Origin: Salinivirgaceae bacterium | GTDB lineage: Bacteria; Bacteroidota; Bacteroidia; Bacteroidales; Salinivirgaceae | Reading direction: 5' to 3' | Assembly: GCA_035407925.1 (NCBI GenBank) | Contig: DAOOBP010000002.1 | Location: 3,010 to 67,009 of the forward strand | Length of the DNA: 64,000 nucleotides | Shown: in pieces, positions 1 through 64,000 of the stretch | How the letters are laid out: each line of letters begins with the position of its first letter | How positions within the stretch are numbered: the first letter of the stretch is position 1 | Notes under the pieces: generated by a model | The model's database searches: none | What the model saw: the letters and a program-made list of their open reading frames with translations, nothing else | Told to the model about the DNA's origin: nothing | Made by a program: the position numbers and the translations under genes

Positions 1-199
1 GATTGTTGCCTTTTGGGGCAGATGTCGCCAGTTTTCTATGCCCTAGACCCACTGAATAGGAACTTTCTGCATCTACATATACTCCCTCACCATCCGAACC
101 GCGATGTGATACGGTGGCGTTCATAACAACTATCTTTTTATTTAAATACTCTGAATTGTATGCTGATGGAAATGAGTATATACCGTTAATGGCGCACAT
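1..199 (-). CDS. asparagine synthase (glutamine-hydrolysing)-like amidotransferase, N-terminal fragment running off the window
   Basis: Reverse-strand translation from the ATG at 199..197 reads MCAINGIYSF...VSHRGSDGEGVY...VGLGHRKLA. This shows the Cys2 Ntn-amidotransferase start and the HRGxDG / LGHxRL motifs of AsnB-type enzymes. It is absent from the ORF track because it is truncated. Confidence 0.7.
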   Translation of the reverse strand, partial: MCAINGIYSFPSAYNSEYLNKKIVVMNATVSHRGSDGEGVYVDAESSYSVGLGHRKLATSAPKGNN

Positions 200-231
200 A
201 ATTTAATTTTTATTTTGTTTTTGCTGTTGTT

Positions 232-322
232 TAGTACCGATTAGAATATGTATCTGTAACATCGGTATTTACCAAAGTAAAATAAAAAATATTGGACATT
301 TTTTAAATTACAATTGGTATTA
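232..322 (+). repeat. Short copy of dispersed structured repeat family R1 (ends ...TTAAATTACAATTGGTAT)
   Basis: Sequence is taccgatt..tatgtatctgtaacatcggtattta...attggacattttttaaattacaattggtat. The same left, middle and right blocks occur at 35775-35939 and 50401-50531, but this copy lacks the internal ggacagctac..tagtccaaa hairpin. Confidence 0.6.
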
Positions 323-562
323 CTTGAAGGATAGTGTACAAAGAAGATAATATAACTACTTGAAGTAGTACATATATAGCTATTCTAGACAAAATAGATG
401 AAATAGAAACTTTTATTTTACTAGAAAAAGTGTAAGTTTAGTAAAAAATCAGCGGTAATAAGTTAACATTTAAAAACTTAATATTTATTGGAACGACCTT
501 TTCTGTGATATGAATAAAGAACAAAAAACCTGAAAACAAAACAATTATAGTTACAAAAATAT

Positions 563-1630
563 TTATACTAACGACTTGTAAAGCGTTATAAACTCGTTCA
601 TCACATTGGATATATCATAATTTTGAAGTCTATCTTGTTGACTTTTGACGACTTGATCTTTCAGTTGTTTGTCTCTTTCTAAATTCATAATTATTTCAGC
701 TAAACGCTCCTTATCGCCCACTTCAAAAAGACACTCTTTTTCTACAATTACTTCATTGAGTCCTTGTACATTTGTTCCGATAGCGGGTAACCCACAAGCC
801 ATATACTCTAAAGCTACTATTCCAAAGCCTTCCCAATTGGATGACAGTACGCCGTAATCACACGCTTTTAAAATAGAATAAACATCTTTTCTACTTCCCA
901 GCAAAACAACCTTTTTTTGTAATTCTAATGCTTCAACTAACTCTTGTTTTTCCTTGAGTAATATTCCTTCACCAATCAGCAAAAGCTTATAGTTACTAGG
1001 TAATAGTGTCATTGCTTGAATTAAAGTGTTTTGATCTTTTTGCCTATCTCTAAAGCTACCAATCATTACTAAAATTTTATCAGAAGAGTCAAGATTTAAC
1101 AATTTTCTTTCAATAGGCTTTGTTTTGGTAATCTCATCTATTATTACGAAGTTATTTATGAGTACAGTTTTGCTTGAAGTTATCCAGTTTTCTAGTGCCT
1201 TCTTGACGCCTTCACTTATACAGGTGGTAACAGAATAACGAGAATAAGCTATTCTTTCTATGAATTTATATCTTCTTTTCCTTCGGTTATTATGTGTATT
1301 GTGCTCTGTGTGTACAAATTTTTTATTTCTGAAGAAGAAAGATAGAAATGCTACAATATAAAATGGATGAAAAAGATGTACGTGTATAATATCATACTTT
1401 TTTATTGCGTTGTATAGCGCTCTTATCTTTTTCAAGCTAAAAAACTTTTCGTTCTCATTTTTAAAGTACAATACATCTGGGTTTAACCTATTTTCAAAGA
1501 AATCCCAATCGGAAACAAATACAAATAAGCCCACTTCGTGACCATTATCAACTAAGTAGTTACACATTTCCACAACAAGCTTTTCAGCGCCACCGGAAAA
1601 TAAGCTACTTATAACATGAAGAATTCTCAT
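563..1630 (-). CDS. glycosyltransferase, GT4 (GT-B fold)
   Basis: 355 aa. N-terminus is MRILHVISSLFSGGAEK. The C-terminal EGFGIVALEYMACGLPAIGTNVQG is the typical GT4/GT1 E-x7-E region. Confidence 0.85.
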   Translation of the reverse strand: MRILHVISSLFSGGAEKLVVEMCNYLVDNGHEVGLFVFVSDWDFFENRLNPDVLYFKNENEKFFSLKKIRALYNAIKKYDIIHVHLFHPFYIVAFLSFFFRNKKFVHTEHNTHNNRRKRRYKFIERIAYSRYSVTTCISEGVKKALENWITSSKTVLINNFVIIDEITKTKPIERKLLNLDSSDKILVMIGSFRDRQKDQNTLIQAMTLLPSNYKLLLIGEGILLKEKQELVEALELQKKVVLLGSRKDVYSILKACDYGVLSSNWEGFGIVALEYMACGLPAIGTNVQGLNEVIVEKECLFEVGDKERLAEIIMNLERDKQLKDQVVKSQQDRLQNYDISNVMNEFITLYKSLV

Positions 1631-1968
1631 AATTTCTTTATTGCCTAATAATTTTCGTTTGAAATTTTAGATTAAAAACACCTGTTTTTGACACAACTTT
1701 TTTTCCTCTTTTTGATTAATTGTCGTTTTTTCCTTTTTAGTATATCTTTTAAAGTTTAACGTATTGATTTTATTCTTTATCGTGACATATTGCTATGCAT
1801 TTTGTTTAAATTTCGCTTTTGGCACGAAGACCACGAAGCACATGAGTTTGATCGCATCTATAATTATCAAGTTTAAGCAATAGCAAAAGTAACCGTAAAC
1901 GAGGAGTATTGTTTTTTATCAAAATCAAACGGAAAATAAAATACTTGAGGTTTAGTTCTCTAATGTTG

Positions 1969-3078
1969 TCAGTAACGGCAAAATCTGGATTTATTATTTT
2001 TTTTATCTATAAAATCCATATATTTTCGTAGTAATGATCTGTTGTTGTATTGTGATACCAACTTATTATAGCTTTTTTCAATTAAACTATCTACAAACCA
2101 TTTGTTTTCAACCATATAAATGATGTTGCTTTTTATTCTATTCGAATCCCCCACTTCAAACAACATAGCTTCTTTTCCATCAATTAGTAAATTATTTATA
2201 CCCTTAATATTTGTTGCTATAATCGGCACTTTACAAGCCATTACTTGTAAAAGACTAGTGCTTAACGTTTCAGCCAAGGATGAATGTATGTAAATATCTG
2301 TTTTATGCAATAAATCTACTACTTCGTCTTCATCTAGTTTTCCAGTAAAGTGTACTAAGTTTTCCAGTTTCCGTTTCTTGACCATTTCCATCAGTTCAGG
2401 TTTTGTATCTCCGTCACCAGCAATATATAATTTACAAGGGTGAGTTTTGGCCACTTCTTCAACAGCTTCTATCAGTGTTTTATGGTCACGAAGTGGAGTT
2501 AGCCGACTTATCATAGAAAATACAAGCTCCTTGTTATCTAACTTTTTTTCGTTTGGATAAAATTTTTTTGTGTTTATCCCGTTAGGTATGGTTTGTATCT
2601 TTTTATCACATACTAAACACCTAAATTTACTCTTTATCTCCGATTTGTACAGTTCTGTCAGATACACTATCTTTGGAGAAAGTAAAAGTATAAAAAGGCT
2701 ATAAATCCAATCTATTTTTGTTTTGGCATGATTTGACTGGTGTTCTACCATTAACCACTTCACCTTATGGAACAACGAATAAAGAAAAACAACAAAAACC
2801 AAAGATGTGTTGTGCACAATCATATAGTTTGGTTTTTGTTTTTTTAACAGTCGATAAACTCTCTTTTGTGAAGCAAAATCAAAACCTTTTTTTTTCCTTA
2901 CGTTTTCAAATTCTACATTTAGTTCGTTTGCTTTTGTGATAAACATTTCCGAAGGCTCTTCAATGCCAAACCCAAGTAAACTATGGTTGTAAAAACACTC
3001 TTCATCTGCTTCTATCAGCGAAAAAGCTACTGATGAATGACCACCAAGACCAGGATATAGAATTTGAAGAAGTTTCAT
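1969..3078 (-). CDS. glycosyltransferase, GT4-like
   Basis: 369 aa. Contains LQILYPGLGGHSS, then a C-terminal SSLAETLSTSLLQVMACKVPIIATNIKG nucleotide-sugar binding region. Its first ~47 codons are duplicated at 6921-7064. Confidence 0.75.
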   Translation of the reverse strand: MKLLQILYPGLGGHSSVAFSLIEADEECFYNHSLLGFGIEEPSEMFITKANELNVEFENVRKKKGFDFASQKRVYRLLKKQKPNYMIVHNTSLVFVVFLYSLFHKVKWLMVEHQSNHAKTKIDWIYSLFILLLSPKIVYLTELYKSEIKSKFRCLVCDKKIQTIPNGINTKKFYPNEKKLDNKELVFSMISRLTPLRDHKTLIEAVEEVAKTHPCKLYIAGDGDTKPELMEMVKKRKLENLVHFTGKLDEDEVVDLLHKTDIYIHSSLAETLSTSLLQVMACKVPIIATNIKGINNLLIDGKEAMLFEVGDSNRIKSNIIYMVENKWFVDSLIEKSYNKLVSQYNNRSLLRKYMDFIDKKNNKSRFCRY

Positions 3079-3105
3079 TTAGTGTTTTACAAGTATTATA
3101 TCAAC

Positions 3106-4758
3106 TTATTTTTTTTTATATGCAGCATCAATTACAAATAATCCATTTGCTTGGTGTAAATGGTGCATAGATATTAATCCTTTATAAAAATTTGGGTAAG
3201 TTGTTACAATGGTTTTTTCAATATATTCATTAATAGTAAGTTTTTCAATTCTATTAATATTTAGCGCTCGCCCATAAATTCCGTCAATATTTGCTTGTGA
3301 AGGTCTATAAATTTCATTCTCATATTCAAAGATAGCGCCTCCATTTCTTGCCACTTTAGAATTAATTATGACAGGATTATTTTTATGAGCTTCTAAATCT
3401 TCCAAATTTTGTTGGTTTACTTTGTAAATGTATAATTCACTTTCCAGTGGCGTGTAAAAATCTGCTTTTTTATTAATAAATAACCATTTTGTTTTACTCT
3501 TATCTGTATAAAAGAAAGCATCAGCTACTTTTTCTCCTTCAAAAGCTGTTGTATAAAGTTCCCAGTCGCTGGGAAATTTCTTACACTTGTATATTTCTAA
3601 ACGATTATTGGTATTAGTTTCTGGCATAAGGAAAATATCTTCATTTTCTTTATAAATAAATGGATATGATAAATGATAATCTTTTTCTAAAACATCGACT
3701 ATGTCAATTAACTGATTTTCAACAATTTTACCACACGATATTTTTCCTTTCTTTGTTTTATAATTATAATTCTCAAAAAACACATAATTTTCATCTTTAT
3801 AGTTAAAAATAAAAGGGTCTGCCCAAAATTCATTTTTAGGTAGCTTTACGGGTTTCAATCTATATAATGTAGAATTAAGAAAGTCACCTTTACCTATAAA
3901 TATTGTCCAACAATTATATCTAGTACCAAATATTTTATAACTTACTTTTTCTATTATTTTCTCAGCCATTTTTAAATAAAAATTTATTGAGTATTTTAGA
4001 ACGACTCCAAATTTAGGAGCTTTGTACAATGGGTTATAGTACACAAGCGATTTTTTTGGATTAAAATCGCCTTGTTGTAGTTTCTTAATATTTTTAAATA
4101 AAATGGAAACAGATGCTTCTAAAATATGATGTCTTGTTTTAATAAAAGACCAATAACGATTAAAAAATGACTTATCTATAACAAGCCCCCCATCTAATTC
4201 AGGTGTTAATTTTTGTAATGTTACCCCAACAGAGGATTGATTTAAAAATACTTCCCAAAACCCGGGAGGTCCACCTCTATTAATTGAATTATCTCCGTGA
4301 TGAAACGACCAGATACCATATTTTGCCGCGTATAATATTTCTCCTCTAATTATGTTAAATTCGTGGCGTAGAATTATATCAAGGTTATATTTTTTAATTT
4401 TATCAACATCGTTTTTACTAAAAATATCCAAAAAGCCTTTTCTTTCAGGTGTTACTTTTATTTTATCTACTTTGTTTAGTTCTTGAACAATTCGAGTTTT
4501 ATCGACAATGGATTTTTCCTTTAATAATTTATTCTCTATTTTACACTGAAAAGAAAATAATGCTTTTCCAAAGATGTCTTTAGATTTTAATAGTCTTTTT
4601 AGCTTGTTTTTTAATGCTTTTGGATTATCATTTTCTTTCCTACCATCTTGGATTAGTAAAACCAATTCAAGAGATGGGTTTTCTATAATACCTTTAATTA
4701 TTCTTAACTCATAATTTGACAATGCTTCAAACTCTTTAATTAATATTCCTATTTTCAT
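3106..4758 (-). CDS. two-domain protein: formyltransferase-like N-terminal domain fused to an uncharacterised beta-rich C-terminal domain
   Basis: 550 aa. WSFHHGDNSINRGGPPGFWEV resembles the catalytic H-x-S-L-L-P-x-x-R-G loop region of Fmt/ArnA-type formyltransferases. The C-terminal ~270 aa (WADPFIF..ENYVFFENY..) has no function I can assign. Confidence 0.5.
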   Translation of the reverse strand: MKIGILIKEFEALSNYELRIIKGIIENPSLELVLLIQDGRKENDNPKALKNKLKRLLKSKDIFGKALFSFQCKIENKLLKEKSIVDKTRIVQELNKVDKIKVTPERKGFLDIFSKNDVDKIKKYNLDIILRHEFNIIRGEILYAAKYGIWSFHHGDNSINRGGPPGFWEVFLNQSSVGVTLQKLTPELDGGLVIDKSFFNRYWSFIKTRHHILEASVSILFKNIKKLQQGDFNPKKSLVYYNPLYKAPKFGVVLKYSINFYLKMAEKIIEKVSYKIFGTRYNCWTIFIGKGDFLNSTLYRLKPVKLPKNEFWADPFIFNYKDENYVFFENYNYKTKKGKISCGKIVENQLIDIVDVLEKDYHLSYPFIYKENEDIFLMPETNTNNRLEIYKCKKFPSDWELYTTAFEGEKVADAFFYTDKSKTKWLFINKKADFYTPLESELYIYKVNQQNLEDLEAHKNNPVIINSKVARNGGAIFEYENEIYRPSQANIDGIYGRALNINRIEKLTINEYIEKTIVTTYPNFYKGLISMHHLHQANGLFVIDAAYKKK

Positions 4759-5013
4759 TTTATCTCCTAATTATGATGCAGTTAACATATGGTCTACAAA
4801 AAAAATATAAAATATCTTTATGCTACTTTCTATATTTTTCTTTTTTATAAATTTTTACTAATCAGCAAAATACAACAAATAAATCTGATTAAAAAAATTG
4901 CAAGTGTAAATTTTTTTATTGTTTTTGCAAAAAGCTCTCTCCTTTATCGCTACGAATTCATATTTCGTTTCCTACAATTTCTGCTGATAATTTATGGGGC
5001 TTATACAATTTAA

Positions 5014-6303
5014 CTATCTGATTAATAAATTAGTTTTCTCTTTTTCTTGCATCATTAATCCCAGCATAACCAAAAACACTGGAACTATTTTTTGTCTATG
5101 TCTTAAGGCTGTTCCTGCATTACCAACTCCAATACCGAAGATAATGGCTACAATAACTATACTCACAAACAGTATAATTATCAACTTTTTATTTTGTGAA
5201 AAATACCTTTTATTTTTAAAAAAGTAATATAGAATGAACATATACAATAAAGCATCTAAAAAGAAAGTAACTATATCTTTTACTCCACGCCAATCAAAAG
5301 GTAATGGTGAAAATAAGAAATAAAATGCTCGTATAGGAGCAAAAAGGATAAATTGCAATGGGTTATTTACCGTAAACCCTTGCAAATATGCAGATTCCCC
5401 TAATGGTAACATGGTGCTTTCAAATATATCAGAAGGTTCCTCTAAAGTTCTAAATTTATCGAACATCACGTCACCGAATGAGGTAGAAAACAAAAACACA
5501 AAAATCAAAACAGGGATAAACAGCAAAAAGTTTTGAAAAGAGAAAACAAACTTTTTACTAGAATGCTTATAAAACAGTAACATAATTAAATATCCCAAAG
5601 CCAATCCTATTACACCCGAATGAAACATAGCTCCCAAAGCTAAAGAGAAAAGAGATATTATAAACGCCCAAAGCTTTTCTTCCTTATACCACTTTGCAAA
5701 ATAGTACAATGATACTACTACAAAAAAGGTTGGCAATATCTCTCGTAATAAAATAGCCGACACTATTAGTGAGTTTGGGAAAAAGGAAGTAATAAGAAGA
5801 ATTGTCTTAGTAATATTATGTTCAATATTTAACAGCACAAGAGTCTTGTAAACAAAAATTACAACCATCAGTCCAAACAGTACGTTAACATAATGACCTA
5901 AAATTCGTGCAGGACCAGTAAAATAAAACAAAACACCTAAAATTTTTGGATAAAATCCACTTCGGATAGGCTCCTTTAATTGAGTTAAATCTTCAGAAAC
6001 AGACACAGCAATACGATAGAAATATTCAGAATCCATACCGCTTCCAGGGAATGTAAAGATATGTCTCGCATTCAAATCCCATAACATAAAAAGGGTACGT
6101 AAAATTAAAGCCCAAACAAAAATAGATGAATATTTAGAGTCACTGATAATAAGCGTTATTATTGTTACAATAAAATGTATTGAAACAACAACATAAGCAT
6201 TAGTATCACAATCAGATGTGGGATTTCTAAAAAAAGATATAGTAAGTAATTCAATTATTAAAACTATCCAAACAACCCATATGTATTTGCTAATACTTTT
6301 CAC
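5014..6303 (-). CDS. polytopic membrane protein, candidate Wzy-type polymerase
   Basis: 429 aa, about 10 or more hydrophobic segments. It sits in a Wzx-containing polysaccharide locus that has no other polymerase candidate. No diagnostic motif was seen. Confidence 0.45.
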   Translation of the reverse strand: MKSISKYIWVVWIVLIIELLTISFFRNPTSDCDTNAYVVVSIHFIVTIITLIISDSKYSSIFVWALILRTLFMLWDLNARHIFTFPGSGMDSEYFYRIAVSVSEDLTQLKEPIRSGFYPKILGVLFYFTGPARILGHYVNVLFGLMVVIFVYKTLVLLNIEHNITKTILLITSFFPNSLIVSAILLREILPTFFVVVSLYYFAKWYKEEKLWAFIISLFSLALGAMFHSGVIGLALGYLIMLLFYKHSSKKFVFSFQNFLLFIPVLIFVFLFSTSFGDVMFDKFRTLEEPSDIFESTMLPLGESAYLQGFTVNNPLQFILFAPIRAFYFLFSPLPFDWRGVKDIVTFFLDALLYMFILYYFFKNKRYFSQNKKLIIILFVSIVIVAIIFGIGVGNAGTALRHRQKIVPVFLVMLGLMMQEKEKTNLLIR

Positions 6304-6431
6304 TGAAAGGTAATGTTTAAAAAATTTTTGAACCTAATAGACTAATAAACAAGCATGATAGAGAGTTGAGTTTCTATTTTTGCATCTGGGTTTTTAGTAC
6401 ATGGCAAAAAGTTAATAATATAATTAAAAAA

Positions 6432-6611
6432 ATATTGGACAATTATTAAACGCAAACCCTGAATTTTTAGGTAATAGATTTTAAAAGGCGATGCACTGAG
6501 CGTAGCCGAAGTGTAAAAGGTAAAAGTGGAATTGTCCTACTGACAAAAAGTCCGATGATAATCCAAAACTCTAAATTTTTAGGGTTTGGGTTTAAATTAC
6601 AATTGGTATAA
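6432..6611 (+). repeat. R1-family repeat right half, interrupted by a nested ~137 bp element with its own inverted termini
   Basis: attggacaattattaaac and gtttaaattacaattggtata flank an insert at 6454-6590. The insert is bounded by caaaccctgaatttttag / ctaaatttttagggtttg (inverted) and contains the core gcactgagcgtagccgaagtg. Confidence 0.55.
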
Positions 6612-6920
6612 AAAACAGAAACGTTCAAAGCCAAAAGGGATAAAATAATTTTATAACAATCTTGTTTTCATAATTTTATATCACCCTTTCAGGATTTAAT
6701 TAACGTTTGGCTTTCATTAAGTTATAATCATTTCATCCTTTCAGGATTATTGGTTATGCGAAAACAATGTGCAATTGAGTTGAAAGTTGAAAGAAGAGGT
6801 GTTTATTGAGTGGGTCCTAGGTCATTGAGCTAAGTTGAAGTGTAGAAGTGAGCTAAGTCAAGGTAAAGACGGAAGTTGTGATAGTTACTTTCAACTTTAC
6901 AAACTTTTAGACTTCGATAG

Positions 6921-7064
6921 TTATTGAGCAAGCATTTCGGCAGGTTCAATGCCAAATCCATGTAAGCTATGATTGTAAGAACGTTCTTCGTCTATTTCTA
7001 TTAGCGAAAAAGCTACTGATGAATGACCACCAAGACCCGGATATGGTATTTGAAGGAGTTTCAT
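6921..7064 (-). pseudogene. truncated duplicate of the 5' end of the GT4-like gene at 1969-3078
   Basis: It translates to MKLLQIPYPGLGGHSSVAFSLIEIDEERSYNHSLHGFGIEPAEMLAQ*, against MKLLQILYPGLGGHSSVAFSLIEADEECFYNHSLLGFGIE... for the intact gene. 35 of the first 40 residues are identical by eye. Nucleotide similarity continues into the flanking tagtgttttacaagtat. Confidence 0.85.
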
Positions 7065-8051
7065 CTAGTGTTTTACAAGTATTTCATCAACTTCTTTTTT
7101 CTGAGAAAAAGCAACTTTAAAGTTATCTTTCCAGTAGCCAACACCAATCATCATAATCAGGCGTTCGTGTTCAGGAATATTACCTAGCTTTTTGACTTTT
7201 TTCTCTCTTGTATAGGGAAAACAAGTATTTAAACCGCATGAACCTATTCCTAAATGATGCAGTGCTAGTTGTAAGCTCATGGAAATTAACCCACCATCAA
7301 CAAAAACTTCATTTTGTTCCATTTTTGTAAAACCTTGAATATCGGTTGTAACAATAAACAAACCTTGAATGCTTTTTGTGAACCCGCCACTACCATGTTG
7401 TAGGTCTAACAAAGCGTTTTTCAGCTCTACATTATCGTAATAGTGAAGTTTCCAACTTTGTCTATTACAAACCGATGGCGTATGTCGGGCAATATCAATT
7501 GCTTTACGTATATCCTCCATTTTTACTTTCTCATCTTTAAAGTCTCTAACCGATGAACGACTTTGGACAAACTTCAAGTAGTCAATGTTAGTATATCTTT
7601 TTAAATCTTCAATTTCGTATTTTTTTGTTCCACCAAAATTGATTTTTACATCGTATTGCTTAATTAGTAGTACGATTTTCTCTTTTAGAGCCTTGTCTTT
7701 TTTATCAAAATTTGGATTTTGTTTTAGGTAATCTGAGAGACAATTTCTCACAGGTTGCGAAACATCTATATCAAAGCCATACCACTTTTCAAACTGCTCA
7801 GTCTTAGTTAAAAGCAACTTTATTTTTGGAATACCGAAGTTTTCTCTTGGATTAGGTAACGACAATCCTTTTTCAATGATATGATATTGCTTAATTAGAA
7901 AAGCTTTTAAATTTTCCTTCTTCTTTAATCTGTTGTTTCTGAATGAATATTTAAAAAACAAACGTAAAGAATAAACAGCGTTCAAGCATTCACCTATTCC
8001 GGTTCTTGCAAAAATCAGTCCGTGATATTTATTATTTATCCATTCTTTCAT
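7065..8051 (-). CDS. nitroreductase-family protein with long N-terminal extension
   Basis: 328 aa. RSSVRDF and ARHTPSVCNRQSW are nitroreductase-fold motifs. It is a paralogue of 11921-12979. Its last codons lie in sequence homologous to the spacer at 3079-3105. Confidence 0.75.
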   Translation of the reverse strand: MKEWINNKYHGLIFARTGIGECLNAVYSLRLFFKYSFRNNRLKKKENLKAFLIKQYHIIEKGLSLPNPRENFGIPKIKLLLTKTEQFEKWYGFDIDVSQPVRNCLSDYLKQNPNFDKKDKALKEKIVLLIKQYDVKINFGGTKKYEIEDLKRYTNIDYLKFVQSRSSVRDFKDEKVKMEDIRKAIDIARHTPSVCNRQSWKLHYYDNVELKNALLDLQHGSGGFTKSIQGLFIVTTDIQGFTKMEQNEVFVDGGLISMSLQLALHHLGIGSCGLNTCFPYTREKKVKKLGNIPEHERLIMMIGVGYWKDNFKVAFSQKKEVDEILVKH

Positions 8052-9150
8052 TATTCAGTGTATTAAGTAAAAAATTTTTTGAATATTGGATTTTATTTTC
8101 CAACACATGACTTATTTGGTTAAAATCAATTTTTTGAGTTACAAGTTTTTTATCCATTTGAGACACTAACCTTTCTTGCAATCCAAAATCTTGTAAAAAA
8201 TCACGCATTCTTGTGTTTATTTTAATTTGCCGATTGAAAATCAAAAACTGCTTGCCAAAAATAACGGAGAAAGCAGTAGCATGAAACGAATTTGCCAATA
8301 CAAAATGAGAATGGTACAGTAAGTTCAAAAACTTATCAGGTCCTATTGACCAAAAAACTTCATCGGCATACTTTATTTTTTTACTTAATGCAAAAATTTT
8401 CCACCCATTCTTTTCTTTCAAGTACAATGCATAATTTTTTATTATTTCATCATTTTCGAAATCGTACACTAGCACATAGGGTTCTACTTCTTTATTCTTA
8501 ATGAACAGTTTTTCCCACTCTTTTTTTGAAATTAAGAAAACAGGGTCAAGTACTTGCACCGCTCTATTTATACCCATATTTTCTAAAATACGTAATCCAG
8601 AATTTTCTCTTACAGAAATATAGTCAATACGGTTTACCTTCTCTTTTACGAAATCTTTCCACTCATCTGAAACATTGTCTATTGCAAAACTTGCCGCGTA
8701 AGAAATTTTCTTTTTATTGTTAGCTACAAAATCTAAATAAAAAGCAGGGTCTTTCCCATTTTGCAAAAGAGAGTTCCAAATCTGGTCACTTCCACAGATA
8801 TAAGCGTCAGCCTTCGGTGTGTTATTTTTCAGCTGAATGTTGTTTACAAACAGCTTATCCGTTGAAGGGATAAAGTTCTTTTCAAAATCATTAAATGCAT
8901 TTCTTCGTTTTATATCGTTTATCTTGCTTGGTAGCTTTGCTATGACGTAGAGCAATTTCAGGAAAAGATTTTTTTTGAATTTAGGATTGGCGACACCGTA
9001 ATAAGAGAAAATTTCTGCTAAATATTTTGGCTGATAGTTTATTGTCTTTGCCTCGAAACCACTATTATTCAAAAAATAAAGCAAAGCAAATTGTTGTAAA
9101 CTTGCTCCATGATTGTAAACTTTATGGCAGGTGATAGTTAAAATTTTCAT
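8032..9150 (-). CDS. polysaccharide pyruvyl transferase family protein
   Basis: 372 aa. Shows the CGSDQIWN motif and a C-terminal SFHATAFS block typical of the WcaK/CsaB-like pyruvyl transferase family. Confidence 0.8.
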   Translation of the reverse strand: MKILTITCHKVYNHGASLQQFALLYFLNNSGFEAKTINYQPKYLAEIFSYYGVANPKFKKNLFLKLLYVIAKLPSKINDIKRRNAFNDFEKNFIPSTDKLFVNNIQLKNNTPKADAYICGSDQIWNSLLQNGKDPAFYLDFVANNKKKISYAASFAIDNVSDEWKDFVKEKVNRIDYISVRENSGLRILENMGINRAVQVLDPVFLISKKEWEKLFIKNKEVEPYVLVYDFENDEIIKNYALYLKEKNGWKIFALSKKIKYADEVFWSIGPDKFLNLLYHSHFVLANSFHATAFSVIFGKQFLIFNRQIKINTRMRDFLQDFGLQERLVSQMDKKLVTQKIDFNQISHVLENKIQYSKNFLLNTLNNERMDK

Positions 9151-9947
9151 AGAAAGTTAAACTTGTGTTGTTTAAAACACTTTATAAGATTGAGCCACTC
9201 CTTATTGTACAGGCATGATTTATATTTCAATTTAATCTGATGTTTTAAATAATTTTTTTCGTCTTTATTTTTAACACCTTTCAGGCTAATTACGCTTGCA
9301 AAACTTGCCTCATAGGGTGATGACTTGTTCATTGCTCTGTTTTCAGCGTCTAATTCATAGATTACTGTTTTAGCATCACTTGCTACAATATGATACTTCT
9401 TAGCTAGTCTATACCACATTTCTAAATCTTCACCTCTTTTAAGTTTTTCATTAAAAAAACCTACATTAGCAAAACATTGTTTATGAATTAAGCAAGTAGA
9501 AGAATTTATAATTTTTTCATTTATAGCTTTTTTAAAATAATTTTCGACTACGTAATGTTTAAACTGTTTTTTACTGTCATAAAGTTCATTCTCATTATTT
9601 GTAGGGCAATTAGTAAACACAAAATTATCAACAAATTCTGTTTTTGCATTAATCAATAATTTTAAATGGTCTTTTTGCCATCTGTCGTCTCCATCTAAAA
9701 AAGCAATCCATTCATAATTTGCTTCTTCTATTCCTTTATTTCTTGCACTAGAAACACCTCCGTTTTTTTTTTGTATCAGTCTAATTCTGTCATCTCTTAT
9801 TTCTTCTACTTTTTTTACACTATTATCAGTAGAGCCATCATTCACAACAACAATTTCAAAGTCTTGAAAAGTTTGATTTAGTACACAGTTGATAGTTTTA
9901 CTGATACTTTTGTCCTTATTATACAAGGGTATAACTACAGAAATCAT
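9147..9947 (-). CDS. glycosyltransferase family 2
   Basis: 266 aa. MISVVIPLYNKDKSI...VVVNDGSTDNS...FLDGDD is the classic GT2 (GT-A) signature. Confidence 0.9.
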   Translation of the reverse strand: MISVVIPLYNKDKSISKTINCVLNQTFQDFEIVVVNDGSTDNSVKKVEEIRDDRIRLIQKKNGGVSSARNKGIEEANYEWIAFLDGDDRWQKDHLKLLINAKTEFVDNFVFTNCPTNNENELYDSKKQFKHYVVENYFKKAINEKIINSSTCLIHKQCFANVGFFNEKLKRGEDLEMWYRLAKKYHIVASDAKTVIYELDAENRAMNKSSPYEASFASVISLKGVKNKDEKNYLKHQIKLKYKSCLYNKEWLNLIKCFKQHKFNFL

Positions 9948-11095
9948 GACAAAAACTCCTTTAGAAAATTTAATGATTTTTCTTTTTCTATAATTAATTT
10001 TTTATTTACACTATCCCAGTCAATTTCACTTTTCAAGTTTGATGTAGTAAAATCTGTTTTTTCTGTGATCAATCTTTCGTTTAACTCAAAGGTGTTGAGT
10101 AGAGATACCATTCTAGCATTTCCTCTTCTCGCATTGCTGAAAACGAAAAAAGGTTTATTAAAAATAATTGAGAATACTGCCCCGTGAAAAGAGTCTGTAA
10201 TTACAAACTTAGCATTTTGGAAAGCCCCTAACCATCGCTCAACGGGGGGATGTACAAGTTTGTTTAAGTCTATTTTTTTTGTTTTCTTAAAATTTATTTC
10301 AGTCTTAGTCTTTGGCATTATTTCAAAATATTTTAGTTCGTTTTCTTTTGAGAAATGCTGAACGAACTTTTCTTTTTCTTTATTTTTATCCAAAAAATAA
10401 ACAAGCATATCTTCATTGCTATCAGTAAGTTCTCTTGCTTTTATTAGTTTAATATAATCATTTCTATCAAGTAACATTGTTGGGTCGAGAGTATGCACAG
10501 CACTCACACCAAGATAATCACTGCAAAGTTTTATACCGGTATTTTCTCTTACTGAAACTGCATCAAACTTTTTGGCCAAATCCGAACATTTTTTAGTTTG
10601 CACTTTATCAAAATCCCATTGGTCCACACCAAACGAAGCAGAGAAAGCTATACGTTTAACCTTTTCTTTTTTTATAAAATCGAGGAAAAAATTATAAATA
10701 TTGGGAGAATATTTAGGTCTCCAAACTTGATCACTCCCAACAACATAAGCGTCAAACAGATACTTTTTATTTGTTTTTTTAAGATTATTAGTTGAATAAA
10801 TTTTTTTGGTTGTATGTATATAATCTATTATAAATTGTTGTATGTTTGCAGATACCATTTTAGACTCACGTTTGTTCATCCAAACTCTGACTTTTATATC
10901 TTTACCTAAAAGTCTCATTATACACCTTTTGATTAATGAACCATACTTTATATATGCAGGTCTTTTTATGTCTCTATTAACCGTCCACACTTCATGTCCC
11001 ATTCTTTTTAAAACAGTTTGCAAAGCATAGTTTTGAAGTATACCGCCGTAGTTGGTTCCAAGCGGTTGTGTCAATATACCTATCTTCATTTTCAA
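9944..11095 (-). CDS. polysaccharide pyruvyl transferase family protein
   Basis: 383 aa with the VGSDQVWRP and DSFHGAVFS motifs. Paralogue of 8032-9150. Confidence 0.8.
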   Translation of the reverse strand: MKMKIGILTQPLGTNYGGILQNYALQTVLKRMGHEVWTVNRDIKRPAYIKYGSLIKRCIMRLLGKDIKVRVWMNKRESKMVSANIQQFIIDYIHTTKKIYSTNNLKKTNKKYLFDAYVVGSDQVWRPKYSPNIYNFFLDFIKKEKVKRIAFSASFGVDQWDFDKVQTKKCSDLAKKFDAVSVRENTGIKLCSDYLGVSAVHTLDPTMLLDRNDYIKLIKARELTDSNEDMLVYFLDKNKEKEKFVQHFSKENELKYFEIMPKTKTEINFKKTKKIDLNKLVHPPVERWLGAFQNAKFVITDSFHGAVFSIIFNKPFFVFSNARRGNARMVSLLNTFELNERLITEKTDFTTSNLKSEIDWDSVNKKLIIEKEKSLNFLKEFLS

Positions 11096-11102
11096 TTACT
11101 TC

Positions 11103-11336
11103 TTAATTACGCTTTAAAAGCGTAATCCCACCTTGTTCCAGTAGTTGTTTTGCTATTTTTTTAATATTTTCTGATGCATCAACCATTATATCCATAATTA
11201 TTTTTAATGCCTTGCTTTCTAGTTCACTATCAGTAAGAGCTTCAAATATAATCGACTTTTCTGTTAATTCGGGTGTTAAAAAACGTTCGTACACTTTTTC
11301 AAATTTATCTTTGTTGGACACGCTTGCTAAATTCAA
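11103..11336 (-). CDS. small ORF of uncertain status, possibly carrier-protein-like
   Basis: 77 codons starting at TTG, ending 7 nt upstream of the pyruvyl transferase start. An Asp36-Ser37 pair in FEALTDSELESKAL sits where acyl carrier proteins carry their DS(L) phosphopantetheine site. The rest matches weakly, so it may be a remnant. Confidence 0.25.
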   Translation of the reverse strand: MNLASVSNKDKFEKVYERFLTPELTEKSIIFEALTDSELESKALKIIMDIMVDASENIKKIAKQLLEQGGITLLKRN

Positions 11337-11920
11337 AACCTAAAAACAGGTAATAACATCATAATCGTACAGGTGTGCAGACTTGATTTCTACTACAACC
11401 ACAATTGTAAAAAATGTGGAGTTGTAAGAACCCCTATATTTCTCTTTATAGCTCTCACATAGTGATAAATTTGTGTAACTTGCTTTAACTTATAAAGGTT
11501 TTTACTCATTTTCAAATCAAAATCCTTTGTATTGTTACTACCTTTCCGAAATGCTAAACTACAATTTCTTACTTTAATTCGCATGGTTTGCATCCACTTA
11601 AAGTCCAGTGTAATATTCTTATTGTTATGTCGTTTGGGCGAGATAAGTTGATTTTTGTCTTTTGCTTTTATTATTCTACATTTTAAGCCCTTTGCCGGTG
11701 GTTTTAATCACCTTGCTGTGAAGGTAAAAAAAGCCTCTCCAGTCTGAATAGTTTCTATTTTTATTCTTTCTTTTATCAATTTTTTCTGTAATTCCTGAAC
11801 GTGTTACTATTACGTTTGTCTATTTTCTGTCTAGGTTATAGTCGTAAGCATGCATTATTAAGTGAAATATTGAACAGCTCGAAGGTTATATCATCACAGA
11901 AATCACAAGTGTTGCACAAT

Positions 11921-12979
11921 TTATTTAATGATCATTAGGTTTTCCTCATGTGTTTTTCTTAATGACAAAGTTGTTTTGAAATTATCTGTAGGAATCCCAA
12001 TTACAACTAAGCTAATAATCTGATAAGCATCAGAGAGATTTAATAAATCTCTTGTTTTTTCATCCGCTTTTGTTGGCATTCCCCAATGAGCAGGACAGGC
12101 TCCAATCTTATAATAATGAAGAGCATAGAGCAAATTCATTAAATAAATACCCCCATCTATATATAGTTGGTTTCGTTCCCCAATTGAATAAAAATAGTTT
12201 CGGTTGCTTAAAACAACCATCAGTTGATTTACTTTTTCTGAATATCCGGTCATACCTCCTTGTATTTCAAGAATTTTATCAATCAAAGTTTTATTTTCAA
12301 GAAGAATTACCGAAACAGATTGTCTATTGCACACACTCGGGGCGTTATTAGCTAGATTAATTACCTTTTGTATAGTATCAGCAGAAATCTTTTCACCTGT
12401 AAAACTTCTTACGCTACACCGGGAGTTAGAAAAAATCAAAAAATCATCATAGTTTTTCAAGAAATAATCACTAATGGTGTGAAGTTGAACACTACTCATT
12501 TGTTTTATCAGATGTTTTTTCAAAAACTCATAATCAGTTAAGTTAAAGTAATCTGAGATGTCTGCAGATAGTTCTTTATGTAGTTCATAATAGTTTAATA
12601 AACTCACTATTGCTGATTGAATTTGAACTCTGTTTTTGTTTTTTAGTATCTCACTATCCCGGATCATAGATAGCAAGTCAACAACATGCTTTTTTGCAAA
12701 ACGAGGCCTTATTGAATTATGTAAGAACCCTTTTTCTAAAGCGTGATAACGTAGAGTGACTTCACTTTCTTTTTTTTCAAAATTGTTTTTTGTAAAGACG
12801 GATGAATTCTTTTTATACAATTTGTAATCTTTTGAGTAGTCTTTTTTAAGAATTAATTTTTTTCGTACATTTAGCACTCTTTCATATTGCTGTTGCCTTA
12901 AAATATTCTTAAAGATTTTCTTAATTAATGATTTCATGAGTTTACAATTTTTCAGTTTGAAGTTGCATGGAACACACAT
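11921..12979 (-). CDS. nitroreductase-family protein with long N-terminal extension
   Basis: RCSVRSF and NNAPSVCNRQS motifs. The likely true start is MKSLIKKIF at 12937. Confidence 0.75.
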   Translation of the reverse strand: MCVPCNFKLKNCKLMKSLIKKIFKNILRQQQYERVLNVRKKLILKKDYSKDYKLYKKNSSVFTKNNFEKKESEVTLRYHALEKGFLHNSIRPRFAKKHVVDLLSMIRDSEILKNKNRVQIQSAIVSLLNYYELHKELSADISDYFNLTDYEFLKKHLIKQMSSVQLHTISDYFLKNYDDFLIFSNSRCSVRSFTGEKISADTIQKVINLANNAPSVCNRQSVSVILLENKTLIDKILEIQGGMTGYSEKVNQLMVVLSNRNYFYSIGERNQLYIDGGIYLMNLLYALHYYKIGACPAHWGMPTKADEKTRDLLNLSDAYQIISLVVIGIPTDNFKTTLSLRKTHEENLMIIK

Positions 12980-13562
12980 GCTTTATAATCATGTTTTTGG
13001 AAGTCAAGTTTAGATTAGCATGCTAGTTTCATATTTTTATCAGAGTGTCTTTGATTTCAAGATATTAAATAAAATATTCATTTCTGAATGGAAGATTCAG
13101 CTAGTAAATGCAATTTTCTTATTTACAGATATATGGAAAATTTCGAATGTTTTTTGATAATTTAGATTTTTCTTGGTCAGTTGTTGAATTTGTACTGTAT
13201 CTTAGTCATATTCATTATGTTGTTTTTTGTTATAAGTTCATTTTAAGTATACATTATCTGATAAAATTGTTCATATTGCCAACTTCCGATTCGTCTTCAA
13301 GGTTCAACATCAAATCAAATAATTGTTCTTAAAACTTATTTTTTTTACGCTTAATTTACAACTATCCATTAAATTTGTGGTAGTATCATTGTTCCGGAAT
13401 GGCTCGAAAGGGGAGTATACTTTAAGGGCTTCGTTACTCAATAAGTCATCAGGTTTTTCAGTGGTAAACACTATTGAGCTTTCATTATTTCAGCTCATTT
13501 TAGCATTGAACATTTCATAATGACAATTTCCACAGCCAGTGCGCAAGTTTTGGATTGTAATG

Positions 13563-14540
13563 TTACGTATTGAAAAACTTATAAAAACTTTTTAATATTC
13601 TATATTTTCTAACCCTAATTATATTCTTAACAAAACGCAGTAAGGCACCTTCCTTTATGCTGTTATGCAGTTCCAAATCAAGTTTTATTCTTCTATGCAA
13701 AATTTTTAAATCTATGTCAGAAATTTTAGATTGTTGATAAACAGTATCTGCATCTGTTAAATGTTGTTTTATTATGTTTTCAAATGAAATTTTTCTTAAC
13801 CTTTCAGTTGATGATGAATTATTAGGATGTTGACGGTACTTAATAGCTTTTATATCTGTTCTTAGCAATTTGCCGCGAAGTAATGCCCGAAAAGTCAAAA
13901 CTTTAGCTTCCGCGGGACAATCTTTGTTGAGCATCTTAAAATCAGTAACAAGTAAATTTCTGAGTGTTCGACCTGGTGCGAATGAATAAATTGGTCTAGC
14001 AGATAAATAATCATCCAGTGTGTACGATATTTGTGAAAATGGTAGCTGTATCTCTTTAATAAAATTACCTTTCTCGTCAATCATAGTTGCATTGATATCG
14101 ACAGCCATCACGCTTTGATCCTTTTGAAACAAGTTAACAACATTTTGTAAATAGTTTTCATCGTCAACAACATCATCTCCACCCAGTGTCACAATAAAGT
14201 CTCCCTTTGCTATTTCCCAAAACACCGTAAAGCAATGAACACCAATGCCTAAGTTTTCAGGATTTTTATTTATAATTATGTGATGTTTTGTGTTTCTTTT
14301 TTTGACAAACTCGGTAATTATTGAGAATGTGTTGTCTGTTGAACAGTCATCAGAAATAATAATTTCGAGATTATTATACTTCAGCTTGAATACACTTTCA
14401 AGACACTCTTCTATAAAATTCTCTTGATTATATGTGAACACACAAAAAGAAATAAGTGGTTCTGATCGCATCTCTTTTTCTACTTCCTGTTTATCTGTTT
14501 GTTCCATCTCTTTTGTTTTTAAAACTGATAATAATTTCAC
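13563..14540 (-). CDS. glycosyltransferase family 2
   Basis: ISFCVFTYNQENFIEECLESV...IIISDDCSTDNT. The likely start is MRSEPLISF at 14471, which removes the 50-nt overlap with the flippase. Confidence 0.85.
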   Translation of the reverse strand: MKLLSVLKTKEMEQTDKQEVEKEMRSEPLISFCVFTYNQENFIEECLESVFKLKYNNLEIIISDDCSTDNTFSIITEFVKKRNTKHHIIINKNPENLGIGVHCFTVFWEIAKGDFIVTLGGDDVVDDENYLQNVVNLFQKDQSVMAVDINATMIDEKGNFIKEIQLPFSQISYTLDDYLSARPIYSFAPGRTLRNLLVTDFKMLNKDCPAEAKVLTFRALLRGKLLRTDIKAIKYRQHPNNSSSTERLRKISFENIIKQHLTDADTVYQQSKISDIDLKILHRRIKLDLELHNSIKEGALLRFVKNIIRVRKYRILKSFYKFFNT

Positions 14541-15987
14541 TTAAATTTATTCTTTTATCCAATTCTTTTAAAGAAAACCAACAAATAGCTATTGTTAATA
14601 TCACTCCAATTATGTAAACCATATAAGTTGATAACAGGTTTACAACTAAAAAACATCCTGTTCCAAAAAACAACTGAACAGATATAAGGGTATAAAATGA
14701 ACGTGAGTATGAGAAATTATAATTTCTTTTGGTTATTAAATATACTTGAACGAAATAGAACAAATAAGCTAATAAAAAGGATATCCCTAAACCTGTTAAA
14801 CCATAAAGTTTGTAGCCGATTATATTTAAAATCAAAACATATGCGTTTGCCAGAGTTTCATTCAGAAAAAACAGACCACTTTTTCCTTTGGCTAAAAACA
14901 CAAAAGCTATTGCCCGACTTGCTGCTTTAAAATACATTCCTAATGCGGCCCAGCGAATCATATCATTTATTAGTACAAATTTATTAGAGTAAAGCAATAC
15001 CACCGCCCAATGTGCAAAAACTATAAAAACGCAAAGTATAGGACCTAAAATTAATAGTGCCACTTCTGCTTGTTGTTGTATGAGTTGGTTGGCTTGTTTA
15101 TTGTTTTTTGCCACTCCCGACAAACGAGGGTAATAATCGGTACCCATAGCTGTAAAAACCATTCCTACATAACTTCCAATAATTGCAAATCCTGCATTAT
15201 ACAATCCAACATCATTAAGGCTTCCGGTTCTGCTTATAAAGGCGCGGATTATATAGGAAGTAGCCACAGTGATCAAACCACTTAAACTCAACATAAAGCC
15301 AAGCGACAACATTGACTTTCCTTCGGCTATAGTTTCTTTTTTATTTACGGTTACTTGCTCCGTTTTTATTTTACTTGAGAAATACCATGCTATCAACATG
15401 GCTATTGCAGAAGAAGAAATCAGTGCCGGAACAATTCCATCCACCCGATAATAATAGTATAATGGAACTGAAATTAATAATCCAAGAAATGAACCAATTA
15501 CATTTGCCTTAGCAAGATATTTCAACTGACGCATTCCTTGTAATAAAACACGCTGTCCTGCGGCTAACTGATCAATCAATAATGTAATTGAAAGCCATCG
15601 AAATGCTATAGTATATTCCGTGTTTCCAAAAGTAAGATGACTTAACCACGGAGCAAAAATAAACACGGTAGTTAAACCAAGTATCCCGGTAATCCAGACT
15701 AAACGACGTAATACGGTAATTACCTTAGAAACACGTTGTTTATTACCTTCTGTATTAGCTTCTGATATATTGCGAACAGCACTAGTACCTAACCCAAAGT
15801 TGGTTAACCCACTTACTAAACTTGTTGTTGAAGTAAACAGACCGGAAATTCCCATTCCGGTCGGACCAAGTAGCACGACAATAATTTTTGACTTAATAAT
15901 TCCAACAAGAATATTAAACACCTGTACTCCACCAAAAATGGAGGTACCTTTCATGATTTGTCGATAAGAAGATTGTGTTCCTGACAA
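14491..15987 (-). CDS. wzx: polysaccharide flippase (MOP/Wzx family)
   Basis: 498 aa with about 12-14 hydrophobic helices. The N-terminus YRQIMKGTSIFGGVQVFNILVGIIKSKI is typical of oligosaccharide flippases. Confidence 0.8.
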   Translation of the reverse strand: MSGTQSSYRQIMKGTSIFGGVQVFNILVGIIKSKIIVVLLGPTGMGISGLFTSTTSLVSGLTNFGLGTSAVRNISEANTEGNKQRVSKVITVLRRLVWITGILGLTTVFIFAPWLSHLTFGNTEYTIAFRWLSITLLIDQLAAGQRVLLQGMRQLKYLAKANVIGSFLGLLISVPLYYYYRVDGIVPALISSSAIAMLIAWYFSSKIKTEQVTVNKKETIAEGKSMLSLGFMLSLSGLITVATSYIIRAFISRTGSLNDVGLYNAGFAIIGSYVGMVFTAMGTDYYPRLSGVAKNNKQANQLIQQQAEVALLILGPILCVFIVFAHWAVVLLYSNKFVLINDMIRWAALGMYFKAASRAIAFVFLAKGKSGLFFLNETLANAYVLILNIIGYKLYGLTGLGISFLLAYLFYFVQVYLITKRNYNFSYSRSFYTLISVQLFFGTGCFLVVNLLSTYMVYIIGVILTIAICWFSLKELDKRINLSEIIISFKNKRDGTNR

Positions 15988-15989
15988 GA

Positions 15990-17090
15990 TTAAAAACTAT
16001 TAATGATTTCCATTACTTTGCTTATTTCACAATCTTCTAACACTGGACTAATCGGCAAACTCAACACTTCATTATGTATTTGTTCTGTAATTGTTAAAGA
16101 GAGATTATTCCAAGCTTTATATGCTTTCTGCTTATGCGGAGGGATAGGATAGTGGATTAATGTTTGGATATAGTTGTCTGTAAGATGCTGTTGTAATTTA
16201 TCACGTTCCATTGTTCGTACCACAAAGAGATGCCATACATGCTCTGTTTCATTACGCGGATTTTCGGGTAAAATTACTTTTGGATTGTTAATTTCAGAAA
16301 TATAGCGTTTGGCTATTTCACGTCTTCTCTTATTATCTTTATCAATATATTTCAATTTCACATCCAAAACGGCTGCCTGTATTTCATCTAAACGAGAGTT
16401 TAACCCCTGATAAATATTTACGTATTTTTGATTAGAACCATAGTTAGCAAGAGCACGAACTGTTTTTGCCAACTCTTCATCATTGCTTGTGACTGCTCCA
16501 CCGTCACCCAATGCACCTAAATTTTTGCCAGGATAAAAGCTAAATCCGGCAGCATCACCCAGATTTCCCGTTTTAACACCTTTCCATTCTGCGCTAATGG
16601 ATTGGGCATTATCTTCTATAATTTTTAGATTGTACTTTTCAGCAAGTTCTTTTAATTCTTCTGAAAAAACCACTCGACCATACAAGTGTACAATCATTAT
16701 CCCTTTGGTTTTGGGTGTAATTTTATCTTCTATTTTTGAAATATCAATATTGTATGTGTTAATATCCGGTTCCACTAAAACAGGTACCAAGCCATTATCA
16801 GAAATAGCCAGAATAGAGGCAATATAAGTGTTGGCAGGTACAATGATTTCATCTCCTTTTTGCATTACACCCATCTCTATATATGCGCGTAAGATAAGTC
16901 GCAATGCGTCTAACCCATTGGCAACACCGATAGCATGATTGCAACCGATGTAATTTTTTAAGTTTTCTTCAAACTGTTTTACTTCATTACCCAATAAATA
17001 CCAGCCACTACGAAATGTTGCCAGCAGTCTATCTTCAATTTCTTGCTGATAAGCAAGATTAATTTTTTGTAAATCAAGAAATTTAATCAT
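15990..17090 (-). CDS. DegT/DnrJ/EryC1/StrS-family PLP aminotransferase (FdtB/QdtB-like)
   Basis: 366 aa. Contains [30 protein letters not shown] and [18 protein letters not shown]. Confidence 0.9.
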
Positions 17091-17577
17091 TATTATCGTA
17101 AGTAATTATACCATTTTCATTTATTGTACCTTTTTGCTTTGCCGGATTCCCAAACCAAACTGTATTGGCAGGAACATTTTTTGTAACTACGCTACCAGCA
17201 CCAATTAGAGAGTTTTCACCAATTATGTTTCCTGCAACTATTGTAGAGTTTGCACCAATAGAGGCACCTTTTTTAACAAGTGTTTTATCGTATTCTTCAC
17301 GATGCTGCTTTGAACGTGGTATTAAATCATTAGTGAAAGTTACATTAGGACCTATAAAGACGTTATCTTCAATAGTAACTCCATCCCAAATCTGCACACC
17401 GGGTTTGATAGTTACATTGTTTCCTATTACAACCTTATTTTCTACAAAAACTTGGCAGTTAATATTGCAGTTATTTCCTATTTGTGCGCCTTCTAATATC
17501 ACACAAAATTGCCAAACAGTAGTTCCTTTTCCTATTTTATCAGATTGAACATCTGCTGAAGAATGTATTTTAACCAT
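17083..17577 (-). CDS. left-handed beta-helix sugar N-acetyltransferase (FdtC/QdtC/WxcM C-terminal type)
   Basis: 164 aa with hexapeptide repeats throughout ([26 protein letters not shown]..). 8-nt overlaps with both neighbours. Confidence 0.8.
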
Positions 17578-17989
17578 TTCTATATTTTATAAAATTCTGA
17601 TAACTTCTTATATAGTCATTCTCATTAAACACATCAGAAGCTAAGACCAAGCAGATACTTCCGCTTGAAAAGTCTTTCATCTCTCGCCAAATACCCGGTT
17701 TTATGTATAGAGCTTTGTTAGGATGATTAAGAAAAACTTCTCTTTTTTCTATTCCATCGTCCAAAATAAATACAAAAGAACCGCTTGCAGCAACAACATA
17801 TTGTTGCAATTTATAATGTGCAAGTCCACCTCTTTCGATTCCCATCGGAATGTCGTATAAATAGTAAACTCTTTTGACATCAAAAGGGATATTTCCATTG
17901 TTTTCCATTACAGTGATATTCCCAGCATCGTTATGGACAATTGGTAATTCCACTATCTCACAATCATGAACAGAATACTTTTTACTCAT
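17570..17989 (-). CDS. WxcM/FdtA-like cupin, sugar 3,4-ketoisomerase paralogue 2
   Basis: 139 aa. [28 protein letters not shown]...RGGLAH is the FdtA-type cupin pattern. Confidence 0.75.
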
Positions 17990-18383
17990 ATCTTAATCTT
18001 TTGAATTCTTCAAAGTTTCGAATATAATCATTCGCATTGAAATGTTTATCAGAAACAATTAAAGCTAAAGAATTAGTGGAGAAATTTTCTAATCTACGCC
18101 AGTACATTTTTGGGACGTATAGTCCATAATAGGAACGATTTAGAGAGAATTTTTGTTCCTTTTTTCCATTATGCAGTACCACATCAAAACTTCCTGAAAG
18201 AGCAATAATAAACTCCTGTTGCTCTTTAAAAGCGTGGCTACCACGTATCTCTCCGCCTGGTACATCGTATATCCAGTATGTCCGTGCAATCTCAAATGGC
18301 AACTGTTTTGGATACTCGAAAAAGGAGAGATTCCCTCTTTTATCTAAGATTTTTGGAAGTTGTATTATTGTTGGTTTGTTCAC
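17982..18383 (-). CDS. WxcM/FdtA-like cupin, sugar 3,4-ketoisomerase paralogue 1
   Basis: 133 aa. LPKILDKRGNLSFFE...PFEIARTYWIYDVPGGEIRGSHAF. Confidence 0.8.
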   Translation of the reverse strand: MNKPTIIQLPKILDKRGNLSFFEYPKQLPFEIARTYWIYDVPGGEIRGSHAFKEQQEFIIALSGSFDVVLHNGKKEQKFSLNRSYYGLYVPKMYWRRLENFSTNSLALIVSDKHFNANDYIRNFEEFKRLRYE

Positions 18384-18520
18384 GTCTTAATTTTTTTAAA
18401 AACCTGCGATTTGTGATTATGCTTTATATTTTTACTTTATATTTGGAAAAATTAAAAAACACACAATCCATATCGGAGGGAATACTTTGAGTTGCAATGT
18501 GCATCACACAATCTATTACA

Positions 18521-19819
18521 CTACAGTCTCCCATCCACTTTTCTGTTAAAAACCCCTTTTACATCATATAACACATTGTTCCCATTTGCAATTTTCGATA
18601 AGTCTAACTCCTTAAATTTATTGTGAGCCACTGCCAAAATGATTGCGTCAAACTTATCCTTTGGCAATGTGTTGACTATCTCCACTTCGTACTCATGTCT
18701 TGCAATATCGGGATTTACCCAGGGGTCGTATATGGTTACTTTGGCGCTATATTCTTTTAGAGTGTTGACGATGTCGATAACTTTGGTGTTGCGTACATCG
18801 GGGCAGTTTTCTTTAAAGGTAAAACCCAGTACAAGAATATGTGAACCTAAGACTTGAATGCCTTTCTTCAGCATCAATTTAATTACTTGGTCGGCTACGT
18901 ATTCGCCCATGCTATCGTTCATTCTACGTCCTGCTAAAATTAGTTCGGGGTGGTGTCCGTGGCGTTGGGCTGCCTGTGCTAAGTAATATGGATCTACGCC
19001 TATGCAGTGTCCTCCGACTAATCCTGGTTTAAACGGCAAAAAATTCCACTTTGTTCCGGCTGCAGTCAGCACATCTTGTGTATTAATACCCATTTTGTTG
19101 AAAATCTTGGCTAACTCATTTACAAAAGCTATATTGATGTCACGTTGAGCATTTTCTATAACCTTTGCGGCTTCTGCTACTTTGATAGTTGGAGCCAGAT
19201 GTGTGCCTGCAGTTATTACGGAACCGTAAATTGTATCAATAAATTTACCGATTTCAGGTGTACTACCTGATGTAACCTTCAATATTTTATCAACTGTATG
19301 CTCTTTATCTCCCGGATTAATGCGCTCGGGGCTGTATCCTGCAAAGAAATCTTTATTATATTTCAAGCCGCTCATACGTTCAACTATGGGAATACATTCG
19401 TCTTCTGTAACACCTGGATAAACAGTAGATTCATATACCACTATGTCTCCTTTGGAAATTACTTTTCCTACAGTTTCACTTGCTTTAACAAGTGGGGCTA
19501 AATCGGGATTATTATTTACATCAATGGGAGTTGGGACGGTTACAATATAGAAGTTCGCATCTTTTATGCTACTGATATCCGATGTACAGATAAAACCGTT
19601 AGCAATAGCAGATTGAAGCAATTTGTCTTCCACTTCAAGCGTAGAATCGTGACCACTCATTAATTCTTCTACACGAGCTTGGTTAATATCAAAACCAATT
19701 GTAGTGTATTTTGTCGAAAATAGGCGAGCAAGAGGCAAGCCTACATAACCTAAACCGATTACGACTATTTTTACGTCTTTGTTGTTCATTATGTTCATTA
19801 TAAATTTTTCCAATACCAT
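18521..19819 (-). CDS. UDP-N-acetyl-hexosamine 6-dehydrogenase (TviB/WbpO/Cap5O-like nucleotide-sugar dehydrogenase)
   Basis: [15 protein letters not shown] Rossmann motif and [11 protein letters not shown] catalytic Cys region. The likely start is MNIMNN at 19798, sharing one base (TAATG) with the upstream stop. Confidence 0.85.
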
Positions 19820-20775
19820 TTCACAGCTTCCTCTAAACCTCTTTTTATATTAAATTGAGGGTTATATCCCAACAAATTCCGTGCTTTATCTATACTTGCC
19901 AATGAATGAGGTATATCCCCAACTCGATAGGGTCCGTGGATAACTTCTATATCTAAAATCTTGGGGTCGAATTTTGATAAATACTCTTTTAAGTAACCAG
20001 CCAATTGGTTTAGCGTAGTTTGTTCACCGTAAGCAGTGTTATAAACTTGATTTATGGCATCGGGATTTGTTGTTTCCATCGCCAGAAGATTTATTTGGAT
20101 AACGTTATCGATGTATGTAAAATCGCGACTATATTCGCCATCTCCGTTAATTACAGGCGATTTGTGGTTCATAAATTGTTTTACAAACAAAGGAATAACT
20201 GCTGCATAAGCGCCATTTGGGTCTTGTTTGCGACCAAAAACATTAAAATATCGTAAGCCGATATACTCTATGCCATAAGTTTTCGCGAAAACATCGGCGT
20301 AAAGTTCATTTACATATTTGGTTACAGCATAAGGAGATAACGGCTTTCCTATCTTATCTTCTACTTTGGGAAGAGTTTTGCTATCGCCATATGTTGATGA
20401 GCTTGCAGCGTAAATAAATCGTTTAATATTTGCATCACGGCTTGCCACAAGCATATTTAGAAATCCTGAAATGTTTACTTCATTTGTTGTAATAGGGTCG
20501 TTTATGGAACGTGGCACAGAGCCTAACGCTGCTTGATGAAAAACATAATCAGCCCCCTTAACAGCTTTTTGACACTCTTCTAAGTTTCGGATATCGCCGA
20601 CAATTAATTTGAAAGTTTCAGGATAAGATTGAATTAGAGGCTGTATGTTCTCTATTCTTCCGGTAGCAAAATTATCTAAACAGACCACTCTGTGTCCAAG
20701 CTGTAATAAACTTTCACACAGATTAGAACCAATAAATCCGGCTCCGCCAGAAATTAATATATTTTTATTTTGCAT
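19798..20775 (-). CDS. NAD-dependent nucleotide-sugar 4-epimerase (TviC/WbpP-like SDR)
   Basis: [14 protein letters not shown] and [11 protein letters not shown] (YxxxK). Paired with the dehydrogenase as in UDP-GalNAcA pathways. Confidence 0.85.
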
Positions 20776-20813
20776 TTATAAAATCGCTTATTTATATCAA
20801 AAGTCTTTTTCTG

Positions 20814-22439
20814 TTACCCTTGCATGCCGCAACATTTTTTGAATTTTTTGCCGCTTCCGCAGGGACAGGGGTCATTGCGTCCTACCTTTGAGCGTTTTAC
20901 TTCTGTTATTTCGGTTTCTTCAGGTTGCTGAGGATAATACGATTCAGCCTTTTGGTTCTTTTTTTCTTTTTTCCATCTTTCAATCATCTCTATCTCTTTT
21001 TCGGCTAACGTGTATATGTCAGGCAATTCCATTATGCGTTTTTCCAAAAAGGGTGGATTTTCGAAATATTTTACAACATCAGCATACCCTCCGTTTATCC
21101 ATTCATCAACACAATCGGCTTCGTGTAGTATTTTGAGGATTGGAAGTGAGTTTTTAACATTTAAGTCTATTAGTGAACTTTCAATAAAACCTACAAAAGG
21201 AGCATCAATAATATCGTTATTGGTTTGATTGTCAACGTAGAATTGTAGCAAATCGGTCAACCATTCTATAACTTCATCTTTTCTTTCGGGGTGATGGAAA
21301 GCTAATTGTTCAATGGCATCCAACAGTGTGCTTTTTACAAAGGCATTCTTGTTAGGCAGATATAGAACTTCTAAAAGTTGACGATGGTCATGCTTTACTA
21401 GCATATAGTAGTAAAACCAAGTATCGTTAACCCAAAAATCCCCAAACCAGAAATCTGTAAAATCATCCTCCTTTTGAAGAAGTAGGCACGCCGTTTCCAT
21501 TGTCTCAACAGCATTGAGTTCATACAGAAACCAAATTGCGTGTGGCAAGGCATAATACTCATTTCGTTCAAAATCCTCGTCGGTAAATTCGAACATTGTG
21601 TGATACATTACTTGCTCTAAATCAGCAATTACAGAGGAACGAGGAAGCGAAAGGATAGTATTGATGGTCTCTTTGTTTAAGGTTTCATGCTCAAAAAGCA
21701 TATTAACTTCAGAGTGATAAAAACTCTTTCCTTTTCGATGTCTATTTTTGTAGTCATCTGAAATAACTGGATGAACGTATTTCGGTTCTTTGGGTTTGTG
21801 GTTTTTTAATTTTTCCAACCCTTTTTCCATCCTGTGGAGCATGATTTGTTGGGTGACATTACTAAAAACATCGTGCACATACGCAGAAACTTCCTCTATG
21901 TTTTCGTCGCCAATCTGCGGTCCGTCTTTTTTTAAATAAAAATAGTCGTAAACATATTTAATGATGTCGTCAGCTTTGTCGTAGTTTTCTCTTTTGATTT
22001 CTAATTCTGCAAAAAGTAAGTAGTAGTGAACCACATGCTCAATCCAAAACGTGTTTGTATCAGGAAACCAACGATTGATGTCGGGGGTGTCGCCTCCTAA
22101 TACTTCAATAGCCTCTTCGAGTCTGTCGTAAAAAATTAGCCTTTTAGCTGAATTATGGAGTCCGTAAAAATAATTGGGAAACAGATCTCTCGTTTTTAGA
22201 AGAAGCTTCTCAGCTTCAATATGGCGATCGTTTTTAGTTAAAGCGCTGTAGTAAAAGTTCCACGCTTCGGGATACTGTTTCCAACGTTGAAAAAAACGTT
22301 CTACCTTTTTCAAATTGGGCTTGTTTTTTCCTTTAACATAAGTGTAAATATCTTTCAACTCTTCAACATAGAGTTCACTACGTTCATCTTGAATAGGATC
22401 AAGAACAACGTTAAAAGGGAATTTACTTTTTACCATCAT
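20814..22439 (-). CDS. helical-repeat protein with C-terminal SEC-C metal-binding motif
   Basis: 541 aa. The C-terminus [19 protein letters not shown] is the SEC-C motif. The rest looks alpha-helical and TPR-like. Function unknown. Confidence 0.7.
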
Positions 22440-22578
22440 TTAGAATTCACTTAGATAAAATTTGACAAGACAAATCTGATTACAACTGGCTTTGCACGGC
22501 TCCGCCCTTTCACTCACACGCTTTGTATGGCTACTAAGACATTTTTAGGACACAAAGATAGCAAACAAAGCGCTGTGT

Positions 22579-23070
22579 TTACAGATATTTTGACGAAATT
22601 TCAACGCATATCATAGTTGACATAAAATCTAAACGAACAACCAATATTTGATTGCTTTTTTTTCTGATTATTTCGCCTTTAAATCCACAAAAAGGACCGG
22701 AATTAATCTCTATATAATCGCCTATTTGGTAGTCAATGTCTTGAACTTTAACATTTTCAGAATTTTTTGTTAAAATACGTAGATTTTCTATCTCTCTATC
22801 TTGAACATAAGCGGGCTGATTTTGAAACATTAAAAAACGAACGACTCCATCAGTCTTTAGTACTTTGAGATAATCTTTATAATCAATTCTGACAAAGACA
22901 TAACATGTGATTAAGGGAACTTCGACTATCTTTTTTCTGTCACTCCACTGACGAACAGTTCTATATAGAGGCAGATAAGCCTCTATTCCTTTTTCGGCGA
23001 GTTGAAGCGCTACTTTTTTTTCATGACGTGAACGTGTTGATACTGCATACCAACGTAAACTACTGCTCAT
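22579..23070 (-). CDS. UpxY-family (NusG-like) transcription antiterminator
   Basis: 163 aa. WYAVSTRSRHEKKV NGN-domain start and a KOW-like GDYIEINSGPFCGFKGEI. It sits at the head of the polysaccharide locus. Confidence 0.85.
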   Translation of the reverse strand: MSSSLRWYAVSTRSRHEKKVALQLAEKGIEAYLPLYRTVRQWSDRKKIVEVPLITCYVFVRIDYKDYLKVLKTDGVVRFLMFQNQPAYVQDREIENLRILTKNSENVKVQDIDYQIGDYIEINSGPFCGFKGEIIRKKSNQILVVRLDFMSTMICVEISSKYL

Positions 23071-24103
23071 TTTTGTTACTTGGGTTTAGCATGTTATCAA
23101 TTTCAACTTGTAAATCAGAGTATTGGAAACCAATCTCTCTTACGATTTTTTCGCCTTCAAATCTACTGTGTTCAAATCCAGATTTTACAATTTGTCGTGT
23201 TAATTTAGGAGACAGATTAAATATCCAAGCAGAAATTTCGTTCAGCAGAGAAATTATCCAAAGTATATTTTTATTGATAAATCTTGGTTTTCGCTTTTTA
23301 TTCAATGATTTTTGCACCATTTCAAACAACTTCTGATAGCTTAAATTCTCAGAACAAAGTATGTATCTCTGCGATTTTTTATCTGTTTCGGATAGAATAA
23401 TTGCGGCTCTGCACACATCGTTGACAGAAACGTAACCGGTGGTTCCATCAGTTATGAAGGGTAATCCAAATGCCATTTGTTGCAAAAGCGCTGATGAGCT
23501 TTTGCCTGAGTTGGCGTTTCCCAAAATAATGGCGGGATTTAATATCACAGCATTCAATCCCTCTTCAATTCCGCGCCACACTTCAAGCTCGGCTAAATAT
23601 TTTGATTTGCCATAATGACTTTGCTTTTCATTATTTTTAAGAAAATGGTTTTCATTTACTATTTCTTCATTGATAGCGTCTCCTATAGCAGCAACACTAC
23701 TTAGGTAAACAAGTATTGTTGAACAGTTTTCCTTTTTCAGAAGTGTGTTGACAATGTTTTTTGTTCCGATAATATTTGTGTTGTAAATCTGTTTTTTTGC
23801 GTGTGGATTGAAAGATACATATGCGGCTGTGTGATAAATAATATCAACACCATGTACAAGATTATCGATACTCTCTTTGTTTAAAATATCGCCAAAAACA
23901 AATTGCAGATTTTTGGTATTGTCGTTACCTAAAAAGGTTGTAAGTTCTAATTTTGCTCTGTTTGAACGTACAAAGGCTTTCACATTAACGTCCTTTTTAA
24001 GCAACATTTTTATTAGGTGCGATCCTACAAGTCCATTAGCGCCAGTTACAGCAACATTCATAGCAAAAATTTCGGAACGCAAATTTAACAATTTTTTTGC
24101 CAA
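23060..24103 (-). CDS. NAD(P)-dependent epimerase/dehydratase-family SDR
   Basis: MNVAVTGANGLVGSHL (likely start 24061) and YGKSKYLAE (YxxxK). Confidence 0.75.
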   Translation of the reverse strand: MAKKLLNLRSEIFAMNVAVTGANGLVGSHLIKMLLKKDVNVKAFVRSNRAKLELTTFLGNDNTKNLQFVFGDILNKESIDNLVHGVDIIYHTAAYVSFNPHAKKQIYNTNIIGTKNIVNTLLKKENCSTILVYLSSVAAIGDAINEEIVNENHFLKNNEKQSHYGKSKYLAELEVWRGIEEGLNAVILNPAIILGNANSGKSSSALLQQMAFGLPFITDGTTGYVSVNDVCRAAIILSETDKKSQRYILCSENLSYQKLFEMVQKSLNKKRKPRFINKNILWIISLLNEISAWIFNLSPKLTRQIVKSGFEHSRFEGEKIVREIGFQYSDLQVEIDNMLNPSNKNEQ

Positions 24104-24519
24104 ATAATCTTTTCCCCAAAGCCGAGCTTATTGTCGGTTAGTTTAAGATGTTGAGGTTCAAGTATCCAAAGGTTTAAATCGGCTAAACGAGCGTATGGAA
24201 AACGTTTTAAATAGGTTGTTTTTGCAATCTCTTCGTAAGTTTTATCAACTGGAAAAGTAATTCCTGAAATTTGAAGTCCTTGAATTTTCATAACAATGCG
24301 AGTTTCTAAAACAATATTTGCCGCTACGTTTCGGTTTTTTAAGGCTTCTAAGCCGTGTCGTGTGTCATGGTCGGTTGTGTAAACAAAAGCGTTTTTCTCT
24401 TTTATCCAAGCGTAGAAGCACGATGCACACCAAGGATTGTTTTCATTGGATGTTGCTATTGTAAGCACATGATGTTTGCCAATAAAATCTATAATTGGCT
24501 TGTCAATTGCGTTTTCCAT
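24085..24519 (-). CDS. pyridoxamine 5'-phosphate oxidase-fold protein (YhbP/UPF0306-like)
   Basis: 144 aa. HHVLTIATSNENNPWCASCFY and a C-terminal LKLTDNKLGFGEK pattern. Confidence 0.6.
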   Translation of the reverse strand: MENAIDKPIIDFIGKHHVLTIATSNENNPWCASCFYAWIKEKNAFVYTTDHDTRHGLEALKNRNVAANIVLETRIVMKIQGLQISGITFPVDKTYEEIAKTTYLKRFPYARLADLNLWILEPQHLKLTDNKLGFGEKIIWQKNC

Positions 24520-24521
24520 GT

Positions 24522-25145
24522 TTAGTTTAATTTGTTAAGAACCAGTTCTGTAATTTTATTATTGTCGGTTAACAAAATGGTTTGGATTCCTAACTCTTCG
24601 GCTGCTTTTGTGTTGGGTTCAAGATCGTCGATAAAGAGTATCTCTTGTGGCAAACATTTTAGCTGTTTTATAACGTATTGGTAAATTTGTTCCGAAGGTT
24701 TGCGACAGCCTATTTTATGTGATAAAAACAGCCCATCGAATAGTGATACTAAGCTTTCGGCTAAATTTTGTTCGGTTATTTTTTGGTTGCAATGGTTAAA
24801 GTGGATATTGTTTGTATTGCTTAATAAATATAGCGGATATTTAGTCTTTAGGGAACGTAATAGGCTAATAGCCTGACTGTTAAAGTCTAACAGAAGTACA
24901 TTCCAAGCATTGTCAATGGTTTTGTCATCAACGTTAACATTCAAATTTTTTCTGATTGCGTTACGAAACTCTTCGTCGGTTATTGCTCCTGACTCGTAAT
25001 TCAAATAAATATCTAACAGGGGTTTTGAATCTCTTAAAATCTCTTTTGGGTTACCTGTAATTTTTGAATAGGCTTCGAATGTTTTATCAAAATCGATATC
25101 CATTAAAACTCCGCCCAAATCGAATATGATGCACTTAATCTTCAT
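24522..25145 (-). CDS. HAD-superfamily hydrolase (subfamily IA)
   Basis: IIFDLGGVL motif I, LSNTN motif II and FIDD motif IV. Confidence 0.8.
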   Translation of the reverse strand: MKIKCIIFDLGGVLMDIDFDKTFEAYSKITGNPKEILRDSKPLLDIYLNYESGAITDEEFRNAIRKNLNVNVDDKTIDNAWNVLLLDFNSQAISLLRSLKTKYPLYLLSNTNNIHFNHCNQKITEQNLAESLVSLFDGLFLSHKIGCRKPSEQIYQYVIKQLKCLPQEILFIDDLEPNTKAAEELGIQTILLTDNNKITELVLNKLN

Positions 25146-25173
25146 CTGTCTATATTTTTTCTATCTAATGTTT

Positions 25174-26241
25174 TTATGTAATCTTTTGTAAAGATTTGGC
25201 TGTAAAAATAGTTTCTGGTATTTGAATTTCTGATATATCAAAGGATTGAGCAAACGGCTCTAGTGCTAAGTTAACATAATTTTTAATATCCTCGGGTTTA
25301 TCTATGACATAAAAACCTTTCTTACCACTCAAATGCTTTGCCAAGTATTCTTGTTCCCATTGATTTTTTGTTGGAAGCATTATAAGTGGTTTTGAAAGTG
25401 CAATGCAATCCATTATTGTTGTGTATCCCGCAAGCGAAATTATTGTTTTTGAGCATCTTACTACGTTATAAAAATCTTCGGTATTGAGATGACCATAAAT
25501 ATCGATATTTTTATAAACAGTCGATTTTTCGTGATTAACATAACCTAATACTGCATATTTCCCGTCACTTTTTGAAAAAGTATCAATAATTTTATTTGCC
25601 AAATGGTTTCTGTAGGGTTGAGGTCCTGAAGCAATATAAACCATGTTATATTTAATTTTAGTGTCAGTTATTTTATGGTTTAACGACATAAAACGACTTA
25701 GAGGTCCGCAATAAAACGATTTTATTTTTAAGTTTTTTGAATTGGAAAGTTTTCCTGCTAATATACTGTTTGGGAAATCGGGAATAAGTGCGTAATCGAA
25801 TTTGTTAACTATTCGCGTGTAAATTTTATTTATTAGCCTGCCTATCAATCCTTTAATAGGAAGATTTATTTGATGACTCAGATAACATGAGACACTATTA
25901 CGTGAACGGAAAAAAGGTCTGTTATCGCTTATGATTACATCAATAGCATTAGCTTTTGAGATTTTTTTTGCTATAAACAGCTCCCTTATAAAAATCAAGA
26001 ATATTTTAGGCAACTGTATTATAAGCGATTGAATAGGAGTGAGGTGGGAGTAATATTTTATATTATATCCAACAACTTCAATTTTTTTAAACGAGTATCC
26101 TTCAAGTAAAAACAATTGCTTTTTGGGTAAGGCAAATATTATTTCATAATCCCTTTTCTGTAATTTCTCGGCAAGGGCAATCACTCTTGTTGTGTGTCCC
26201 ATGCCCCAATCCAAGGGTGCAAATAAAACTTTGATAGCCAA
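25174..26241 (-). CDS. GT-B glycosyltransferase (GT28/MurG-like, MGT type)
   Basis: 355 aa. VLFAPLDWGMGHTTRVIALAEKL is the typical N-terminus of this family. Confidence 0.65.
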   Translation of the reverse strand: MAIKVLFAPLDWGMGHTTRVIALAEKLQKRDYEIIFALPKKQLFLLEGYSFKKIEVVGYNIKYYSHLTPIQSLIIQLPKIFLIFIRELFIAKKISKANAIDVIISDNRPFFRSRNSVSCYLSHQINLPIKGLIGRLINKIYTRIVNKFDYALIPDFPNSILAGKLSNSKNLKIKSFYCGPLSRFMSLNHKITDTKIKYNMVYIASGPQPYRNHLANKIIDTFSKSDGKYAVLGYVNHEKSTVYKNIDIYGHLNTEDFYNVVRCSKTIISLAGYTTIMDCIALSKPLIMLPTKNQWEQEYLAKHLSGKKGFYVIDKPEDIKNYVNLALEPFAQSFDISEIQIPETIFTAKSLQKIT

Positions 26242-26248
26242 ATGTTTG

Positions 26249-28087
26249 TTATTTTAAGTTCCAAGTTATCTCTGTGTCCCAATTTGCGCGTATAGTAATA
26301 TCTTTACTATATGTTAAAACCAATTCGGGCAATAACTTTTTATAGTAGTCTCCGGTATCCCATTTTTTGTTCCCGTTTGAATCAATAAAAAGCCTTAGAG
26401 TGTATTTTCCGGGTTTCAAATCGTTTATTGTTAATGTTTGGGTTGTTGGATAAAAACTTTGCCATACAATATTTTTTGAGTTGTCGTAAAGCTCTATTAC
26501 AGAGTTGTTTTCAATCTCTCCAACAATGTTTACTGCTAAAACTCCATATTCCGACTCGTCGGGAACTCTAAATTTTAAGCTTTTCGGGTGTGAGTATTGT
26601 TCATAAATATCAGAGATGGCTAAGGAGTCAAATATCATCTCATAACTGTTGCTCTGAACAAACTGATAATCAATAGTTAACAGGCTTTTTGTTGTGTCTA
26701 ATGTTGTGTTGAAGTCAATAGCCTTTTTCACAGTATCTTCGACAGTAAAGAGTTTAATTTTTTCAAAGTCAATCGAGTTTACTGGGTGGTTAAAGTTTAA
26801 AACCAGTTTTTTGTTTTTGTCTAAAACATTGCCAACAATATTTGAAGTAAAAGTGACAATGGTGTCATTATCAAACACTTTGTTTTTTTCTACTGCAAGC
26901 GTGATTGTGTCCTTTTGTATTGTTAGATTTTCTAAAGAATCGAGGAAACCATATTCTAAGACAGCCTTTAACGTATCGGATAGTGTCATTTCAAAACTTG
27001 GAATGACAAACAGCAGTGAGTCAGGACGTTGTGAACAGACCTGAACAAAATTAGTGTCGTCAAAAGTTCTAAGAGTTGTTTCGCTATACGGTTCACGGTT
27101 TAGTACAATGTTGATGAGGTTTCGCCTTGGGCGTGACGAGGTTTTTACGAACTGTTTTTGGTAATCAGGCTCAAACAGATTTAAACGTATTTTTTCAATT
27201 GTTGAAGCAACGATGCTTTTTTGAATTATCGTATCGGCAAATATTGTGTCGCCACTTTCTGCTGATATCTCTTTAATTATTTTTAGCGTATCGTATGCAA
27301 TATCTTTATAAGTTTCGGGCTTTAAAGTTTCGTCAAGAAAAGCAACTTTTTCGTTTGGTAGTTTGTAAAGCATATCATTTGCAATATCTGAAAGTGCAAA
27401 TATTTTATACTCACCCTTTTTTATATTATTAATTGTAAATTCTCCCGCCTTGTTTGTAATTGAATAGTATAGTGGTTTTTCTTTAGCAACGACTGAGTCG
27501 TAAATATTGTTATATAAGCCAACTTGAACATTTTCTACTGGCAAACCTGTTGCTGCATTTTTAACTACTCCTGAGATAAAAATAGTGTCGATTTCGCCTC
27601 CTGTTGAAAATACATACTGAAAATTATCCTTAATGTTTCCCTCGGTATAATCGCGGATTGCATCTCGAAAATTGATATTGTAAGTGGTGTTTTGACGAAG
27701 GGTATCATTCAGCTCCACGATAACAGTTTTACCTTTCAGTCTTACTTCTGGTTTTTTGTTGAGTGGAGGCGAAATCGTAACTTTTTGTGAAGCGTCTTTC
27801 AAACTTAAAAATTCATTAAAAGTTATTGATATTTTTTTTGAATCAAAGTGTAGTGAATTTGGTTTAGGATTTGCTTTTTTTACTTCGGGTGCGTAGGTGT
27901 CCTTGGGTCCGCCAGTCGGAGCCATCTCTTTAGCGCAACCTGTTAAAATTAAGGCTACTATGATAAGTACTATTTCAAATTTTTTGTAAAAAGTCATTAA
28001 ACAGAGGTATGGGTTTATTTGCATTGACTTCAAAAATAATGATTTTAAATCGACTTCAGTTCTATTCACTAACTGTAATAGGGTCAC
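26249..28087 (-). CDS. lipoprotein with Ig-like (SbsA-type) N-terminal domain
   Basis: The probable start is MTFYKKFEIVLIIVALILTGC at 27997, giving a lipobox Cys. The remainder is beta-rich. Confidence 0.55.
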   Translation of the reverse strand: MTLLQLVNRTEVDLKSLFLKSMQINPYLCLMTFYKKFEIVLIIVALILTGCAKEMAPTGGPKDTYAPEVKKANPKPNSLHFDSKKISITFNEFLSLKDASQKVTISPPLNKKPEVRLKGKTVIVELNDTLRQNTTYNINFRDAIRDYTEGNIKDNFQYVFSTGGEIDTIFISGVVKNAATGLPVENVQVGLYNNIYDSVVAKEKPLYYSITNKAGEFTINNIKKGEYKIFALSDIANDMLYKLPNEKVAFLDETLKPETYKDIAYDTLKIIKEISAESGDTIFADTIIQKSIVASTIEKIRLNLFEPDYQKQFVKTSSRPRRNLINIVLNREPYSETTLRTFDDTNFVQVCSQRPDSLLFVIPSFEMTLSDTLKAVLEYGFLDSLENLTIQKDTITLAVEKNKVFDNDTIVTFTSNIVGNVLDKNKKLVLNFNHPVNSIDFEKIKLFTVEDTVKKAIDFNTTLDTTKSLLTIDYQFVQSNSYEMIFDSLAISDIYEQYSHPKSLKFRVPDESEYGVLAVNIVGEIENNSVIELYDNSKNIVWQSFYPTTQTLTINDLKPGKYTLRLFIDSNGNKKWDTGDYYKKLLPELVLTYSKDITIRANWDTEITWNLK

Positions 28088-28529
28088 ATTTGAAAGATTG
28101 TCTCGAATTGGTTATTTGTAAAATTTTCCAACCTTTATTGGTTCTGTATAGTTGATATGCGTTTATTCCGCAGTATGAAATCTTTGTGTCGTCATAACAA
28201 ACGTATTTACACCACGCTGTAGCTATAATATCATTTGTTTCAATTGTACATTCTGCCTGCTCTCTACGATATGTTTTTTTTGTTAAAGAATTAATAAACA
28301 TCTCCATTGTTTCTGCTGCCACAATATTTTTTCTACCGTCATGAAAAACGGTTAGCAATCCTAAGTTAGGATCAACTGTTTTTTTCAATAAAACGGTATC
28401 TTTGGTGTTCAACCCTTCTATAAATGTGTCAATAGTTTGCTGTATTTTATCATGTGTCGACAGATTTTGACCATTTAGACTAACGAACGAAACAAACATT
28501 ATAATAAAAACGGTAATTTTTTTTAACAT
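28062..28529 (-). CDS. secreted NTF2-fold (lumazine-binding-like) protein
   Basis: 155 aa with a signal peptide. The C-terminal YQLYRTNKGWKI is characteristic of SnoaL/NTF2-like folds. Confidence 0.5.
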   Translation of the reverse strand: MLKKITVFIIMFVSFVSLNGQNLSTHDKIQQTIDTFIEGLNTKDTVLLKKTVDPNLGLLTVFHDGRKNIVAAETMEMFINSLTKKTYRREQAECTIETNDIIATAWCKYVCYDDTKISYCGINAYQLYRTNKGWKILQITNSRQSFKCDPITVSE

Positions 28530-28542
28530 AAGTATATGTGTT

Positions 28543-28983
28543 TTATATTCTGATATTTCCTCCTGAATTACTTATTTCTATAGCTAAAAGACCAATTGTT
28601 TTTTGTTCAAACAGATTTTTAAGTTCTTTTCTTACTGGTGAATAGTTATTGTGAATAGGGCAGTGGGCGTGTTCATGGGTTTCATCGCAACTGTTTAATC
28701 CTATTATGCAGGAATTAAAAAAATTAGGACCATCAATTATTGTCACGATATCCATTAAGGATATTTCAGAAGCAGGCTTTGCAAGCATAAATCCTCCGTT
28801 TGGTCCCTTGTTTGACAAAAGTAGCTTGTGTTTAGTGATTTGTTGTAAAATTTTACTTAAAAAAGGTCTCGGAACATCAAGATCAAATGCAATTTGCTTA
28901 ATCCCAATCATAGAATTTTTATCTTTGTTTAAAGCAAGATAAATCATCGCTCGGATTGCATATTTGCAAGTGTTTGATATCAT
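28543..28983 (-). CDS. Rrf2-family transcriptional regulator
   Basis: MISNTCKYAIRAMIYLA start, an HTH, and a Cys/His cluster (CDETHEHAHCP). Confidence 0.85.
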   Translation of the reverse strand: MISNTCKYAIRAMIYLALNKDKNSMIGIKQIAFDLDVPRPFLSKILQQITKHKLLLSNKGPNGGFMLAKPASEISLMDIVTIIDGPNFFNSCIIGLNSCDETHEHAHCPIHNNYSPVRKELKNLFEQKTIGLLAIEISNSGGNIRI

Positions 28984-28987
28984 TAGG

Positions 28988-29422
28988 CTACTTTATATTA
29001 ATTTTATCAATTCTGTTTTGATGCCTGCCACCTTCAAAGCTCGATGTCAAAAAGGCAGTAACAATTTTTTCGGCGTCTGTGAGCGACAAAAATCGTCCTG
29101 AAAGAACACAAACATTAGCATTATTGTGTTGGCGTGAAAGAGTTGCCATTGTTTGATTCCAGCACAATGCTGCTCTGACGTTGCTGTGACGGTTTAATGC
29201 AATGCTTATTCCAATACCACTACCACAAACGGCAATGCCAAAAGTTTGTTCATTGATATTTTTGGCAAGTTTATGCGCATAGTCGGGATAATCAACAGAT
29301 TGTTCAGAATCGGCGCCATGATCGACTACCGAATAACCCTCTTTTTGTAGAAAACTAATTACGTGGCGTTTTAGAAGATATCCCGCATGATCTGATGCTA
29401 AGTGTATAGTGGTTTGCTTCAT
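28988..29422 (-). CDS. rpiB: ribose-5-phosphate isomerase B
   Basis: IHLASDHAGYLLK and AVCGSGIGISIALNR motifs, 144 aa. Confidence 0.9.
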   Translation of the reverse strand: MKQTTIHLASDHAGYLLKRHVISFLQKEGYSVVDHGADSEQSVDYPDYAHKLAKNINEQTFGIAVCGSGIGISIALNRHSNVRAALCWNQTMATLSRQHNNANVCVLSGRFLSLTDAEKIVTAFLTSSFEGGRHQNRIDKINIK

Positions 29423-29783
29423 GTCGTAGCAATTTTAAGTTAAAAGTGTGTGCTTTTGTGGCATTTTAAAACAATAGCAAATATACTCTAATTGAGCTTA
29501 AAAATAAAATGATTTTATATGTTTAAATTTTTTCAGTTTAAGGTCGTATGAAATTCACAAGCTTTATGTTCATCTATTTGTGTGCCAAGTTTAGTCAATC
29601 GTATCGTCAGTATGATGATAATTCAAATGTATTTATAAATTTCAAACAAAAAGTTGCAATAGTTGTTGTTTTTTGGTATTATTGAGTTGTTATAAAAAAT
29701 ATTTTAAAAAAAATATAGTAACTTTACACGAATTATAATCTATAACTTTAAATACCGTTGTTTAAACTATTGTAACGATAGAG

Positions 29784-31265
29784 ATGTTAAAACAGAAATT
29801 ACAACAGAAAATTTTACAAAAACTCTCTCCACAGCAGATCCAACTTATCAAGCTGCTGGAAATTCCTACGTTACAGTTTGAGCAGCGAGTAAAAAAAGAG
29901 ATAGAAGAAAACCCCGCCCTCGAAGAAGCTGAAAACGAAAGTAATGACGACTTACAATATGAAAAGAGTGAAATCGACCATGACGACAGCTCCGATACAG
30001 AAGACGATTACAATAGCGAAGATGAATTTAGCATAGAGGATTACTTGCCCGACGATGACGACATTCCAGAATATCGTTTAACCGCAAACAACTATTCAAG
30101 AGACGACGAACAACGTGAAATCCCCTATTCAGGTGGGATAACGTTCCATGAAAATCTAATAACTCAACTGCGACTAAAAAGAAATCTATCGCACGAAAGG
30201 CGTGAGTTAGCCGAATATTTAATTGGCAACATTGATGAAGACGGGTATCTACGGCGTAAGCTGTCTTCCATAGTCGATGATTTGGTTTTTACAATGAATA
30301 TCCGCACGACTGAAGATGAATTGTATCAAGCGCTTAAGGCAGTACATGAATTAGATCCCGCGGGCGTTGGAGCACGCAATTTGCAAGAGTGCCTTTTACT
30401 TCAAATAGAACGACAGGACACTTCAAAACCTGAGGTCGCCATTGCCGATAAAATATTGAGAAACCATTTTAACGAATTTACTCGCAAGCATTACGACAAA
30501 ATAATGAGTCGCCTGTCAATTGACGAAGAGGAGCTTAAAGAATCAATTGATGAAATATTGCGATTAAATCCTAAGCCCGGCACATCATTTACAGACCCAA
30601 CAATACGCGACACCTCGACAATAATCCCTGACTTTATTTTAGAGACTGAAGACGGAGAATTAACAGTTTCAATGAATTCGAGGAATGTGCCCGATTTGAG
30701 AGTTAGCCGAACATACATTGAAATGTTAGAGGAGTACTCAAACAGTAAAAACAAAACACGTTCAGATAAAGAGACAATAGCATTTGTAAAGCAGAAATTA
30801 GATTCGGCACGTTGGTTTATCGATGCTATTAAGCAACGACAAGACACTCTGCTACTTACAATGGAAGCCATATTGGGATATCAGAGAGAATATTTTTTAA
30901 CTGGAGATGAGCGAAAATTGCGACCTATGATATTAAAAGATATTGCCGATATTACAGGCTTAGATATTTCAACGATATCGAGGGTTGCAAATTCAAAATA
31001 TATACAAACAGAGTATGGAATTCTCTCTCTCAAGTCTTTTTTCTCAGAATCAATGACAACCGATTCTGGCGAAGAGGTCTCTACACGCGAAATAAAACAG
31101 TATTTGCAGGAGTGCATCGACAACGAGAACAAACGTAAACCGTTAACAGACGAAAAACTTACACAATTATTATGTGATAAGGGTTATAATATCGCACGCC
31201 GAACAGTTGCGAAATATCGGGAACAATTGAATATTCCGGTTGCACGATTGCGAAAAGAAATTTAA
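29784..31265 (+). CDS. rpoN: RNA polymerase sigma-54 factor
   Basis: LSPQQIQLIKLLEIP glutamine-rich N-terminus, an acidic linker, and a C-terminal RpoN box ARRTVAKYREQL. Confidence 0.95.
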   Translation: MLKQKLQQKILQKLSPQQIQLIKLLEIPTLQFEQRVKKEIEENPALEEAENESNDDLQYEKSEIDHDDSSDTEDDYNSEDEFSIEDYLPDDDDIPEYRLTANNYSRDDEQREIPYSGGITFHENLITQLRLKRNLSHERRELAEYLIGNIDEDGYLRRKLSSIVDDLVFTMNIRTTEDELYQALKAVHELDPAGVGARNLQECLLLQIERQDTSKPEVAIADKILRNHFNEFTRKHYDKIMSRLSIDEEELKESIDEILRLNPKPGTSFTDPTIRDTSTIIPDFILETEDGELTVSMNSRNVPDLRVSRTYIEMLEEYSNSKNKTRSDKETIAFVKQKLDSARWFIDAIKQRQDTLLLTMEAILGYQREYFLTGDERKLRPMILKDIADITGLDISTISRVANSKYIQTEYGILSLKSFFSESMTTDSGEEVSTREIKQYLQECIDNENKRKPLTDEKLTQLLCDKGYNIARRTVAKYREQLNIPVARLRKEI

Positions 31266-31275
31266 AATTCACATT

Positions 31276-31884
31276 ATGCTTAAAAATTTGGCTCAGGCGG
31301 TTTCTGTTGTTTTTCATCCTATTTGGATGCCGATGATAGGTGCATTTATACTTTTAAATCATTCGCAACTTTTAATGTTGTTGCCAAGCCAAGTACATAA
31401 AGCCATATATATTATAATAGCCTCAAGCACAATAGGTTTTCCCCTGTTAATGCTTCCCATTTTTATATTTCGCAAAACATTTAAAATGTTTCAAATGACC
31501 CAGAAACAGGAGCGTTATGTACCTCTGTTTGTAATGGCAATCTTCTATTTTTTCTCTTATTATACTTTAAGCCGCTTAAATGTACCCGGAATATTGACAG
31601 GATTTATTTTAGGTGTGTTTATTTCAACATCAATCGCGGCGGTAGTGAGTATTTGGTGGAAAATATCGTTACACGGAATAGGGCTTGGAGGGATTGTCGC
31701 TCTTTTAGTGCTAATTCTGCTGTTTCGTCATGGGTATCCCGAAGGGCTGTTTTTTCAAGCGCTTATTTATACAGGTATCGTTCTATCTGCAAGAATGTAT
31801 CTTCAACAACACTCGTTATTGCAAGTTGTTACAGGATTTTTATGTGGATTTTTAACGATATCATTAACAATGTTAATCTATTAA
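31276..31884 (+). CDS. polytopic membrane protein, degenerate PAP2-like
   Basis: Start taken at MLKNLAQAV, because the track start at 31240 lies inside rpoN. KISLHGIG and SARMYLQQHSLLQVVTG loosely resemble PAP2 motifs C2 and C3. Confidence 0.4.
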   Translation: MLKNLAQAVSVVFHPIWMPMIGAFILLNHSQLLMLLPSQVHKAIYIIIASSTIGFPLLMLPIFIFRKTFKMFQMTQKQERYVPLFVMAIFYFFSYYTLSRLNVPGILTGFILGVFISTSIAAVVSIWWKISLHGIGLGGIVALLVLILLFRHGYPEGLFFQALIYTGIVLSARMYLQQHSLLQVVTGFLCGFLTISLTMLIY

Positions 31885-32061
31885 AAACTGATATTAGCCA
31901 CACCTTTTGTTAAATTTCAGCTCAAAACTCTTACGATGTGACAAAAATTTAACAAAAACATAATACATAATATATTTAATATGTTGATATTTACAAACTT
32001 ATCTATTAAGCCTAATTAGGTAATATCATTAGTTTGACATCAACAACAAACAGAAAAGCAA

Positions 32062-34359
32062 ATGAGTAAAAAAAACAAAAAACCCAATAAAGAGGCAGCA
32101 AATCCCTCTTATTTGAATCATACTATACTTGAATTTTTAAATAGTAACCCCACTAAAACATTCAACTATAAGCAAGTAGCAAGAGGACTTAAACTTACCG
32201 ACAGTTCGCTGCGCCCAAGGATAATAGCTGCGCTCGATTATCTTGCTGAAACAGAACAGATTAAAAAGGTCGATAGGGGTCGGTATAGAGCTATACGACA
32301 GAGAAACGTAATTGAGGGAAAAATCTCCATCACTCGCAAAGGACCTGCTATACTTACCACCGATGACGGTCAGGAGTATGAGGTCTCCTACGCAAATCTT
32401 TTTCGTGCATTTCCAAATGACAGAGTACGCGCTTATGTTTATCCTGGATCAAAACGGCGCAAGGCAAGCGTTGAGATTTTTGAAATCGTAAAACGCGCTC
32501 GAACCTCGTTTGTAGGGATTGTTGAGATTAATCCTAACTTCGCATTTTTTGTGCCCGACTCGGGAACGTTGCCTGTCGATATCTTTATTCCAAAATCAGA
32601 GGTAACCCGAACAAAGGTTAAAGAGAGACAGAAAGTTGTTGTCGAAATTACCGAATGGGCTAAGGATGCACACAATCCTACAGGAAAGATTGTAAAAATT
32701 CTGGGGAATATCGGCGAAAACGATACCGAAATGCACGCCATTTTGGTTGAATTTGGGTTACCATACGAGTTCCCGACAAATGTTACCGAAGCTGCCAAAA
32801 AGATTAAGACAACTATAACCAAACAAGAGATAGAAAAAAGGCGCGATTTCAGGAATATCACAACCTTTACTATCGACCCAGCCGATGCTAAAGATTTCGA
32901 TGACGCTATCTCGGTACGCGGTATTAGTAATGATGTTTGGGAAATTGGCGTTCACATTGCTGATGTATCACACTATATTGAGCCCAGCAATATTATTGAC
33001 AAAGAGGCTTTTGAACGTGGAACAAGTGTCTATTTGGTTGACAGAACCGTACCAATGCTACCCGAGAAACTGTCGAACAACGTTTGCTCACTTCAACCAA
33101 ATACTGACAAATTAACCTTTTCTGTAGTTTTTAATATTGATAAGAACGGAACTGTGTTAGAGCGCTGGATTGGTCGCACCATAATTAAATCGCAACGCCG
33201 ATTTACATACGAAGAGGCACAAGAACGAATTGAAATAGCCCAAGGCGATTTTGCAAACGAATTGATTATATGTCACAATATTGCACAAAAACTGCGTAAA
33301 AAGCGATTTGATAAGGGCGCCATTAATTTTGAGCGTTCAGAGGTCAATTTTATATTGGATGACAAAGGTAAACCTATTGACGTATATCTAAAAGAGAACA
33401 AAGAGGCTAATCAACTTATCGAAGAGCTGATGTTGTTGGCTAATAGAACAGTCGCAACTTATATAAATACAGAAAAAGCTGTTAAAGGAAAACCTAAAAC
33501 ATTTGTTTACAGGATTCACGACAAGCCAAATCAGGAAAAATTGGAACGTTTTGCGAAATTTGTAAGGCGTTTTGGACAAGAGATAAATACAGAAAACAAC
33601 TTGACAATCTCAAAATCACTAAACAACCTTATTACAAATAGCAACGGTAAGGCGTGGCAAAATGTGGTTGAAACGTTGGCTATCAGGTCAATGGCACGTG
33701 CCGAATATTCAACTAAAAATATAGGACATTACGGACTTGCTTTTGAATACTATTCGCACTTTACAAGTCCAATCCGCCGATATCCCGACTTGATGGTACA
33801 CAGGCTGTTAACTCGATATATGGAGGGGAAAAGGTCAGCAACTCTTGCCGACACGGAAGCCGACTGTAAACACTGTAACGAACGCGAAGTGTTAGCTACA
33901 TCAGCAGAGAGAGCAAGCATAAAATATAAACAGGTGGAATATCTTGCAGACAAATTAGAGCAGGAGTTCGACGGCGTAATCTCAGGAGTAACAAATTGGG
34001 GCTTTTATGTTGAGTTAGAGGGAAACTCGTGCGAGGGCATGATTCCCCTACAAACGCTTGAGGACGACTATTACATCTTTAACGAAGATGAATATTGTCT
34101 GATAGGCGAACATAACAGACGCATATATCGTTTGGGCGACAAGGTTAGAATACGCGTCGTAAAAGCCAACTTGATGAAAAAGCAACTCGATTTTGAGCTT
34201 GTAAAAAGCTACGTCGAGCACAAAGATGCTAATTTTGAAAGCTTAACAGCAATCTTAAAAGATAAAAAGAGCGAATCTTCTGGCAAAAAACCGAAAAAGA
34301 CTTCGTATTACAAAAAGTCGAAGAGTAAAACTTTTGGTAAAAAGGCGAAAAAAAGATAA
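32062..34359 (+). CDS. rnr: ribonuclease R
   Basis: 765 aa. RNB-domain HYGLAFEYYSHFTSPIRRYPDLMVHR, a C-terminal S1 domain and a Lys-rich tail. Confidence 0.95.
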   Translation: MSKKNKKPNKEAANPSYLNHTILEFLNSNPTKTFNYKQVARGLKLTDSSLRPRIIAALDYLAETEQIKKVDRGRYRAIRQRNVIEGKISITRKGPAILTTDDGQEYEVSYANLFRAFPNDRVRAYVYPGSKRRKASVEIFEIVKRARTSFVGIVEINPNFAFFVPDSGTLPVDIFIPKSEVTRTKVKERQKVVVEITEWAKDAHNPTGKIVKILGNIGENDTEMHAILVEFGLPYEFPTNVTEAAKKIKTTITKQEIEKRRDFRNITTFTIDPADAKDFDDAISVRGISNDVWEIGVHIADVSHYIEPSNIIDKEAFERGTSVYLVDRTVPMLPEKLSNNVCSLQPNTDKLTFSVVFNIDKNGTVLERWIGRTIIKSQRRFTYEEAQERIEIAQGDFANELIICHNIAQKLRKKRFDKGAINFERSEVNFILDDKGKPIDVYLKENKEANQLIEELMLLANRTVATYINTEKAVKGKPKTFVYRIHDKPNQEKLERFAKFVRRFGQEINTENNLTISKSLNNLITNSNGKAWQNVVETLAIRSMARAEYSTKNIGHYGLAFEYYSHFTSPIRRYPDLMVHRLLTRYMEGKRSATLADTEADCKHCNEREVLATSAERASIKYKQVEYLADKLEQEFDGVISGVTNWGFYVELEGNSCEGMIPLQTLEDDYYIFNEDEYCLIGEHNRRIYRLGDKVRIRVVKANLMKKQLDFELVKSYVEHKDANFESLTAILKDKKSESSGKKPKKTSYYKKSKSKTFGKKAKKR

Positions 34360-34440
34360 ACTTTTTCAGAAACATTAACACTTATCTGTTTTTAATTCTG
34401 TTTTTATTTAATTTTGCAGAAAATTAGAATTAAAACAGAG

Positions 34441-34706
34441 ATGAACTTTTGGCAATTAAGAAGTCAATTTTATGACTTGATTTGTTTCAATGTTAATCAA
34501 GTGTACGTGTGGCAACCAGATTTTGATAAAAACAACCTTACTCGTTGGGTAAAGCAGAATTATGCAGAACTTCGTGGTTCGGAATTATTGCCGCAACAGT
34601 TTTTAAATTCATTCGCGATTATTTTTTGAAACTTGGCTTTCTCGATGGCAAAACAGGATTTACTATTTCATGGTTATTGGCCGGTGCTTCATTTAAGAAA
34701 TACTGA
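34441..34706 (+). pseudogene. chimeric gene remnants: ~40 codons of a winged-helix AbiEi-antitoxin-like N-terminus, then the C-terminal tail of a GT2 glycosyltransferase in another frame
   Basis: MNFWQLRSQFYDLICFNVNQVYVWQPDFDKNNLTRWVKQNY has the F..F....F....V....F....L.RW.K pattern. At 34608-34706, FIRDYFLKLGFLDGKTGFTISWLLAGASFKKY* is the conserved GFLDG..G C-terminus of WaaE/KdtX-type GT2 enzymes. Confidence 0.5.
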
Positions 34707-34738
34707 AAATTACTTTCGCTACAACAAAATCAAAAAAA

Positions 34739-35485
34739 ATGAAAACAACTCCAAAATTCTGGTCCAACGTTTTTGACGCATTGATTGTTTTGGCTGATTT
34801 TATTATAGGAAAAATAGTTTCTCCATGGTTTAATTCAGTTTTTTCAGGTTCCAGAGAATCAGCATCAAACATACAAAACGAAAAAATTTTATGCGGCGTT
34901 TATATACTTCTTGCCGTTATGTATGTGATAGGTTTGCTTATTAACAAAGTCAATTTCAGAGCTGAAAAAACAATTACAATGTCATCTGGCGACAATATGG
35001 TAATGGGCTTCAATATAGTGGCAATGGGTGGTGTTTTTACGTTACTTATTTTTGAATTGTTTCCTGCTACTATAAACGTCGCTATGACTATTATTCTTAG
35101 TGTTGGATTTATGGTTGGATATGGTTGGTTACATTATAAAATTATCAGGAAAGAATCACCTCGTACGGAATTCAATCCTTCATTAAAAAGAAAAATTATC
35201 GGTTTTTTTCTAGTTTTCCCATTTGTGATAAGTTTGTCTCTCCCTGTAAACGCATTGGTTTCAGAAATGACATTGTCTGCAACGGGAGAATCTTTGTCAT
35301 TTTATAAAGACTTTGTGATTCCGGTTTTTATCGGACTAATTTTAGCTACTCTTGCTTGGTTTTTGTTTTTTATTCCGCGAAAAATGCTAAAAGCCTTTGT
35401 TGGCGTAGATCTTAGGTGCAGGGCTTTTTTCTGGGCTTTGTTGCTCGATTACTCAATTAAAGTTTCTCCATTCAATATATTCTGA
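34739..35485 (+). CDS. polytopic membrane protein, unknown function
   Basis: 248 aa with about 6 hydrophobic segments and no recognisable motif. Confidence 0.5.
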   Translation: MKTTPKFWSNVFDALIVLADFIIGKIVSPWFNSVFSGSRESASNIQNEKILCGVYILLAVMYVIGLLINKVNFRAEKTITMSSGDNMVMGFNIVAMGGVFTLLIFELFPATINVAMTIILSVGFMVGYGWLHYKIIRKESPRTEFNPSLKRKIIGFFLVFPFVISLSLPVNALVSEMTLSATGESLSFYKDFVIPVFIGLILATLAWFLFFIPRKMLKAFVGVDLRCRAFFWALLLDYSIKVSPFNIF

Positions 35486-35774
35486 TTATGAAAAATATTT
35501 CCGTGTGGGCTTCGAGAAACGGCTTCAGTGCTGAAGCTGGCGTTATTGAACCAGCACGGCGTTTATGTGTGATTGTTTTGTATGTTCACGAACTCGAATA
35601 CGAAAAAATTCTGCACACAATAAAGTTGAGTTAAAAGTTTATAAAGTTGAAAGCAATTAGCGCCTATTACACATTGTTCATTGCTAATTGCTAATTGAAT
35701 CCACCATCTACTTTATTCTCAAAATCTCTTTATCGACTGAAAAACAACCAGTATATTTGTAAGTTTAATTTTGT

Positions 35775-35939
35775 AATACCGATTGGACAGCTACTATAGT
35801 CCAAATTTCACTATCGTTCGCTTGGACTATGTGTCTGTAACATCGGTATTTACCCCTTAACTCCGTCTGTACGGAGTCTGGGGTAAACATTTGTAAAATT
35901 TAAAAAAGATTGGACTGTTTTTAAATTACAATTGGTATA
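35775..35939 (+). repeat. Full-length copy of structured repeat family R1, with an extra internal hairpin
   Basis: aataccgattggacagctactatagtccaaa...ttggactatgtgtctgtaacatcggtattta[ccccttaactccgtctgtacggagtctggggta]...gattggactgtttttaaattacaattggtata. It ends 2 nt before the panC ATG. Confidence 0.7.
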
Positions 35940-35941
35940 AT

Positions 35942-36781
35942 ATGCAGATAATAAAGAGTAAAGCAGAGATGACCTCGTTTATTGAGAATCAAAAACGAGA
36001 AAACAGAACTATCGGTTTCGTTCCTACCATGGGAGCACTGCACGAAGGGCATTTGGCGTTAGTTCGCGAATCGGTAAAAAACAATTCGTGTACAGTTGTT
36101 AGTATTTTTGTTAACCCCACTCAATTCAACAATAAGGAGGATTTAAGAACATATCCACGCAACGAACAGGCTGATTTTGAAAAACTTAGAGCTGAGAAAT
36201 GCGATGCTGTATTCTTCCCCACTGTTGAAGAGATGTACCCCGAACCAGACAAAAGAGTATTTGACCTCGGTTCGCTCGCAACTGTTATGGAAGGGGAGTT
36301 TAGACCCGGACATTTCAATGGGGTTGTCCAAATTGTTACAAAATTGTTTGATATAGTTAAACCCAATAGAGCCTATTTCGGAAAAAAAGATTTTCAACAA
36401 TTAGTTATCATTCAATACATTACTAAGCAGTTAAATTATAATATTGATATCGTTCCTGTACCAACCGTGCGAGATAAAGATGGATTGGCAAAGAGTTCAC
36501 GAAACGAACTATTAACTGCTGAGCAACGGAAAATTGCACCAAAGATTTTTGAAATATTGTCGGCAGCCGTATCTGAGAAAGGGAAAATCTCCGTACAGGA
36601 GCTAAAAAACAAGGTTGTTTTTAAAATAAACGCCATCGATGAATTGCGAACAGAATATTTCGATATAGTTAATTCTCAGACACTTATGTCTGTAAATTCG
36701 TGGGACGAAAAGTGCGAAAAAATTGGGTGTATTGCTGTTTATTGTGGTAAAGTTAGGTTAATTGACAACATATTATTTTAA
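35942..36781 (+). CDS. panC: pantoate--beta-alanine ligase
   Basis: [14 protein letters not shown] (HxGH) and FGKKDFQQL motifs, 279 aa. Confidence 0.95.
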
Positions 36782-36816
36782 AAAGTTATACCTTTGCATC
36801 GAAAACAGATATAGCT

Positions 36817-37170
36817 ATGTTTATTGAGGTAATAAAATCAAAAATACATCAGGTTACGATTACTGAAGCAAACTTAAAGTATGTTGGCAGTATAACTATT
36901 GATGAAGATTTGATGGATGCTGCCAATATTATAGAAAACGAAAAGGTTCAGATTGTAAACATCAATAATGGTGAGCGGTTGGACACGTATGTAATAAAAG
37001 GAAAGCGTAAGTCAGGTGTTGTTTGCCTAAACGGACCTGCTGCACGCAAAGCACAAGTTGGTGATATGGTTATTATAATATCTTATGCCACAATGGATTT
37101 CGAAGAGGCTAAAAAATTTAAACCAACATTTATTTTCCCCGACTCCAATACAAATCTATTAGTTAAGTAA
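36817..37170 (+). CDS. panD: aspartate 1-decarboxylase
   Basis: [23 protein letters not shown] with the Gly-Ser self-cleavage site, 117 aa. Confidence 0.95.
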
Positions 37171-37176
37171 GCTACA

Positions 37177-38187
37177 TTGAAAAAAAAGATTGTCAATGCA
37201 TTCAAATTTCTGCTATTTATAGGTATTGGTATTTTTCTATTCTGGAAACTTTACAAAGACCAATCGATAGACGATCTTATTGAAGCCTCAAAAAACCTGA
37301 ATTATTATTGGCTGATTTTAGCCGCTATCGTAAGCGTTGGCAGTCACTTGGTACGTGCCATACGTTGGGAGCTTGCTCTGACATCAATAGAGATGAAAGC
37401 GCGCCGCAGTAATCTGTTTCACGCCGTTATGGTGGGATATCTCGTCAATCTGGCAATACCGCGGTTGGGCGAGGTTACCCGTGCGGCAGTTCTAAAAAAG
37501 TATGAAAAGATATCGTTTACCGGAGGCTTTGGAACCATTATAGCCGAACGTATTGTGGATTTGATAATTATTATAGGTATTACAGTCGTTGTAATTTTTT
37601 ATAATGACAACTTCTTTTCAAAACTTTTAGAGGATAATCCAGCGCTTTCAGAAAATATCCAAAACTTGCTTTCGGTTAGAAACCTTATAATCTTTATTGC
37701 GTTGTGTGTTATTTCTGTTATAGGATATCTGATACTGCTAAAATACAGCAAAAAAGCGCAAAATATTATTAAAAAGATTTTTGATAAGATTACAACATTA
37801 AAAGAGGGACTTCTTTCAATTTTTAAACTCAAACATCCTGCACTTTTTATCTTCTATTCGCTGTTGATTTGGATTTTGTATTTTATAGTTATGTGCCTAA
37901 CATTTAAAGCCTTTTCGTTTACCGGCGATGTTCTATTTACAGTAAATCAAATGCTTGTAGTGTTCCTGATTGGTAGTTATGGAATGCTTGCACCCGTTCA
38001 GGGCGGTATTGGCGCTTATCACTTTATGGTTGTAGCTGCGTTAACTGTTTATGGTATTGGTAGTACCGATGCGCGGTTTTTTGCACTTATTGCCCACGCA
38101 GTAAGCATGGTGGTTGTGATAGTTGTTGGATTTATAAGCCTTGTTTTGCTCCCAATTTCAAACCGAAAAAAATCAATTAGCAATTAG
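37177..38187 (+). CDS. flippase-like membrane protein (UPF0104 / LPG-synthase TM-domain family)
   Basis: 336 aa and polytopic. The RAIRW...IPRLGEVTRA pattern is typical of the family. Its last codons and stop (..SISN*) lie inside the CAATTAGCAATTAG repeat. Confidence 0.6.
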   Translation: MKKKIVNAFKFLLFIGIGIFLFWKLYKDQSIDDLIEASKNLNYYWLILAAIVSVGSHLVRAIRWELALTSIEMKARRSNLFHAVMVGYLVNLAIPRLGEVTRAAVLKKYEKISFTGGFGTIIAERIVDLIIIIGITVVVIFYNDNFFSKLLEDNPALSENIQNLLSVRNLIIFIALCVISVIGYLILLKYSKKAQNIIKKIFDKITTLKEGLLSIFKLKHPALFIFYSLLIWILYFIVMCLTFKAFSFTGDVLFTVNQMLVVFLIGSYGMLAPVQGGIGAYHFMVVAALTVYGIGSTDARFFALIAHAVSMVVVIVVGFISLVLLPISNRKKSISN

Positions 38188-38285
38188 CAATGCGGTGCAC
38201 TAAGCTAAGCCGAAGTGTGCAATTAACAATTTTCTTTACAATCCCTTAAATTCTACCTTCTGACTTCTAATTTCTAAATTTTTTA
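38174..38285 (+). repeat. Copy of intergenic repeat family R2 (CAATTAGCAATG .. GCACTNAGC..GCCGAAGTG .. TTCTAATTTCTAA)
   Basis: caattagcaattagcaatgcggtgcactaagctaagccgaagtgtgcaattaacaatt...ttctaccttctgacttctaatttctaaatt. This is the same block order as at 54581-54681. Confidence 0.65.
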
Positions 38286-38319
38286 AATATCTTTACCCAT
38301 ATTTAAAAAATCCCGATTT

Positions 38320-38811
38320 ATGAACAATCTAGACTTAATAATCAGCAAACTACACACAGTTGAATCTATACAAAGAGTGCTTGCATACTGGCGGTTTAAA
38401 AACCACAAAGTAGTTTTTAGCAACGGCTGTTTTGATATTTTACATCGTGGTCATATTGAATATTTAGCTCAGGCGGCTGATTTTGGCGACCATTTAGTTA
38501 TCGGATTAAACACCGATGCTTCGGTTCGCCGTCTTAAAGGACCTGAAAGACCTTTGCAGGACGAGGTTGCCCGCTCGTTGGTTTTGGCTTCACTCAATTT
38601 TGTCGATGCTGTAATTTTGTTTGATGAGGACACACCATACAACCTTATTAAGGCAGTGCAACCTGATTTTTTGGTTAAAGGCAACGACTACAAACCCGAA
38701 GATATTGTAGGCTACGATATTGTTAAAGCTAAAGGGGGCGAGGTTGTTACAATAAATCTTGTAGAGGGTTATTCAACAACTTCGGTTGTGGAGCGAATGA
38801 AAAAAGAGTAA
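38320..38811 (+). CDS. cytidylyltransferase-fold D-beta-D-heptose 1-phosphate adenylyltransferase (RfaE domain II-like)
   Basis: 163 aa. VVFSNGCFDILHRGHIEYL and the spacing up to the C-terminal VEGYSTTS. Confidence 0.8.
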   Translation: MNNLDLIISKLHTVESIQRVLAYWRFKNHKVVFSNGCFDILHRGHIEYLAQAADFGDHLVIGLNTDASVRRLKGPERPLQDEVARSLVLASLNFVDAVILFDEDTPYNLIKAVQPDFLVKGNDYKPEDIVGYDIVKAKGGEVVTINLVEGYSTTSVVERMKKE

Positions 38812-38913
38812 CAAAATATGGTAGGTTTAAAGAAGTTTTATAACAAGTGATCGTGAAAGTGTGACATTAAAAATTATGATTTATCTGTTAATTTGTAGCA
38901 AAAATATAATGAC

Positions 38914-39595
38914 ATGACATTAGAAGAGTTTAAGAGAAAATTTGCAGAAATCAAAGAAAAGGGTTTTATCGCAACAACAAGAAGAGGAGCGACAGGCGTT
39001 GGTCACACATTATAAACACATCTTGGTATATTTGAAAACAAAGAAGCTCATCCTGATATAGAAGGAGCTGAATTAAAGGCTCATAGAACAAAAAGAGATA
39101 ATTTAATAACATTGTTTACGTTTAATAATAAGGTTTGGAAAATGCCTCCTCTTGATGCTGTGAAAAAATATGGGAGTTTGGACAAAAGCGGCAGACAGGG
39201 ACTTTATTATACAATGTCCTTAAAGCCGAATAGCGCAGGGTTATTTTTAAATGTTCAGAAAAAAGATATTTCAGTAATGCACATTTCAGGAGAAGTTGTT
39301 GCCACGTGGCAATTAGAAAAATTAGCGGAAAGATTTATGCAAAAAATGCCAGCATTAATTTTTGTTTCAGCATTTACAGAAGAAAGAGACGGTTTAGAGT
39401 ATTTCCATTTATTATAGAGCACAGTTAATGAAAGGAACTTCGCCTGAACTGCTCGCTAATCAGTTTAAATCTGAAAACATTCTTGTAGATTTACGTTTAC
39501 ATGACAAAGGGACTATGGCAAGAAATCATGGAACGGGATTTAGAACCTACGAAGATAAATTACCCTTTTTGTTTAAAAGTATTATAGACCTATGA
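38914..39595 (+). pseudogene. MvaI/BcnI-family type II restriction endonuclease, inactivated by one in-frame TAA and one frameshift
   Basis: MTLEEFKRKFAEIKEKGFIATTRRGATGVGHTL[TAA 39013-39015]THLGIFEN..GAELKAH..ITLFTF...ALIFVSAF..EYFH[frameshift ~39405-39412]YYRAQLMKGTS..ILVDLRLHDKGTMARNHGTGFR. The block order matches what I recall of BcnI (..ELKG.., LTLF, VLVFAE, FHF..AYML, MDLCID..HDRGPHLRI). The stop overlaps the methyltransferase start (ATGA). Confidence 0.75.
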
Positions 39596-40827
39596 AGTAC
39601 AGAATAATTAGAAATGAAAAGTATGATTTTATCGGAGAGTCTTATGCCACAAGTTATCCAAACTTGCATAAGTATCCCGCTACGATGATACCACAAATCG
39701 GAATAGAGCTTTTTAAAGAACTTGATATTAATCAAGGGAAACTTCTTGACCCATATTGTGGTTCAGGCTCCTCTTTTACAGTTGGTTTAGATAGGGGATT
39801 AGACGAAATGTATGGTTTCGATATAAATCCTTTGGCAGTTTTAATTTCGCGCACAAAATTCACTAAACTTGATATAGAAAAAGTTAAATTAATTAAACAG
39901 AGATTGAGAAACAGAGTATATGAATTTGTAAAAGACGAAAATAATTTACAAAAAATTGAAATACCGCAACATTATAACATTGATTTTTGGTTTTCAAAAC
40001 CTGTATTACAATATCTTTCTATTATTAGGCATTTCGTTTATAAAATTGAAGTTAATATGAGGAGAATCTTTCTTGTACCACTATCAGAAACTATACGAGA
40101 GTGCTCATATACACGTAATAATGAGTTCAAGCTCTATAGAATTAAACCTGAAGAGATGTTGCAATTTAATCCAGATGTTTTTGGCGTTTATTTTGACAAA
40201 TTAAATAGAGTGGTTGACATCTATGAACGATATTATTTGCCTAAGCTTAACGGAGCGAAGATAGATATAAGTTATAGTAAGTTTCCCAGAAAAGAGAATG
40301 AGTTTGATGTAGTTTTAACCAGCCCACCTTATGGCGATAGTTTTACTACAGTTGCTTACGGTCAGTTTTCTATGTTTAGTAATCAATGGTTTGGGGTAAA
40401 ATATGCCAGACAAATCGATAAATTATTAATGGGTGGAAGTACAGTAAAAGAAAATTATAAAAACAGCATAATATCAGATTATATTAATGAAATTTCCAAA
40501 AAATCTAATAAAAGGGCGTTAGAGGTTTCGTCATTTTATTTTGATTTAGACAAATCAATAAAAGATGTCGCAAAAAGTGTAAATAAAGAAGGTAAAATTA
40601 TATATGTTGTTGGAAATAGAAGAGTTAAAGATGTTCAGTTGCCTACAGACCAATTTGTAGCAGAAAAATTCGAGCAAAATGGATTTAAACATTTATTTAC
40701 TTACGAAAGGTTGCTCGGGAACAAAGTAATGCCATCTCAAAACTCCCCCTCAAATATGACAGGACAAAGAAGAGGAACAATGACAAGAGAATATATTGTT
40801 GTTTGTGAAAAAATTATAGAAACATGA
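39592..40827 (+). CDS. DNA methyltransferase, SPPY type (probably N4-cytosine)
   Basis: 411 aa. AdoMet motif I is LLDPYCGSGSS near residue 50 and catalytic motif IV is TSPPYGDS near residue 243, so motif I precedes motif IV. Intact ORF. Confidence 0.85.
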   Translation: MKYRIIRNEKYDFIGESYATSYPNLHKYPATMIPQIGIELFKELDINQGKLLDPYCGSGSSFTVGLDRGLDEMYGFDINPLAVLISRTKFTKLDIEKVKLIKQRLRNRVYEFVKDENNLQKIEIPQHYNIDFWFSKPVLQYLSIIRHFVYKIEVNMRRIFLVPLSETIRECSYTRNNEFKLYRIKPEEMLQFNPDVFGVYFDKLNRVVDIYERYYLPKLNGAKIDISYSKFPRKENEFDVVLTSPPYGDSFTTVAYGQFSMFSNQWFGVKYARQIDKLLMGGSTVKENYKNSIISDYINEISKKSNKRALEVSSFYFDLDKSIKDVAKSVNKEGKIIYVVGNRRVKDVQLPTDQFVAEKFEQNGFKHLFTYERLLGNKVMPSQNSPSNMTGQRRGTMTREYIVVCEKIIET

Positions 40828-42047
40828 AACATTTTAAACATTTTTTTATTGTAATATTTTTCCTTTTTTGGGGAAATGTTTATTGCTGTACAACCGCTGT
40901 AATATCAGGCAAAGCTACTAATGACGGACGCGCATTAATTTGGAAATTGCGCGATACCGATTTTTTAAAAAACTATGCAAAAAAGTATCCTGCTGAAGAT
41001 GGGAAATATGCATTTATAGGAATTGTTAATTCTGGCGACAGCTTAGGCAACGAAGTGTGGGCAGGAAACAACGAAGTGGGATTTGCAATTATGAATAGTG
41101 CATCGTTTAACGTAAATCTTAAGGACACCGCAAAAATAAAAAACCGAGAGGGATTTTTTATGAAAAAAGCGTTAGAGACGTGCAAAACTTTGGAGGATTT
41201 TGAAAAACTTCTCTCTGACACCGAAAAGCCAATGGGTTTAGCCGCTCACTTTGGAGTGATAGATGCAAAAGGCGGTGCTGCTTTTTACGAAGTAAACAAT
41301 TACACTTGGACAAAATACGATGCAAACGACCCAAATGTAGCCCCTGATGGATATATTCTGCGAACTAACTTTTCAAAAACAGGAAAACCCAATGTTGGAT
41401 ACGGTTTTGTAAGATTACAAACAGCCGAAAAACTTTTTACCGAAACTGTAAAGGAAAAACCTCTTGACTATCGCACTGTAATACAAAATTTCTCAAGATG
41501 TTTGTACAACCCAATAACCAAAAACAATTACAGAAAGATGTTTGAAAATGAGCCTGCAAGCGATAAATTTATACACTCCGACAACTTAATTACAAGTTTT
41601 GGCTCAGCCTCTAACATTGTTATTCAAGGAGTTAAAGAGAACGAACTACCACAATTCACAACAATGTGGACAGCAGTAGGGTTTCCGAATACATGTATCA
41701 CAGTGCCTCTTTGGATAAGCGAAGCGGAGTTGCCAAACACAATGATTTACGACGATTCGCTAAAGAACTCAAAACTAAATCATTATAACAGGATACTGTC
41801 AAAAGAGTGCTATCCAATAGATAATCCGGACGGATACCACTATTTACAAATATCCAAATTAGTGAATAAAGACAACAACGGATACATTCAGGTTATTGAG
41901 CCAGTTGAGAAAAACATATTCGACGAAACTGATAAGAAACTAAACGAATGGAGGAGTAAAATTCCACCTAAATCGGAAATTGAACAGTTCTACACGCAGA
42001 TAGACGATATCATTGAGAAAACTTACAAAAAAATGCACGATAATTGA
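40824..42047 (+). CDS. secreted Ntn-hydrolase-superfamily protein (C45/C59/C69-like, Cys nucleophile)
   Basis: 407 aa. A signal peptide is followed by CCTTAVISGKATNDGRALIWKLRD, the pattern of Cys-N-terminal nucleophile hydrolases/acyltransferases. The start overlaps the methyltransferase stop (ATGA). Confidence 0.5.
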   Translation: MKHFKHFFIVIFFLFWGNVYCCTTAVISGKATNDGRALIWKLRDTDFLKNYAKKYPAEDGKYAFIGIVNSGDSLGNEVWAGNNEVGFAIMNSASFNVNLKDTAKIKNREGFFMKKALETCKTLEDFEKLLSDTEKPMGLAAHFGVIDAKGGAAFYEVNNYTWTKYDANDPNVAPDGYILRTNFSKTGKPNVGYGFVRLQTAEKLFTETVKEKPLDYRTVIQNFSRCLYNPITKNNYRKMFENEPASDKFIHSDNLITSFGSASNIVIQGVKENELPQFTTMWTAVGFPNTCITVPLWISEAELPNTMIYDDSLKNSKLNHYNRILSKECYPIDNPDGYHYLQISKLVNKDNNGYIQVIEPVEKNIFDETDKKLNEWRSKIPPKSEIEQFYTQIDDIIEKTYKKMHDN

Positions 42048-42104
42048 TAATATATATTTAATTTTCAAGTAACTTTCTTTCGTCAAACTTACAATAAAAT
42101 TTTT

Positions 42105-43571
42105 ATGAGCATAATCAAAAATACTATTAGAGAGATATTAATATTTCTTCACTTAGACCTGACTAAAAACCTTAAATACGACAGACTGACAAAAAAGATA
42201 TTAAAAAAACACCTAAAGCGTGATAGCAATTGCATTGATGTTGGTTGTCACAAAGGCGAAATATTAGATTTAATGCTCTGCTACGCGCCTGATGGGAAAC
42301 ATTATGCTTTTGAACCGATTCCTTATCTGTTTAACAACCTGAAAACCAAGTATAAAAATAAAAAAGTAGAAATTTTTCCCTACGCTCTTTCTGACAACAG
42401 TGGAGAAAGCACATTTCAGCTTGTCAAAAATGCACCTGCATACAGCGGAATTAAAAAAAGACGGTATGATATTTCAAATCCGGATATTGAAGAGATAAAA
42501 GTAACCCTGAAAACTTTAGATGAAATTATCCCTGCGGATGAGCAAATCCACTTAATTAAAATCGATGTCGAAGGCGGAGAGTTTGGAGTTCTGAAAGGCG
42601 CAAAAGATTTGCTAAAAAAGAATAAGCCCACAATTATATTCGAGTGCGGGAAAGGTGGCAGCGACTACTATGGAACCACTCCTAATGATTTGTACGACTT
42701 TATCTCAAACGAAATAGGATTGAAAATTTACACTCTTCAGTCATTTGTCAAAAACAAGCAACCTATTGATAAAGCTGGATTTGAGAGATATTTTAACACC
42801 AATAAAGAGTACTATTTTATAGCTAATGCTGATGAAAATAAAACTGCCACCAGAAAATATCTATTTAACATAAAAACACGTTTAAGCCACAGGCTTATGA
42901 AAACAACGCGTGAAGAAAACAATTACCCACGACCCAACTACAACAAACTGTTTGAGGGAGTCCGTGGTTTTAAAAGCAATGAACATATTCCGAAAAAGGA
43001 GTTTTTTGCCCAATTAGGCAAGCATCAAAATCCGCATACGCTATATATTGGCTGTTCAGATTCGCGTGTAGTGCCAAATTTAGTTACTGGTACAATTCCA
43101 GGCGAACTATTTGTTGTTCGCAACATCGGCAACTTTGTGCCTTTATACGATAGAAACAAAGATACATTTGTAGCCACATCGGCGGTAATTGAATATGCCG
43201 TTAAGCAGCTGCAAGTTAATAACATAGTTGTTTGTGGACACTCAAACTGTGGCGGTTGTGCAGCACTTTACAGTAGCGCAAAAGAGATGAGATCACTGCC
43301 ACATACAAAAAAATGGTTAGAGCTGGCAGCGCCTGTTAAGAAGATTGTAGAAGAACAAATAGAAAAAAACTTAATTTCTGCTGAAGATCGCGGTGTATTT
43401 ACCGAACAGATGAACGTTGTTGTGCAAATTGAGCACCTAATGCAATACCCATATATCCGTAAGGCTGTAAAAAATGGCGATATAACTATAATGGGCTGGT
43501 GGTATCACATTGAGGAGGGCGAGATTTATGACTATGACTTTGAACTTAAGAGGTTTATAAAAGTGGAGTAG
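42105..43571 (+). CDS. fusion protein: FkbM-family methyltransferase (N) + beta-class carbonic anhydrase (C)
   Basis: N-terminal part: CIDVGCHKGE, YAFEPIPYLF and LIKIDVEGGEFGVLKG (FkbM signature). C-terminal part: YIGCSDSRVVP, GELFVVRNIGN and VVCGHSNCGG (beta-CA zinc ligands C-x-D-S-R / H-x-x-C). Single uninterrupted 488-aa ORF. Confidence 0.8.
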   Translation: MSIIKNTIREILIFLHLDLTKNLKYDRLTKKILKKHLKRDSNCIDVGCHKGEILDLMLCYAPDGKHYAFEPIPYLFNNLKTKYKNKKVEIFPYALSDNSGESTFQLVKNAPAYSGIKKRRYDISNPDIEEIKVTLKTLDEIIPADEQIHLIKIDVEGGEFGVLKGAKDLLKKNKPTIIFECGKGGSDYYGTTPNDLYDFISNEIGLKIYTLQSFVKNKQPIDKAGFERYFNTNKEYYFIANADENKTATRKYLFNIKTRLSHRLMKTTREENNYPRPNYNKLFEGVRGFKSNEHIPKKEFFAQLGKHQNPHTLYIGCSDSRVVPNLVTGTIPGELFVVRNIGNFVPLYDRNKDTFVATSAVIEYAVKQLQVNNIVVCGHSNCGGCAALYSSAKEMRSLPHTKKWLELAAPVKKIVEEQIEKNLISAEDRGVFTEQMNVVVQIEHLMQYPYIRKAVKNGDITIMGWWYHIEEGEIYDYDFELKRFIKVE

Positions 43572-43625
43572 AGAAAACGGTTGTCTTAAAATATTTATAA
43601 AAAATCAAGTCGGTGCAATAACTAA

Positions 43626-44522
43626 ATGACAAATCGCTCACAAAATTCATATCTCACACTACGAGAGGCTATTATAAATCTTGGCTATGAGTGGCAGGAG
43701 AAAGATTATTTTTTCTGCCACGGCGTACTCCCGGTAATCGAAAATGCAACTGCCGACATGAAAGAGTATGTTGGTATTTTAATGTGTACCGATGGCGATA
43801 TCGACATAAGTATCAATCAAATAGATTACCATATAACGGCATCGACCTTGCTTATTGCACATCCCTCTTCCATTGTACATATTATTCGTTCAAAAAGAGA
43901 ATACCACGGCATACTTTTGTTCGTTGCACGAGATTTTCTGGCTAAAAACATTGTGAACGCTCAACTTGTAAAACCTTTTCGTCAAATTAACAATCACCAG
44001 TACACACTTACCGACCTTACTAAAGAGCAGCAAAAAATTCTTATCGATATTTATAAACTAATTTATAAAAAAAGGGAGACCAAAAGCTCTGTATTTCAAC
44101 AAGAAACATTACGTAATCTGTTTTTGGTTTTTGTCTGTGAGGTAGCCGAAATCTTCCTGAAAAGCAAAAAAGTTGAAAACCGTTCTACAAGAAACGAAGA
44201 AATTACCGACTCATTTTTTAACCTACTTCTACAACCGATAAAAATTAGTAATAAAACTGCATTTTTTGCCAATCAACTAAACATATCTTCAAAACACCTG
44301 ATTAAAGCAATTAAGACAACCACAGGCAAATCTCCCGGCACTTTTATCAATGAAAAAATAACTGATCATGCAAAGGTTTTGTTAACCGATAAAGAGCTAA
44401 CCATTAGTCAAGTTTCAGAAAAACTCGGATTTTCAGAGACATCCTCATTTAGCAAATTTTTCAAAAAGCAAACCAAATTATCGCCCACACAGTTTAAAGA
44501 GCAGATATATAGAGAATTTTAG
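43626..44522 (+). CDS. AraC-family transcriptional regulator
   Basis: 298 aa. C-terminal double HTH (ANQLNISSKHLIKAIK..., ISQVSEKLGFSETSSFSKFFKKQT). Confidence 0.85.
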   Translation: MTNRSQNSYLTLREAIINLGYEWQEKDYFFCHGVLPVIENATADMKEYVGILMCTDGDIDISINQIDYHITASTLLIAHPSSIVHIIRSKREYHGILLFVARDFLAKNIVNAQLVKPFRQINNHQYTLTDLTKEQQKILIDIYKLIYKKRETKSSVFQQETLRNLFLVFVCEVAEIFLKSKKVENRSTRNEEITDSFFNLLLQPIKISNKTAFFANQLNISSKHLIKAIKTTTGKSPGTFINEKITDHAKVLLTDKELTISQVSEKLGFSETSSFSKFFKKQTKLSPTQFKEQIYREF

Positions 44523-44596
44523 GCAACTATATGTGAATTATAGGCAAAGTAACTTTCACACTGTTTGTTAATTTTGTAGTGTAAAATTTATATGTT

Positions 44597-45427
44597 TTGG
44601 CTGATAAATTACCTAAATATCCATATAATTTGGGATATGCGCTAAGTGGCGGTGGCGCACGTGGATATGCGCATTTAGGTGTGCTAAGCGCATTGGATGC
44701 TTATGACGTAAAACCTCAAATTATTGCAGGAACAAGTGTAGGCTCGCTTGCAGGTGTTCTTTACGCAGACGGATATTCTCCTGAAGAGATTCTAGAAATT
44801 TCGGCAAATATAAATTTCAAACAGTTAGTAGAAATTACCAAGCCCACATCGGGTTTTTTAAAAACTTCTGGTGTTACAAATTTCCTTCGTAAACATTTAC
44901 GGGCAAAATCTTTCGAAGAACTTAAGATTCCTTTTGTTGCTGTTGCGACCGATATGTATAATTCTACCACACATACATTTTCAGAAGGCAAAAATTTGAT
45001 TGAAGCGGTAGTTGCTTCATGTAGCATACCCATTCTTTTTGAACCACAAAAAATAAACGGCAAATATTATTCTGACGGCGGTATTTTTAAAAACCTGCCT
45101 GTTTCTGTTATTCGCGACCAATGTCGATACGTGATTGCAAGCAATGTTTCGCTGATGCAGAAACTTCCTGAGCCATTGACTATGAGGTCAATAGTTGAAC
45201 ATACTTTCAAAATGATGTCTAACGCTAATGTGCTGGAAGATAGCAAATTGTGTGATGTTCTTATTGAAGTTCACGGATTGAAACATACGAAAATGTTTGA
45301 TTTAGACAAAAAGGAGAGATTGGTAGAAATAGGTAAAGATGCTGCAACAATAAAATTAAATGAAAAAGATGCCAAAAAAATTCTGTCAAATTGCATAAAA
45401 TATGACAAACTAATGAGCAATAATTAA
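44597..45427 (+). CDS. patatin-like phospholipase
   Basis: GYALSGGGARGYAHLGVL oxyanion motif, GTSVGS nucleophile elbow and a DGG catalytic Asp region. The track start is TTG, so the start is uncertain. Confidence 0.85.
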   Translation: MADKLPKYPYNLGYALSGGGARGYAHLGVLSALDAYDVKPQIIAGTSVGSLAGVLYADGYSPEEILEISANINFKQLVEITKPTSGFLKTSGVTNFLRKHLRAKSFEELKIPFVAVATDMYNSTTHTFSEGKNLIEAVVASCSIPILFEPQKINGKYYSDGGIFKNLPVSVIRDQCRYVIASNVSLMQKLPEPLTMRSIVEHTFKMMSNANVLEDSKLCDVLIEVHGLKHTKMFDLDKKERLVEIGKDAATIKLNEKDAKKILSNCIKYDKLMSNN

Positions 45428-45458
45428 TAAAACTAAATAACAATTTAATTTAAACAAA

Positions 45459-47336
45459 ATGGACAAAAATAACGTAACCGATAATTCTCCGCGAAAGCCC
45501 AATATCAACTGGAGAAGCTTCTTATGGACAATGGCATTATTGCTGATACTTAACTCTTTAGTATTTCCTTATCTCTTCAAACCTAAAATTATCCCGACAA
45601 CATACAGCGCTTTTCTCAACAAAGTTGATTCAGGGTTAGTCAAGCAGGTAAACATTGACGGGAACAAAGTCTTTTTTACCACATCCAACGGCGGAGTTGA
45701 CAGAAAAGGCGACCCACAAGATGTCGTTTTTCAAACAGGCAGAATGAGCGATGACAATTTAGTTGACCGACTTTTGCTGGCAGAGAGTCCTAACGAAAAC
45801 GGAAAAATCGAATTTAGCGAAACCATTCCTCGCGAAAACTCCCCAATTTTAAACTTCCTGCTTTACTGGGTATTGCCCGGAGCAATTTTCTACTTTATTT
45901 GGCGAAGCGCAATGAGGTCTATGGGTGGGAAACTCGGCAGAAACTATATGAGCTTTGGACAAAACAAAGAAAAGATTTATGCCGAAGATGAGATAAAAAC
46001 CACATTCGCCGACGTTGCTGGACAAGAAGAAGCCAAAGAGTCACTGAGCGAAATTGTTGATTTTCTGCATAATCCAAAAAAATACGCTGAAATAGGTGCC
46101 ACACTGCCCAAAGGTGTTTTATTAGTTGGTCCTCCGGGGACAGGTAAAACGCTTATAGCAAGAGCAGTAGCAGGCGAAACAAAAGTGCCTTTCTTTGCCC
46201 TTTCCGGCTCCGAATTTGTTCAAATGTTTGTGGGGATGGGTGCAGCCAAGGTACGCGACCTGTTTAGTCAGGCAAACAAAAAAGCCCCCTGTATTATTTT
46301 CATTGACGAGATTGACGCCATTGGCAAAAGGCGCGATGGAATGACCACCAACGATGAGCGTGAACAAACTCTAAACCAACTGCTTACCGAAATGGACGGT
46401 TTCAATGGGCAAAAGGGAGTTGTTATTTTGGCAGCAACCAACCGCCCCGAAAGTTTAGACAAAGCACTGCTTCGCCCCGGAAGATTCGACCGCCGGGTAC
46501 AAATGGAACTTCCTGATTTAGAGGGACGAAAAGCGATATTGCAAGTCCACCTGAAAAAAGTTAAGCACGACGAAATTGATTTGAATTTAATCGCACGAGC
46601 AACATCTGGCGCATCGGGTGCCGAAATAGCAAATATTGTGAATGAAGCTGCTCTTAGAGCCGTTAGAAATAATCGTAACAGCTTAACAACAAACGACTTG
46701 GAAGAGAGTATCGAAACCGTTATCGCAGGGGCACAACGCAAAGGCAAAGTAATTTCCGACGAAGAGAAACGTATTATAGCTTATCACGAAATAGGACACG
46801 CTTTGGTTGCTGCAATGCAGACACACTCAGCGCCTGTGCATAAAATTACAATTATCCCACGCACATCGGGAGCACTCGGCTATACCATGCAGATTGACGA
46901 AAACGAGCGTAACCTATACAGCAAAGAAGATTTAGAAAATAGAATAGCCACACTTACAGGAGGACGTGCCGCCGAAGAAGTTGTTTTCAACAAAGTTACA
47001 ACAGGAGCGTCCAACGATATTGAACAAGCCACAAAACTTGCTCGTGCCATGGTTACTCGCTACGGGATGAGCGAGGAGTTTGATATGGTGGCGTTGGAAA
47101 CTGTAAACAATCCATATTTAAGTAGCGATACGTCATTGAGTTGCTCTCCTGAAACAGCTGCCAGAATTGATGATGTTGTCCTTTCCATTGTGAAAAATGC
47201 TCATGAAAAGGCAAAAAACATCATTCGCGAAAATGAGACCAAAATGCACGAACTGTCCGAATATCTCCTTAAAAAAGAGACTATTACAGGAGAAGAGTTT
47301 ATGAATATATTAGAGAATAAAAATAAAACGACATAA
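45459..47336 (+). CDS. ftsH: ATP-dependent zinc metalloprotease FtsH
   Basis: GPPGTGKT Walker [10 protein letters not shown] Walker B, the SRH region, and HEIGHAL zinc site. Confidence 0.95.
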
Positions 47337-47364
47337 TTACAAAACCTTATAAATTTATATACAT

Positions 47365-47931
47365 ATGAAACATACATTTAAGAAAATTGAAAAAGCCATT
47401 AAACGATGGTATTTGATGCTCATTGTAGGGGTAGTGTTCATTGCATTAGGTATTTGGACATTTGCTACGCCTGCAGATGCTTATGCTGCCTTATCCTTTG
47501 TGTTTGCTTTTGGATTTCTCGTTAATGGAATCACCGAAGTAATTTTTGCCTTTGGCAACAAGCACCAAAATTGGGGCTGGTCATTGGCACTGGGTATATT
47601 AAGTGCTGCGGTGGGGATTTTATTGTTACTTAACCCTGCCACAACAATGGCTACCTTGCCCTATTATGTTGGATTTACTTTGCTTTTCCGCTCCATATCG
47701 GGCATGGTCACAGCTTACGATATGAAACAGTACGGCATTTTAGATTGGGGCACACTAATGGTAACCGCCGTATTGAGCTTGATTTTTTCATTTATTTTAC
47801 TGTGGAATCCAATGTTCGCAGGAGTTAGCGTAGTTATTTGGACAGCGTTAGCATTTATACTGTTAGGAGTATATTCTATCTATTTCTCCTTTAAATTGCG
47901 AAAACTGAATAAGATGATGAAAGAGGAATAA
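47365..47931 (+). CDS. HdeD/DUF308-family membrane protein
   Basis: 188 aa with six short helices that repeat the G.....G(I/L) pattern typical of DUF308. Confidence 0.55.
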   Translation: MKHTFKKIEKAIKRWYLMLIVGVVFIALGIWTFATPADAYAALSFVFAFGFLVNGITEVIFAFGNKHQNWGWSLALGILSAAVGILLLLNPATTMATLPYYVGFTLLFRSISGMVTAYDMKQYGILDWGTLMVTAVLSLIFSFILLWNPMFAGVSVVIWTALAFILLGVYSIYFSFKLRKLNKMMKEE

Positions 47932-47956
47932 CAAACACATTCGTTTACTTAACAAT

Positions 47957-47996
47957 AAAAACAGTTACTATCTTATTTGGGTGGTAACTGTTTTTT
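47957..47996. terminator. bidirectional intrinsic terminator between the convergent DUF308 gene and corA
   Basis: 12-bp perfect stem aaaaacagttac / gtaactgttttt with a 15-nt loop. An A-run lies on the left and a T-run on the right. Confidence 0.65.
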
Positions 47997-48030
47997 GTTT
48001 TCCTTTAATAATACTGATATTATATCCAAC

Positions 48031-49131
48031 TTAAAACCATTTCTTTCTACGAAAATATATTATCATACCGAAGAAAACACAGATAATAATTATCCATATC
48101 CCCAAGTAACCGTACTCCCATTCAAGTTCAGGCATATTTGAAAAATTCATCCCATAAATGCCTGCAATAAAGGTTAATGGAATAAATATAGTAGCGACAA
48201 TTGTAAGAGTTTTCATAACTTGATTCATTCTATGCCCTTGCACAGAAAAAAACAAATTTGTTTCACTTTCAAGTGATGAGAGAATCATATCGCAACTATC
48301 TATCAGAGTTAAACATAAATCCTTAATTTCAGCAAAATATTTCAAGTGTTTTTCTTCGATAAATTGAGATTCGCCACGTTCAACTATCAGAGTAAACTCT
48401 TTTATCGGCAGGATAGACTTCTTGATAAAATGAACTAATTTTTTATGATTTTCAATAACTTCAAGCGCATTCGGTAAGGGGTCTTTTTTAGTATTTATAA
48501 AATTAAAATTTTCAATCTCTTCATCTAACTTTGTGAGAGTTTTAAAGTAGTTATCAAGAATTGACTCAAGCATCGTATAAAGCAGGTAATCGGCAGTACT
48601 CTCTCTTAAAATACCTTTATTTTCTCTTAACCTAACTCTAAGGTGTTCGAAGAAGTCCGCTTTTCGCTCTTGAAAGGAGATTAGATAGTTTGAACTAAAA
48701 ACAAAACTTATCTGCTCCGCCAACACTTCACTTTCTGACGGAAGAATTGATTTTAAAGTCAGAAATGAAAAGTTCTCATACTCCTGAAACTTAGGTCTTT
48801 GACTAACATCAAGAATATCTTGAATTACTAAACTATGAATACCTAACTTTTCACATATCGAGACTAAAGTTTCGGTTTCGCTTAATCCATTAATATTTAA
48901 CCAGTAGCTGTTTTCGTTTTTTTCAAACGCACTGATGTTTTCAGGTGAAATACTTTTTATTTCATTACACTTCTCCTTTCTATACTCAAATAGCTGAATA
49001 TCAATTTTATTAATCTTTAAATTCCCGGTAAAAGTAAATTCTTTAGGGTCACTCTTTTTTCGATTAAGAATTGATATAAAGTGCGATAGATTAATGAATT
49101 CCTTTGTTTTATTTTGCTTGATTTGTCTCAT
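48031..49131 (-). CDS. corA: CorA-family magnesium/cobalt transporter
   Basis: 366 aa. The YGMNF signature lies before the last TM helix. Confidence 0.9.
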   Translation of the reverse strand: MRQIKQNKTKEFINLSHFISILNRKKSDPKEFTFTGNLKINKIDIQLFEYRKEKCNEIKSISPENISAFEKNENSYWLNINGLSETETLVSICEKLGIHSLVIQDILDVSQRPKFQEYENFSFLTLKSILPSESEVLAEQISFVFSSNYLISFQERKADFFEHLRVRLRENKGILRESTADYLLYTMLESILDNYFKTLTKLDEEIENFNFINTKKDPLPNALEVIENHKKLVHFIKKSILPIKEFTLIVERGESQFIEEKHLKYFAEIKDLCLTLIDSCDMILSSLESETNLFFSVQGHRMNQVMKTLTIVATIFIPLTFIAGIYGMNFSNMPELEWEYGYLGIWIIIICVFFGMIIYFRRKKWF

Positions 49132-49193
49132 ATTATTCAGTCATTAATTCTACTTTCAACAATCGAAATTATAGCTATTCGACTCAGCTTTTA

Positions 49194-49330
49194 TTTACAA
49201 ATTTACAAAAAATTTATCTACGAGTTTACAAGCCTTATCATCAAAGGACATGTTTATAAATGTTTCAGTTTGAAAATACATTTGTAAAGTTTATTTTACA
49301 AAATATCAATTTTATTTGTCATATTGTAAA
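49194..49330. promoter_or_regulatory. cluster of six TTTACAA/TTGTAAA half-sites plus a TAnnTTTG -7-like box in the divergent corA / HTH-regulator intergenic region
   Basis: TTTACAA occurs at 49194, 49202, 49225 and 49295. TTGTAAA occurs at 49282 and 49324. TACATTTG at 49278-49285 fits the Bacteroidota -7 consensus TAnnTTTG. Confidence 0.3.
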
Positions 49331-49523
49331 ACAAACATTACCTTTGTAGCTCATCAAAAAAACTATTTTTATGAAAACAAGAAATTTACTTCCTCACAGC
49401 TGGCGCAAGGTCGGCTGGATTTTGTCAACAATTGGCATAGTATTAGGCTTGCTCTATTTCACACAAATGTCGCTTTTATCATTAAATTAAGAGTGGCAAT
49501 GTACCGATTAAATCGCAGTCGCA

Positions 49524-49724
49524 ATGAAGAATAGGATTAGAGTAGAACGTGCCGAACTTGGACTCACGCAAGAGCAAGTCGCAGAGAAGATTGGCGTTAG
49601 CAGACAGACGATAAATGCCATAGAAAAGGGCAAGTATGCGCCTTCGGTAGTGCTTGCATTAAAGTTAGCTCGACTTTTTGAAAAGCAAGTTGATGATATT
49701 TTTGAATTGGAGGCGGAGGATTAG
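49524..49724 (+). CDS. small XRE-family HTH transcriptional regulator
   Basis: 66 aa. RIRVERAELGLTQEQVAEKIGVSRQTINAIEKGKY. Confidence 0.85.
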   Translation: MKNRIRVERAELGLTQEQVAEKIGVSRQTINAIEKGKYAPSVVLALKLARLFEKQVDDIFELEAED

Positions 49725-49750
49725 GCTGCCTGTACACAAAAAAAAGCAAA

Positions 49751-49774
49751 AAGCCCACGAATCACTTCGCGGGC
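49751..49774 (-). terminator. intrinsic terminator downstream of tpx
   Basis: agcccacgaa-tcac-ttcgcgggct, with 9 of 10 pairs. On the minus strand it is followed by a T-rich run (ttttgctttttttt). Confidence 0.55.
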
Positions 49775-49804
49775 TTCTCATTATTAACACAATTCTTACT
49801 AAAA

Positions 49805-50344
49805 CTATACTATCGAATTAATAGCTGAATCGTAATTAGGCTCCTGGGTAATCTCGGGAACTAACTCAGTATAAGCCACTTCCCCTTCTGGATTTACAAC
49901 TACTATCGCACGTGCCAATAGCCCTTTGAGCGGACCGTCGGTCATCATAACGCCATATTTTTCGGCAAAAGAGTGGTCGCGGAATATTGAAAGCGTGACA
50001 ACATTATCCAACCCCTCTGTGGAGCAAAAACGCCCCGAAGCGAACGGCAAATCTGCTGAAATACAAAGAACTACGCTATTCTTAATGGTAGATGCTATTT
50101 TGTTAAATCTCCTAACAGAGGTAGCGCACACTGCAGTGTCTAAACTCGGAAAGATGTTCAGTATCACATTTTTACCTTTATAGTCTGAAAGTTTGGCTTC
50201 TGATAAGTCACCTTTAACTAATGAGAAATCAGGCGCTAGTGTTCCCACTTTGGGCAAGTTGCCACTAATGCTGACAGGATTGCCCTTGAATGTAATTTTT
50301 GTCATGTTCTTTTTGATTTTATTAATTTTTACTTCTATTTTCAA
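49805..50344 (-). CDS. tpx: thiol peroxidase (atypical 2-Cys peroxiredoxin)
   Basis: ITFKGNPVSISGNLPKVGTLAPDFSL..NIFPSLDTAVCATS. The likely true start is MTKITF at 50305. Confidence 0.9.
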   Translation of the reverse strand: MKIEVKINKIKKNMTKITFKGNPVSISGNLPKVGTLAPDFSLVKGDLSEAKLSDYKGKNVILNIFPSLDTAVCATSVRRFNKIASTIKNSVVLCISADLPFASGRFCSTEGLDNVVTLSIFRDHSFAEKYGVMMTDGPLKGLLARAIVVVNPEGEVAYTELVPEITQEPNYDSAINSIV

Positions 50345-50400
50345 ATTTCAAATCTTAAACAATGTAAATGAATAAAAGTTCGTTTTTTATCGATTTTAAT

Positions 50401-50531
50401 AATACCGATTGGACAGCTACAATAGTCCAAACTTCGCTGTCGCTCTTTTGGACTATGTATCTGTATCATCGGTATTTATCATTGTAAAATTTTAAAAAGA
50501 TTGGACTATTTTAAAATTACAATTGGTATAA
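50401..50531 (+). repeat. Cleanest full-length copy of structured repeat family R1
   Basis: aataccgattggacagctacaatagtccaaa..ttggactatgtatctgtatcatcggtattta..gattggactattttaaaattacaattggtata. Internal complementarity: ataccgat/atcggtat and ttggac/gtccaa. Termini are imperfectly inverted (ATACCGATTG vs CAATTGGTAT). Confidence 0.7.
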
Positions 50532-50639
50532 CATATCGTGGTATGGTCATTGTCATTTAGATTAAAATGTACTTTTTAATCTAAAACGTAGGAAAAGTTT
50601 AATTCCCATGTCTAAGATATAAAAACCGAATTTAAACTA

Positions 50640-51197
50640 ATGTCCGAAGAAAAATTAATAGAAAAGATACTTTCTGGTGATAAAGAGGCATTTCGCTTGC
50701 TGATGGAAAAATACCAACAACAAGTGTTTCACGTGGCAATCGGTTTTGTTCACTCACGGCAGGACGCGGAGGATATTACACAAGAGGTTTTTATTCGGGT
50801 CTATCGCTCACTGAGTTCATTTAAGGAGAAATCGCTTTTTTCCACGTGGCTATATCGCATTACGCTAAATACTTCCATTAACTATATTAACAAAAACAAA
50901 AGGCGGAATTTACTTACTAACGCCAGCAATAGCCTGATGAGTTTGCTAAACAAAAGCAACGAGGAAAAAGACGCTCATCAGCAACTTGAAGCTACAGAGA
51001 TAGAAAAAAGCATACAAAATGCTATCGACGGATTGCCCGAAAAACAACGTAAAGCCTTTATATTGAGCAAATACGAAGATTTGTCACAACGAGAAATTGC
51101 CGAAATAATGCAAACCTCTGAAGGGGCTGTAGAGCAACTCTTGGTGCGCGCAAAAAAAAGTTTGCAAAAAAAATTGGCTTATCTCGTAGGAAAATAA
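50640..51197 (+). CDS. ECF-type RNA polymerase sigma-70 family factor
   Basis: 185 aa. Region 2 is DAEDITQEVFIRVY..FSTWLYRITLN. Region 4 is LSQREIAEIMQTSEGAVEQLLVRAKKSL. Confidence 0.9.
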   Translation: MSEEKLIEKILSGDKEAFRLLMEKYQQQVFHVAIGFVHSRQDAEDITQEVFIRVYRSLSSFKEKSLFSTWLYRITLNTSINYINKNKRRNLLTNASNSLMSLLNKSNEEKDAHQQLEATEIEKSIQNAIDGLPEKQRKAFILSKYEDLSQREIAEIMQTSEGAVEQLLVRAKKSLQKKLAYLVGK

Positions 51198-51231
51198 AAA
51201 ATTAATTGTCTAATGATATAAAAGACGAAAG

Positions 51232-51549
51232 TTGAAAAATTATAAAAATATGAAAATCGATAATTACATAGATGATTTTATTCGCAAAGAGAAAGAGGAA
51301 CAAGTCAACCCATATCTTGCAACACGAGTATTAGCAAAGTTAGAGGAAAACAATGAAGCCGTAGTTATTGGAACAATAGCTCCGATATGGAAAAAATTGG
51401 CAGTTGCCGCCAGCTTTGCTTTAGTAATTGCAGTAGGTTTTGGATTGGGAAGTATGGTAAAAGGCGATAAAGAGTACATATCTATAAATATTAACGACTC
51501 ACAACTTGAAAATCTAAACCTTTATACAATGATTGACTATGACGAATAA
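51232..51549 (+). CDS. small single-pass membrane protein, putative anti-sigma factor
   Basis: Directly downstream of the ECF sigma gene. One TM helix (LAVAASFALVIAVGFGLG). The probable ATG start is at 51250. Confidence 0.45.
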   Translation: MKNYKNMKIDNYIDDFIRKEKEEQVNPYLATRVLAKLEENNEAVVIGTIAPIWKKLAVAASFALVIAVGFGLGSMVKGDKEYISININDSQLENLNLYTMIDYDE

Positions 51550-52090
51550 AAACAAAATATTAGTTAGGATTATCGTCTTACTTGCGATACTAAACTTGAC
51601 GACAATCATCTCCATCCTACATCATAGATATAAAGATAAGCAAGCTACTGAAACCGTGATTGTCACAGGAGAAGGACAAAATCCACTTAGCGGAAGGTTC
51701 TTTATGCAGGAGGTGGGATTTGACGACGAACAAATGGAACAATTCAGGCAAATAAACCGAAAATTTAAGCCAAAATCTAATCAAATAATTTTGCAAATGG
51801 ACAGTATTAAAGTGTTGATATTTGATGAGTTAAACAAACAAAATGTCGATACAACAAGACTAAAACAACTAAACACAAGATTTGGAGAATTACACGCAGA
51901 GCTTAAAGATGAAACCAACAACTTTTACCTAAAATTAAAAGAAATTTCAAACACAGAGCAAACAGAAAAACTAAAAAACGCCTTTAAACCACTCTTCTAT
52001 AAGGACAATGCTATTCACAGAGGCAGAGGAAGTTTCGGCAGACAAAATCAATTTTATAAAAGAGAAATTCAAAATAAAAACAACAATTAA
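51533..52090 (+). CDS. Spy/CpxP-like (LTXXQ-type) periplasmic protein
   Basis: 185 aa with an N-terminal anchor. Helical repeats with FDDEQMEQFRQI and NTEQTEKLKNAF resemble LTxxQ motifs. 17-nt overlap with the upstream gene. Confidence 0.5.
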   Translation: MTMTNKNKILVRIIVLLAILNLTTIISILHHRYKDKQATETVIVTGEGQNPLSGRFFMQEVGFDDEQMEQFRQINRKFKPKSNQIILQMDSIKVLIFDELNKQNVDTTRLKQLNTRFGELHAELKDETNNFYLKLKEISNTEQTEKLKNAFKPLFYKDNAIHRGRGSFGRQNQFYKREIQNKNNN

Positions 52091-52104
52091 AAAAGAAGAC
52101 AACA

Positions 52105-52524
52105 ATGAAAACAACAGTAATTACAATTGCACTTGCAATGATGACCGCAGTAGCTTTCGGAAAAGAGGATCAACCTACAAAAGCTAACGAAAAAGTTCAG
52201 ACAGAAAAAAGAGTTCAAACAGAGAACAAAGCTCAAACTCAAAGAGGTCCAAATTTCGTTGATAAAAACAACAATGGAATATGCGATAATTTTGAAGATG
52301 GAACTCGCCCTGGACGTGGTCAGGGAAGAAACGCCAAAGGAGGGAATGCCAAAGGAAGATTCTTTGTGGATAAAGATAACGACGGCATTTGCGACAACTA
52401 CCAAAGTGGAAATCGTCAAGGTCGAGGCAAACGATTTGGCAGAAGAGGTCAGGGACAAGGACAAGGTCCGAACTTTATAGACAAAAACAACAACGGCGTC
52501 TGTGATCATCGAGAAAATAAATAA
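52105..52524 (+). CDS. secreted Gly/Arg/Gln-rich protein with three F(V/I)DK(N/D)N(N/D)G(I/V)CD repeats
   Basis: 139 aa with signal peptide MKTTVITIALAMMTAVAFG. Repeats are FVDKNNNGICDNFEDG, FVDKDNDGICDNYQSG and FIDKNNNGVCDHREN, separated by GRGQG-type linkers. D-x-N/D-x-D-G resembles EF-hand / thrombospondin type 3 calcium loops. Confidence 0.7.
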   Translation: MKTTVITIALAMMTAVAFGKEDQPTKANEKVQTEKRVQTENKAQTQRGPNFVDKNNNGICDNFEDGTRPGRGQGRNAKGGNAKGRFFVDKDNDGICDNYQSGNRQGRGKRFGRRGQGQGQGPNFIDKNNNGVCDHRENK

Positions 52525-52544
52525 CAGCGCTCAGATACAGTAAG

Positions 52545-52572
52545 TTAGGGGACAGTTCGTCCCCTAATTTTT
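52545..52572 (+). terminator. intrinsic terminator after the ECF module
   Basis: Perfect 9-bp stem ttaggggac / gtcccctaa, 5-nt loop, followed by TTTTT. Confidence 0.75.
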
Positions 52573-52599
52573 ACTAAAACGACACAAACAAAAAGCACA

Positions 52600-53217
52600 A
52601 TGACAAAAAGTATAAACTTTTTCTTGAAAGCAGGTTTAATAATTTTATTGACAATTAATTCCATTGCTGGATTTTCTTATAATACTACTGAACTCACAGC
52701 TTCTGAAAAAGAGGGGATTCTACTAATGCGTGAAGAAGAGAAACTGGCTCACGATGTGTATAGTTTTTTCGCCGAAAAATATGATATCCCGATTTTTAGA
52801 AATATCAAACAAAGCGAAGTAAGGCACCAAAAATCAATGATTTGGCTAATGGAAAAGTACAACATTGCAGATCCTTCATTTGAGGAGCAAGGGAAATTTC
52901 ATAACAAGGAACTACAAAAACTGTACGATAAGTTGACAGCGCAAGGGAACACACTTATTGAAGCCTTGAAGATAGGCGCTTACATAGAAGATTTGGATAT
53001 TTTTGACTTAAAAAAACTAATAAAAGAGACTGACAATAAGGACATTCTACAGGTTTACAACAGGTTATTGTGGGGATCCGAAAATCATTTCAAAGCTTTT
53101 ACACGTAATCTTTCAAGCAGGGGCGTTGAATATAAGCCTCAGTTTTTAACAAAGGCAGAGATGAACATAATTTTAAACAAAATGGCAAAAAAAAATAGAA
53201 TTAGAAACAGAAAATAA
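52600..53217 (+). CDS. DUF2202-type ferritin-like protein, secreted
   Basis: 205 aa. LTASEKEGILLMREEEKLAHDVY...NIKQSEVRHQKSMIWLMEKY matches the MREEEKLARDVY / SEQxH pattern I recall for DUF2202. Confidence 0.7.
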   Translation: MTKSINFFLKAGLIILLTINSIAGFSYNTTELTASEKEGILLMREEEKLAHDVYSFFAEKYDIPIFRNIKQSEVRHQKSMIWLMEKYNIADPSFEEQGKFHNKELQKLYDKLTAQGNTLIEALKIGAYIEDLDIFDLKKLIKETDNKDILQVYNRLLWGSENHFKAFTRNLSSRGVEYKPQFLTKAEMNIILNKMAKKNRIRNRK

Positions 53218-53289
53218 AAAACAGCACACAATTTGTTTAATACTTTCTGTTGATATTACAAATTCTATAAATTTAATACATATAATATT

Positions 53290-53535
53290 ATGAGGGTCAG
53301 AAAAAACATAGCAATTAGCGAAAACGGTTTTATCTTTAATCCGCTGACAGGCGATAGTTTCAGTGTAAACGAAACAGGCGTTTTCATTCTCCAAAAATTA
53401 AAAGATGGCGAAAATGAAGAAACAATTATCCGGAATTTGATGGATGAATACGAATTAGACGCTTCTACTGCTGAAAAAGATTTTAATGATTTCTTATCCT
53501 TGCTGAAAAGCTTTCAATTGGTTACCAATGAATAA
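53290..53535 (+). CDS. PqqD-family protein (RiPP-recognition-element fold), stand-alone
   Basis: 81 aa. ENGFIFNPLTGDSFSVNETGVFILQKLKDGENEETIIRNLMDEYELDASTAEKDFNDFLSLL follows the PqqD pattern (..N..TG....LN.TG..I...L.DG.S.EEI...L...Y.VD...A..D...F...L). It ends ...QLVTNE. 8-nt overlap with the next gene. Confidence 0.8.
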   Translation: MRVRKNIAISENGFIFNPLTGDSFSVNETGVFILQKLKDGENEETIIRNLMDEYELDASTAEKDFNDFLSLLKSFQLVTNE

Positions 53536-54577
53536 GAGAAAAATTACTGTAGCAGTTACCGGACTGAATAACATCGACAGTCCTGGACCGGGTATCCCCG
53601 TTATTCGAGGATTGAAAGAGAGTGAAACCTTAGACGTTCGCATCGTAGGCTTATCATATGAGACTCTCGAACCCGGAATTTATATGCACAACTTGGTTGA
53701 CAAAGTCTATCAGTTGCCCCTACCAACAGCTGGTTCAGCCGTGCTAAAAGAGAGACTAAGATACATCGCAAGTCAGGAGAAAATAGATGTGTTGATACCC
53801 AATTTTGATGCTGAATTACACAATTTCATCAAAATTCAGGACGATCTAAAGTCGGAATTAAATATTGCCACATTTCTGCCATCACAAGCTATCTTCGATG
53901 AACGACAGAAGTCTGAATTAGGCAAATTTGGCGAAAAATACGGCATAAAAGTTCCTGAAAGCCACATGATTAATCAGGTGTTGGAAATCAGAAAATTGGA
54001 AGGGAGCATGAATTATCCCTTGGTTATAAAGGGGCGTTATTACGATGCCTACATTGCTTTGTCATACGAGCAGGCAAGTTCGTTTTTTTACAAAGTTGTG
54101 GCAAAATGGGGTTATCCTGTTATTGTTCAGGAGTTTGTAACAGGTACAGAGGTAAACGTTACTGCTCTCGGCGACGGCAAAGGTAGTTGTATAGGCGCTG
54201 TGGCTATGAGAAAATTGTATATCACAGACAAAGGGAAGGCGTGGTCGGGTATTTCGTTAGAAGATGACGAACTGATGGCGATTTCCCGAAGAGTAATTGA
54301 AAACAGCAAGTGGCGCGGAGGCTGCGAGCTGGAGTTTATAAAAACTAAAAAAGATGAGTACTACCTACTCGAAATGAACCCACGTTTCCCAGCTTGGGTC
54401 TATCTTGCAAATGGCTGTGGGCAAAATCACCCCGAAGCGCTTGTAAAAATGGCTCTCGGCGAAGAAGTTAAACCTTTTACCGATTATCAGAGCGGTAAAA
54501 TGTTTATTCGCTATTCTTATGACCAAATTGTGGATATATCAGAGTTTCAGCAGATTTCTACAATGGGTGAAAGATAA
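53528..54577 (+). CDS. ATP-grasp ligase
   Basis: 349 aa. YPLVIKGRYYDAY, VQEFVTGTEVNVTAL and LLEMNPRFPAWV are the canonical ATP-grasp K-loop, E-x-(F/Y)-x-x-G-x-E and E-x-N-P-R blocks. Confidence 0.8.
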   Translation: MNKRKITVAVTGLNNIDSPGPGIPVIRGLKESETLDVRIVGLSYETLEPGIYMHNLVDKVYQLPLPTAGSAVLKERLRYIASQEKIDVLIPNFDAELHNFIKIQDDLKSELNIATFLPSQAIFDERQKSELGKFGEKYGIKVPESHMINQVLEIRKLEGSMNYPLVIKGRYYDAYIALSYEQASSFFYKVVAKWGYPVIVQEFVTGTEVNVTALGDGKGSCIGAVAMRKLYITDKGKAWSGISLEDDELMAISRRVIENSKWRGGCELEFIKTKKDEYYLLEMNPRFPAWVYLANGCGQNHPEALVKMALGEEVKPFTDYQSGKMFIRYSYDQIVDISEFQQISTMGER

Positions 54578-54580
54578 ATT

Positions 54581-54681
54581 CAATTAGCAATGCTTGCATT
54601 GAACTTGTCGAAGTGAACAATTATACCTTATTGAAAATAAGCCTACTAAATTATTATTTCTAATTTCTAACTTCTAATTTT
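54581..54681 (+). repeat. Copy of intergenic repeat family R2, inside the operon
   Basis: caattagcaatgcttgcattgaacttgtcgaagtgaacaatt...ttatttctaatttctaacttctaatttt. Same architecture as 38174-38285. Confidence 0.6.
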
Positions 54682-54683
54682 AT

Positions 54684-56030
54684 ATGAAACCAAATTACGA
54701 AAGTCCAGTAATTAATAAATTAAGTGCCGGAATGATGAACAAATTCGGCAGCAGAACAGAATATACACCTGTAAAATTCATTGATAATGTGGCAGTTGCC
54801 GATTTAATGGACAAATATGGCTCGCCCCTATTCGTTATCAGCGAAAAAACTATCCGACAAAATTACCAAAAAGCATTGAAAGCTTTTAAAATGCGTTATC
54901 CTAAAGTGCAGTTTGCATGGAGCTACAAAACAAATTATTTAGATGCAGTTTGTAAGGTTTTCCATCAAGAAGGCAGCTGGGCGGAAGTTGTTTCAGGTTT
55001 TGAGTACCAGAAAGCTGTTCGCAACGGTGTTCCCGGAAATCTCATTATTTTCAACGGACCAGATAAATCCAAAGAGGATTTAATTATGGCAATTAAAAAC
55101 CGCTCGCTTATTCATATCGATCATTTTGATGAGCTATATATGCTTATTGAAATTTTGGAAGATATGGAAGAGACAAAAGCACGTGTAGCAATTCGCGTAA
55201 ACATGGACACTGGCGTATATCCACAGTGGGACAGGTTTGGCTTTAACTACGAAAACGGTCAAGCATGGAATGCGATTGTAAAAATTATTGCACAAGAGAA
55301 ACTGCAATTTGAGGGTCTCCATTGTCATATTGGAACATATATGCTAACAGCAAACGCTTATGCAGTAGCTGCCCGGAAAATGTGCGAACTTGCTTTAGCT
55401 TATTCCAACACAACTGGAAGAAATTTAAAATATATCGATATGGGTGGTGGATTTTGCTCATCGAACACGCTAAAAGGCTCTTATTTACAGGGAGCTGACA
55501 TTATCCCCACTTTTGATGACTACGCCGAAGCAATTACTAGTACCATTCTGCAATTTGGTTTTCGTCCCGATGAGCTACCACTGCTGATTTTGGAAACAGG
55601 GCGAGCGCTGATTGACGAAGCTGGTTATCTGTTAGGAACGGTTTTAGCTACAAAACGTCTAGCCGATGGTCGTAGAGCTACTGTACTTGATACAGGAGTA
55701 AATATAATGTTTACATCGTTCTGGTATAATCACCGTGTATCGCCGGCTCAGGATTTTACACAACATGCTGAGGATACTACACTTTACGGTCCGTTATGTA
55801 TGAATATCGACTGTCTGCGTGAAAGTGTAGTTTTGCCACTTCTAAAAAAGGGAGACCGTATTGTTATTCATGAAGTTGGAGCATACAATATGACACAATG
55901 GATGCAGTTTATCACTCTGAGACCTAACGTGGTAATGATTGACACAACAGGGAATGTGCATTTAATTCGCAAGCAAGAAACAGTAAATACTATTGTGGAT
56001 TGTGAAATTGTGCCGGAACATCTAAAGTAA
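54684..56030 (+). CDS. fold-type III PLP-dependent decarboxylase (Orn/DAP/Arg decarboxylase family)
   Basis: 448 aa. FAWSYKTNY (PLP lysine), HCHIGT, IDMGGGF, LETGRALI and GPLCMNID(C) match the K / HxHxGS / DxGGG / EPGR / G..C..D blocks of the family. Confidence 0.85.
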   Translation: MKPNYESPVINKLSAGMMNKFGSRTEYTPVKFIDNVAVADLMDKYGSPLFVISEKTIRQNYQKALKAFKMRYPKVQFAWSYKTNYLDAVCKVFHQEGSWAEVVSGFEYQKAVRNGVPGNLIIFNGPDKSKEDLIMAIKNRSLIHIDHFDELYMLIEILEDMEETKARVAIRVNMDTGVYPQWDRFGFNYENGQAWNAIVKIIAQEKLQFEGLHCHIGTYMLTANAYAVAARKMCELALAYSNTTGRNLKYIDMGGGFCSSNTLKGSYLQGADIIPTFDDYAEAITSTILQFGFRPDELPLLILETGRALIDEAGYLLGTVLATKRLADGRRATVLDTGVNIMFTSFWYNHRVSPAQDFTQHAEDTTLYGPLCMNIDCLRESVVLPLLKKGDRIVIHEVGAYNMTQWMQFITLRPNVVMIDTTGNVHLIRKQETVNTIVDCEIVPEHLK

Positions 56031-56061
56031 TTTAAGATACAATAACCTCTAACATAACATA

Positions 56062-58233
56062 ATGCGAAATAGAGTCTCCCTCAAATCCATCGCTAATCTG
56101 CACCTGAAAGCAACCTACAACAGCTACGGACAGATTTTCTTTTCCATGCAGACTTGGCTTGCGGTGACAATACTGATTTTAAGCATATTGGATGTGCGAG
56201 TTGGACTTGGGGGATTGGTTGCGGTAATTATCACCAATTTACTATCTCATTTGCTTGGTTTTTCTAAAGAGAAAATAGCTACAGGTGTTTACGGTTTCAA
56301 TGCTGTTTTCCTGGGAATGAGTCTGATGTTTAAGTTTTATTTTAACTCGTCATTTTTGCTCTTTTACATTTTTGGTATAGTACTCTCATTTTTGCTGACA
56401 GTTCTGCTCGAAACAGTGCTTTCAAAAAAAGGTCTGCCAGTACTCACTTTGCCTTTTGTTATCACAAGTTTTATTATTGACTTGTCTTTCAGGAGCTTTG
56501 CTAATATTGAGCTAATTACTCCGTTTGACCGATTTACAGTTTTGTTAGCCAAGCAAATGAGTGTCCCGTGGTACGGTTTAGTGCATTCGTTAGATAATAT
56601 TCAACTTCCGCAACTTATTTACTACTACTTTAAAACGCTTGCTTCAATCTTCTTTACAGATAGTATTTTAGTTGGGATATTGATTTTTGTTGCACTACTC
56701 ATACATTCCCGCATAAAATCGACTGTTGCATTTCTCGGATTTTTTTGTGCTTTTGCAGTAAGTAAAATAGTGGGTTTTGATTTGCAACAGCTTACCACCA
56801 ACCTTGCAGGAACAAACTTTATTTTCTGGGGTATAGCTATTGGAAGTTTTTTCATTATTCCTAATATTTACAGCTATCTGCTTGTGGCAGGGCTTACACC
56901 TGTTCTTTTCCTTCTGTATGCCAGTATCGAAAAGATAATCGCAGGGACAGGATTGTCTTCATACACATTGGCTTTCAGCTTGTTAGCCATAGTGTTGATT
57001 TATGTGTTTATCCATCGCACATTAAATAAGTATTTTATATTTCCGGTGATACAGTACTACAATCCCGAAAAGACGGTGTACAAAAGTGTGAATTTTTTAC
57101 AACGTTTTGGAAACGATTTGCCATTTAAAATGAAACTTCCATTTTTGGGTGAATGGACTGTAAGTCAAGGATATAATGGAAAAATCACCCACTTGGGCGA
57201 ATGGGGGAGTGCACTCGATTTTGTAATAACCGATGATGATAAAAGAACCTACTCATTCCCTGGAACAAAAAAAGATAATTTTTACTGTTATAATAAGCCT
57301 GTACTGGCTCCGGCTGATGGTTATGTATATCAAATCAGCAATATTACCGAGGACAACGAAATAAATGACGTAAATACTAATAAAAATTGGGGTAACACAA
57401 TTATTATCAATCACTTAAATGGACTTTACACACAGATCAGTCATTTGAAAAAAGATAGTTTTAAAGTCAATATCGGAGATTATATAACCAAGGGGACTGT
57501 AATTGCATCGTGTGGAAATTCTGGTCGTTCACCCGAGCCACACCTACACTTTCAAATACAGTTAAGCCCCGAAATTGGAGCGAAAACGCACCCCTATCCT
57601 TTCGGTTACTATTTTGAAAAAACTAATGGTAAACCAATTTTACGAATTGGAGAAGTACCAACCGAAAATTCCATTATTTACAATGTGAATAATTTGGATT
57701 TGATATACACCGCTTTCAACTTTAAGCCTGGTAAAGATCTGAACGTCAACTGTAACGGCGACAAATTAAGTTGGACAGTTGCAACTAATGCGTACAATCA
57801 AAGTTATATTTTCTGCGAAAAATCAAAGTCAACTGCATACTTTGTTAATGACGGCGCTATGTTTTACTTCACCGACTTTGAAGGGCGCAAAAACTCGGCG
57901 CTTTACACGTTTTATCGCAGTTGCTTTAGACTTTTGCTTGCGGGAGAACGAGGCATTGAAGTTAAAGACAGTATTCCTATATCAAAAGAGTTGCCACCCT
58001 CTCTCAAATGGCTACAGGACTTTATTGCCCCGATAATTTTGCTCAGTCGGGTAAATTATTCATCAAAATTAAACTATATGGACAATCCGTATTATCCAGA
58101 AAATGTAGAGTTTGTAAACCTAGTTGAAGTTAAATCCTTCTGGAAAAAAGAACTACCTACAGAATACTCAGTAGCAATATCACATTCAAAAATTGAAATC
58201 AAATCGAAGAGTCAGAGTTTATGTATCGAATAG
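56062..58233 (+). CDS. fusion: urea-transporter-like polytopic membrane domain + M23 metallopeptidase domain + ~200-aa uncharacterised C-terminal region
   Basis: 723 aa. N-terminal part: YNSYGQIFFS, GVYGFNAVFLGMSL and about 10 TM helices (UT-family pattern). Residues ~350-520: SALDFV..., PVLAPADGYV, GNTIIINHLNGLYTQISHL, GNSGRSPEPHLHFQ (M23 H-x-x-x-D / H-x-H). Confidence 0.75.
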   Translation: MRNRVSLKSIANLHLKATYNSYGQIFFSMQTWLAVTILILSILDVRVGLGGLVAVIITNLLSHLLGFSKEKIATGVYGFNAVFLGMSLMFKFYFNSSFLLFYIFGIVLSFLLTVLLETVLSKKGLPVLTLPFVITSFIIDLSFRSFANIELITPFDRFTVLLAKQMSVPWYGLVHSLDNIQLPQLIYYYFKTLASIFFTDSILVGILIFVALLIHSRIKSTVAFLGFFCAFAVSKIVGFDLQQLTTNLAGTNFIFWGIAIGSFFIIPNIYSYLLVAGLTPVLFLLYASIEKIIAGTGLSSYTLAFSLLAIVLIYVFIHRTLNKYFIFPVIQYYNPEKTVYKSVNFLQRFGNDLPFKMKLPFLGEWTVSQGYNGKITHLGEWGSALDFVITDDDKRTYSFPGTKKDNFYCYNKPVLAPADGYVYQISNITEDNEINDVNTNKNWGNTIIINHLNGLYTQISHLKKDSFKVNIGDYITKGTVIASCGNSGRSPEPHLHFQIQLSPEIGAKTHPYPFGYYFEKTNGKPILRIGEVPTENSIIYNVNNLDLIYTAFNFKPGKDLNVNCNGDKLSWTVATNAYNQSYIFCEKSKSTAYFVNDGAMFYFTDFEGRKNSALYTFYRSCFRLLLAGERGIEVKDSIPISKELPPSLKWLQDFIAPIILLSRVNYSSKLNYMDNPYYPENVEFVNLVEVKSFWKKELPTEYSVAISHSKIEIKSKSQSLCIE

Positions 58234-59558
58234 TTTTTAGTTTGATAGCGATGTCTGTTTTTTGGACAGTAAAGGGGCAGGATAAATCTGCAGCGAATGC
58301 TTTAGATAAAAATCAGAAAGTAGCGTATTACGACAGCCTTACTTTTGCTCTGTATAGTAGAGCAGACTATAAGTCTCTGATAACCAAAACAAAAGAAGCC
58401 GAACGATTGGGTGTTACCTTTCAATATTTGAATTACCGCAAAGCTATAGCATATTACGAACTGAAAAACTATGCAAAAGCTGTAAAGTACTACGAAAAAG
58501 CCCTTTATGATGTGCCTTATGACATGTTCTTAAAAGAGAGTTTATATTCGGCTTATATTCTAAGCGGATTAGACGCAAAAGCCGCTATTTTCGCCAAAAC
58601 ACTTCCAATAATCAGTCAAAATAAAGTTGGTTTTTCCCCTTTGTTCGTTAGTTTTGTTCAGCTATACGGTGGGTACACTTTTAGCGACAATGACGAAAAA
58701 ATGAGAAACATCATAGCCAATCTCGACTCTATAAATCAATATCAGGATATGATATCTGGCGGAGCGATGTTTGGACTAAATATTTCCGACAACGTGAAAC
58801 TTATCGCAAGCTACAACCTGTTTAACACAAAGTTCGAACGTTTCGCTCAAAATAGACTGCAACACACCGATTTATTGTCGCAACATCAACTCAATATCGG
58901 TACGGAAATTTATTTGAAAAATAACTTTTCACTCGGCTTTACTGGTGGTTTTTATGCTATAGAGAAAAACCACAAACCTACTGCTCAAATTTCAGGTAAT
59001 GGACCCGGACAGGGACGAAGACGAACAATATCATCTTCTCAATCAACAGATTACAACTTGTCTGCTTTACTCTTTTTTAATAAACGTTTTACCTGCGTGT
59101 CGCCCGAAATTTCTTTCGCATACTCCGATTTCGCCTTTTCCAATCAACTACAATCCAAGTTGCAACTGACTTATTACCCGTTTGGGAATTTGAATTTTTA
59201 TGGAATAACTTCAGGAGCCATAATTCTAGATAGTAATAAAAATAGAGGAGAACAAACGGTTTTTTCTCAAAGTTTAGGTGTTAAATTATTTGGAAGAATG
59301 TGGTTAGATGGCATGATTAGTGTTGGTAATCATCTGAATTACATAACAGAACGCTCATTTATTGTGTACGACACCTACGACCCAATTATGTTTATATCAA
59401 GTTTTAATCTCTCTTATTATTTCAAAAAAAATACAGTTTCAGCAACTTACTCATGGTCACAAAAAGAGGGCTGGGCGTTCACAAACTATTACGCGAATTT
59501 AATAAAGTATAAGTATAATAATCAATTAGTTAATCTTACAATAAAATGGAATCTTTAA
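58221..59558 (+). CDS. secreted protein with TPR-like N-terminus and beta-rich C-terminal part, candidate outer-membrane protein
   Basis: 445 aa with a signal peptide. It contains YYELKNYAKAVKYYEKAL (TPR-like). The C-terminal ~300 aa has an alternating hydrophobic pattern. 13-nt overlaps on both sides. Confidence 0.35.
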   Translation: MYRIVFSLIAMSVFWTVKGQDKSAANALDKNQKVAYYDSLTFALYSRADYKSLITKTKEAERLGVTFQYLNYRKAIAYYELKNYAKAVKYYEKALYDVPYDMFLKESLYSAYILSGLDAKAAIFAKTLPIISQNKVGFSPLFVSFVQLYGGYTFSDNDEKMRNIIANLDSINQYQDMISGGAMFGLNISDNVKLIASYNLFNTKFERFAQNRLQHTDLLSQHQLNIGTEIYLKNNFSLGFTGGFYAIEKNHKPTAQISGNGPGQGRRRTISSSQSTDYNLSALLFFNKRFTCVSPEISFAYSDFAFSNQLQSKLQLTYYPFGNLNFYGITSGAIILDSNKNRGEQTVFSQSLGVKLFGRMWLDGMISVGNHLNYITERSFIVYDTYDPIMFISSFNLSYYFKKNTVSATYSWSQKEGWAFTNYYANLIKYKYNNQLVNLTIKWNL

Positions 59559-60160
59559 AGAAAAATGTTGCAATATTCATGTTGCTTGTTGTGTTCGGAG
59601 TTTCATCCTCGGCACAGGTCAATCCCTCCAAAGTTTTTGAAAACAGTTATGCCAAAGAAGCCTCTGGTGATTATCAAGGCGCTATTAATGACCTTGTTGG
59701 GTTAAATGGTTTCGATTATCACAAATCACTTCGATTGGGCTGGCTCTACTATTTGAGTAAAAATTTTGATACCAGCATTAACTATTACCAGCAAGCTGTA
59801 AAGCTACGTCCTAAAGCTGTTGAGGCATTGCTTGGACTTTGTAATCCGCTCGAAGCGCTTGGAAAAATCGACCAGCTTGAAGCCACCTACAAAAAAATCC
59901 TCGCTATTGACCCGATGAACTCAAAGATAAACTACGCTCTCGGCAATATCTATTACTATCAGAAAAATTTTGTTTTGGCTGAGAAACACTTCGATTTGGT
60001 AATTGGCTTATACCCTTTTGACTACTACTCCAATCTAATGGCAGGCTGGACAAAATATTTCCTTGATAAGAAAAACGAGGCTAAAATCCTGTTTAACACC
60101 GTTTTAATAATATCCCCAACCGACAGCTCGGCTAAAGAGGGATTGGCTTTGATAAAATAG
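59546..60160 (+). CDS. secreted tetratricopeptide-repeat protein
   Basis: 204 aa with a signal peptide. Repeated A..YYQQAVKL.P / LGNIYYYQKNFVLAEKHF TPR units. Confidence 0.7.
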   Translation: MESLKKNVAIFMLLVVFGVSSSAQVNPSKVFENSYAKEASGDYQGAINDLVGLNGFDYHKSLRLGWLYYLSKNFDTSINYYQQAVKLRPKAVEALLGLCNPLEALGKIDQLEATYKKILAIDPMNSKINYALGNIYYYQKNFVLAEKHFDLVIGLYPFDYYSNLMAGWTKYFLDKKNEAKILFNTVLIISPTDSSAKEGLALIK

Positions 60161-60216
60161 AAGTTTTCATTTAGTTACGTTCGATTAACTCAACTAAATG
60201 AAAATTCCCGGACTGC

Positions 60217-60258
60217 AAATTCCTAAAACTTTCAAAAATTGGAAAGTTTTAGGAATTT
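60217..60258. terminator. 17-bp perfect palindrome, likely bidirectional terminator ending the 53.3-60.2 kb operon
   Basis: aaattcctaaaactttc-aaaaattg-gaaagttttaggaattt. A related hairpin recurs at 61711-61746. Confidence 0.55.
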
Positions 60259-60274
60259 TATCTATCTTTACGCC

Positions 60275-61486
60275 ATGAAGATAATTCCACGTAAAAATTA
60301 TTTAGAAACACTTCGTATTCTAAAGGACAAGAATTTAATTAAAGTTGCTACAGGTGTCAGACGTTGTGGCAAATCAACCCTAATGGTGCAGTTTCAGGAG
60401 TTGCTACGCAGAGAAAATCCAAATGTTTCCATTCTGGCAATCAACTTGGATATGCCAGACTTTAGGTTCTTGGCGGAGAAACATTGGAAGGAAATTTATG
60501 ATTACATCATAAAAAATCTCAAAAAAAACGTAACAAACTATGTGTTTATAGATGAGGTGCAAAATGTTCCAGAGTTTGAAAAGCTGTTAGAGGGTTTGTA
60601 CGTTCATCCAAACATTGACTTGTACGTTACTGGTTCAAACGCATTTTTATTGTCAAGCGAACTGGCTACTTTGCTAACCGGAAGAGCTTATGAAATAAAC
60701 ATATTACCTTTCTCTTTTGCTGAATATTTAGAGTTTACCGACAAAACCACGAACCCCGACCGTGCCTTTGCCGACTATGTAAATACCGGCGGTTTCCCAG
60801 AAGCTGTAAGACTTTCAGCCGATGGAAATCACTTTGCAAATGAGTATCTGCAAATGCTTTTTAAAAACATTTACGAGAACGACATCTCGAAGCGTTACAC
60901 AATATATGCCGAGGAATCATACAAGGAGGTGGTAAACTTCTTGATAGATTCAATTGGGTCAAGTGTTTCGGCAGGAAATATTGCTAAAGTCCTGACAGCA
61001 AACAAAAAATCGATAGATAACAAAACTGTCTCTAAGTACACCGACACTTTAGTTGAAGCCTACCTGTTTTATAAGGTAAATCGCTACAACATAAAAGGTA
61101 AACAGCATTTAGCCACTTTGGAAAAATACTATTTAGTTGATTTAGGTTTTCGCAATACACTGTTAGGCAAAGAGTTGGCAAGCGATGCAGGGCATTTGCT
61201 CGAAAACGTAATTTATATGGAATTAAAACGCCGAAACAACCGAGTGTGGATAGGAAAAACCGGCAATTTAGAGGTTGACTTTGTTGTTCGTGATAACCAA
61301 GGTTTTACTCAGTACATACAAGTTGCACAAACAGTACAAAATACCAAAACTTTAGAACGTGAGTTGGCTCCACTTAACAGCATATCAGACCACCACGAAA
61401 AACTTTTAATTACAATGGATTACGATACAGGAACGTACAACGGAATAAAAAAGATTAACGCAATAGATTGGCTATTAGGCAATTAG
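60275..61486 (+). CDS. AAA-type ATPase with DUF4143-like C-terminal domain
   Basis: Start taken at MKIIPRKNYLETL, because the track start at 60239 lies inside the hairpin. Walker A is GVRRCGKST and Walker B is YVFIDEVQ. Its last codons and stop (..LLGN*) lie in CAATTAGCAATG repeat sequence. Confidence 0.75.
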   Translation: MKIIPRKNYLETLRILKDKNLIKVATGVRRCGKSTLMVQFQELLRRENPNVSILAINLDMPDFRFLAEKHWKEIYDYIIKNLKKNVTNYVFIDEVQNVPEFEKLLEGLYVHPNIDLYVTGSNAFLLSSELATLLTGRAYEINILPFSFAEYLEFTDKTTNPDRAFADYVNTGGFPEAVRLSADGNHFANEYLQMLFKNIYENDISKRYTIYAEESYKEVVNFLIDSIGSSVSAGNIAKVLTANKKSIDNKTVSKYTDTLVEAYLFYKVNRYNIKGKQHLATLEKYYLVDLGFRNTLLGKELASDAGHLLENVIYMELKRRNNRVWIGKTGNLEVDFVVRDNQGFTQYIQVAQTVQNTKTLERELAPLNSISDHHEKLLITMDYDTGTYNGIKKINAIDWLLGN

Positions 61487-61710
61487 CAATGAACAATGAA
61501 CAATAGTTAAAAGGGGTGATTTTTAGCTCAATAGTCACGACTTTTAAGTCGTGGATCAGGTTAGCACACGTGCTTTTTGGGCTTTAGCCCAAATTTACAT
61601 GTGTGTAAGTGGTTGAGAAAAATCAGAAATCATAATTTGCATCTAATATATTGAAAATCAAACAAATCATAAAAATCACACAAATCTCAATAATCATAGT
61701 TTGGACAATT

Positions 61711-61746
61711 TTCCTAAAACTCCTCAATTTTTGAAAGTTTTAGGAA
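61711..61746. repeat. degenerate second copy of the TTCCTAAAACT / AGTTTTAGGAA palindrome
   Basis: ttcctaaaact-cctcaatttttgaa-agttttaggaa, an 11-bp perfect stem. The arm sequence matches the hairpin at 60217-60258. Confidence 0.5.
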
Positions 61747-61892
61747 TTTCACCTTCTCCAATCATAAATTTGAACTTTTACACTGATTGCATATAGCAAA
61801 CATAGACGCAAGGCGCTAATATTTTATTTTTAAATCTTGTTTTTTAAAAAACATAATTAATTTTGTGATTATTTTTAAACTCAAATTCAATT

Positions 61893-63221
61893 ATGTTATT
61901 ATCAGCGACAACTAATGGTGTATCGACCATGCCTCTTTGGGCTATTATCCCTTTTGTGTTAATGTTATTGTGTATTGCACTTGGTCCTTTGTTCTTTGAA
62001 CATTGGTGGGAGAAAAACAAAAACAAATTACTTGTCTCTTTAATGCTGGGCATTCCCGTTGCAGGATATCTGATAGCGCAAAAATTACCCGATCTTTTAG
62101 CGCATCAATTGCTATTTGACTATGTTCCATTTATAATTTTATTAGGAGCTTTATTTGTAATAACTGGCGGTATCCACTTGAAAGGTGATATTGAAGCAAA
62201 ACCATGGATAAACACAACTTTTCTGGGGATTGGCGCTATTTTAGCTTCTTTTATGGGGACAACCGGCGCTGCAATGCTTTTAATTCGTCCGGTAATTAAA
62301 ACAAACAGCCAAAGAAAATTTAAAGTTCACACAATTTTATTTTTTATTGCTATTGTAGCAAATGCTGGTGGATTACTTACTCCACTTGGCGACCCACCAC
62401 TTTTCTTGTTATATCTAAGAGGTGCTGAATTTACTTGGTTTTTTCATATGGTACCAGAGTGGGCATTTGTAAACGCCTTGCTATTAATAATTTACTTTAT
62501 TGTTGATTCATATTATTACAAAAAAGAACCTGTAGAAAACATCAAATTCGACAAAGCCAATATTGTACCATTAAGTTTACAAGGAAATATTAACTTTCTT
62601 TTCTTAGCCGGTGTTGTTGCTTCTGTTGCATTCCTAAACGAACATTATTTACCTATTATGAAAGAAAATGCTTGGGCAGGATTTATTAGAGAAGGAGCTA
62701 TTGTTGCTATGGTTATTTTGTCTTTGGTATTCACAAAAAAACCAGTACGAGAAGCAAACAAATTTTCGTGGGGACCAATTTTAGAAGTAGCGTTCTTATT
62801 CTTAGGAATTTTCATTACTATGATACCCGCTTTGCAATACTTAAAAGCGCATGCTCATGATTTAGGAATAAGTTCAAACGCTCAATACTTCTATGCAACT
62901 GGAAGTTTAAGCGCTTTCTTAGACAATGCTCCTACTGCTTTGTCTTTCTACAACTTAGCTCTTGGAATGAACGAAGGCGGCGGAGCTATTACCGGCGCTG
63001 GCTATGTTGCAGGTATTGAAGAGATGATTTTAACTGCAATTTGTTTAGGAGCGGTACTTTTTGGCGCTATGACATATATTGGCAACGGTCCAAACTTCAT
63101 GGTTAAAGCTATTGCTGAAGAAAATAAAATTAAAATGCCAAGTTTCTTTGGTTATATGATTAAATTCTCTTTGATAATTTTATTACCTATTTATATTTTG
63201 GTTCAACTTATTTTCTTGTAG
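61893..63221 (+). CDS. ArsB/NhaD-superfamily ion transporter (Na+/H+ antiporter-like or CitMHS-like)
   Basis: 442 aa with about 11-12 TM helices. Blocks such as GGLLTPLGDPPLFL and GNGPNFMVK are typical of this permease superfamily. Confidence 0.6.
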   Translation: MLLSATTNGVSTMPLWAIIPFVLMLLCIALGPLFFEHWWEKNKNKLLVSLMLGIPVAGYLIAQKLPDLLAHQLLFDYVPFIILLGALFVITGGIHLKGDIEAKPWINTTFLGIGAILASFMGTTGAAMLLIRPVIKTNSQRKFKVHTILFFIAIVANAGGLLTPLGDPPLFLLYLRGAEFTWFFHMVPEWAFVNALLLIIYFIVDSYYYKKEPVENIKFDKANIVPLSLQGNINFLFLAGVVASVAFLNEHYLPIMKENAWAGFIREGAIVAMVILSLVFTKKPVREANKFSWGPILEVAFLFLGIFITMIPALQYLKAHAHDLGISSNAQYFYATGSLSAFLDNAPTALSFYNLALGMNEGGGAITGAGYVAGIEEMILTAICLGAVLFGAMTYIGNGPNFMVKAIAEENKIKMPSFFGYMIKFSLIILLPIYILVQLIFL

Positions 63222-63240
63222 AACAGAAAACTTTCGATAA

Positions 63241-63280
63241 AAAAGAGGCTGTATCAAAATAAAAGAGAGCCTCTTTTTTG
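63241..63280 (+). terminator. intrinsic terminator after the transporter gene
   Basis: aaaagaggct ... agcctctttt, a 10-bp stem with a 17-nt loop, followed by a T-run. Confidence 0.6.
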
Positions 63281-63379
63281 TTATACTAATTGTAATTTAA
63301 TATCTATTAATATGAACCGAAATAAAAACATATTCGCTGCGTTTTCCTAAAAACTTTAAACTGAAAAAATTATAAACGT

Positions 63380-63817
63380 GTGAAAACGAAAATCATTAAA
63401 ACAGTTCTACCGCCGATACTTGGAATATTTACCGTACTTGCAATCTTGGTGATACTCAATCTTATTATGTACAATGGTGACGCTTTTAGCAAACCTGATA
63501 ACGGTTTTTTTACACTGTTTGTACCGATAACAACGCTTATAGCCATAATAATTCAGTTCACACTGACGCTACCCTTTTGGGAAAAATTTCAATCTCGAAA
63601 AAAGGTTTGGGGATTAACACTTATTCCATTTACCATAATACTCTGTATAATATCGGGATTGCTCTTCGGATTACTGTTTTGGGAAAGAGACCTTGGATTT
63701 AGCGAATTTATTGCCGTTTCGCTAACAGGTATTATCGCTTTTTCTATCTATTGGGCAGTGAATATACTGACATTAAAACAAATCGACAGATCTAGTGACC
63801 GTGCGAGCGAAGGCTGA
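63380..63817 (+). CDS. small polytopic membrane protein, unknown function
   Basis: 145 aa with four hydrophobic helices. Its C-terminal codons run into REP-like repeat sequence. Confidence 0.45.
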   Translation: MKTKIIKTVLPPILGIFTVLAILVILNLIMYNGDAFSKPDNGFFTLFVPITTLIAIIIQFTLTLPFWEKFQSRKKVWGLTLIPFTIILCIISGLLFGLLFWERDLGFSEFIAVSLTGIIAFSIYWAVNILTLKQIDRSSDRASEG

Positions 63818-64000
63818 GTGCGTAGCAATTGATGCCACTGTTGCGGACATAAGTTCAGCGACAATTCTCAACGGTCACTGAGTTTATCGAAGTGACCTAT
63901 TTTTCTTCTTGCTTTATCATCCAAATAGCATCTATTGTTAGCATTGAATCTACACTAATTTTTCTTATAGCTGCTTTCTTTTCGATTTGTTCCATCCAAT

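Follow-up and report, generated by a model that had tools for sequence, protein, structure and literature searches.

Six tightly packed genes combine a PqqD-like recognition protein with an ATP-grasp ligase, a PLP decarboxylase, a UT-family channel fused to an M23 peptidase and two envelope proteins. Which pathway do they encode, and what does the recognition protein bind when no precursor peptide is encoded beside it?

Layout and conservation of the gene set

Re-reading of the window, i.e. the entire 64,000-nucleotide stretch analysed here, confirmed all coordinates, overlaps, gaps and flanking hairpins described in an earlier note on this DNA (Table 1). The six ORFs lie on the forward strand (53290-60160); three of their junctions overlap, by 8, 13 and 13 nt, and the other two are spaced by 106 and 31 nt. 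The closing palindrome is real, with 17 pairs around an 8-nt loop or, alternatively, 20-nt arms at 95%, and is the sole one in the window (chance expectation 0). The upstream hairpin reads TTAGGGGAC-AGTTC-GTCCCCTAA, followed by TTTTT, and is visible in the sequence though absent from the list of a terminator scan of the window. Between this hairpin and the PqqD gene there is, as had been noted, only the DUF2202 gene. Among 84 loci, it precedes PqqD in 10 and is missing there in the other lineages.

Table 1. Features of the six-gene locus and its flanks
Feature	Position	Strand	Basis or remark
GC-rich hairpin and T-run, upstream	52545..52572	+	Direct sequence reading; separates ECF module from DUF2202 and cassette
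DUF2202 protein, ferritin-like, secreted	52600..53217	+	PF09968, E=4.5e-51; loose upstream neighbour, outside core
PqqD-fold recognition (RRE) protein, 81 aa	53290..53535	+	PF05402, E=4e-13
ATP-grasp ligase, 349 aa	53528..54577	+	PF15632, PF02655, PF02786; start overlaps PqqD stop by 8 nt
Fold-type III PLP decarboxylase, 448 aa, FslC/DAPDC/BtrK-like	54684..56030	+	Orn_Arg_deC_N and Orn_DAP_Arg_deC
Decarboxylase N-terminal tail, residues 1-31, family-specific	54684..54776	+	Tail alignment
UT-family channel and M23 fusion, 723 aa	56062..58233	+	UT E=7e-44, Peptidase_M23 E=7e-17, one protein
Predicted outer-membrane beta-barrel, 445 aa	58221..59558	+	Signal peptide, TPR-like domain and barrel; structure model
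Secreted (periplasmic) TPR protein, 204 aa	59546..60160	+	TPR families; N-terminus reads as signal peptide
Two hairpins in succession at operon end	60164..60258	+	60164-60204, then 17-bp palindrome 60217-60258

Among 42 related loci with sufficient flanking DNA to be judged, 36 carried the complete colinear cassette, five only the PqqD, ATP-grasp and decarboxylase genes, and one only PqqD and ATP-grasp nearby. The six-gene arrangement exceeds chance and is not an accidental adjacency, and this survey bears out the view of a conserved functional unit; the operon is conserved across Bacteroidota and Ignavibacteriota. Locus L085 holds the same six genes at 49% ATP-grasp identity and L088 holds them with the module order permuted, while PqqD is fused to the ATP-grasp in P0216/L091 and the ATP-grasp to the decarboxylase in L089, which lacks an adjacent UT protein. 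Regulators of the ECF sigma or LytTR type turn up repeatedly near cassette loci. Our search found no published description of this gene system.

The recognition protein and its candidate partner

The 81-aa protein had been read as a PqqD-like protein and is indeed a true RRE fold protein. In addition to PF05402, its family profile matches the lasso B1 proteins TbiB1 (5v1u, E=4.6e-14) and TfuB1 (6jx3, E=5.6e-11), and reaches only E=0.009 against the true PqqD 3g2b. By sequence it is closest to the lasso B1 proteins, although the NCBIfam lasso_PqqD models match it below their lasso cut-offs (45.8 vs 70). Its acidic C-terminus, once proposed as the substrate, varies in length and sequence across relatives and sometimes lacks acidic residues, so that this proposal was not borne out. 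A conserved small (precursor-peptide) ORF was not found in or around about 80 loci, as had already been remarked for this one.

The decarboxylase begins with a family-specific tail of about 30 residues, which carries the motif [Y/F]E[R/S]PxI (here Y5-E-S-P8-V-I10, 54696-54713) and a conserved N19-K20-F21-G22 segment (Lys20 codon, 54741-54743). Among 71 distinct decarboxylase tails, position 5 is Tyr in 60 and Phe in 11, Pro8 is present in all 71, Ile10, Lys20 and Phe21 in 69 each and Gly22 in 70; the tail motif is as strongly conserved as the catalytic core. YxxPx[ILV] is retained in the remote variants L086, L088, L089, L091 and L094. The main family has a Lys at Tyr+15, as do L086, L087, L088 and L094, and L091 has it at Tyr+14; the fusion in L089 has Arg at +15. 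A comparison with PDB chains gave no meaningful match to the tail (best E 0.54, unrelated).

In published work, the motif recognised is [Y/W]xxPx[L/V/I/F/A], bound with a hydrogen bond between an Asp of the RRE and the leader Tyr (PMC13381572; PMC13622209), as between D70 of LppB and leader Tyr-16 (PMC13381572). At the sequence level, [Y/F]E[R/S]PxI matches this motif bound by lasso-type recognition domains. Over 77 loci, tail Tyr5 and PqqD Asp64 (codon 53479-53481) occur as 66 Y/D, 7 F/Y and 4 F/S pairs, with no mixed ones. Outside the F clade, 6 columns of PqqD, 102 of the decarboxylase and 55 of the ATP-grasp reach a conservation of 97% or more; of all these, Tyr5 and Asp64 alone are completely exchanged within that clade. 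As the F-type loci belong to a single clade, this covariation represents essentially one evolutionary event. Motif identity and residue covariation make the predicted docking of the decarboxylase tail by PqqD well supported. The suggestion of the earlier note that the substrate is encoded elsewhere can be kept in altered form only: it probably lies inside the operon, on a tail that bears a lasso-type motif and covaries with PqqD.

A classical modified-peptide pathway with an unlinked precursor was the first model put forward in that note; PqqD would present the peptide to the ATP-grasp, the decarboxylase would tailor it and M23 would remove the leader. The recognition fold with its lasso-B1 affinity agrees with it, and peptidase, ATP-dependent amide ligase and recognition protein together resemble lasso machinery in outline. 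We hold it to be very improbable, as the about 80 loci lack a conserved small ORF, several leave no intergenic room for one, SIR2 replaces M23 in other lineages, the UT pore cannot pass a peptide, and the decarboxylase already carries the motif covarying with PqqD.

Enzymes and envelope proteins

In the ATP-grasp, Lys168 does not vary, and at least 90% of the sequences share Glu282, Asn284 and Arg286 of the E-x-N-P-R segment; these are presumably the usual ATP-/Mg-binding residues. The enzyme is 55-72% identical across Bacteroidota and Ignavibacteriota, its nearest solved structures being 2pn1 (function unknown) and CPS or biotin carboxylases, and in other lineages it is tandem-duplicated or fused to the decarboxylase. 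A paralogue with 39% identity belongs to a glycan cluster that lacks PqqD, which makes free small-molecule substrates plausible for the family.

The decarboxylase matches FslC (7kh2, E=3e-57), M. jannaschii DAPDC (E=1e-50) and BtrK (E=4e-26) best in the PDB and scores 218 against the lysA model, below its cut-off of 297.9; it is thus akin to BtrK and FslC and not to housekeeping LysA, in line with the earlier reading. In place of CESSD and the Arg of MNDMMRPAMY in M. jannaschii DAPDC, residues which we take to bind the distal centre of DAP, it has CMNID and a Thr; FslC has CMQHD at the CESSD site, similar to CMNID. BtrK decarboxylates BtrI-bound glutamate and FslC N-acylated ornithine.

Motif and covariation would fit equally well if tail binding by PqqD served only to hold the decarboxylase on the ATP-grasp, with both enzymes using small molecules in free form. 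The ligase would couple an acid to an amino acid and the decarboxylase act on the conjugate, in the manner of FslA/FslC, or else the decarboxylase would first make an amine for the ligase to join; UT would export the small amide, M23 or SIR2 having a side role, e.g. proofreading or activation. FslC, the closest decarboxylase, uses a free N-acyl amino acid, the ATP-grasp has its paralogue in a glycan cluster, and both enzymes are 55-72% conserved across phyla, as expected for a fixed small substrate. We nevertheless consider docking alone somewhat unlikely: where ATP-grasp and decarboxylase are fused, the motif and an unfused PqqD are both retained, so that simple tethering seems redundant there, the conserved hydrolases are a peptidase and a protein-lysine deacylase rather than small-molecule amidases, and the conserved NKFG segment is left without explanation.

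The fusion protein comprises the inner-membrane channel (~1-320), the M23 domain (~360-530) and a beta-rich C-terminal domain (540-723) for which no match was found. In its structure model (pLDDT 85), Foldseek relates the UT domain to dvUT (3k3f, TM 0.84) and the M23 part to DipM, lysostaphin and Csd; His377, Asp386, His461, His494 and His496 of M23 are invariant and the LPxxTxPF-like UT segment is kept. At the orthologous position, other lineages have UT-SIR2 or UT-SIR2-GNAT proteins instead, with canonical sirtuin motifs in SIR2. SIR2 and GNAT need NAD+ and acetyl-CoA. The M23 domain is probably cytoplasmic, because the positive-inside charge pattern (basic N-terminus and basic post-membrane linker) and the SIR2/GNAT replacements place it there; a trimming enzyme on the periplasmic side does not agree with this. 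A 2026 survey of urea-transporter evolution describes UT-M23 as the common bacterial UT combination (PMC12998343). It is the same fusion, but the survey gives neither genomic context nor function, and the operon, the SIR2 variants and the link to PqqD, ATP-grasp and decarboxylase are all absent from it.

The protein formerly called beta-rich is modelled (pLDDT 88) as a signal peptide, a TPR-like helical domain (helices 23-136) and a beta-barrel (strands 143-445), with FadL, OmpG and TodX as top Foldseek matches; its gene is colinear in most loci at about 25% identity. The TPR protein shows 35-51% identity outside the closest relatives of the window. The model and the TPR families, respectively, thus agree with the assignment of the last two genes to an outer-membrane barrel and a periplasmic TPR protein. 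In type-II loci, PqqD is likewise preceded by TPR proteins, which are signal-bearing or anti-sigma-like.

M23 resembles peptidoglycan endopeptidases, and TPR plus barrel recalls AlgK/AlgE, PgaA and BcsC, which would suit a periplasmic peptidoglycan hydrolase acting with this pair to remodel the wall or the poly-amide export of the second earlier model. Both appear extremely unlikely: charge pattern and SIR2 and GNAT swaps put M23 in the cytoplasm, there is no polymer synthase or glycosyltransferase, the enzyme trio is found without the envelope genes, and the UT pore, a narrow urea-type fold with intact signature motifs, is too narrow for a polymer. The earlier interpretation is supported in part, among other points for the unit and the RRE, but not for the PqqD C-terminus as substrate, the poly-amide or, if read as periplasmic, trimming by M23.

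A tentative two-module mechanism and its relatives

The best explanation, to which we assign a probability of about 0.4, is a two-module system with ligation on the tail and export through the channel. In the cytoplasmic module, the lasso-B1-like PqqD, the ATP-grasp and the FslC/BtrK-like decarboxylase would form a single complex, PqqD binding [Y/F]ExPxI at the extreme N-terminus of the decarboxylase and not a separate precursor peptide. By analogy with enzymes that depend on recognition domains, docking would put the segment about 15 residues downstream, around Lys20, into the ATP-grasp active site, where an amino acid would be joined through a side-chain group to the tail, possibly to Lys20; the decarboxylase would then remove the alpha-carboxylate of the tethered amino acid, as BtrK and FslC suggest. 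The second, envelope-spanning module would consist of the UT channel with its cytoplasmic amide hydrolase, the periplasmic TPR protein and the outer-membrane barrel. At the mouth of the channel, the hydrolase (M23 here, a canonical sirtuin elsewhere) would split the amide bond and regenerate the tail, and the released small polar amine or amide would leave via UT pore and barrel. We infer this tethered chemistry of ligation, decarboxylation and hydrolysis by analogy; it looks wasteful, yielding only a decarboxylated amino acid for ATP. Five Bacteroidota loci with the enzyme trio but without the second module nearby also count against the model, as does L089, with its Arg and without an adjacent UT protein.

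Alternatively, UT could sense or conduct a small solute while its cytoplasmic domain (M23, or SIR2 alone or together with GNAT) alters or cuts the tail and so turns the enzyme complex on or off. The UT protein of L091 has a deacylase and an acetyltransferase, which look like a writer/eraser pair, the tail has its conserved Lys, and ECF sigma or LytTR regulators are nearby. Such regulation seems improbable, as barrel and TPR protein, colinear in most loci, go unexplained, M23 cleavage would be irreversible in contrast to SIR2 action, and UT domains are not known to sense ligands.

The two-module reading shares features with several known systems. The proposed PqqD ligand has the same type of motif as that of the lasso B1 proteins TbiB1 and TfuB1, and the D70-Tyr-16 bond of LppB resembles the Tyr-Asp pairing implied here by covariation; however, B2 protease, Asn-synthetase-like cyclase and precursor gene are missing, and the motif stands at the N-terminus of a 448-aa enzyme. 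Butirosin BtrI/BtrJ/BtrK likewise combines an ATP-grasp with a DAPDC-fold PLP decarboxylase (BtrK being a clear homologue) and follows the same principle, decarboxylation of an amino acid held by its side chain, but here there are neither an acyl carrier protein nor aminoglycoside genes, and the amino acid would be tethered to the tail of the enzyme itself by an amide, not a thioester. In Francisella rhizoferrin synthesis (FslA/FslC), FslC is the best-scoring named relative and, like our decarboxylase, has CM..D in place of CES.D and lacks the Arg of MNDMMRPAMY; an IucA/IucC-type synthetase is absent here, the score of 231 lies below the FslC cut-off of 500, and the tail aligns neither to FslC nor to other solved structures. 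LysW/LysX also loads an amino acid onto a small protein or peptide handle by an ATP-grasp, a hydrolase freeing the product, but the proposed polarity is reversed (Lys amine instead of C-terminal Glu carboxylate), the ATP-grasp is not of the RimK/LysX type and the PqqD C-terminus is unconserved. Borosin-type pathways join the precursor segment to the enzyme that modifies it; the recognition/substrate segment is likewise part of a pathway enzyme and not a separate small gene, though there the chemistry is methylation, the segment lies at the opposite end of the enzyme, a recognition domain plays no part and a peptide is released as the product. The absent peptide partner of PqqD thus appears to be the N-terminal tail of the decarboxylase itself, and a PqqD partner motif in this place appears to be an arrangement found in no described pathway.

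Cassette layout, neighbours and conservation

The six same-strand open reading frames called in the earlier note were recovered; three junctions overlap by 8, 13 and 13 nt, and the other two are spaced by 106 and 31 nt. The domain assignments of the encoded proteins (PqqD, ATP-grasp, fold-type III PLP decarboxylase, UT plus Peptidase_M23, TPR) were upheld by profile searches. The hairpin upstream, followed by a T-run, is plain on reading the sequence, and the palindrome behind the cassette is real and unique in the window. A repeated mobile element was considered for the latter and dropped, as it is present in a single copy in the window and in none of the related loci from other genomes. The palindrome overlaps the TTG-start ORF call of an AAA_14/DUF4143 ATPase gene, whose start is more likely the downstream ATG.

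Coordinates of features in the window and in related loci (L numbers denote loci from other genomes; aa, residues of the protein)
Locus	Feature	Position	Strand
Window	ECF sigma factor, 105-aa and 185-aa ORFs	50640-52090	+
Window	ECF sigma factor	50640-51197	+
Window	139-aa secreted repeat protein	52105-52524	+
Window	Upstream hairpin with T-run	52545-52572	
Window	DUF2202 gene	52600-53217	+
Window	Six-gene cassette	53290-60160	+
Window	Decarboxylase N-terminal tail	54684-54776	+
Window	Barrel protein, TPR-like helical domain (predicted model)	aa 23-136	
Window	Barrel protein, beta-barrel (predicted model)	aa 143-445	
Window	Second hairpin, directly after TPR stop codon	60164-60204	
Window	Palindrome	60217-60258	
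Window	AAA_14/DUF4143 ATPase, TTG start call	60239	
Window	AAA_14/DUF4143 ATPase, more likely ATG start	60275	
Window	CitMHS_2 family transporter	61893-63221	+
L001	1014-aa protein with three M23 domains	6696-9740	
L004	LytTR-type two-component pair	7756-9524	
L030	LytTR-type two-component pair	8921-10634	
L048	M20 peptidase	12548-13735	
L088	LytTR-type two-component pair	17368-20081	
L090	79-aa ORF	4356-4595	
L092	ATP-grasp paralogue	10001-11047	

A scan of one genome per species yielded 80 loci, onto which the six proteins were mapped by tblastn, and completeness was judged in the 42 loci with enough flanking DNA. The gene set recurs as a complete, colinear cassette in 36 of these, while five carry only PqqD, ATP-grasp and decarboxylase and one has only PqqD and ATP-grasp nearby, so that the adjacency described in the earlier note is conserved. 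Since the upstream and downstream neighbours change between lineages, the cassette is self-contained. Outside the closest relatives, identity to the window proteins is 60-70% for the decarboxylase, 53-72% for the ATP-grasp, 35-51% for the TPR protein, 34-55% for PqqD, 34-45% for UT-M23 and about 25% for the barrel protein. The carriers, named after record titles that are mostly MAG labels and call for caution, are Bacteroidales, Flavobacteriales, Chitinophagales, Sphingobacteriales, Cytophagales, Ignavibacteria and Kapaibacteria, and one of the loci, L018, belongs to the cultured Petrimonas sulfuriphila DSM 16547. The cassette occurs in Bacteroidota and Ignavibacteriota, and variants of it are present in high-GC lineages. 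A public collection holds at least 6235 ATP-grasp homologues among the matches listed, from a search scoring the 8000 candidates with most shared words, and 1948 homologues of UT-M23.

Remote variants, reached via ATP-grasp cluster representatives, revealed which parts are indispensable. L085 and L086 display the same six genes with an ATP-grasp identity of 49%, and L088 has the cytoplasmic and the envelope module in reversed order. In L087 and L094, TPR and PqqD are accompanied by two ATP-grasps in tandem, the decarboxylase and a fused UT::SIR2 protein; L091 carries a PqqD::ATP-grasp fusion and UT::SIR2::GNAT, L089 an ATP-grasp::decarboxylase fusion with PqqD separate, and L090 (28% identity) PqqD, ATP-grasp and decarboxylase with GNAT and NAD-synthase-like genes behind them. 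PqqD, ATP-grasp and decarboxylase, three cytoplasmic proteins that fusions link in some of these loci, therefore make up the invariant core. A UT-family protein with a C-terminal amide hydrolase (M23 or sirtuin) usually goes with it, as does a secreted TPR protein. Anti-phage defence, a question raised by the SIR2 variants, was rejected: neither the six proteins nor the UT::SIR2 variants matched PADLOC, and the SIR2 domains show the canonical sirtuin motifs GAGxSxxxGxPD and TQNVDGLH with a CxxC...CxxC zinc site.

Several neighbouring genes were also recorded. A DUF2202 gene (ferritin-like, signal-bearing) adjoins PqqD upstream in the window and in 10 other loci, mostly labelled Bacteroidales, and is absent from other lineages; as no hairpin lies between them, it may be co-transcribed with the cassette. 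Upstream of it, the 139-aa secreted protein contains three F[VI]DKNNNG[IV]CD repeats with Gly/Arg/Gln-rich spacers between them and gave no Pfam or NCBIfam match; its gene recurs upstream of DUF2202 in L005-L010, as seen via out-of-frame ORF shadows. The ECF sigma factor gene is followed by two ORFs of 105 and 185 aa, neither with a Pfam match, and a hydrophobic stretch in the former suggests a membrane segment. ECF sigma genes are found close to the cassette in L001 as well, and in L094 one directly precedes it, paired with a TPR protein resembling an anti-sigma factor. Three mutually unrelated loci (L004, L030 and L088) have LytTR-type two-component pairs (His_kinase plus Response_reg/LytTR) beside the cassette or not far from it. 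The CitMHS_2 family transporter (putative citrate/anion), 1.7 kb 3' of the cassette, gave no sign of linkage. A riboswitch or other RNA element naming a ligand was found by Rfam search neither in the window nor in four loci.

The PqqD protein and the decarboxylase tail

The 81-aa protein scores as a PqqD/RRE fold, as had been proposed (PF05402, E=4e-13), and with the profile of its family true PqqD (E=0.009) scored far below two lasso B1 proteins, TbiB1 at E=4.6e-14 and TfuB1 at E=5.6e-11. A recognition domain of this kind is typical of RRE-dependent RiPP clusters, but the separate leader/core precursor gene of such clusters was not found. We clustered all ORFs of 12-100 aa within the cassette and up to 1.5 kb from it in all loci (about 80); none was conserved, those that recurred being out-of-frame shadows of neighbours, so the lack of a precursor-peptide ORF near PqqD, first seen in the window, holds across these loci. 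Several loci leave no intergenic room for such a gene. The idea that the PqqD C-terminus itself serves as substrate, in the manner of a LysW attachment site, had to be abandoned because this end varies in length and sequence, some proteins ending in ...KLIN or ...NVM; the invariant acidic C-terminal residue of the LysW/LysX carrier is thus missing. A leader-like motif was found solely on the decarboxylase.

This enzyme bears a family-specific N-terminal extension of about 30 residues, here called the tail, whose conservation equals that of the catalytic core; alignment with the M. jannaschii enzyme starts only at residue 32, and a PDB search with the tail returned no chain with a meaningful E-value. 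Among 71 distinct tails, position 5 is Tyr in 60 and Phe in 11, P8 is present in all, G22 in 70, and I10, K20 and F21 in 69 each; K2, E6, R7, K12, L13, G16 and N19 are further conserved residues. The tail peptide that we propose as the PqqD ligand reads MKPNYESPVINKLSAGMMNKFGSRTEY. Discrete lasso-type recognition proteins bind the motif [Y/W]xxPx[L/V/I/F/A], and other recognition-domain pathways use the same motif (PMC13381572; PMC13622209). Judged by sequence, the tail motif [Y/F]E[R/S]PxI is this lasso-type motif, and related forms were found in the remote variants, namely YEKPRL (L086), YVKPFI (L088), YVRPSI in the fusion linker of L089, YQPPLI (L091), YEPPRV (L094) and YEPMRL (L087). The main family has a lysine at Tyr+15, as do L086, L087, L088 and L094; in L091 the lysine is at +14, and L089 has an arginine. 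The decarboxylase of L090 is devoid of the tail, and a 79-aa ORF between its ATP-grasp and decarboxylase genes bears AYSPPTI (YxxPxI); this ORF could be a free-standing tail or the product of a frameshift in a low-quality contig.

Comparison of the two proteins over 77 loci revealed strict pairing between position 5 of the tail and position 64 of PqqD, which lies in helix 3 and is the Asp of an EKD segment: 66 pairs are Y/D, seven F/Y and four F/S, with no exceptions. In a neighbour-joining tree of ATP-grasp and decarboxylase the F-type loci form one clade, so the switch is essentially one evolutionary event and a naive contingency statistic overstates the pairing. Outside this clade, conservation reaches at least 97% in six columns of PqqD, 102 of the decarboxylase and 55 of the ATP-grasp; among these, only PqqD Asp64 and decarboxylase Tyr5 are fully replaced inside it. 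In LppB, a conserved recognition-domain Asp was shown by experiment to hydrogen-bond the leader Tyr (PMC13381572). Based on motif and covariation, PqqD probably binds the decarboxylase tail, to which we assign a probability of roughly 0.7.

Leader-motif reading is shared with the lasso systems, but the cassette has no precursor gene and its six proteins include neither a B2 transglutaminase-fold leader protease nor an Asn-synthetase-like cyclase. We likewise discarded the idea that removal of the leader lets a lasso-like ring form on the decarboxylase, on account of a spacing misfit, the alignment of residues 27-34 to DAP decarboxylase (DAPDC) as part of the enzyme fold, and the M23 domain not being universal.

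Catalytic partners and the envelope module

The best relatives of the decarboxylase are FslC (7kh2, E=3e-57), then archaeal DAP decarboxylase and BtrK (E=4e-26). Its scores remain below the cut-offs of both the lysA model TIGR01048 (218.3 against 297.9) and the FslC model NF041039 (231 against 500). The CESSD of M. jannaschii DAPDC is replaced by CMNID (CMQHD in FslC) and the Arg of MNDMMRPAMY by Thr, residues which we take to hold the distal end of DAP; if they do, the enzyme is unlikely to act on free DAP and more likely to accept an amino acid with a substituent at its far end, since those residues differ. Catalytic-type residues are conserved in the decarboxylase, as they are in the ligase, the M23 domain and the sirtuin variants. 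A housekeeping LysA was dropped on the sub-cut-off score and these motif differences. Decarboxylation of an omega-acylated amino acid would resemble FslC, but the IucA/IucC-type synthetase of NIS siderophore pathways is missing from the cassette. Similarly, butirosin BtrI/J/K shares ligation followed by decarboxylation on a tether, as proposed here, and a homologous decarboxylase, but the cassette lacks an acyl carrier protein gene.

In the ATP-grasp protein, Lys168 is invariant and the segment E282-x-N284-P-R286 nearly so. It matched PF15632 (and PF02655, PF02786) and CPS-like models rather than graspetide models, and no precursor with a Thr/Ser/Lys plus Asp/Glu core lies adjacent, which sets it apart from graspetides and microviridins. 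Among solved structures, its nearest relatives are CPS, biotin carboxylases and a structural-genomics protein without an assigned function, so its substrate is not readable from homology. L092 has a 39%-identical paralogue that is accompanied by neither PqqD nor decarboxylase and forms part of a glycan-modification cluster (MBOAT, glycosyltransferase, epimerases, DegT aminotransferase); therefore, the wider family also serves small-molecule/glycan amidation.

The UT domain of UT-M23 matched PF03253 (E=7e-44), its model (pLDDT 85) superposes on the Desulfovibrio urea channel dvUT with a TM of 0.84, and across 36 aligned homologues its LPxxTxPF-like and G-x-N segments do not vary; by sequence and predicted model, it has the UT/SLC14 family fold with paired pore motifs. 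It scored 99 with the urea-transporter equivalog TIGR03441 (cut-off 274.6), and the cassette contains no urease or urea-metabolism genes. Such a fold is a narrow urea-type channel, which argues against the passage of a polymer or poly-amide suggested in the earlier note. The fusion is listed once in a 2026 urea-transporter survey, without genomic context (PMC12998343).

The middle domain of UT-M23 matches M23 peptidases in structure (DipM, lysostaphin, Csd), with a long H-x8-D spacing in the first motif. His377, Asp386, His461, His494 and His496 are invariant in the 36 homologues and are presumably, going by LytM-type enzymes, the zinc ligands and catalytic histidines. The C-terminal 180 residues gave no Pfam match and no separate match among the top Foldseek results listed. 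UT proteins have both termini inside the cell. Given this topology, the flanking charges (four Lys/Arg and no acidic residue at the N-terminus, six Lys/Arg in the linker past the last membrane helix) and the need of the equivalent SIR2 and GNAT domains elsewhere for NAD+ and acetyl-CoA, the M23 domain is probably cytoplasmic, which speaks against its suggested role as a periplasmic trimming enzyme. Two further peptidases were observed. In L001, from Kapaibacterium, the gene that ends 20 nt upstream of PqqD encodes a protein of 1014 aa; its three M23 domains resemble that of UT-M23, and it has a weak, sub-cut-off Pfam match (E=8e-4) to the type IX secretion tail domain. In L048, which carries the core genes only, an M20 peptidase directly follows the decarboxylase; it is not kept in sister loci and is a possible alternative release enzyme, this family being that of the deacylases ArgE, DapE and LysK.

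The "beta-rich secreted protein" is an outer-membrane barrel protein: according to a confident predicted model (pLDDT 88), it has a signal peptide followed by TPR-like helices and a beta-barrel, with FadL, OmpG and TodX as best structural matches. TPR and barrel are common to this cassette and the exopolymer exporters AlgK/AlgE, PgaA and BcsC, but a polymer synthase or glycosyltransferase is missing, and the NCBIfam matches to PgaA and BcsC were TPR-only and far below the cut-offs.

Proposed chemistry and relation to known systems

Docking of PqqD, a lasso-type recognition protein, on the leader built into the decarboxylase would bring the downstream tail segment to the ATP-grasp, which would join an amino acid via its side chain in the tail Lys region; the tethered amino acid would then lose its carboxylate by the decarboxylase, and the channel-bound hydrolase would free the product into the UT pore. 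The docking is well supported, the chemistry only modestly so. A tether is favoured over free-substrate chemistry because both hydrolases, a peptidase and a protein-lysine deacylase, cut peptide amides and not small molecules. The minimal net reaction looks trivial, so an extra step or a non-obvious substrate is likely. More tentatively, and in our view rather doubtful, the decarboxylase may be its own carrier: the ATP-grasp would load Lys20, the enzyme would decarboxylate its own cargo, and the channel-tethered amidase (M23, or sirtuin in other phyla) would unload it straight into the UT-type pore. If true, this would be a self-scaffolded, release-coupled export of a small amine or amide, a logic of which we know no described example.

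With partial likeness to lasso B1, BtrJ/BtrK and FslC and defining components of each system missing, the cassette belongs to none of them, and no characterised pathway onto which it maps was found among lasso, RiPP, graspetide, LysW/LysX, butirosin, FslC, LysA and exopolymer systems. A full-text literature search found no description of the operon. The earlier proposal of a scaffold-like pathway with an envelope conduit survives partly, in spirit, but three of its specifics do not: the PqqD C-terminus, passage of a polymer by way of the UT domain, and trimming in the periplasm.

The cassette is a widespread and so far undescribed form of biosynthesis guided by a recognition domain, one whose "leader" appears to be part of an enzyme. 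RRE domains serve as a universal handle for modified-peptide pathways and are presumed to bind a separate precursor; the operon would be a widespread counter-example, as the motif its recognition domain reads seems to be carried by an enzyme. Confirmation of this would account for a class of "orphan" recognition proteins, would assign to UT-family channels a part in the export of a made product as opposed to urea movement, and would point to a small amine or amide from many environmental and digester bacteria.
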